Below are positions 1-23,166 of a stretch of 23,166 nt of DNA, piece by piece (positions within the stretch are counted from its first letter, which is position 1; each line of letters opens with the position of its first letter). This DNA comes from a virus. Taxonomy: Duplodnaviria; Heunggongvirae; Uroviricota; Caudoviricetes. The position numbers and the translations under genes were made by a program. Location of the stretch: positions 1 to 23,166 of IMG/VR virus record IMGVR_UViG_3300027908_000001; one strand, 5' to 3'. The notes under the pieces are model-generated. The model was not told the DNA's origin, did not search any database, and worked only from the letters and a program-made list of their open reading frames with translations.

Positions 1-63
1 GCCCGCTTACCGTCCATCTCTGCGACTTACGTCGCCAGCATTTGGTCGGTGCGCTGCGGCAAA

Positions 64-154
64 TGGCGGAAGGGGTGAGAGTCGAACTCACAGCCCGCTT
101 GCGCGGACCACCGTTTTCGAGACGGGATGACTTAGCCAATGTGCGAACCCTTCC
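64..154 (-). tRNA. tRNA-Ser(CGA)
   Basis: Reverse complement reads GGAAGGG...CCCTTCC-G-CCA (7-bp acceptor stem, encoded CCA). Anticodon loop CT-CGA-AA, long variable arm with GCAA loop, T-arm GTGAG-TTCGACT-CTCAC. 91 nt. Confidence 0.95.
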
Positions 155-424
155 ACTGAAATTGTGCGGGGCCGGTTTTACGCGGCTCCCGCATTTTGGG
201 AAATTTTTTTGCTCGGTGTCGTCGTTCGCTCCCCCGAAGTAAATCGGGCTCATCGCGGACCAGTTTCCGAGGGCGCAATTTGGGCATCGCGCCTTCACCT
301 GCCGTTGTGTCCCGGCCATATTTGACCGGGTTTGGTTCACTTCGAGTCTTCTGGCCTATCGGCCTGCTCAAAGACCGGACAAACGCTCCGGTGGTCCGTG
401 TCGCCGACGGACCGCGGTTACTAC

Positions 425-460
425 AAAAATCAAAAACCCCACTCTTTTCGGAGCGGGGTT
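425..460 (-). terminator. Intrinsic terminator
   Basis: Minus strand AACCCCGCTC-CGAAAA-GAGTGGGGTT followed by TTTGATTTTT. Confidence 0.8.
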
Positions 461-485
461 CGTCTAACCGAAAATGACTATACCC

Positions 486-632
486 CTACCCCGTTCCCTC
501 CGCTGGCGTTTCGAGTGCCAGTGACATGCAATCATTCACCGGCTGATTCCGCCAACTGACGGAATACGAAAACGACCTGCCCCCGCGCTCAGCGGTCGGT
601 CGCTTGCTCAAATGTTGTCGTGTTATTCTCAC
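486..632 (-). CDS. Possible 48-aa peptide (VRITRQHLSK...EGTG); may instead be part of an ncRNA
   Basis: GTG start preceded by AGGAAA. Lies between a candidate promoter (656-684) and a terminator (425-460). No recognisable motif. Confidence 0.25.
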   Translation of the reverse strand: MRITRQHLSKRPTAERGGRSFSYSVSWRNQPVNDCMSLALETPAEGTG

Positions 633-655
633 TGTGTTTTCCTGTAACTCTCGTC

Positions 656-684
656 ACAATACGCCTAGACGGGTCAACGCGCAA
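656..684 (-). promoter_or_regulatory. Sigma70-like promoter
   Basis: TTGCGC-17 nt-TATTGT with GCG immediately before the -10, matching other promoters in the window. Confidence 0.5.
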
Positions 685-705
685 GTGAAAAATGAAACTA
701 TTTTC

Positions 706-744
706 GGAAAAGAATCAGGCCCCGAACTTTCGCCCGGAGCCTGA
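706..744 (-). terminator. Intrinsic terminator ending the candidate ncRNA
   Basis: TCAGGCTCCGGGC-GAAA-GTTCGGGGCCTGA (13 bp, 3 G-U pairs that work only on the minus strand) followed by TTCTTTTCC. Confidence 0.75.
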
Positions 745-1025
745 CCCTCACCAAACCTCATCCCGCTTGCGAGCGCTTACGCAGGACTCAACGTTCGTCG
801 CCATCTCACGCGGGGCAATCCCGGATGTCCAGCCCCACGCTGCATCGTCCTCGGGCCGGTCCCCTACTGTGCTCGCTAGAGCGTCCGATGGGGCGCGGAC
901 GAAACGCGCGGCCTTGCGGCTGAAACCCCATCACCAACCCCGAAGGCTGGCTCCTCGTTCCGAAGAACAAGCAGGACTCGGTACTATGAACGAACTACAC
1001 TACTGAGGGCATGTGCCCTCGAACA
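708..1025 (-). ncRNA. Unassigned structured ncRNA, ~320 nt
   Basis: Own promoter (1032-1060) and terminator. No minus-strand ORF of 60 aa or more. Successive helices with cUUCGg and GNRA tetraloops, a multiway junction, and GAGUCCUGC twice. Confidence 0.65.
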
Positions 1026-1031
1026 GCCTCC

Positions 1032-1060
1032 ACTTTACGGCAACGCGTCCACTTCGTCAA
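1032..1060 (-). promoter_or_regulatory. Sigma70-like promoter overlapping the upstream stop codon
   Basis: TTGACG-17 nt-TAAAGT. The TAA is the stop codon of CDS 1035-1946. Confidence 0.75.
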
Positions 1061-1946
1061 GCACTTCTTTGGGCGGTTGGCAGAAGCCAGAGAAGGCGCG
1101 CGGCAAGACCGGAGCCGATACCGCGCGCTCCTTCTTCGTGACATCGATGCCCGCTTCCCTCAGTCCCGCAGCGTCGCTGTAGTACACCTCCAAGACCGCC
1201 AGCACTTTGCCGCGCTTGAATTCCGTCTCCACAACTTTGCTCTCGCGCGCCTGACCCCAGCCAGTACCAAGGTTAAGCGCCGGTGCCGCGTTGTTGACCG
1301 CCATTACTGGCTCGCTGGCGCACCGCAACATGCCCATGGAGTGAACCGTCTTGCTCTGCATGCCATCGACGCTGCTGTGAGTGGACATCGTGAACGTACC
1401 GGTGTTGTCGCCGCACTTGTAGTACGGGCCATTGAAGTCCCAATATGGAACAGGACGAGGCCGATATGGACGCCATGGACGCCACGGCACTGGCAATGGC
1501 CAATAGTCACCGTGGTAGTGGTCGTGGTGAACTTCCTTGATGACCTCTTTGATTACCACCTTCGGCTCGGGCTTCTCGGCAATGACCATGACGCCTATCA
1601 CGCCTGCGCCCTCTGGTTGACCTTTCGAGGCCGCATACGATTTCGACTTGGCCTTGAAGATAAACTCATTTACTTGGTCGAGAGAAACACGCCAGCCCTC
1701 GAACTCCGTGGCACAAAAACCCTCGACTATGTAGCCGCGGGATTTTTCCGTTGCCTTGTTCCCGTCAATAATCCCGAGTCCATCAATCGCCGGAATGACC
1801 AGCACCTTAGTGGCGCTATTATTTCGGAATTTCAGGGTGAATCGAGACCCTTTTCTACCCTCGATTAACGTGAGGCCGGATTGACCATACTCTTCGGTGG
1901 GGCGACCGTTTACGCAGACTTGCAACTCAAACAGACCTGACTTCAT
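1035..1946 (-). CDS. Hypothetical protein, 303 aa (beta-rich N-domain, His/Pro/Trp-rich linker, LGTGWG C-domain)
   Basis: Long ORF. Start moved to the ATG at 1946 because AAAGGAG lies just upstream (1952-1958). Confidence 0.85.
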   Translation of the reverse strand: MKSGLFELQVCVNGRPTEEYGQSGLTLIEGRKGSRFTLKFRNNSATKVLVIPAIDGLGIIDGNKATEKSRGYIVEGFCATEFEGWRVSLDQVNEFIFKAKSKSYAASKGQPEGAGVIGVMVIAEKPEPKVVIKEVIKEVHHDHYHGDYWPLPVPWRPWRPYRPRPVPYWDFNGPYYKCGDNTGTFTMSTHSSVDGMQSKTVHSMGMLRCASEPVMAVNNAAPALNLGTGWGQARESKVVETEFKRGKVLAVLEVYYSDAAGLREAGIDVTKKERAVSAPVLPRAFSGFCQPPKEVLDEVDALP

Positions 1947-1959
1947 AACTGCTCCTTTG

Positions 1960-2000
1960 CCGCACAATGCGGACTTTTTCATGTCAGAGACACAATGTCT
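1960..2000 (-). promoter_or_regulatory. Two leader hairpins with an identical CA-UUG-UG apex
   Basis: AGACA-TTG-TGTCT (1988-2000) and CCGCA-TTG-TGCGG (1960-1972), directly upstream of the RBS. Confidence 0.45.
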
Positions 2001-2012
2001 AAGACTGTAGGT

Positions 2013-2041
2013 ACTTTACGCCCCACCGATAATTTTGTCAA
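2013..2041 (-). promoter_or_regulatory. Sigma70-like promoter overlapping the HNH stop codon
   Basis: TTGACA-17 nt-TAAAGT. TAA is the stop codon at 2016-2018. Confidence 0.8.
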
Positions 2042-2738
2042 TCGGTTTTTGCTGTCCAGCAATAGCGCCGCAATATTTCACAAAGAGAGGCTCAGGCAGG
2101 TCTCCCTTCATCATGTTTACAATTTTATGTACCCACTGTACGTTGTCCTCGGTATACCCTCCATCTGCATCTATTCGGTCGAGCGACGCCGTCCTCTGTC
2201 CCCTCGCGGTATGCAGCATGATTGGCACGCCTGAAATGGCACAAAGCTTTCCCTGAGAGAGATAGAGATTCCATAGGAAATCACAGGAAAGATTGAACTC
2301 CAGATATCGCAATCTTGCACCCCGACGGAGACTGCTCATGTAGCCTTTGCTTAATGATTCTTTGGATGCGGTGAAAGAGCAATTTGGACAGCTTGTTACA
2401 TCTCCGCTCATCAATACCGCCCGACAGGCTCTTATTTCTTTACCGCATTTGCACCGGCAAACCCAGTGACTTCTTCCCCAATTTTCCGAGGCGCATTCCG
2501 CTCTGCCAATTACTGTCAATAGGCCAAATCTTCTACCAGAGAAAGAAGCCAGAATGACCCCAGTGGCTTCCTTTTTGGTTCTAGTATTTATGCCATGATG
2601 GCGCAAAATCTCCGAGATGTACCTTCTCGGGGTGTGCAATAACTTTGAAATGTAGTCTAGCGTCCGTAGTTCTACGAGATAGAGATGCTTGATTTCTTCA
2701 AGCCTTTGGTCGGCGCGGTCGTATACTGTAGTGGGCAT
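2016..2738 (-). CDS. Free-standing HNH (His-Me finger) homing endonuclease-like protein
   Basis: GRRFGLLTV and WVCRCKCG...SCPNC N-terminal motifs; CAISG...SLDRIDADGGYTEDNVQWVHKIVNMMK nuclease core; AGGAG RBS; visibly more AT-rich than its neighbours. Confidence 0.85.
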   Translation of the reverse strand: MPTTVYDRADQRLEEIKHLYLVELRTLDYISKLLHTPRRYISEILRHHGINTRTKKEATGVILASFSGRRFGLLTVIGRAECASENWGRSHWVCRCKCGKEIRACRAVLMSGDVTSCPNCSFTASKESLSKGYMSSLRRGARLRYLEFNLSCDFLWNLYLSQGKLCAISGVPIMLHTARGQRTASLDRIDADGGYTEDNVQWVHKIVNMMKGDLPEPLFVKYCGAIAGQQKPIDKIIGGA

Positions 2739-2825
2739 AACATAAGTCTCCTGTGACTTGTTTGGGTGTTATGCCTCACTACTGAGGACTTTCAGTGCCA
2801 GCGTCCCAGTTCCGCCAGCACCGAC

Positions 2826-2854
2826 ACTTTACGGCCTGTGCCGCAGAAAATCAA
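2826..2854 (-). promoter_or_regulatory. Sigma70-like promoter
   Basis: TTGATT-17 nt-TAAAGT with CCG before the -10, the same consensus as 1032, 2013 and 16201. Confidence 0.7.
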
Positions 2855-2862
2855 GTGGAATC

Positions 2863-3051
2863 TCACGGCATCGGTTTTTGAGGAGCATACTTCCATTGGC
2901 CCTTCATGGATTTCCGGCAGGCCGCACACAGGCGTGTCGGCTTGTGCTCAAACGCATTGACCCGCATCGGCAGGCGCAGATAAACCGACTTGACGTATCC
3001 TGAACAGTTGCCGCTCAGGTTCGGGTTTTCGCAAACCAGTTTTTCATCCAT
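2863..3051 (-). CDS. Small Cys-containing hypothetical protein (C-x8-C...CxxC)
   Basis: ORF. AAGGAG spacing favours the ATG at 3051 over 3060. Confidence 0.65.
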   Translation of the reverse strand: MDEKLVCENPNLSGNCSGYVKSVYLRLPMRVNAFEHKPTRLCAACRKSMKGQWKYAPQKPMP

Positions 3052-3235
3052 GATACCCATACTCCTTACACTTCGATTCCATTATCGGCACCGCCTTTCC
3101 CTCCATAGACCCCTTGGCATGCTGCCAGCAGACCGGCAGTCGTGAGGATGGAAGCATCAGCGTGGCCCGGCGCTTACAGCCTTCTCGATTGACGATGTTG
3201 CGGCGAGCATAGCCGAGTTGCGCATGGCATGTCAC
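3044..3235 (-). CDS. Small Cys/His hypothetical protein
   Basis: ATGA-coupled to the upstream gene; C...C...CWQH pattern. Confidence 0.6.
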   Translation of the reverse strand: MTCHAQLGYARRNIVNREGCKRRATLMLPSSRLPVCWQHAKGSMEGKAVPIMESKCKEYGYHG

Positions 3236-3450
3236 TGGCGTTCAGACTCCAATTCCAGCTTCCGCAGGCACTTCTTGCAATCCGTCCGCCCAATGTCGTC
3301 CGTCTCCGGCGTGAAGCTCGCTACCGCCAGAATAATCGGCTGCCCGCAGAGTGTCAGGTTGGAATCGTGCGTCGCGTGCCATCTGGTCCAGTCGAACTCT
3401 CTGCGAACCATCCGTCGAGCCCATCGCACCGCATGGGATTCAGTATTCAC
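3232..3450 (-). CDS. Small putative Zn-binding protein (WH...LCG...CKKC)
   Basis: GTG start overlapping the upstream ORF end; His/Cys ligand pattern. Confidence 0.7.
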   Translation of the reverse strand: MNTESHAVRWARRMVRREFDWTRWHATHDSNLTLCGQPIILAVASFTPETDDIGRTDCKKCLRKLELESERQ

Positions 3451-3616
3451 AAGGTTTTACATTCGGCGGTTGAAAAAGCGGACACCAGTTGGCGCGATTC
3501 CCCCATATGATTTTTACAACCGCCATTCGACTGAATCCGGCTCGACGATAAAACTGAATCCAGAGGCGCATCAGGCCCGGCTGCCGGTAGGCGTTGATGC
3601 TCCACTGATAATTCAT
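3440..3616 (-). CDS. Small hypothetical protein, 58 aa (MNYQWSINAY...PCEY), absent from the ORF track
   Basis: Hand translation. ATG overlaps the NAMPT-like TGA (ATGA) and the ORF fills the gap exactly. Confidence 0.65.
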   Translation of the reverse strand: MNYQWSINAYRQPGLMRLWIQFYRRAGFSRMAVVKIIWGNRANWCPLFQPPNVKPCEY

Positions 3617-5067
3617 GCCGCCGCCAGCCGCGCCCGGATGTTGGCAAGCGTGTCGTCCACGATGAGGTTGCCGTCATCGAAGACCGTGCGCAGTTCGCCT
3701 TCCCGCTCCTGTTCGGGTGTGCATTTGTCGTACAACACGAACTTGCCGCCTTCCTTCCGAACGCAGAGCAGGCCGGTCGCCGACTTTTTCATGCCGTCAT
3801 CGGTAATCGGGTCTTTGAAGATGTCCATAGCTTGGCCGTTGATTTGCACCCATGTGGCTTTGATGGCCGTTCCGAACGTGTCGCGGGTGTTGAATTGGAA
3901 TGTGAAGCTGCCCACGCCTAGGACAACTTGCGAGGCGAATCCCTTGGCCTTGAGACGTTCGGAGATTTCCTTGGCGCGAGAGAGGTTGATGGAATCGCCA
4001 TAGATGGCACCGACGTGGCTATCCAGAACGCGGTATCCTTTGGCGTTGGTCGTGCCGCCGAATACATCCCAGAGACATTCGACGACGCCTTTGCGGTCGG
4101 CCTCGCTAATGCCGTGCGGGTTGCCGCAGATGATTTGCACTGGGTCCCCACTGTCAGGCCGAATTACGAGCTTGCCATCGCGAGCCATGATTTCCGATTT
4201 CAGGGATGGCAGTATCTTGGTCAATACCGAAAACAAATCCCACGTGTCACTGACCACCGAGAGAATGCCTTTCGGATGAACTTCCGTCAGCAATCGCTTG
4301 AATGTATCGAACTCGCCATCCTTCCGCCCACTGCACATTACGCTGTGCTCGGTTGCGGCCACGCTGCCGCCGACCAACTCCTTCTCGCAATCGGCGTTGT
4401 AGTATTGCTCCAGCCCGTCGATGGCCGGGATGGTATCGGTACCAGTGAAGCTAAGGAGGTGACCCATGCCGGACAATACCGCGCTCTCGAACGAACTCAT
4501 GCCGCGGAAGCTGAAATCATGCGCCTGCCATTGGACGAATTCTGGTGGCATGCCGGTTTCTTCGGCGTAGTGGTTCAGGAGCTTGCGGTACTCATGGGCC
4601 AGCGTTGCCGAGGTGCATGCTTGCCAGATGCTACAGGACATGAGCGTCTCGAAGAAGTTGGTGAGCCAGTAGAATTCATCGAAGGTATTGACGATAGTAA
4701 GGCAGGGCACGCGCATTGGCACAAGACTGCCCTCGGGCAACGCTTTGATGCGAATCGGCAGGTAGCCGAGGTCGTGCAGCGATGCCACATGCTCATAAGT
4801 CGGCAGCGGCCCGATGGAGTTCTTGATGCGCCGCTCATAAGCCTTCATCACTTTGTACTTGGATTGACAGAAGAAATTGCGCTGCATGTCTTCCATTAAA
4901 TAAGCCTTGATGAAATATTGCAGGCCGAAGAACACCATCTCCTCGATGCCTTGCAGCCGTGACTTTCTGGCGGTGTAATTGCTGTAAACCCTTTGGGTGC
5001 CCGGGGGATACTGGAACGGATGAGAAATTTTGTAAAAATCGGTCCTGAGAAATGGCATCATATCCAT
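3613..5067 (-). CDS. nadV: Nicotinamide phosphoribosyltransferase-family protein (NadV/Namat-like)
   Basis: TDFYKISH, HDFSFRG, ATEHSVM, VVSDTWD, VIRPDSGDP, AIYGDSI, GVGSFTFQ and KDPITDDGMKKSATG are NAMPT hallmarks. Confidence 0.95.
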   Translation of the reverse strand: MDMMPFLRTDFYKISHPFQYPPGTQRVYSNYTARKSRLQGIEEMVFFGLQYFIKAYLMEDMQRNFFCQSKYKVMKAYERRIKNSIGPLPTYEHVASLHDLGYLPIRIKALPEGSLVPMRVPCLTIVNTFDEFYWLTNFFETLMSCSIWQACTSATLAHEYRKLLNHYAEETGMPPEFVQWQAHDFSFRGMSSFESAVLSGMGHLLSFTGTDTIPAIDGLEQYYNADCEKELVGGSVAATEHSVMCSGRKDGEFDTFKRLLTEVHPKGILSVVSDTWDLFSVLTKILPSLKSEIMARDGKLVIRPDSGDPVQIICGNPHGISEADRKGVVECLWDVFGGTTNAKGYRVLDSHVGAIYGDSINLSRAKEISERLKAKGFASQVVLGVGSFTFQFNTRDTFGTAIKATWVQINGQAMDIFKDPITDDGMKKSATGLLCVRKEGGKFVLYDKCTPEQEREGELRTVFDDGNLIVDDTLANIRARLAAA

Positions 5068-5867
5068 AGCGGGAATCTTCCTTCGAGGTTGATGGTGGTC
5101 ACGAAACCTTTGGCATCCGGGTGATTGGCGTAGCTGTCGGTCGTGATGATGTGCTGATAGTAGCGTCCGAGGTCATCGAAGCCTCGGGAGAAAATGCCGT
5201 GGCTGACGATGAGCGTCAGATGTTTCGGTTTGATTTGGTCGCCGATGGCCATGAACGTCGCGCCGCCGTCGCAGATGTCGTCGATGACCACGCAGTTGCG
5301 GCCGGTGCAAACATCCGGCTCGACCACCTTCAACTTGACGTGACCATCCGTGTCCCGTTTCTTGAAGCAGTACGTCACTTCCTTGATGCGCGGATTCCAT
5401 TCCAGATACTTGGTCACCTTCTTGACCGCCCCGGCGTCCGGGCATATCAGCACGGCGTTGTCTTTTTCGTAGGCTTGCACCAAGGCGATGTTGGAAACGT
5501 TTTGGGAACGGCTGATGAGTTGTAGCGCCACTTCGCTGTGGACATCGAACAATAACACCTTCTCGAATCCGCAGGAGTTTATGAGGTCGGCCACGACTTT
5601 CAGGTCGATGCTGTCACCCGCCTGCATGACGCGGTCGTAGCGCGCGCCCATGAGATAGGGGATAACGAGTTCTCGCTTGTACGCGAACACGTTGTCCAGC
5701 GCGTTGGAGACCTGCAACAGGTGCATCATCTCCAGACTGGACCGTATCGGGCAGATGACGCGCACGTCGTCGCCGTCGGAGATGCCGGAAATTCGGACGT
5801 GAGGTTGGTTATCGGGAAAGAGGATGAAGCTTACGCCGCGCTGCTTGCCGACATCGATGGTTCTCAT
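5058..5867 (-). CDS. prs: Ribose-phosphate pyrophosphokinase-family protein (Prs/Adps-like)
   Basis: FPDNQPHV, PYLMGARYDR, DVHS, CPDAGA, and PRPP-binding loop VVIDDICDGGATF. Confidence 0.9.
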   Translation of the reverse strand: MRTIDVGKQRGVSFILFPDNQPHVRISGISDGDDVRVICPIRSSLEMMHLLQVSNALDNVFAYKRELVIPYLMGARYDRVMQAGDSIDLKVVADLINSCGFEKVLLFDVHSEVALQLISRSQNVSNIALVQAYEKDNAVLICPDAGAVKKVTKYLEWNPRIKEVTYCFKKRDTDGHVKLKVVEPDVCTGRNCVVIDDICDGGATFMAIGDQIKPKHLTLIVSHGIFSRGFDDLGRYYQHIITTDSYANHPDAKGFVTTINLEGRFPLWI

Positions 5868-5875
5868 GAGAGATA

Positions 5876-5904
5876 CCCATACGCGAAACGCGGTAGGCTG
5901 TCAA
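5876..5904 (-). promoter_or_regulatory. Sigma70-like promoter, probably giving a leaderless prs mRNA
   Basis: TTGACA-17 nt-TATGGG; only 8 nt lie between the -10 and the ATG at 5867; no Shine-Dalgarno. Confidence 0.55.
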
Positions 5905-5911
5905 CAGGTTT

Positions 5912-6025
5912 TTACAGGGGCTCGCCGCACTCAAACGGATGGCGGCGGTAAATGCGCCCGTAGATGACACGGATGGCCGGGCAAACCAGCCAGACTATCA
6001 GGGCCATAAGGTAGGCCAAAGTCAA
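5912..6025 (-). CDS. Small single-pass membrane peptide, 37 aa (MTLAYLMALIVWLVCPAIRVIYGRIYRR...), absent from the ORF track
   Basis: TTG overlaps the upstream TGA; hydrophobic stretch followed by an Arg-rich tail. Confidence 0.5.
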   Translation of the reverse strand: MTLAYLMALIVWLVCPAIRVIYGRIYRRHPFECGEPL

Positions 6026-6450
6026 ACTGGGTAGGCTTTTGGGGGAGAAGTATCGCATGACGGTTTCTGGAACAGACCGCTCTTTTCAATCATGTGCTTG
6101 AGCATTGCCTGTAGCTCGGGGTGGAAAGGATTCATGAATCGGTCCTCGCCGACGTTGAAGCAGTAGAGGCGTCGCTCCTCGGCCCCATCTTTATAACCGC
6201 GTGTGGAATTCGGTGTTAGCACCCATTTTGTGTGATACTTCTCCGGCACGAACTTCGCGAACTCCGGAGTCATGACGATAATGATGTCCGCCCATTCATA
6301 GAGCATCTCGCGTGTCTCTTGGGTGTTGGACTCCACCCCGCAGGCCAGTACATCGTGTTGGCCGTAGTTGCTGTAGTGGAGCAGGTACTTCAGGGCCACG
6401 CTGCGTACCTGACCGCCGCGGCAAATGGTGAGGATTTTCACTTGAACCAC
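6022..6450 (-). CDS. Low-molecular-weight protein phosphatase (LMW-PTP/ArsC fold)-like protein
   Basis: N-terminal ILTI-CRGGQVRS (C-x5-R-S P-loop) and EWADIIIVM. Confidence 0.75.
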   Translation of the reverse strand: MVQVKILTICRGGQVRSVALKYLLHYSNYGQHDVLACGVESNTQETREMLYEWADIIIVMTPEFAKFVPEKYHTKWVLTPNSTRGYKDGAEERRLYCFNVGEDRFMNPFHPELQAMLKHMIEKSGLFQKPSCDTSPPKAYPV

Positions 6451-6722
6451 CTGCGGAACCAGCTTGGCTTGAGCGGCGCGCTGATTCGGACCGGCTGCGC
6501 GAAGGTCAGGTAAACCTCAAACCAATTGCTGCCGAAATCGTAGTGATACCCTATCGGCATGCAGCGGATGTCCTCGCAGGCACCGCGTTCGATGCGCGGG
6601 AATATCGGGCAGAGCTTCATCACCGTAAAAACATCCATACGCTCGTCAGTGATGACCAAATAGGCCCGCTGATAGTCGGTGAGCTTGTTTGGGAAAATCT
6701 CGGTGCATTGAAGGATTTTCAT
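6438..6722 (-). CDS. Hypothetical protein, 94 aa
   Basis: Coupled ORF in the operon. Confidence 0.7.
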   Translation of the reverse strand: MKILQCTEIFPNKLTDYQRAYLVITDERMDVFTVMKLCPIFPRIERGACEDIRCMPIGYHYDFGSNWFEVYLTFAQPVRISAPLKPSWFRRWFK

Positions 6723-7585
6723 TAGCCGCCTATTTTGTAGTACCGGCCATTGGCCACGAATCCATGATGGTCATGCGGAATTACCAGCGTCGGATGAAAC
6801 CGTTTCTCATGGATGTAGCCGAACGTGAACGCTTGTTGCCAGCCCGGTGTCGGCGCGTACTCCAGCGAAGTCAGGCAGAGGCAACCGTTGTTCAGCCAAC
6901 AGTGACCGCCGCGGCTATCAGCCCAGCTATAAGTTTGCGCTCGATGGTCGTGACCGCACAGACCGGAGGACCCGCGTTCGATGGCCATGATGCGGGCGAC
7001 GTTGGCCGGGAACGCCGCTGACTTGGCGGCGCGGTACCCGTGTTCGATGATGAACCCGGCCATGTCGTAGCGGCTACCGTAAGGAATTGTGTGGATATTG
7101 AATTCAGCCAAACCGAGCAGCGACTCAATCTCCAAGCACTTCAAAGACGATAGTTTACTGCCGTCGGCCCAAAGGAAGCGCCGGAGCCGGTCCTCATGAT
7201 TACCCTGCACGAAGAACCGACGGGCTGTCGGGTTGGCTTTCACCCGTCGAGCGAACCACGCCTTGCCAGCGCTTAGTTCGTCCTGCAGGTTGAACACCCG
7301 GGACGGATTCTGGTCGAAATGGCTGCACGAGTAGAAGTCGATGATGTCGCCGTTATAGACCTCGATGGTCGGTTTGAAGTCAGCGAAGAAGGTTTCCACG
7401 GCATCCAGCACCGGGAAATCTGCGAACGGGATATGCACGTCATTGACAATCACCACTCGGTCGCCTTCCTTGAGCCCGGCGATTTTGTGGGTGGTGTAAT
7501 CCTGCGGCTTGATGAACAGACTGGCGGCCTTCAGGAGCGATGAACTCATGGAATCTTCCACGACTGCGGAGGCATTCACTTTCAA
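6722..7585 (-). CDS. Calcineurin-like metallophosphoesterase
   Basis: DVH, GDIID, GNHE, HG and GHDHR metal-binding motifs in canonical order. Confidence 0.92.
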   Translation of the reverse strand: MKVNASAVVEDSMSSSLLKAASLFIKPQDYTTHKIAGLKEGDRVVIVNDVHIPFADFPVLDAVETFFADFKPTIEVYNGDIIDFYSCSHFDQNPSRVFNLQDELSAGKAWFARRVKANPTARRFFVQGNHEDRLRRFLWADGSKLSSLKCLEIESLLGLAEFNIHTIPYGSRYDMAGFIIEHGYRAAKSAAFPANVARIMAIERGSSGLCGHDHRAQTYSWADSRGGHCWLNNGCLCLTSLEYAPTPGWQQAFTFGYIHEKRFHPTLVIPHDHHGFVANGRYYKIGG

Positions 7586-7878
7586 ATTCGGCTCTCTTTC
7601 GCGGCGGCGAGTTGTTCCTTGACCTCTCGAATGGTGTCTGGATGTCCGAAGAATGTTTTCCGCTGACCGCGGTATGCGCCCTTGAATCGGTAATCGGATA
7701 GCACGGTCGAAATTGGTTTTGTGGTGATAGACCCTTCGGATGAACCAATGGCCTTGGCAAGTTCCTCCACATCCACCAGTTCGCCTTTTTTTATTTTCTT
7801 GGCAAACTCCAGCGCCTTGCGCGCGGCAGGAGGTAGGGCTGTGACGGTCTCGACGTATGCGATGGCTGACATTCTCAT
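7582..7878 (-). CDS. Putative HTH-like DNA-binding protein
   Basis: LVDVEELAKAIGSSEGSI resembles an HTH; basic protein; coupled to the phosphoesterase. Confidence 0.55.
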   Translation of the reverse strand: MRMSAIAYVETVTALPPAARKALEFAKKIKKGELVDVEELAKAIGSSEGSITTKPISTVLSDYRFKGAYRGQRKTFFGHPDTIREVKEQLAAAKESRI

Positions 7879-8201
7879 GCGTGCTGTTCTCCGGGCGGTT
7901 CTTCCTTACCGTGGTCCGTATTCCATTCCGAGTTGATTCGGCTGGCGTCGGCGGCGCAGACCATCAGCTTGAAGGTCACGCCGCATTTCCAGTCATCCGG
8001 TTTCCCCACGAACTCCACGTTCAAGATGCGGTACCCGTGCGGGGCCAGTTCATTGAGGAAGTGGATGGACTCTTTCCAGAGCACGAACAGTTTGGTGACC
8101 AGTTCGTCTTCGGTCAGATGGGATAGCTTCTTGCCGAGTTGGGATGGCAGGGAAGTGTAAGCCGACGCGGCGACATCGAGCGATATGGCGGCAGCGCTCA
8201 T
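7875..8201 (-). CDS. Hypothetical protein, 108 aa
   Basis: Coupled ORF. Confidence 0.7.
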   Translation of the reverse strand: MSAAAISLDVAASAYTSLPSQLGKKLSHLTEDELVTKLFVLWKESIHFLNELAPHGYRILNVEFVGKPDDWKCGVTFKLMVCAADASRINSEWNTDHGKEEPPGEQHA

Positions 8202-8260
8202 GTGGAACGATTTACGACAACTGCATTGTGGCGGGTCCCCACCCCCATAAAATCCATCAT
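8198..8260 (-). CDS. Possible leaderless 20-aa peptide (MMDFMGVGTRHNAVVVNRST)
   Basis: ATG lies 9 nt after the -10 at 8270; its TGA overlaps the ATG of 7875-8201. Confidence 0.3.
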   Translation of the reverse strand: MMDFMGVGTRHNAVVVNRST

Positions 8261-8269
8261 GCCGCGCCC

Positions 8270-8298
8270 GCTATACGCCCTGAGCCGCTGAAATGCAA
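8270..8298 (-). promoter_or_regulatory. Sigma70-like promoter
   Basis: TTGCAT-17 nt-TATAGC with GCG before the -10. Confidence 0.65.
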
Positions 8299-8351
8299 GT
8301 GGAAGTTTCGGTGTGTCTGGGACTTACGCGGTCGGTAGGTCTTGCTTACGC

Positions 8352-9626
8352 TTATGCGCGACCGCGGATGTCGTTATCAATGTGACCCTGCGCCTGATTT
8401 TCATCAAGCGGCTTCTCGTTGCTGACGGCCTCGAACGCCGCCACTGGGCGAGCTACTTGCCCGGTGTCCTCGGGAACTACCCGGGTTGCCCCGGGATACT
8501 TGTGTGTGGGATGGACCCACTGAATATCGTTTGGCACGACACGGCCTGCGGGCATCGCGTTGAGCGTTCCGAGCGACAGCATGTTGACGGCTCCGATAAC
8601 GTCGCGCGGAGCTATCGTGCCGCACTTACTGCATGTGAACACTCGACCATTCTGCCTGCATCGTTCTCCACAAACGGGACACGTTTGCGAACTGAACGCT
8701 TCGCTGCGGACCAAGGTGCCCGCAGTTTTGTACTGAAGTTGTTTGGTGATGCGACCGCAGCAGGCCGAACTGACTTGCTGGGCGTTGACACGGCCCATCT
8801 TAACAGCGGCTCCGTTGAATGGCTGGCCGATATGACAGATTGCGCCGGGAAAGGTATCAGCAACGAGACGCGTGGCTTTGTGGGTGATATCCTTGATGCG
8901 TGAGTTGGATTTATCCAATAACCGGTGTTTGCGGCGTTCAATACGGAGCCACCGGCGCGAGCGCTTCTTGGTCTTTGATTGCCGCGAACGTAGCGATGAC
9001 AATCGCTTATTACGCCATTGAATCGTGGCCTTGGCTTCATGGCCGGAAATCATTAGAACTTTCTTGCCATCTGTTGCGGCGACAAGCGTGTTCACTCCAA
9101 GGTCGATGCCGATGTCCATCTTAGGCGCTGGTTGGGCGATGTCGCATTGGCAAACTAGAATCACCTTGCCGTATAAGAGCGTAACTTCCACAAGTCTACC
9201 GGGTAACACAATACCACGCGGCATATTGATGCGCAACTTTCCTGCCGAACCACAGGGCAGCAACAAACGACCATTGCAAATACGCGCTGACTGATTAGTG
9301 AACGGAACATCCCGATAGTGTAAAATACGGTTTGGGTAGTTAGCGTGTAGGCCTTTCTTACGCGCAGCCGATGTTCCCTTAATCGAATCGCAAAAATCCT
9401 TTACGATTTGCTGAACAGATTGTGCCCTTAGATGTGGATATTTCTTTTTCGACCAATGCATAAGACGGTTTTCGGTGGGCCACTTCCACATCGCACGCCT
9501 CAGGCGTGCATGGCGCTTGACCATGTCATTCCATAATCTCGCCGCCTCAGTTCGAGCCGATGTGAACGTTGCCCATTGCGTGGCGGTGTGAGGCAACCAG
9601 CCAATTTCAACTGAGCGGTATTGCAT
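8352..9626 (-). CDS. tnpB: TnpB RNA-guided nuclease, rearranged RuvC-II type
   Basis: RuvC-I GIDLG; Zn ribbon CPVC...CSKC; RuvC-III RDVIGAVN; the usual RuvC-II Glu position reads IGQP and a Glu appears in SEAFSSQTC. Confidence 0.92.
   Translation of the reverse strand: MQYRSVEIGWLPHTATQWATFTSARTEAARLWNDMVKRHARLRRAMWKWPTENRLMHWSKKKYPHLRAQSVQQIVKDFCDSIKGTSAARKKGLHANYPNRILHYRDVPFTNQSARICNGRLLLPCGSAGKLRINMPRGIVLPGRLVEVTLLYGKVILVCQCDIAQPAPKMDIGIDLGVNTLVAATDGKKVLMISGHEAKATIQWRNKRLSSLRSRQSKTKKRSRRWLRIERRKHRLLDKSNSRIKDITHKATRLVADTFPGAICHIGQPFNGAAVKMGRVNAQQVSSACCGRITKQLQYKTAGTLVRSEAFSSQTCPVCGERCRQNGRVFTCSKCGTIAPRDVIGAVNMLSLGTLNAMPAGRVVPNDIQWVHPTHKYPGATRVVPEDTGQVARPVAAFEAVSNEKPLDENQAQGHIDNDIRGRA
8382..8510 (-). 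ncRNA. Putative TnpB omegaRNA scaffold overlapping the tnpB 3' end
   Basis: Hairpin-rich CCCGGG-GCAA-CCCGGG...GTAGTTCCCGAGGACACCGGGCAAGTAGC...GAGAAGCC running to TCAC; the position is typical of omegaRNAs. The 5' end is a guess. Confidence 0.55.
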
Positions 9627-9750
9627 CTTTCATCGCTTTATTGGACATCTTGCCTCCTAGTATCCGAGTCTCTCACAGTATTTGCAATATATTTCTCCTT
9701 GAAGTCGTGGCTCGCACCTTGCTCGTAAACACTTCTATCGGGCGTGCTCA
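8382..9750 (-). mobile_element. IS200/IS605-family tnpB-only element (IS1341-like); left end approximate
   Basis: Right end GAAG + hairpin CGCTTGAT-GAAA-ATCAGGCG (8393-8412) + TCAC (8382-8385). Left-end-like GAGCCACGACTTCAAG near 9700-9715. No tnpA. Confidence 0.7.
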
Positions 9751-11941
9751 ATTCCTTGAGCGTCGGGTCACTCGGGAAGCGTCCGAACTCGTCCGGCTGG
9801 GCGTCGAGCATCGGGTCGGCAGCGGTGCCGTCGAGATGTTTCAAGGCGAACGGATTCGGTATCAGCTTGTCGTACCGGACCGGTATGGCCTTGCGGAGCG
9901 TAATGTCCCGCTTGGATAGCGTGCGCTCCGGTCCGTGACCGTTGCCATCGCGGTCGCACTCGCGGCCTGTCAACCAGTGACCGGATTCATGGACGACTTT
10001 CAGGACGACCGTGCGCGTCTTGCGGAACGCTTTCTTGAACGTGACCTCCTCGACCGGGTAAGCCTTGGCCAGTACACCGTGTTCCAGAAGTGTCTTGGCA
10101 CCGGCAATGGCGTTCGTATCGGACTTGAACGGGTACCGGCGTCCTCGGTCGTTGAAGTAGAATCCGCCAGCGCCATCCGGTTTCACGTCTACGTGAAAGC
10201 TGGTCGAACCGTAATGGATGCTGACGCGCTTGCCGTCGGGCTGTGGGATGACGGAGAACTTGTCCTTGGGCGCATCGGCCACGGCGGTGCCGCCGGATGT
10301 CCAGCGGCCATGGTCGTCGCGCGGTTCGTCGGCGGATTTAGATAAGCCTTCCGAGTAATAACCGATTAGGTCCGGATGCGCCGCATGCCAATCAATCATT
10401 TCCTGACGATTACACGGGTAGAGCCTTCCGTGTTTTACATAGTCATCCCAGATGCGCGTCAGCATCCTCGTTCTCATGAAATTCAGTTGACCATTGCGCA
10501 CGTAAACCATGTAGAGCCCGTCATTTCCATGGTCATCCAACTTCGACATAAAAACTGTCTTGGACTGACTCGGGCCGTAGTGGTCGTCACGGTAGAACTG
10601 GATGTCATCCGTATCCCCCGACGCCTTGGCCACGTACTCGGCAATCGTATTGGCGTTCTTCACAAGCTCGCCATTGTCCGGATTGATTTGACGGGCGCGG
10701 TCGTCATAGATGACCCCTATGTCGGGCGTCTTTTCGTTGGTAATCGGAATGGTGCCGGGCAATCCTTGGGCGATGAGCCAGTCACGGATGTAGGGGATGT
10801 TCGCCGGGTCTGTGGCGCGAGCCGTGAAGATAACTACCGGTGTACCCGCGGCGATGCAGGAGCGAAGTTCATCCATGGCCGTGCGCTTCGAGTCGTCGGT
10901 GAACGGTTTTTGCAGCGGCGGCCCCAGCTTGTCTGGCGCGAACTCTCCCGGCAATATTTGCGCGAGTGTGCCGTCAAAATCAAAAGCGACCGTGTGCTTG
11001 GCGTCCGACTTACTGACCGGCTCCCCGGTCAATATCGGCTTCCATTCCGTCGCCCAATCTGGCAGGAGTGCGGATTTCTGGACAGCGTAAGGCCGTTCGG
11101 CTGGCGGTATGTTCTTGTTGCTGCCGTCCGTGTTGAAGTTCTGCGGACCGAAGTTTACCCAAGAATTCTGGCCGCGCGTCTCCGTGGTCAGCGCCCGCTG
11201 CGCCAGAGGCGAGAACATCTGGCTGTGCTTGAGCCATGCGTTCTCTTCGCCACGCGGACCGAACTGGAATCCCTCGGATGCATGTCCGAAGGTATCGTGG
11301 ATTGCCCTAAATTTATCGTTAATGGATAGCCCGTGTTCATCCTTTTCTGCAAGAAACTTGTTCGGCTCGCTGCCGCCTTGGAAGAAAAACAAGTGCTTGT
11401 TATCCAGAAGGTCCTTGCACATCTCCTTCGAGTTGGCATACGGCTGGCCGGGTTTCGTCCATGACTCGTACTGGATGCCCATCTTCTTCTCGGCGAAATC
11501 CCATTGCTGCTGAATCTCCTTGCCGAGTTGGCGATAGGCCGCTTCGGTTTCCGGACTGTGGTCGTCCACCGGCATGGCTTCGTAGGCCGCGGCGATACGC
11601 TTGGCGCGGTCGGGGTCCAGCGGGGCGTAGACGTTGATGGCGGGCGGCGCGATGCCTACTTCTTGGCAGTAACTGGCTGCGCCTTTTCGGATGGCGTCGT
11701 TTCCGCCTTCGTTGACGTGGGCGACACTGGCGGCGATTTGTAATGGAGCCCGCCCGGCTTCCAGCCCTGCGGCGGTCGACGGAACTCCGGTTCCTTCATG
11801 TCCTCGTTCTTCATGACTCTCTCCTTGTACTACAGTTCCACTGGTTTGTCCAGCGGTAAATTCACCGCCACCGGTCGTGCCTGCCGGGACGCGCGGGTGT
11901 TCGGATTCTACGAACTTGCTGATAACAGCGGCATCATTCAT
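9638..11941 (-). CDS. Multidomain (polyvalent-like) protein, 767 aa: HPR motif, HDxxGH domain, HAD phosphatase, further small domains
   Basis: FRAIHDTFGH...FGPRGEENAW...TETRGQNSW domain; HAD motifs DFDGT, FTAR, K and YDDR; linkers VAKAS, LSKS and LAKA. The C-terminal ~30 aa are probably IS-derived. Confidence 0.85.
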   Translation of the reverse strand: MNDAAVISKFVESEHPRVPAGTTGGGEFTAGQTSGTVVQGESHEERGHEGTGVPSTAAGLEAGRAPLQIAASVAHVNEGGNDAIRKGAASYCQEVGIAPPAINVYAPLDPDRAKRIAAAYEAMPVDDHSPETEAAYRQLGKEIQQQWDFAEKKMGIQYESWTKPGQPYANSKEMCKDLLDNKHLFFFQGGSEPNKFLAEKDEHGLSINDKFRAIHDTFGHASEGFQFGPRGEENAWLKHSQMFSPLAQRALTTETRGQNSWVNFGPQNFNTDGSNKNIPPAERPYAVQKSALLPDWATEWKPILTGEPVSKSDAKHTVAFDFDGTLAQILPGEFAPDKLGPPLQKPFTDDSKRTAMDELRSCIAAGTPVVIFTARATDPANIPYIRDWLIAQGLPGTIPITNEKTPDIGVIYDDRARQINPDNGELVKNANTIAEYVAKASGDTDDIQFYRDDHYGPSQSKTVFMSKLDDHGNDGLYMVYVRNGQLNFMRTRMLTRIWDDYVKHGRLYPCNRQEMIDWHAAHPDLIGYYSEGLSKSADEPRDDHGRWTSGGTAVADAPKDKFSVIPQPDGKRVSIHYGSTSFHVDVKPDGAGGFYFNDRGRRYPFKSDTNAIAGAKTLLEHGVLAKAYPVEEVTFKKAFRKTRTVVLKVVHESGHWLTGRECDRDGNGHGPERTLSKRDITLRKAIPVRYDKLIPNPFALKHLDGTAADPMLDAQPDEFGRFPSDPTLKELSTPDRSVYEQGASHDFKEKYIANTVRDSDTRRQDVQ

Positions 11942-11944
11942 TGA

Positions 11945-12262
11945 TTACGAACTCTTTTGGTGCAGGATAAACGTCCAGACAATATTGCCGAGTAACACCG
12001 CGGCGATGCCCATCAGCCAGTCCCGATTCTGCTTGGATATGTCAGCCCTTGTCTCCAGAGCGACCACCCGGTTGCATAATGCGGCGTCGGCGTCTTTGTT
12101 GGAGCCGATGGCTATCCAGAGCCTAGCCCGCTCGTTCTCGCCGTCGGTTATGCCCTGTTGGAGGCGCGTCTCGGTTTCCTTTAGGTCGGTCAGGTTCGCC
12201 GGTCGCTCGGCGCGGGCCAGCGGTGTAAAACATAGTATGATGGCCAACAGAAATCCCCGCAT
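11945..12262 (-). CDS. Membrane-anchored coiled-coil protein, 105 aa (signal peptide plus C-terminal TM)
   Basis: AAGGAGG RBS before the ATG at 12262 (not 12523); MRGFLLAIILCFTPLARA signal; WLMGIAAVLLGNIVWTFIL TM segment. Confidence 0.75.
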   Translation of the reverse strand: MRGFLLAIILCFTPLARAERPANLTDLKETETRLQQGITDGENERARLWIAIGSNKDADAALCNRVVALETRADISKQNRDWLMGIAAVLLGNIVWTFILHQKSS

Positions 12263-12275
12263 AAAAACTACCTCC

Positions 12276-12641
12276 TTAGCGCCGGTCCGCCACTTTGACG
12301 TATGGCACTCGCGCCGCGTTCTTGCTCTGGAACGCCGCGCGCGCCCGCGCCTTGGCCATGCGGTCTGACCCGAGGATGTCCCGGCGCATCGCGTTCTTGT
12401 CGACCTGACCGCCGCGCTCGGACCGGGCCTTTTCGATGGCTGTCTCGTTGGCCTTGCGTTTCTCCAGCTTGGCCATGGTTTCGGACGAAAGACTGAATCG
12501 TGAGCCGTCCGCATCGTCGTCACGCTCCACGGCCTTGGCGACTGTGTTGGCTAAACGTGGGTTGGTGAGCGCCGATACGACCGGTCGGCCTTCGATGAAC
12601 GATTTGATGATTTCTTGTTCGCGGGTCATTGCTTTATCCAT
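12276..12641 (-). CDS. Helical basic protein with repeated hydrophobic-x-K-A/S sites
   Basis: Start trimmed to 12641 (or 12629) to avoid overlap with 12655-13203. Contains IIKS, VAKA, IEKA and MAKA. Confidence 0.7.
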   Translation of the reverse strand: MDKAMTREQEIIKSFIEGRPVVSALTNPRLANTVAKAVERDDDADGSRFSLSSETMAKLEKRKANETAIEKARSERGGQVDKNAMRRDILGSDRMAKARARAAFQSKNAARVPYVKVADRR

Positions 12642-12654
12642 AAAGTGGCGTGCA

Positions 12655-13203
12655 TTAGTTGTCTCGGAGTTCTTCCGATAACCGGTCTGATTCCATCTGA
12701 TGATGTGTTGCTTGCTTGTCATGGTAGGACCGGTCACTGCGGTCAATAGCGAGCTTGGCCGCGCGCTCGTGAGCATCTTGCGCGTTGGCGTGAAGCTGAA
12801 CGTCATCGCTGGCGTCAGCTTTCGCGGAAGCATCGATGGCCTCGTCAGCGACTCTCTTGTAACGCCTCGCATAGGCCCCGGCGGTCGCTCGGTCGGTGAT
12901 TTCTTCCCGGCCACCGCGTTTCTCGGAACCGTGGCCACCGGCGTCCTTGGCCTTGCTCAAATTCTGTACTTCGCTAATCGTCTTTCCCAACCGCACCGGC
13001 TTCCGCATCTTACGGTTCAAATTCTGCAACCTCTTTTTACGACCGCCCTGCTCCGGAACCATGAGTCCACCGCCTGCCGCCAAGTCGGAAGTCGTTATGG
13101 CCCCGCCAGTCGATGTTGCCGGTGAGCCCGCGCCGCCGTCACCGTCCTTGCGGAGCCGGGCCTTCTTGAATATTTCCAACGTCTTGAGATTCGCGATGCC
13201 CAT
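12655..13203 (-). CDS. Motif-tagged hypothetical protein (KAKDAGGHGSEKRGG followed by a His/Asp-rich helical domain)
   Basis: ORF; motif shared with 15073-16182. Confidence 0.8.
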   Translation of the reverse strand: MGIANLKTLEIFKKARLRKDGDGGAGSPATSTGGAITTSDLAAGGGLMVPEQGGRKKRLQNLNRKMRKPVRLGKTISEVQNLSKAKDAGGHGSEKRGGREEITDRATAGAYARRYKRVADEAIDASAKADASDDVQLHANAQDAHERAAKLAIDRSDRSYHDKQATHHQMESDRLSEELRDN

Positions 13204-13205
13204 GG

Positions 13206-13715
13206 TTAAACCTTTGCCGCTTTCTTTTTGGCGGAAGTTTTGGGTGTTTTTTCCGCCGAAACTTCGTCGTCATTCTCCTGATTATCTTCCGAATCTTCGC
13301 CGTCCTCGGAAGATTCATCGTCAGATTGCTCAGGCATGGTAAGGCCGCCGATAATCTGTACCCCGCCACCCGCCACTTCCGGCGTTACGTCACGGTGGCT
13401 GGCGTACTTGTCCACCTCGGCTTTCGGGTCAAAATCTTCCGCGTCCGGCAGCATGTGACCGGCGTTCGTGTTGGCGTTGGCCGCAGGCATACCGGCCTTG
13501 GGTTTCTGTCCGGGCTGGCCGCCGGGTTTACCACTCGGCCGATTGGATGGCCGACCGAACTCGGACGGACTACCGCCGCGGCTACCGGGTTTCTTGGCCG
13601 GTGTGCCGCCGCGCGCGTTGTTAATCGGCAACTGCGGCTTGACGTGCGGGAACCCGTTCTGCGCGGGCAACTGTTCCTGCTGGTCCTCAGTCAGATTCTG
13701 GTTAATGTTTGCCAT
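13206..13715 (-). CDS. Low-complexity disordered protein (Pro/Gly/Lys-rich, acidic tract, basic tail)
   Basis: Coupled ORF; composition. Confidence 0.75.
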   Translation of the reverse strand: MANINQNLTEDQQEQLPAQNGFPHVKPQLPINNARGGTPAKKPGSRGGSPSEFGRPSNRPSGKPGGQPGQKPKAGMPAANANTNAGHMLPDAEDFDPKAEVDKYASHRDVTPEVAGGGVQIIGGLTMPEQSDDESSEDGEDSEDNQENDDEVSAEKTPKTSAKKKAAKV

Positions 13716-15070
13716 TATCGACCTCCCATTGGCGATGGTGAACCGGCACCGACTTTGCCCATCAGCGGCATGCTCGCGCCGATGCCTTTGCTCGATGCCT
13801 GTTTCTCGGCGGCTTGCTGGTTGTATTGCCCCTGTTCTTCCGCCGGATATTCTTCCTTGGATTCGTAGTGGACACCGCGCGCCTTTTCGTAGGAATAAAT
13901 GATGGTGCGGAACGCCTGCGCCGCTTCGTCGTCATCCTCGGCTCCGATGAAATTGCCCGTACACTTGGCGTGCTCACTCATCGCGCCCGGCAAGAACTGC
14001 GTCGCCCGCTGGACGTTCTCCATGTTATCTTCACCGCCCTGCTCGAATATCACGACATCCGTGCCGTGCTCCGTCTTGACGAATACCCGACTTGGCAGGT
14101 CAGCCTTGTCCAGTACCGCCTGCAACTGTTTCAAATTCTGCGGCCATTGCGCGTCGCTGGTGTCATGCGGCACCGAGATATGGTAGAGCGTATCCTCGCC
14201 CTTCGGGTCCAGCATGATGTTCAGGACCACGTTCTTCTGCGCGGCCAATCCCTTGAGCGCCCCGGCATAGTCGAGCGTATCGGCATCCGGCACCTTGGCA
14301 ATCGCTTCGTACAGCGCGGAATCCGTGTCGCCGTCATCCCCGCTGTCATCGCCAATGGCCGGTAGAGTTGCGGACTTGAGCCCGGCGAACTGGTCGATTT
14401 CACCAGCTACCCGGTTCAGCCAGTCGGCTTGCGGTGTACCGAGGTCGCCTATCGCGCCGCTTACGCCCGACGGCCCGTCATCGTACTGGCTGGCGTGCTC
14501 CTGTGCTGCGACATGCTTGCCGTGCCATTCCAGAAACCCTTTGGCATCATCCGGTTCCACCGTCTTGGTTGAACCATCTTTGCCGTGGACATTCAGACCT
14601 TCTTTGCCGACCGAGACACCGGCGATGTCGTCGATGTTGTGCTCGTCGCCCGAGGCGGTCTTGAAGGTGGTACTTGGTGCGAACCGGCCCCGTGCCCGAC
14701 GCCGTTCCTCTTTCTTGGCTTTCTTGGCCGCCTTGGCAATGGCAGTGCGCTCCCGAATCAGGAACATCTTACTGAGCGTCGTCTTGAAAATGGGGCTGTT
14801 TGGCACAGCCACGCCGTCGACGTTGGCGAGTCGGCTCCGTACCTGATTGTCCGTTCGCTCCGGTGCAAATCGTTCCATGAGGTCCTTGTTGGTTCGGGAC
14901 GCTTCGAGAGTCTGGTCAGTCATCCGCGCCAAATCCTTCGCCGGGTCCATGGGAATCTTGCCGCGCGCCTTCTCTTCAATGAGCGCGTCATTGAGTTGGG
15001 CGTTTTCCACGTCGTCGCCGTGCTGCTTGGCGACTCGTGTGACCGGTCGGAGTGTCGTGAGCGTGAACAT
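13715..15070 (-). CDS. Multidomain hypothetical protein, 451 aa (AIAKA...RGRF motif)
   Basis: The ATG at 15070 directly follows the upstream stop (15073-15075); a start at 15100 is also possible. Confidence 0.8.
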   Translation of the reverse strand: MFTLTTLRPVTRVAKQHGDDVENAQLNDALIEEKARGKIPMDPAKDLARMTDQTLEASRTNKDLMERFAPERTDNQVRSRLANVDGVAVPNSPIFKTTLSKMFLIRERTAIAKAAKKAKKEERRRARGRFAPSTTFKTASGDEHNIDDIAGVSVGKEGLNVHGKDGSTKTVEPDDAKGFLEWHGKHVAAQEHASQYDDGPSGVSGAIGDLGTPQADWLNRVAGEIDQFAGLKSATLPAIGDDSGDDGDTDSALYEAIAKVPDADTLDYAGALKGLAAQKNVVLNIMLDPKGEDTLYHISVPHDTSDAQWPQNLKQLQAVLDKADLPSRVFVKTEHGTDVVIFEQGGEDNMENVQRATQFLPGAMSEHAKCTGNFIGAEDDDEAAQAFRTIIYSYEKARGVHYESKEEYPAEEQGQYNQQAAEKQASSKGIGASMPLMGKVGAGSPSPMGGR

Positions 15071-15072
15071 GG

Positions 15073-16182
15073 TTACTTCTTTGCTAATTGCTTGTCCCAA
15101 TGGTCGGCGAACAGTTCCGGCAAATGATTCTCCACCGACTTCATCGCCGTGCGGAAATCGACATGCGACTGTTCCTGCACCATCTTGGCCGCGTTGTAGG
15201 CGTTCAGTCCCGCCTTGTCAGTTGGCGATTTTGGAATCTGGTCAGCGAACCCGGCACGGATACCCTTGGCTGCGGCATCGGGATGCATTACGCGGTCCGG
15301 ATATTTGGCGGCCAGCCGCTCGGCGTCATCCACGGTCTGCAGGTGCGGGTTGTTGTGTTGGCTGTACTGCGCCATGTACTGCGCGCCTGCCAACGTGCGG
15401 AAAGGGCCGGTCGCCGCGCCGTACTGTTTGCCGTGAGATTCCTCGGTCGGCGTCGAGTCGTGCTGGAATACTTCATCCCTGCCGCCGGACTTACTGAAGT
15501 GGCCGACGTAATACTTCATCGGCCCCTTCTTCTCGAAACTGGTGGTGAGGCCGTTCTGCACGACATTCAAGCCATGCTGGCCCGCATAATCTTTGGCGGC
15601 TTCGGTTGCGCCTGAGTTGTGGAGAGCAAGGGCATGACCGGCATCGAACGCTTCGCCGCGTTTATTCGAGCCGTGACCTTTGGCGTCTTTCGCCTTGGCC
15701 AGCCTCCTTGCTTCCATCATGGCGGGACTGTTGACTCCCACGCCCCGAATGGCGGAGTTGCCCCAGCGTTTTTGGCTGTCAAACCCATCAGCCGGTATTC
15801 CAGCGATGACCTCCTGCGGATTGGCCTTAGCACCGGGTGGTTTCACCATGTGAATCTTGCCCTCTCCCGACCACGCCGTCTTGTACCCGTCCGCCTTCAA
15901 CTTATTGTAGGTTGCCATGCCATCAGTACGGCTCATGTCAACCGTTTGTTCGGCCGAGCCGCCCCGCTTCTCAGAACCGTGGCCTTTCGCATCCTTAGCC
16001 TTCTCAACCCGGCCAAGCTCTCCGACGCTCTTGCGAATCGGGCGCGACACCTCTGCCGCCGCGGCCTTCTTGCGGATAATCCCGCCGAACAACGACGCCG
16101 ACTTGAAGTTCGGCACGGTCTTGGTCACCGGTACGCTCGGCAATCCCTGAATCCTGCTCAATGCTTTGCTGCTGATACCCAT
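15073..16182 (-). CDS. Motif-tagged modular protein with two KAKDAKGHGSxKRG repeats
   Basis: GGAG RBS; internal repeat at 15958-16002 and 15655-15696. Confidence 0.85.
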   Translation of the reverse strand: MGISSKALSRIQGLPSVPVTKTVPNFKSASLFGGIIRKKAAAAEVSRPIRKSVGELGRVEKAKDAKGHGSEKRGGSAEQTVDMSRTDGMATYNKLKADGYKTAWSGEGKIHMVKPPGAKANPQEVIAGIPADGFDSQKRWGNSAIRGVGVNSPAMMEARRLAKAKDAKGHGSNKRGEAFDAGHALALHNSGATEAAKDYAGQHGLNVVQNGLTTSFEKKGPMKYYVGHFSKSGGRDEVFQHDSTPTEESHGKQYGAATGPFRTLAGAQYMAQYSQHNNPHLQTVDDAERLAAKYPDRVMHPDAAAKGIRAGFADQIPKSPTDKAGLNAYNAAKMVQEQSHVDFRTAMKSVENHLPELFADHWDKQLAKK

Positions 16183-16200
16183 AAATGTTCTCCAATCCTT

Positions 16201-16229
16201 ACTTTACGGCCCTACGTCGCCGCGTTCAA
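16201..16229 (-). promoter_or_regulatory. Sigma70-like promoter overlapping the upstream stop codon
   Basis: TTGAAC-17 nt-TAAAGT. TAA is the stop codon of 16204-16383. Confidence 0.7.
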
Positions 16230-16383
16230 CCTTCAATCGCTTGTATTCCGCCTCGCTCAATTCCATGCGGTCCGCGCTATCATCCGCCAAGTAAATCTCC
16301 AAGTAAAACTTCCCGCCCTCCGTCACCAGCAACGTCGGCTGATGCGTCTTAAGTTCCACTCCATCGATGCGGGTGAACTTCAT
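16204..16383 (-). CDS. Small acidic protein, 59 aa (MKFTRIDGVELK...DVGP), absent from the ORF track
   Basis: Hand translation; fills the gap exactly and reads as a natural protein. Confidence 0.75.
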   Translation of the reverse strand: MKFTRIDGVELKTHQPTLLVTEGGKFYLEIYLADDSADRMELSEAEYKRLKVERGDVGP

Positions 16384-16386
16384 GGC

Positions 16387-18633
16387 TCATGCCCCTACGA
16401 ACTCCGCAATCGTTTCGGAATCCTTGCCGCAACCGCACGTCGAACAGCCGCACTTCGATTTGCTCACGTCCGCCTGTGGGATACCCCATGCCGTCGCGAA
16501 ATTATTGGCCGCTTTTAAGAGTGGGATTATATCCATATCTACCTTGCGCACTTTCATCGTGAGTGGTTTATCTAACCCTTCGCGATACGACGCACCGACC
16601 GCGGCTGCCCATCTGTGGTGCCCGTCCAAGATATAATTTCCCGGACCTGCTGTAAAAATTGGCTCGCCTAGAATCGCAGGATTTTTACCAGACTCAATCG
16701 CCGCAACCATGCCTGCGACCTTGCCGCCGTTTAATTCTGAATTTCCCTGAATCGCAACTATCCCATTGCGGCGTGTAATTAACGTCCCACGAGGAAGAGT
16801 GAAACAATAGACTTCACCATCATATTCTTCCTTTATTGGCTTAGGCAAGCATGCAAGCGCGGCATTACCCGTTCCTCTAGCGCCAGAAGCGCCCTTACGC
16901 AATCGCACAAACCATTCCGTTCTTTCGCCTCTTTTGGTCATGTAGGTTTCTTGTTCCTGTTTTTGTGCGAAAAACCCACAATGCATAGCGAGACGTTGAG
17001 CGTCGTCCGCAAGCTGTTCGCTTGTAATTCCAAGCCGCGATGCCCCCAATGATTCCCATTTGTCTTTCCCGCCAGTCCAGCCGTCTCCCCTCATAAGGCC
17101 GCGCAATAAAATCCATTGCTGCTCTTTTGGAAGACTAAAAACAAATTCTGGTATTCTCTTGTTGTACGCATGGGTGCCAACGTGTTCTTCCAGCCATGCC
17201 ACATATTGACCGGGTTCCTTTGGGCACCAGAACCATTGCCCATCAGCCGATACGCATTCACGTCCTTTAACGCCTAGAGATTTACAGACTCTTTTTATCT
17301 CATCAATCCATGGAGATTTAATTGACTGTGAAACCATGCCAGCGTGCCCCTCGGCAATATACCAGCCAAGCCATGCCAGCCATGCATCCATAGGAAGAGA
17401 TATTTTTGGTCTCATCTTGGCGCTGCGAATCCTACGTGCAGAATATTCTGCATTCGGGTCTTCGATAACTCTTTGAACTGTTCTACGAATCTTTCCGACC
17501 TCATCCGCCACCCTCTGATAATATCCCTGCTTGCCTCTATGTCCCGGTGCATGGAATCCTTTTTCGCCCACTGCCGATTTACCACAGCCGCATGCACATA
17601 ATCCCGTCGCAAAAGAGAACGCTGCAATCTTCGCTGCTATATCTCGAATTCTATCGTTCCTTTCCTTGTGATATTCTCCGATTCGCAAGCCAACCCTTCG
17701 GCCAGACAATGGATATTCTGGAATGACGAATTCATCTACTTTGACGCCCCCACACATTCCGCCGGGGGCAGAGACCTGCGCGTACATTCGAGAGACATAA
17801 CTAAGGCTAGATGCCTCGCAGAATTTGGGAATCATATCGGATTGTTTGCGAATAAAAAGCCTATGATTCGGCGTGACGGCCAAGTCGAAGACCTGTCCAA
17901 TGAATCTATAAATAGGCCCACTATGACGCATTAACGTCATGCCCGCTAATGGTTGTTCATAATGAATCTGCTGTGACTCAGTATTAAACGATGCTATTTT
18001 GGGCATGGTTCCGTTGGCAGTATGAACTTTTAATTCATCCAGCCCCATCCATCCGTATTCTGTCAATGTCTCCGTAAGCGCATCGTGGCACTGAGTTGCC
18101 TTCAGATAATCGGCGCGCTCCACTTCGTCCGTAACGCTAATGCCTGCGGCGTGAAGGTGCTCCACGAATGGACCAGCCAAATCCACCTCTCCATTTTTAT
18201 CCTTCAGCAATGCATCAGCCTTCGAGCCCGGCGTCGGCACGCCTTTGAGTTGCGGCATCTGGACGCGGGGAACATTTTTTGACTCGACACAAAAAAGTGA
18301 GGTGCCGGGAATGGTTACCTTGCACAAATCGTATACACCGGCTTTTTCCCCTTTGGCCTTGGCTTCATCCACAATGTCTTTGAGTTTACCAAGAAGCGTG
18401 GAAACCTGTCGAACGCTTTTTAGCTGGACATATTTGTTCTCACCCAGCGCCTTGGCCGCGACCAACACGTCGCTGGTGACTATCGGGTCGGACTTGGTGC
18501 CGGTGCCCGTCGATTCGCCGTCTGCGCCCGAAGTGAATTCTCCGCCACCGGTCTGTCCAGCCGGTACCCGTGGATGCTGCTCCTCGGTGAACGCCTTGGC
18601 GAGGTGATGGATGATTTGGACAGCAGGTCGCAT
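16387..18633 (-). CDS. ParB/Srx-like domain protein with HPR motif, interrupted by an intein (about 298 aa after splicing)
   Basis: The spliced junction LKATQ|SEL joins to YILDGHHRWAAA, a ParB N-terminal-like motif. Confidence 0.85.
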   Translation of the reverse strand: MRPAVQIIHHLAKAFTEEQHPRVPAGQTGGGEFTSGADGESTGTGTKSDPIVTSDVLVAAKALGENKYVQLKSVRQVSTLLGKLKDIVDEAKAKGEKAGVYDLCKVTIPGTSLFCVESKNVPRVQMPQLKGVPTPGSKADALLKDKNGEVDLAGPFVEHLHAAGISVTDEVERADYLKATQCHDALTETLTEYGWMGLDELKVHTANGTMPKIASFNTESQQIHYEQPLAGMTLMRHSGPIYRFIGQVFDLAVTPNHRLFIRKQSDMIPKFCEASSLSYVSRMYAQVSAPGGMCGGVKVDEFVIPEYPLSGRRVGLRIGEYHKERNDRIRDIAAKIAAFSFATGLCACGCGKSAVGEKGFHAPGHRGKQGYYQRVADEVGKIRRTVQRVIEDPNAEYSARRIRSAKMRPKISLPMDAWLAWLGWYIAEGHAGMVSQSIKSPWIDEIKRVCKSLGVKGRECVSADGQWFWCPKEPGQYVAWLEEHVGTHAYNKRIPEFVFSLPKEQQWILLRGLMRGDGWTGGKDKWESLGASRLGITSEQLADDAQRLAMHCGFFAQKQEQETYMTKRGERTEWFVRLRKGASGARGTGNAALACLPKPIKEEYDGEVYCFTLPRGTLITRRNGIVAIQGNSELNGGKVAGMVAAIESGKNPAILGEPIFTAGPGNYILDGHHRWAAAVGASYREGLDKPLTMKVRKVDMDIIPLLKAANNFATAWGIPQADVSKSKCGCSTCGCGKDSETIAEFVGA
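16741..18090 (-). mobile_element. Intein (450 aa) with LAGLIDADG homing endonuclease
   Basis: Starts CHDALTE; block B VTPNHRL; LAGLIDADG-like WLGWYIAEG and LLRGLMRGDG; block F VYCFTL; ends IQGN followed by Ser+1; AT-rich relative to the exteins. Confidence 0.93.
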
Positions 18634-18634
18634 G

Positions 18635-18988
18635 TCAGTTCTCGATGATGCCGAATTCGTAGAGGCAGGAGGCCGTGTGTGCCTTACAGTGAATCGCCGC
18701 TGCGTTCCATCTCGCTACCAAGAATTCTCCCGGCAGAATCACCAATGGGTACGTCGAGCCGTCGCCACCTATACTGATGTAGTTGGTGCCGTCAAGGTTC
18801 TTGATGTAAATCCAGCCAATAGTGCCAATTGCACCCAGCGGAATCGTACCGTCCGATGTCGTAGCAAGCTCCACGCCGACCGACATGTAGGTGCCGGTCA
18901 TCGTGATGGAATCGGAGCCGGATTTCGAGAATTGCGCCCCGTTCTTGGAAGCAGTTATATTGAAGCTGACAGCGATTTCGTTGGCCAT
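18635..18988 (-). CDS. Putative virion structural protein (small, beta-rich)
   Basis: Gly/Thr/Ser/Ile-rich with few charged residues (WIYIKNLDGTNYISIG). Function is inferred from composition only. Confidence 0.5.
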   Translation of the reverse strand: MANEIAVSFNITASKNGAQFSKSGSDSITMTGTYMSVGVELATTSDGTIPLGAIGTIGWIYIKNLDGTNYISIGGDGSTYPLVILPGEFLVARWNAAAIHCKAHTASCLYEFGIIEN

Positions 18989-19004
18989 AGCGCGTGGTAG
19001 TCCT

Positions 19005-19031
19005 GTTCTACCATTCGCCGAAAGGGGTCAA
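19005..19031 (-). promoter_or_regulatory. Possible promoter for the virion/cargo block
   Basis: TTGACC-15 nt-TAGAAC with TG at the extended -10 position; the spacer is short. Confidence 0.3.
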
Positions 19032-19050
19032 CGCGGGCAGGACGTGGGTA

Positions 19051-19530
19051 TTACCGCTGCTCGAAGGCTTCCTGCATGGTCCATGGACGAGGATTGGGCA
19101 GTCGGAACAACCAACGTAAATGCTGGTCACGGTCGTTCGGGATGTCCACGTGCGGGCACATCCGCGTGTCTTGAACCTTGAATGTCTCCACGGCGTACTC
19201 CACCGGCCAGCGCCGCGCGAACCATGCACCGGCAACCTCGTCCCGCTGATACAGCCACTTCGTGAACGCCTCGCGGATGCCCTGCTTCCAATTCTTGGGG
19301 TACCGGACCGTCTTGGTGTCCGTGATAACGTCTTTGGCGGCCAAGGCGCGGTCGAGCGACACAATCAATTCGTCGCGCATGTGGTCTATCTCCACGGCGA
19401 ACCGTGCATTTCTACCCAGAGAGCGGAGGCTTATGTATCCCCGAGAATGCAGCGTCTCAATCCGGGCAATCAACTCCTCGGAGCATGGCTCGGTCACCGA
19501 CCATGGGTCAATATCAGGCCACTTCGGCAT
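19051..19530 (-). CDS. Hypothetical protein, 159 aa
   Basis: ORF in a coupled minus-strand run. Confidence 0.75.
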   Translation of the reverse strand: MPKWPDIDPWSVTEPCSEELIARIETLHSRGYISLRSLGRNARFAVEIDHMRDELIVSLDRALAAKDVITDTKTVRYPKNWKQGIREAFTKWLYQRDEVAGAWFARRWPVEYAVETFKVQDTRMCPHVDIPNDRDQHLRWLFRLPNPRPWTMQEAFEQR

Positions 19531-19747
19531 AAGCGTTAGTCATCCCGCGCCGACCGACGGGCTTGTTTTGCTGGCCCGCCGACATGCCGGATTTACGACC
19601 TCCTCCGCAGATGTCGCAGACCGGCTGGCTGTCCTTGATTTTGGTGGCCTTGCGCGTACAGGCGCAGGTCGCAAAACCTTTGTCGATGCGCTCCTGCAGG
19701 AATTGGCTGGTGGTTTTGTGTTGGGCGGGTTTGCGTGGTGTGCTCAT
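19514..19747 (-). CDS. Small Cys protein (CACT...CDICG)
   Basis: Coupled ORF; possible Zn ribbon. Confidence 0.6.
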   Translation of the reverse strand: MSTPRKPAQHKTTSQFLQERIDKGFATCACTRKATKIKDSQPVCDICGGGRKSGMSAGQQNKPVGRRGMTNAYAEVA

Positions 19748-19959
19748 GATACCTTGGTTCCTTTTCCTAGTATTTCTTTTCCGTTTTTAATCAAATCTCT
19801 CAGTAATCCCTCGGCGGCACCGGTTGCCATCTTGCTGCCCTGCGTGTATGCTAGTTCCATTGCGCGCTTGAACTCTACCGGTCGCAGGGTGACGGTCTCG
19901 GCAGTGGTCAGCACCGGATTCTTGGCAACCACCTGCTCCCATAGCTTCTCGAAGGTCAC
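19744..19959 (-). CDS. Hypothetical protein, 71 aa
   Basis: ATGA-coupled ORF. Confidence 0.75.
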   Translation of the reverse strand: MTFEKLWEQVVAKNPVLTTAETVTLRPVEFKRAMELAYTQGSKMATGAAEGLLRDLIKNGKEILGKGTKVS

Positions 19960-20234
19960 GGGTCGGTATGCTCCATCGTGTACGGCAGCGCCGGTCGAGC
20001 CAGTGGATGCCAGAACTTCAATAATACGCCGGGATGGTCGAATATCTCCATGAAAAAACCTTGCCAGCCGCGTTCCTTTCTGCGAACCAGTATCCCCATC
20101 ATCATTTCATTAGGATTTTCCGGCCTGCTTCCAAGCACCCAGACTGGCGTATCCAACTCCGGAATGGCATTGTCGGAAAATGATTTCCAGCCGTAGCCAA
20201 TCAGAGCCGCCTTGTGTCGTTCTTCGTACTTCAT
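19956..20234 (-). CDS. Hypothetical protein, 92 aa
   Basis: Start trimmed to the ATG at 20234, which overlaps the upstream TGA. Confidence 0.7.
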   Translation of the reverse strand: MKYEERHKAALIGYGWKSFSDNAIPELDTPVWVLGSRPENPNEMMMGILVRRKERGWQGFFMEIFDHPGVLLKFWHPLARPALPYTMEHTDP

Positions 20235-20575
20235 GACGAATACCCCGCCAGCCAGCGCTTGTATTTCTCGGCCTTCTTGAGCAGCGCCAGACGCACCGGC
20301 GTCCGGTCGCCATACTTCGCGCGCCACTGTGTCATGAACGCCGCGCAGCGCTCCTTGTAGAGCTTGACGCGGATTTTGTCGAATACGTCAAAATCACTGC
20401 ATCGCGCCGATAATCCCATGTGCAGAAACCAGTTCATGCACCGGCACCACTCTGAGTTGTCCACTGTCATCTTATAGCCGGTTCCCGGCGGGCCAGAACC
20501 CACCTCCCATTCCAGCAGGTCTTTACCCAGCACGAACTTCTGCGCCCTCCAGAAAAGGTGTGACTGTCGATTCAT
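20231..20575 (-). CDS. Hypothetical protein, 114 aa
   Basis: ATGA-coupled at both ends. Confidence 0.7.
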   Translation of the reverse strand: MNRQSHLFWRAQKFVLGKDLLEWEVGSGPPGTGYKMTVDNSEWCRCMNWFLHMGLSARCSDFDVFDKIRVKLYKERCAAFMTQWRAKYGDRTPVRLALLKKAEKYKRWLAGYSS

Positions 20576-20805
20576 CGTCCCCGGTTCGCTTTCCGTATCA
20601 GCGCAGCATCCTTGCGCGTCACGGCACCGGCCTCGACCAAGGCTTCCAAGTCAGCCCACGGGACGTTCATGAGGAAATCCCAGCGCTGTTCAGTTGTCAG
20701 CGTTTTGATGTCGGCTGCCATTTGATTCACTTTCTTCGCTGTATATCCGGGGTCGGTCTTTTCCCATCCCGCGCCGCTGGCTCCCCTGTTCCTGCTGATG
20801 CCCAA
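20572..20805 (-). CDS. Hypothetical protein, about 77 aa
   Basis: TTG at 20805 just after the upstream stop, with AGGA upstream. The track's longer start overlaps another gene. Confidence 0.55.
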   Translation of the reverse strand: MGISRNRGASGAGWEKTDPGYTAKKVNQMAADIKTLTTEQRWDFLMNVPWADLEALVEAGAVTRKDAALIRKANRGR

Positions 20806-20806
20806 T

Positions 20807-21139
20807 TCAATCCTGTTCTTGAAACTTGATGAGCAAGTCGATGAATCGCTCGTGGACTTGCATCCATCTGATGAAATCCAAGGCGGTGTAGTTGTAGGCG
20901 GCCTTGGTGATGAATTTCGCTTCGGAATGGATTGTGTTGTATGGAGGGGCCAAACGAAAAGTGAATGGTTGGTCAAGCCCGAGGTCTTTTAACGTCAAAG
21001 GACTTGCCACAATCAAGTCCCACAGCAGGCCGACGCCGATGCCGGGTCTGTCAGAGATGTTAATCCGAACCGTGTATGGTATCTCCCACTCCTTGCAGGT
21101 GTCGGCCTGTTCGTGCATGATAATCTCGATGGGGTTCAT
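20807..21139 (-). CDS. Hypothetical protein, 110 aa
   Basis: Coupled ORF. Confidence 0.7.
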   Translation of the reverse strand: MNPIEIIMHEQADTCKEWEIPYTVRINISDRPGIGVGLLWDLIVASPLTLKDLGLDQPFTFRLAPPYNTIHSEAKFITKAAYNYTALDFIRWMQVHERFIDLLIKFQEQD

Positions 21140-22515
21140 ACGCCCATCCCCACGTTGGTGCCATCGTTGAATTTCAGCACCTTTGAAGCTACATTGCCCT
21201 GCTCGTCGTATTTGATGGTTTCCTCGATGCAGCGGCGTTCTGGAGTTGGTTTATGCTCTACCGGGTAACACGTCGCCACCTTCTCCAAGACGTGAACCTT
21301 GTTTCGTTCCTTGTTGGCGATGCGTTGCGCTTCTTCGTGGGCTTCCTTGAACGTATCGTGACGCGTCTGGGGCTTCATGCCCCGAGGGAAAGAGTTGAAT
21401 ACCATCCACCACTTCTGGAAGTCGTACCGTTGCTCCATGCGCGCGCCGTGCTTGTGAATCTCGTTGCGGACATTTTCCGAGTGCTGCTTGATAGATGCGC
21501 AGACTGAATCGTTGATGTTATGGACGCCGATGTCTCTCATGTCGACAAGGCTCACACGCCAGCGGCTTACTTTACCGAGCGGAACCCGGGTGCCGTCATC
21601 CAGTGAGAATTCCTTGTCCTCTGTTTCCCACCGGCAGTAGTGCATGTTTTCGTTGCAATCGCCATCTGGCACACAAATCTCGAATCTGTCCACGCGTGGC
21701 TTGCCGGTACAAAAATGGGAGTATCCGACCTGATTAGGCCAGCTTCGCAGCTTCCGTAATACGTCCTCCGGACTAGAAGGCGTTCCGGAGCCTCCAAGTA
21801 TCCGGTCGCACTCGGATACTACCTTCATCAATCGCGCCGTGGTTTCGTGGGATTCGCGCAGCCGGTCCGTCTTGCGCTGGAGGATGTCCTTGAGTTCTCG
21901 GATTTCATCGGTAAACCTACCGGCGAAGCGGCGCATGTGACTCACGAAAAGGTCACTGCCCAGATGGAACATTTTAGCTCCAGACTCTTTCCAGAGCGTC
22001 TCGGCAGCTTCCAGTAATCCGTCTGGAGTTTCTTCCGCCGCCGCATGCTCCATCGCCGCAACCACGGTGTCTCCCAATCCCTTGGGGCGAATCTTCTCTC
22101 GGTACTTGTCGGCGCGGACCCCGTGCCTGAAAAGTATCTTGGCGACCATACCTTCGCCGTCCCGAAGAATGCCGAGCATGACATGGTGCGTTCCAACGTA
22201 AGGCGTCCCCATGGACTGCGCCTCCTTGTTGGCCAATGCCAGCACTTTCTTGACGCGCGGCGTGTAGGGGAGTGATTCGCTGGTCATATTGACATCGCCG
22301 AATCCAACCTCCTTCTCAATCTCGGCCTTGAGTTGTTCCGTCTCGATGTCAATGCCTAGCCGAGGCAATGCAACCGAGTGCTGCGTTTTGCCAAGTTCAA
22401 TCAGGCCCAACACCAAATGTTCCGTGCCGACATAATTACAGCCGAGCCGTTTGGCCTCGCACCGGGCTACGGCGAGCAGTTGTTGCACGCGCGGCGTAAA
22501 TTGTCCCATGGTCAT
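21136..22515 (-). CDS. ClpC-type N-terminal (double Clp-N repeat) domain fused to non-ATPase domains
   Basis: FTPRVQQLLAVARCEAKRLGCNYVGTEHLVLGL and YTPRVKKVLALANKEAQSMGTPYVGTHHVMLGILRDGEG; no Walker A (GxxGxGKT) in the remaining ~310 aa. Confidence 0.88.
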   Translation of the reverse strand: MTMGQFTPRVQQLLAVARCEAKRLGCNYVGTEHLVLGLIELGKTQHSVALPRLGIDIETEQLKAEIEKEVGFGDVNMTSESLPYTPRVKKVLALANKEAQSMGTPYVGTHHVMLGILRDGEGMVAKILFRHGVRADKYREKIRPKGLGDTVVAAMEHAAAEETPDGLLEAAETLWKESGAKMFHLGSDLFVSHMRRFAGRFTDEIRELKDILQRKTDRLRESHETTARLMKVVSECDRILGGSGTPSSPEDVLRKLRSWPNQVGYSHFCTGKPRVDRFEICVPDGDCNENMHYCRWETEDKEFSLDDGTRVPLGKVSRWRVSLVDMRDIGVHNINDSVCASIKQHSENVRNEIHKHGARMEQRYDFQKWWMVFNSFPRGMKPQTRHDTFKEAHEEAQRIANKERNKVHVLEKVATCYPVEHKPTPERRCIEETIKYDEQGNVASKVLKFNDGTNVGMGV

Positions 22516-22772
22516 AATTTCTCCTTCTCCTTAATCTGCGGCGGCGCGGTCGGATTCGTGAGCGTCACCTCCTGAATCAGCCCGCTCATCTTCGTGGCAA
22601 CCTTGCCCAAACACCAGCAGACGACCATGAGTACGAGCACGCCAATCGCGTAGCCGCCCATCTCGTCATAGCTCCACTCCAAGAACACGAATATGCCGTA
22701 GAGGATTTTCAGGACCCATGCGCCGACGCCCATGGTGGCAAATGCCACGCCTATTTTTTTCAGTACGTTCAT
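22512..22772 (-). CDS. Small membrane protein (2 TM)
   Basis: Two hydrophobic segments; coupled ORF. Confidence 0.7.
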   Translation of the reverse strand: MNVLKKIGVAFATMGVGAWVLKILYGIFVFLEWSYDEMGGYAIGVLVLMVVCWCLGKVATKMSGLIQEVTLTNPTAPPQIKEKEKL

Positions 22773-23005
22773 ATTAAAATCGTCCCGGCAGCCGACCCAT
22801 TGCGTTTCGAGGCTGACGCAGGTTCAGCAGCTAATCTGGGCCTATGGAGAAGCGCGATAGCTGGTTGGTGAGATGCCTGCGCCGGTAGGAGGTGGTCAGC
22901 CGCCGGGGTTGATGTAGGAATGCAGGCGGGAGTCGGTATCGGCTCACAGCCGACCAGACACAACAACGATACTACGACCAATTTCCCCCACCCGCTTCCT
23001 TGCAT
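22769..23005 (-). CDS. Possible small Pro-rich lipoprotein
   Basis: Hydrophobic N-terminus ending in lipobox-like LVGC. Confidence 0.45.
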   Translation of the reverse strand: MQGSGWGKLVVVSLLCLVGCEPIPTPACIPTSTPAADHLLPAQASHQPAIALLHRPRLAAEPASASKRNGSAAGTILI

Positions 23006-23013
23006 GGTGGGAT

Positions 23014-23042
23014 GAAATATCAGAAGGGCAGAATCACGTCAA
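23014..23042 (-). promoter_or_regulatory. Sigma70-like promoter, probably leaderless
   Basis: TTGACG-17 nt-TATTTC with TG extension; 8 nt to the ATG at 23005. Confidence 0.5.
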
Positions 23043-23052
23043 CAGAAATCGT

Positions 23053-23166
23053 TCACGAAATCTTTTTTATCGCTTCCTTGATAGCCCACAGATGGGATAC
23101 CGCCGCGCCCGCTTCCGTGCCAGAGTAATCCGTATCAATGGCGTTACCGTCGCTATCCCGCAAGGC
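23053..23166 (-). CDS. 3' end of a gene truncated by the window edge (...AIKEAIKKIS)
   Basis: Open frame from the window edge to the TGA at 23053. Confidence 0.6.
   Translation of the reverse strand, partial: ALRDSDGNAIDTDYSGTEAGAAVSHLWAIKEAIKKIS

Follow-up and report, generated by a model that had tools for sequence, protein, structure and literature searches.

A complete record of 197,395 nt from an uncultured phage, with a 99-nt terminal overlap, begins with the 23,166 nt analysed here (this whole stretch is hereafter called the window). On its minus strand, the window contains a non-coding transcription unit of about 320 nt that is bounded by a predicted promoter and a predicted terminator and belongs to no catalogued family. 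Some 280 non-coding bases lie between the promoter and a terminator with a stem of 18 bp (749-710), and the unit probably makes a folded RNA outside the catalogued families. A unit with these boundaries had been proposed in a preliminary description; by sequence both boundaries lie where they had been placed, and the codon scores are those of non-coding DNA. The features of the locus are collected in Table 1.

Table 1. Predicted features of the non-coding unit and its immediate surroundings (positions in the window).
Feature	Position	Strand	Remarks
Upstream 303-aa gene, large unnamed phage family	1035-1946	-	Last residues written by the promoter 1032-1060
Promoter TTGACG-17-TAAAGT	1032-1060	-	-10 box overlaps the upstream stop codon; its class has six members
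5' hairpin, 6 bp	1005-1020	-	Probability 1.00
Mostly unpaired A/U-rich linker, 22 nt	983-1004	-	Might serve as a seed or be cleaved; no target was found
Multibranch domain closed by P1, 228 nt	755-982	-	Absent from the syntenic relative L012
cUUCGg hairpin, 7 bp	954-971	-	Competes with the top of P1 through its outer pairs
Second UUCG hairpin, 2 bp + bulge + 5 bp	933-951	-	Only 2 bp before the bulge
Three-way junction arm: 7-bp closing helix, GCAA hairpin, GCGCG helix	887-932	-	Pairs valid; ensemble probability 0.2-0.47
4-bp hairpin	871-882	-	Probability 0.82
9-bp helix with inner 3-bp hairpin	808-840	-	In the MFE structure; ensemble probability 0.17
Second copy of the 9-mer GAGUCCUGC (first copy 971-979)	781-789	-	Alternative partner for the P1 3' strand
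Intrinsic terminator, GAAA loop, U tract	703-749	-	Similar terminator in L012, P about 0.003
Next promoter-like site TTGCGC-17-TATTGT, A/T-rich upstream element	656-684	-	Similar site at the end of L012

When the minus strand is followed over the join of the record, the unit (1025-706) stands at the start of an RNA island. Three non-coding segments (1025-706, approximately 645-425 and approximately 425-155) precede a tRNA-Ser (154-64), which is followed by 32 further tRNAs between genome positions 197,016 and 178,208, the island holding at least 33 in total. The downstream RNAs appear to be independent of the unit, because the promoter-like site listed last in Table 1 would be their own. The segment 425-645 is a putative second unit with its own promoter-like site and terminator and a z of -3.2 without the terminator; it contains a 48-codon GTG ORF with a possible ribosome-binding site and a shadow-like codon score. 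The segment 155-425 shows about seven hairpins before the tRNA-Ser, with z values from -2.7 to -3.8 and no Rfam match. Additionally, long non-coding-looking stretches between tRNAs were observed at genome positions 194,260-195,370 and 196,300-196,690 (L009, minus strand), also without an Rfam match; the former, 1.1 kb long and located after a promoter, is of the size of GOLLD.

The genome also encodes a tmRNA, away from the unit (167,390-167,808, E 6e-48; L008 7390-7808, minus strand, 123 bits, beside an HNH gene), and, 4.4 kb downstream of the unit, an RNase P-like RNA without a specificity domain (193,430-193,657, corresponding to L009 16035-16262, minus strand, E 1e-14). The setting near a tRNA in a phage, which had been likened to that of GOLLD and ROOL, is thus stronger than described (33+ tRNAs, tmRNA and mini RNase P), although a GOLLD/ROOL-like functional RNA is not supported. 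The RNase P-like RNA has catalytic-domain motifs and no S-domain; similar short forms were observed in a second tRNA array and in a 225-kb phage (L206/L209 and L252). A full-length RNase P RNA is present in a 348-kb phage record, and the metagenome contig L208 carries at approximately 950-1170 (minus strand) a bacterial-type RNase P RNA nearly devoid of the S-domain, with no N gap, which may be an assembly error. Inside the tRNA island (L009 7479-14209, minus strand), ThiF/E1-like and JAB genes lie beside a gene for a widespread 550-aa protein that has no Pfam or PHROG match and 173 homologues; this gene order recurs in L376 and L378. Elsewhere in the window (3613-5867, minus strand), a pair of PRPP-synthetase-like and NAMPT-like genes appears by sequence to be arranged as in the NARP1 pathway for NAD+ reconstitution (10.1101/2024.02.11.579819, PMC13586617). 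No skew switch indicative of a replication origin was found near the locus.

The promoter of the unit was found at 1060-1032, as already proposed. Among the 15 minus-strand TAAAGT sites of the genome, six have TTG exactly 23 nt upstream, and in all six CG precedes the -10 box; because of this shared spacing and CG, we regard the sites (83,582; 36,386; 16,229; 2,854; 2,041; 1,060) as a real promoter class and the promoter of the unit as no stray consensus match. The site at 83,582 lies approximately 1.2 kb upstream of the gene for the terminase large subunit, and the class is also found ahead of the terminase region and of putative head-associated genes. Since the same promoter class precedes head and packaging genes, the unit would be expressed late, and its regulation is probably separate from that of the tRNAs. 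The tRNA island itself is driven by a second, larger promoter class with an A-rich upstream element and a common spacer motif (TCGATTCG or CGCGATTCGCG). About 16 promoters of this class, distinct from the six TAAAGT promoters, were identified genome-wide (for example at 195,394, 178,133, 106,112 and 154,448), and their spacer motif is probably an operator.

The proposed terminator was likewise recovered: its stem (749/710) comprises 18 bp, six of them G-U, with a pair probability of 0.97 and a z of -8 when taken alone. The automated terminator scan did not list 749-710, probably because an extension of the stem absorbs the U tract. Folding of the 331-nt stretch gave a z of -3.37 for the minus strand versus -1.39 for the plus strand, and G-U pairs close helices solely on the minus strand, which agrees with the strand assignment made earlier. 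The description of the RNA as highly structured was overstated, since the entire excess in z comes from the terminator; the remaining body (750-1025) has a z of -0.30, no better than shuffles, and its number of local hairpins is within chance (P = 0.13 in shuffles). The weak z of the body is uninformative on function, because the tmRNA of the same phage scores only -0.45; the mini RNase P scores -1.59.

In the predicted fold, the hairpins at 1005-1020 and 871-882 pair as previously described. An element that the preliminary description had overlooked is the helix P1 (982-968 with 769-755), which closes the multibranch domain. Its core, 977-968/769-760, has 10 bp and a probability of 0.96, and is extended by tandem G-A pairs and by 982-980/757-755. 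This symmetric tandem G-A is the only one of the unit. A kink-turn-like element suggested at 851-866 could not be upheld, as its order is AG...GA where the consensus needs GA, and a 3-nt bulge is lacking. Two cUUCGg hairpins had been reported; the one at 971/954 is perfect over 7 bp, but the other (934-950) is interrupted by its bulge. The former, at 964, is the sole perfect cUUCGg hairpin with a stem of at least 4 bp on the minus strand of the entire 197 kb (the plus strand has seven; shuffles contain 0.005 on average), and UUCG and GNRA hairpins taken together are in excess (P = 0.007, a post hoc statistic). The inner helices of the domain form a diffuse ensemble, with probabilities of 0.2-0.5. 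The junction closed by 926-932 with 887-893 pairs over the 7 bp proposed (932/887), at the low probability given in Table 1. The 9 bp of the helix 808-840 also pair, but the kissing interaction between its CCGG loop and ACCGG is unsupported, because CCGG occurs three times in the unit (859, 824 and 737). Similarly, both copies of GAGUCCUGC are present, but such a repeat is within chance (P = 0.15 in shuffles). The alternative register of P1 that uses the second copy is 7.8 kcal/mol less stable than the best fold, and the two folds are mutually exclusive.

Contrary to the statement that the unit has no ORF, short ORFs exist on both strands (54 aa at 970-806 on the minus strand and 104 aa at 692-1006 on the plus strand), although both score as non-coding: their codon scores of -0.33 and -0.18, respectively, resemble those of shadow ORFs (mean -0.26), whereas real genes score from 0.00 to +0.16. 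A small-protein reading was rejected on these scores. Possible antisense targets in the phage were at chance level, the best 18-nt duplex falling in an unrelated coding region.

A search with the Rfam covariance models at three scales and E up to 10 gave no match of note for the unit, in agreement with the earlier view that it lacks RNase P, tmRNA, SRP and group I/II cores and falls in no recognised family. The models for tmRNA, SRP, 6S RNA and riboswitches did not match. Neither the CR-I/CR-V P4 core nor the CR-II/CR-III T-loops with P7-P11, which characterise RNase P or its S-domain, were found in the unit. For group I/II introns, there was no Rfam match, no GACU partner for the AGUCC strand on inspection and no interrupted gene. 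RNAs associated with reverse transcriptases (retron, DRT, DGR) were addressed through the RVT_1 domain, which has no match in the genome, and through the neighbouring genes, which are not reverse transcriptases. An omega RNA would resemble the 3' end of a tnpB element, but the unit matches neither tnpB locus; its GGA motifs (8 observed versus 7.8 expected) do not point to a CsrB/RsmZ-type sponge.

GOLLD and ROOL are ornate phage RNAs of tRNA islands (PMC12286853). The unit resembles GOLLD (RF02032) and ROOL in that it is non-coding, multibranched and located in a phage tRNA island, the function being known for neither; moreover, GOLLD rises during lysis, and the putative late promoter of the unit would give the same timing. 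It differs from them in length (about 320 nt versus 600-800 nt or more), in matching no model and in having no conserved family. GOLLD, ROOL and OLE are approximately 600 nt long or more, whereas the terminator and the new promoter-like site part the unit from the next segment, and the covariance models of these three families gave no match to it. Homo-oligomers formed through kissing loops, which would mark GOLLD, ROOL and OLE, are unsupported for the unit, in which the palindromic CCGG is present three times. We conclude that the unit belongs neither to GOLLD/ROOL nor to the DapZ/MicL type discussed below. A further comparison is with the species 1 and 2 RNAs of T4, stable non-tRNA RNAs of a phage tRNA cluster without known function; they are smaller and are cut from a tRNA precursor, whereas the unit has its own promoter and terminator.

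Identical copies of the unit were recovered in two further assemblies, the identity extending over 2,100 nt; these are the sole copies found, and no divergent homologue of the body was detected. A single-sequence model, which is a weak tool, found no homologue of the body in 51 other phage records. In the phages reached via the upstream gene or via the 550-aa protein of the island, most of them distant, there was no match to the body by BLAST, nhmmer or a single-sequence model, and BLASTN against INPHARED phages and plasmids yielded chance matches only. Pattern scans of IMG/VR with the repeat pair and with the two P1 strands returned 51 and 21 chance matches, respectively. Six-frame seeded scans of JGI and GTDB, with the plus-strand ORF as a proxy, gave a weak negative: none of the candidates listed, about 600 at most, was confirmed. 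The genome itself contains no paralogue of the unit. The nearest phages, found through their capsid proteins in ENA/JGI, are 72-85% identical in that protein.

The only divergent relative with the same gene end is L012, a contig of 1,560 nt; its gene shares 59% identity with the 303-aa gene upstream of the unit. L012 keeps the -35 box and the 17-nt spacer within the last codons, with TAATCT as the -10 box, and the C-terminal extension encoded by the promoter was found in only two proteins (those of the phage and of L012) among about 170 family members. Also retained in L012 are a terminator and a following promoter of similar form (P about 0.003), together with the promoter that precedes the gene (P 0.002-0.004). 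In L012, promoter and terminator enclose only approximately 51 nt, which contain one hairpin and do not resemble the body of the unit (P about 0.4). The 228-nt domain is therefore either dispensable there or recently gained here, the absence of the body among close relatives resting on this one contig. As L012 keeps the promoter-terminator slot without the body, the slot appears to be older than its contents. The HNH endonuclease gene on the other side of the upstream gene (2016-2738, minus strand), which is flanked by two promoter-plus-leader copies, is also missing from L012, so the spot takes insertions. The mRNA of the upstream gene probably shares the terminator of the unit.

The leader just mentioned is a conserved motif ahead of the 303-aa gene family, composed of a hairpin, AAAAGUC, a covarying hairpin of 4-7 bp and CA, followed by the ribosome-binding site. 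It was identified, sometimes in tandem, in 27 of 42 loci (L010-L012, L211-L247) against a background of 7%. In an alignment chosen from clear cases, 91% of the cells of its hairpin are paired and 12 double changes were counted (0/500 shuffles). The leader model has two hits in the window (1948-1984 and 2761-2799, minus strand), both in its training set, and Rfam has no match to the motif in the window. The motif is probably a translational operator.

Taking these data together, we tentatively favour, at slightly less than even confidence, the interpretation that the unit is a lineage-specific, late, stand-alone structural RNA acting in trans. The host RNA polymerase would transcribe it late, together with the head and packaging genes, and the RNA would fold into the 5' hairpin, the unpaired linker, the P1-closed multibranch domain and the hairpin of the terminator. 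Its UUCG caps and the helices at its ends may protect it from decay. Its action would then depend on its shape: most likely it would bind a protein of the host or of the phage, as a scaffold or decoy, late in infection, whereas coding, attenuation and antisense pairing with phage genes are not envisaged. The promoter class, the terminator, the non-coding scores, the G-U pairs and better fold of the minus strand, the rare cUUCGg hairpin, the P1 probability of 0.96 and the position in the island argue for a structural RNA, whereas the shuffle-like z of the body, the diffuse inner ensemble, the absence of homologues and the L012 slot without the body argue against it. A bolder version, which we consider unlikely, is that the domain is the first of a new class of late phage structural RNAs that self-assembles or enters the head with cargo proteins expressed from the same promoter class, for example as a ribozyme or a packaging/cargo RNA.

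The main rival is an expanded 3' UTR or spacer, in which promoter and terminator are conserved, the 228-nt body is a recent functionless gain and the helices are those that 62% G+C gives. We consider this doubtful but a serious competitor. The z of -0.3 without the terminator, the missing body in L012, the tendency of the spot to take insertions and the chance-level repeat, hairpin and GGA counts are all consistent with it, but it would leave a dedicated promoter for a non-coding unit, the rare cUUCGg hairpin, the clean long-range closing helix and the island context without an explanation.

The unit could also be a 3'-end sRNA of the MicL/DapZ type, transcribed from a promoter within the upstream ORF; such an RNA would possibly be trimmed and would pair with host mRNAs. 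DapZ is transcribed from a promoter immediately before the stop codon of dapB, and the precursor of MicL is about 300 nt long (PMC9438474). The likeness includes the promoter at the end of the upstream ORF, the shared terminator and, for MicL, a primary transcript of approximately 300 nt; the U-tailed terminator and the unpaired 22-nt linker would suit such an RNA, and the slot of L012 would yield an sRNA of 100 nt. However, the unit is far more self-paired than DapZ or MicL and sits in a phage island, no conserved seed/target was found, the unit and L012 share no seed (P about 0.4), and no target was found in the phage. We give this interpretation a rather low probability.

A relic of a mobile element or intron, with 181 nt inserted into a prior 38-nt hairpin under a 9-nt target duplication, appears improbable. 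Deletion of 970-790 and one repeat does leave a self-consistent hairpin, the ends show a weak 7-of-8 inverted match, and a free-standing HNH gene lies 1 kb away, but the repeat is within chance, the genome has a single copy, and neither a group I/II core nor a reverse transcriptase was found. It is very improbable that the unit is a decoy carrying two copies of the operator hairpin from the leader of the upstream gene family: a loose, post hoc leader pattern occurs at 788 (P = 0.009), but the leader covariance model, run without filters and with E up to 10, has no hit in 700-1030, and both the invariant AAGU and the following CA are altered. We give equally little credence to a cis-acting attenuator or riboswitch that gates read-through into the tRNA island by switching between the 9-mer copies, for which the two mutually exclusive folds would be available, as the terminator has a probability of 0.97 with no competing antiterminator, the downstream RNAs have a promoter-like site of their own and no riboswitch model matched. 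Least credible of all is an S-domain acting in trans to complement the S-domain-less RNase P encoded 4.4 kb downstream, which is already largely refuted: 774-744 has a short resemblance to P12 and J12/13 of the type A S-domain (RF00010; gammaproteobacterial type, about three quarters identical over 36 columns), but the RNA receives no score from a profile built on 45 real S-domains, the best pairwise P is about 0.08, both T-loop motifs are degenerate and Rfam gives no local match.

As a single sequence without covariation, the unit is so far a candidate rather than a family; the mini RNase P (three tRNA-rich or large-phage loci) and the covarying leader motif are better supported than the unit itself. 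Phage tRNA islands have given large RNAs with unexpected RNA-only architectures. If real, the unit would be a compact RNA that can readily be transcribed in vitro and that shares its regulation with the head genes rather than with the adjoining tRNAs.

Follow-up and report, generated by a model that had tools for sequence, protein, structure and literature searches.

A candidate head-cargo operon of tagged polyproteins in an uncultured tailed phage

Minus-strand genes at 9.6–18.6 kb of a 197-kb uncultured phage genome appear to encode polyvalent proteins that serve as late head cargo and that the prohead protease would cut after Lys into N-terminally tagged modules. We infer packaging, cleavage and injection alike, and put the probability of this reading at roughly 0.6. 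The cargo modules are joined by a Lys-Ala/Ser motif that the capsid scaffold contains in abundance as well; cutting of the cargo into separately tagged pieces by the head protease, inside the capsid, is therefore probable. The cargo-gene set as a whole spans 9.6–43.6 kb; the locus described here lies in the window, by which we mean the entire 23,166-nt stretch analysed (Table 1).

According to this reading the cargo proteins would be made alongside the head proteins and enter the procapsid, where an XkdF-type S78 serine protease would cut after Lys in the cargo, the scaffold, itself and the N-terminal leader of the capsid protein. Separate modules would be released with the tags as their new N-termini, and would then exit with the DNA, among them ParB-like, HAD-like phosphatase and virus-specific HDxFGH domains. 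The neighbouring cargo genes would add ADP-ribosyltransferase and 2H phosphoesterase domains to the ejected set.

The cargo operon and its proteins

The locus is best explained as one operon driven by a promoter-like motif that is also found upstream of structural genes. Eight copies of the motif occur genome-wide, all on the minus strand, and the reversed control gives none. Three stand at cargo operons (this operon and the genes at 27.5 and 43.6 kb), and the other five at the portal gene, at the protease-scaffold-capsid operon and at three genes in the 133–144 kb region. That region is also home to the other large minus-strand genes. A generic scan for sigma-70 promoters and terminators stayed at chance level, and the motif was not found in the cargo locus of a second relative. 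Association of the cargo with the head, as originally predicted, is supported by the motif that cargo operons share with the portal and protease-scaffold-capsid operons, and by MuF and ART-PolyVal domains in neighbouring genes. The system is also more extended than had been proposed: it does not end at 18,633 but starts at the promoter and continues in genes at 23.0–43.6 kb, where both tags and motif enrichment are present.

Table 1. Features of the cargo operon (window positions; the arrow marks a predicted cut)
Feature	Position	Strand	Details
Promoter-like motif	19007..19031	-	TTGACCC-N5-GGCGAATGGTAGA; operon head, structural-gene type
117-aa protein	18635..18988	-	First gene of the operon; beta-rich, no family match, no sites or tag
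748-aa protein	16387..18633	-	13-aa leader, LAK↓A site, type A tag, linker, intein-split ParB/sulfiredoxin-like domain
Leader, site and tag of 748-aa protein	18532..18606	-	aa 10-34; HLAK↓A, type A tag (AFTEEQHPRVPAGQTGGGEFT)
Intein	16741..18090	-	450 aa (aa 182-631); Cys at start, GN↓S at end (splice point), LAGLIDADG-like region
59-aa ORF	16204..16383	-	Separates the ParB-like gene from the cargo gene that follows
369-aa protein	15073..16182	-	Leader of 60 aa, conserved; type B junctions (2); modules unrelated to each other (2)
Junction B1	15958..16038	-	aa 49-75; IRK↓S, 10-aa spacer, VEK↓A, then KDAKGHGSEKRGG
Junction B2	15655..15708	-	aa 159-176; LAK↓A, then KDAKGHGSNKRG
~451-aa protein	13715..15070	-	AIAK↓A site, then basic stretch ending RGRF; no family match
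169-aa protein	13206..13715	-	Low complexity; N-half basic and Pro/Gly-rich, C-half acidic; no sites or tags
182-aa protein	12655..13203	-	One type B junction, then helical module
Junction of 182-aa protein	12910..12963	-	aa 81-98; LSK↓A, then KDAGGHGSEKRGG
121-aa protein	12276..12641	-	5 sites versus 0.5 expected
105-aa protein	11945..12262	-	Membrane-like by sequence only; hydrophobic N- and C-terminal segments; no sites or tags
767-aa polyprotein	9638..11941	-	7 sites; leader and type A tag, HDxFGH domain, HAD-like module, small modules, second type A-like tag
Leader and tag of 767-aa protein	11855..11926	-	VISK↓F, type A tag (aa 6-29), then ~50-aa region of low model confidence
HDxFGH domain	11042..11704	-	aa 80-300; virus-specific, pLDDT above 90, phrog_3170
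HAD-like phosphatase module	10625..11008	-	aa 312-439, between VSK↓S and VAK↓A; phrog_1238, phrog_415
Type A-like tag	10298..10345	-	aa 533-548; LSK↓S, then ADEPRDDHGRWT

A megablast search of 50,697 phage records with the locus gave no match, a Pfam search with the six main proteins returned nothing except a weak LAGLIDADG match, and for the portal the only relatives, in Streptomyces phages, are ~29% identical. The HDxFGH domain of the 767-aa protein occurs in more than 580 phage proteins, variously fused to MuF, ART-PolyVal, ParB and portal domains, and its homologues carry PF18760, PF04233 and PF02195; it is the only part of the polyprotein for which the AlphaFold model is confident, and Foldseek with the model found nothing in PDB at E <= 0.001. 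In the HAD-like module, DFDGT begins 10 residues past VSK↓S. The 748-aa protein contains a ParB-like fold (Atlas structure match, TM 0.64–0.68) with a DGHHR motif read from its sequence, and its intein coincides with a dip in GC to 0.48. For the ~451-aa protein, ATG at 15070 is a likelier start than TTG at 15100. The 105-, 117- and 169-aa proteins, which have neither sites nor tags, count against the preferred reading.

The Lys-Ala/Ser motif in cargo and head proteins

The junctions follow a pattern of a hydrophobic residue, any residue, Lys and Ala/Ser, often directly followed by a tag. All tetrapeptides and longer strings listed originally (LAKA, VAKAS, LSKS, LSKA, VEKA, IEKA, IIKS, IRKS, AIAKA) are present in minus-strand ORFs. 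The locus contains 23 [ILVMF]-x-K-[AS] sites in 2734 aa, versus 7.1 +/- 2.6 in within-protein shuffles (z 6.1). This amounts to 0.84 sites per 100 aa, where the window's remaining genes have 0.36 and the remaining genome 0.27, so the excess over other genes that the original prediction called for is there. Throughout the cargo genes (9.6–43.6 kb) KA comes first (51 instances versus 15.5 expected) and KS second (30 versus 9.4) among 400 hydrophobic-x-X-Z patterns, with I, L and V preferred at P3; in the remaining genome neither is among the top 12. When 266 ORFs are ranked by the motif, the first six are four cargo proteins, the scaffold and the protease, the last being sixth.

The head module lies about 105 kb away from the cargo genes, a distance that counts against the preferred reading, on the minus strand at genome positions 151,288–148,422, in the order protease, scaffold-like protein, capsid protein. 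The protease, 169 aa in length, is of the XkdF type (Peptidase_S78_2, PF14550, E 2.6e-9) and has four motif sites versus 0.6 expected, while the scaffold-like protein, acidic and 443 aa long, has 14 versus 2.0. The capsid protein matches phrog_1623, and relatives at 72–84% identity carry PF05065. Among 17 relatives of the capsid protein (45–100% identity) the leader is variable and 10–16 aa long. At the K-A-A boundary that follows it, L11, K14 and A16 never change, and the conservation of A15 is 90% or higher. The idea that the capsid protein or scaffold might carry the same site is therefore borne out in both. A relative with 82% capsid identity has the same protease-scaffold-capsid order, with 12 sites in the scaffold versus 2.06 expected (p 2e-6) and four in the protease (p 2e-3); none of the 22 other genes in that locus is enriched. 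Searches of the genome with PF05065 and PF04586 were empty and a scan of portal-adjacent genes for a capsid protein or protease gave nothing, the two being found only via PHROGs, PF14550 and relatives. Reading through the single TAA between protease and scaffold did not extend the PF14550 match.

The S78 proteases HK97 gp4 and T5 pb11 are reported to cut after Lys (PMC13517437, citing Duda 2013 and Zivanovic 2014). By analogy with these two, the XkdF-type protease would be expected to cleave after Lys as well. The predicted cutting of cargo after Lys by the head protease thus gains computational support from the motif common to the scaffold, the protease itself and the capsid leader boundary, and from the S78 clan of the enzyme. 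To our knowledge, the cleavage specificity of the XkdF subfamily (PF14550) is unmeasured.

It should be noted that not every motif instance can be a site. Nor do all of them mark domain boundaries, where the original prediction placed them: VQK↓S (aa 287–290 of the 767-aa protein) is inside a conserved, confidently folded domain, and VCK↓S of the 748-aa protein is inside the intein. Since such instances cannot be accessible, the enrichment is a mixture of sites and non-sites. The helical periodicity of Ala/Lys-rich scaffold and linker helices could also inflate the motif counts beyond the composition-corrected expectation.

Tags at the junctions and alternative readings

The three short peptides named in the original prediction are all present, and 19 junction tags of two types were found, all of them confined to 11 proteins of the genome. 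The pattern of type A is [FW]-D/E-E-x-x-HPR-x-x-x-G..E-F and that of type B KDAxGHGSxKRG. Homologues of the 369-aa protein keep its leader and junctions but not its modules, and in general homologues preserve junctions and exchange the modules between them, in agreement with the proposed mix-and-match organization. Synonymous codons in the 19 tags are random (0.42 versus 0.40 expected; 0.39 versus 0.375 expected), which indicates that selection acts on the peptide and that the tags have not been homogenised or recently exchanged as DNA within this genome.

Type B is not limited to polyproteins. It forms the exact N-terminus (MKDAKGHGS or MAKDAKGHGS) of ~20 small tandem genes in four other phage contigs and five database clusters, one such array lying directly upstream of large terminase and portal genes. 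The residue two positions before KDA is fixed per protein as K, N or E, and is Met1 in the stand-alone genes. This pre-tag residue agrees in 35/35 within-protein pairs, a count that no shuffle out of 5000 attained (mean 23, maximum 31); internal duplication of whole junctions could partly account for the constancy. In a 94-kb phage, whose contig has a DUF2213-like fusion, Asn precedes 10 of 11 tags, which are of four kinds. For type A the same test shows a trend only, with agreement in 10/16 pairs that 5.7% of shuffles reach.

These observations leave room for a broader reading, which we offer tentatively as possible rather than probable: the tags may represent an undescribed, general N-terminal cargo-tag system of tailed phages, in which a free tagged N-terminus is needed for a conserved step. 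It would be exposed by Met removal in stand-alone genes, or in polyproteins by a head protease specific for Lys, Asn or Glu; the step in question might consist in being held by a component of the capsid, or in being threaded through the tail on the way out. Our literature search found no description of either tag, the junction motif is unmentioned in Jamet et al. 2017 (PMC5576092) and the string 'HPR' is absent from Iyer et al. 2017 (PMC5512222).

The tag as literal N-terminus of stand-alone genes, the protein-specific K, N or E before it, the top two ranks of KA and KS with a hydrophobic P3 and the invariant K-A-A of the capsid leader would all be left unexplained if the junction peptides were uncleaved address or docking linkers that bind a head component or host target. 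In that case the polyproteins would stay whole and the K-A/S excess would be a by-product of Ala/Lys-rich helical linkers. We consider this unlikely, although some polyvalent proteins are packaged uncleaved, e.g. the N4 virion RNA polymerase (PMC5512222), the model of the 767-aa protein has its tags in regions predicted to be disordered, and in other phages the K before a type A tag is frequently not followed by A/S.

Still less probable is that the junctions are cut by something other than the prohead protease, be it a host protease after injection, autoproteolysis, or the polyvalent-protein metallopeptidase (MPTase) for which processing was proposed by Iyer et al. 2017 (PMC5512222). In favour of this, a tag located downstream of the cut would be well placed to be recognised inside the host. 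However, the MPTase-PolyVal domain is missing from the genome (PF18818, no match in the whole 197 kb at E <= 1), the scaffold, protease and capsid leader that have the motif in common are prohead-protease substrates in other phages, and a single host enzyme does not explain a pre-tag residue that varies by phage. The weakest alternative, very improbable to us, is that the junctions are mainly recombination joints for cassette swapping, with no processing role, like VENN-type pre-toxin motifs: modules between conserved junctions are indeed unrelated in homologues and conserved motifs do stand at swap points in polymorphic toxin systems, but tag conservation is at the peptide level, with synonymous positions as random as codon usage predicts, and the scaffold and capsid sites are left unexplained. 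Conserved pre-toxin motifs at the swap points of polymorphic toxins, of which the VENN type is an example, are said to have been described by Zhang and co-workers in 2012.

Relation to known systems and significance

Read as tagged cargo cleaved in the head, as we prefer, the locus resembles the polyvalent proteins of phages and conjugative elements, for which an embedded zincin-like MPTase was proposed to do the processing (Iyer, Burroughs, Anand, de Souza and Aravind 2017; PMC5512222). As with these, enzyme domains of unrelated kinds are strung together in large phage proteins, which have a link to head genes and presumably enter the host along with the DNA. Polyvalent proteins have at least two unrelated effector-type domains in one polypeptide, and the 767-aa protein has its aa 80–300 domain, the HAD-like module and small modules. 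No Pfam hallmark domain (MuF, ART-PolyVal, MPTase, DdrB-ParB etc.) was found inside 9.6–18.6 kb; adjoining cargo genes carry the hallmarks ART-PolyVal, MuF and 2H. Unlike the proteins of Iyer and colleagues, the system has no MPTase but a dense Lys-Ala/Ser motif common with the scaffold, and two tags that mark module N-termini.

Short head-targeting peptides are known from T4, in which gp21 cuts the capsid targeting sequence of the internal proteins, and from P1 DarB with its N-terminal capsid signal (PMC9024508, PMC9026906). The likeness is in a short N-terminal peptide shared by unrelated small proteins, here type B in the tandem genes and in T4 and P1 on cargo that is prohead-loaded and protease-processed; also, T4 and P1 loci vary between relatives, as here. 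The T4 peptide, however, precedes the cut, made at L/I-x-E by an S77 protease, and is thereby removed, whereas our tag would be downstream of a predicted hydrophobic-x-K cut, with Lys as P1 and a protease of S78_2 (PF14550), and would be kept. Many modules are fused into polyproteins here, and there is no sequence similarity. The T4 analogy originally drawn is therefore inexact, holding for a peptide shared by unrelated small proteins and failing for its predicted position and fate, and a targeting role for our tag is putative.

In phiKZ-like phages, e.g. SPN3US, ejection or inner-body proteins are processed by the prohead protease (PMC10052503, PMC7411985, PMC5694885). The resemblance would lie in a large phage whose many head-internal proteins are cut at a short consensus, along with scaffold and capsid, and then ejected into the host. 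The consensus of phiKZ-like proheads is A/S/G-x-E and their protease T4-like, in distinction to ours, and we found no report of a conserved post-cleavage tag or polyvalent-type domains in them. HK97 gp4 and T5 pb11 are of the same protease clan as our enzyme, with Lys at P1 and removal of capsid and scaffold leaders, but ours is of the XkdF subfamily, and for theirs we found no cargo-polyprotein substrates reported.

The MuF polymorphic toxins of temperate phages (PMC5576092; Jamet et al. 2017) similarly join a conserved carrier or junction to C-terminal effector modules that vary, and relatives exchange cassettes. MuF itself has no match in the proteins of 9.6–18.6 kb and was found only in a 1600-aa neighbour at 31.5–36.3 kb; unlike MuF toxins with an adjacent immunity gene, no immunity gene was identified here. 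Encapsulin cargo-loading peptides are short linear peptides that bring diverse cargo into an HK97-fold shell, usually from the C-terminus and with no link to proteolysis. They provide an analogy only, as they have no sequence similarity to our tags.

Proteins carried in the capsid and injected act before any phage gene is expressed, and are hard to recognise from sequence alone. The locus presents a three-part sequence grammar, consisting of a protease site specific to the phage, a conserved tag at the N-terminus and a promoter motif of structural genes. It ties effector-like modules to the head-assembly machinery without recourse to proteomics, and it predicts that a head protease of the XkdF type would cut at hydrophobic-x-K↓A/S. 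If the grammar holds, candidate virion cargo could be listed in uncultured phages, the tags could serve for loading foreign proteins into capsids, and there would be a possible reason why domains that act on different targets can be united in polyvalent proteins. Should the tags prove to be a general cargo system, the virion cargo and the protease specificity of each phage would be readable from its genome sequence, and chosen proteins could be loaded into phage heads by means of the tags.

A putative cleavage motif in cargo and head genes

Our data show that the hydrophobic-x-K-[A/S] motif is concentrated in the cargo operon: [ILVMF]-x-K-[AS] occurs at 23 sites in the 2734 aa of the locus against 7.1 ± 2.6 in within-protein shuffles (z 6.1), and its density per 100 aa is 0.84 here versus 0.36 for the other genes of the window and 0.27 for the remaining genome. 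The original prediction, which read these proteins as prohead-targeted polyproteins cut after Lys and depended on a site frequency above that of other genes, is therefore not refuted by this comparison, and all the tetrapeptides and short peptides that it listed are found in the locus. When all 400 hydrophobic-x-X-Z patterns were scanned, KA came first in the cargo genes (modular-protein genes at 9.6–43.6 kb; 51 observed, 15.5 expected) and KS second (30 observed, 9.4 expected), while neither is among the top 12 in the genome outside them; I, L and V are favoured two- to three-fold at the residue three before the cut. The system is present at 9638–18633, where it was first placed, and that is not its limit: genes at 23.0–43.6 kb are likewise enriched (0.91 per 100 aa, z 9.4) and carry the same tags, the short conserved peptides that directly follow many sites. 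Not all instances lie at domain boundaries, and two cannot be real sites (a slash marks the predicted cut): VQK/S of the 767-aa protein falls inside a conserved domain predicted to fold with confidence, and VCK/S of the 748-aa protein within an intein.

All 266 ORFs of the genome were ranked by motif excess without prior selection. A 1082-aa cargo protein is first (20 sites) and a 443-aa acidic protein of scaffold type second (14 sites, 2.0 expected), followed by a 221-aa cargo protein, a 121-aa protein of the locus, the 767-aa protein and, sixth, the prohead protease. The capsid protein, whose relatives at 72–84% identity belong to PF05065 (two are named 'HK97 family major capsid protein' in a source), has one site only, LLIK/AAVA at residues 11–18. 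Across 17 capsid relatives (45–100% identity) L11, K14 and A16 are invariant, A15 is nearly so and the leader before them is variable, a pattern that would be expected for a leader cleavage point. Thus the search for the same site in capsid protein or scaffold, proposed as a check, finds it in both. A relative whose capsid protein is 82% identical has a diverged scaffold that again bears 12 sites versus 2.06 expected (p 2e-6) and a protease with 4 (p 2e-3), and in its 21-kb locus the remaining 22 genes show no enrichment. The protease and scaffold genes of our phage share one reading frame, parted by a single TAA plus one more codon; read-through of this TAA gives no better Pfam match, and the first 30 residues of the scaffold (ITRVGLCKSPAVPEA) are, we assume, similar to the last strand of S78 proteases. 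Lys is the residue after which the S78 proteases of HK97 and T5 cut, as PMC13517437 reports with reference to Duda 2013 and Zivanovic 2014.

Features of the cargo system and its genomic surroundings
Feature	Coordinates	Strand	Remarks
Promoter-like motif, weaker variant	window ~655–681	minus	
Nicotinamide phosphoribosyltransferase and ribose-phosphate pyrophosphokinase genes	window 3613–5867	minus	side by side, NAD-salvage pair
Metallophosphoesterase gene	window 6722–7585		
TnpB/IS605 OrfB (Cas12f-like) gene	window 8352–9626	minus	12 bases downstream of last cargo gene
All genes of the finding	window 18,988 to 9,638 (downstream direction)	minus	order: 117-aa, 748-aa, 59-aa ORF, 369-aa, ~451-aa, 169-aa low-complexity, 182-aa, 121-aa, 105-aa (hydrophobic ends), 767-aa
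169-aa low-complexity protein	window 13206–13715	minus	basic Pro/Gly-rich N-half, strongly acidic C-half, lacks the cleavage motif
Intein, 450 aa (aa 182–631 of 748-aa protein)	window 16741–18090	minus	LAGLIDADG-like region; splits ParB-like domain between KATQ and SELNGG
Promoter-like motif copy	window 19,007–19,031	minus	heads this operon
459-aa Clp_N protein	window 21136–22515	minus	two Clp_N repeats, uncharacterised C-half; between both cargo blocks
Major capsid protein gene	genome 148,422–149,417		next after scaffold gene; phrog_1623 match
443-aa acidic scaffold-like protein	genome 149,444–150,775		between protease and capsid genes; scaffold-type composition
TAA plus one codon between protease and scaffold	genome 150,776–150,781 (10776–10781 of L008, the stretch with these genes)		
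169-aa Peptidase_S78_2 (XkdF-type) prohead protease	genome 150,779–151,288		E 2.6e-9, better than curated cut-off
AFCPTGxGGGxDxSC (4 copies) and GGPGSGP (4 copies, 3 after Asn)	L020 776–16127		MuF polyvalent protein, portal protein, protease/scaffold-like fusion
Another TnpB gene	L036 11964–13028		inside cargo locus of a related phage

Tags and the residue ahead of them

Nineteen tags are spread over 11 proteins of the genome, with no true copy outside these: 11 are of type A ([FW]-D/E-E-x-x-HPR-x-x-x-G..E-F, including the long HPRVPxGxxGGGEF and the EPRDDHGRW forms) and eight of type B (KDAxGHGSx[KR]R[GA]). Their conservation is at the peptide level; use of the same codon at identical residues is no higher than codon usage predicts (type A, 0.418 versus 0.400 expected; type B, 0.387 versus 0.375), which speaks against an origin of these repeats by gene conversion or recent DNA duplication. 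A third form, AG[NT]SEG[AV][RK]..W..R, takes the place of KDAKGHGS after hydrophobic-x-K in three homologues of the 369-aa protein (P0147, P0151 and P0152).

A back-translated type B scan of IMG/VR matched five contigs, and in four of them the tag is the literal protein start (MKDAKGHGS or MAKDAKGHGS) of ~20 small genes of 82–206 aa packed head to tail, one such array lying directly upstream of large terminase and portal genes. A 36-aa profile of the junction (site plus tag between modules) retrieved only 36 proteins at E ≤ 0.001 from 1.84 billion cluster representatives, several with 2–4 junctions and five beginning M-A-KDAKGHGS. The residue two before KDA is fixed within each polyprotein and varies between proteins: K (or R) in most, N in four, E in one, and Met1 in stand-alone genes. 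Within-protein pairs agree at this residue in 35 of 35 cases (5000 shuffles: mean 23, maximum 31, none at 35). Duplicated junctions within a protein could contribute to this constancy, but beyond P3 their flanks are not alike. Most simply read, every mature module would start one residue before KDA, its N-terminus arising when the initiator Met is removed or when a head protease, with a P1 preference that varies among phages, cuts there.

The 94-kb contig L020 has four tag kinds (types A and B, AFCPTGxGGGxDxSC and GGPGSGP), located inside a portal extension, a MuF polyvalent protein and a protease/scaffold-like fusion. Asn directly precedes 10 of the 11 tags and the portal N-terminus contains RLTAN/EERK, which suggests an Asn-specific processing step. 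Since in this phage the portal and the protease/scaffold fusion already provide entry for the tagged modules joined to them, the tag more probably serves a step that follows cleavage (retention or exit) than entry alone. In relatives with W/F/Y-initial tags the cut would leave an N-terminus of the type degraded by the Clp system, and a link with the Clp_N protein encoded between both cargo blocks is speculative.

Interchangeable modules and genomic setting

In homologues of the 369-aa protein a leader of 60 aa and junctions of ~30 aa (..GKSLSxFGLMQGLAK/AKDAKGHGSEKRGG) are retained around unrelated modules, and the domain at aa 80–300 of the 767-aa protein recurs in >580 proteins of 420–1340 aa with varying partners, including MuF, ART-PolyVal, ParB, portal-like, lytic transglycosylase and GNAT domains; the proposed interchangeability of domains is borne out by both. 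The 767-aa protein carries a virus-specific HDxFGH domain, that of aa 80–300, for which no named relative was found, and a HAD-like module. In the 748-aa protein the modelled C-terminal extein matches ParB/sulfiredoxin-like viral models (TM 0.64–0.68), and its 450-aa intein accounts for the coinciding GC dip to 0.48–0.53 at 16–18 kb. The remaining modules of the locus gave no family match. By domain content (ART-PolyVal, MuF, an intein, 2H phosphoesterase) the neighbouring 1126- and 1600-aa proteins can be classed as polyvalent proteins as defined by Iyer et al. 2017 (PMC5512222). The 169-aa low-complexity protein might act inside the head in association with DNA or to balance charge, and the NAD-salvage gene pair might serve in defence against NAD-depleting host systems.

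The IMG/VR record is complete (197,395 bases with direct terminal repeats, the window being its first 23,166). A 25-base promoter-like motif, TTGACCC-N5-GGCGAATGGTAGA, has eight copies in it (≤3 mismatches), all on the minus strand, and the reversed control pattern has none. Besides the copy at this operon, others precede two cargo genes (27.5 and 43.6 kb), the portal gene and the protease-scaffold-capsid operon, and three more stand before genes in the 133–144 kb region, home of other large minus-strand genes. Every copy ends within ~40 bases of a start codon, overlapping it at the protease gene, and the relative has a similar motif ahead of its head genes. From this shared motif we infer that cargo and virion genes are co-expressed, which fits packaged proteins. 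Often 0–27 bases separate the end of the motif from the start codon and a Shine-Dalgarno sequence is absent, which suggests that late transcripts are leaderless or have a very short leader.

Known systems and a possible route into the host

The kind of system is already known: prohead proteases process internal head proteins in T4 and in SPN3US and other phiKZ-like phages (PMC9026906, PMC10052503), and polyvalent proteins are established (PMC5512222). For the latter, Iyer et al. proposed processing by an embedded metallopeptidase, whereas none of this type was found in the whole genome studied here; the string 'HPR' is absent from their paper. New relative to the literature that we found are a Lys-Ala/Ser site common to cargo and scaffold in a phage whose protease is of XkdF type, tags placed downstream and not upstream of the predicted cut, and a phage-specific residue ahead of a shared tag.

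The idea of a processed head cargo is favoured by the motif common to cargo, scaffold, protease and capsid leader, by the swapping of modules and by the promoter-like motif shared with head genes; its T4-type targeting peptide fits less well, since here the tag follows the cut, unlike a peptide that is removed. In the route that we propose, cargo proteins would be co-expressed with the head genes and enter the procapsid, the S78_2 protease would cut them after Lys, and the modules would stay inside with tagged N-termini and then exit with the DNA. By analogy with the polyvalent-protein literature, these modules may have an anti-host function.
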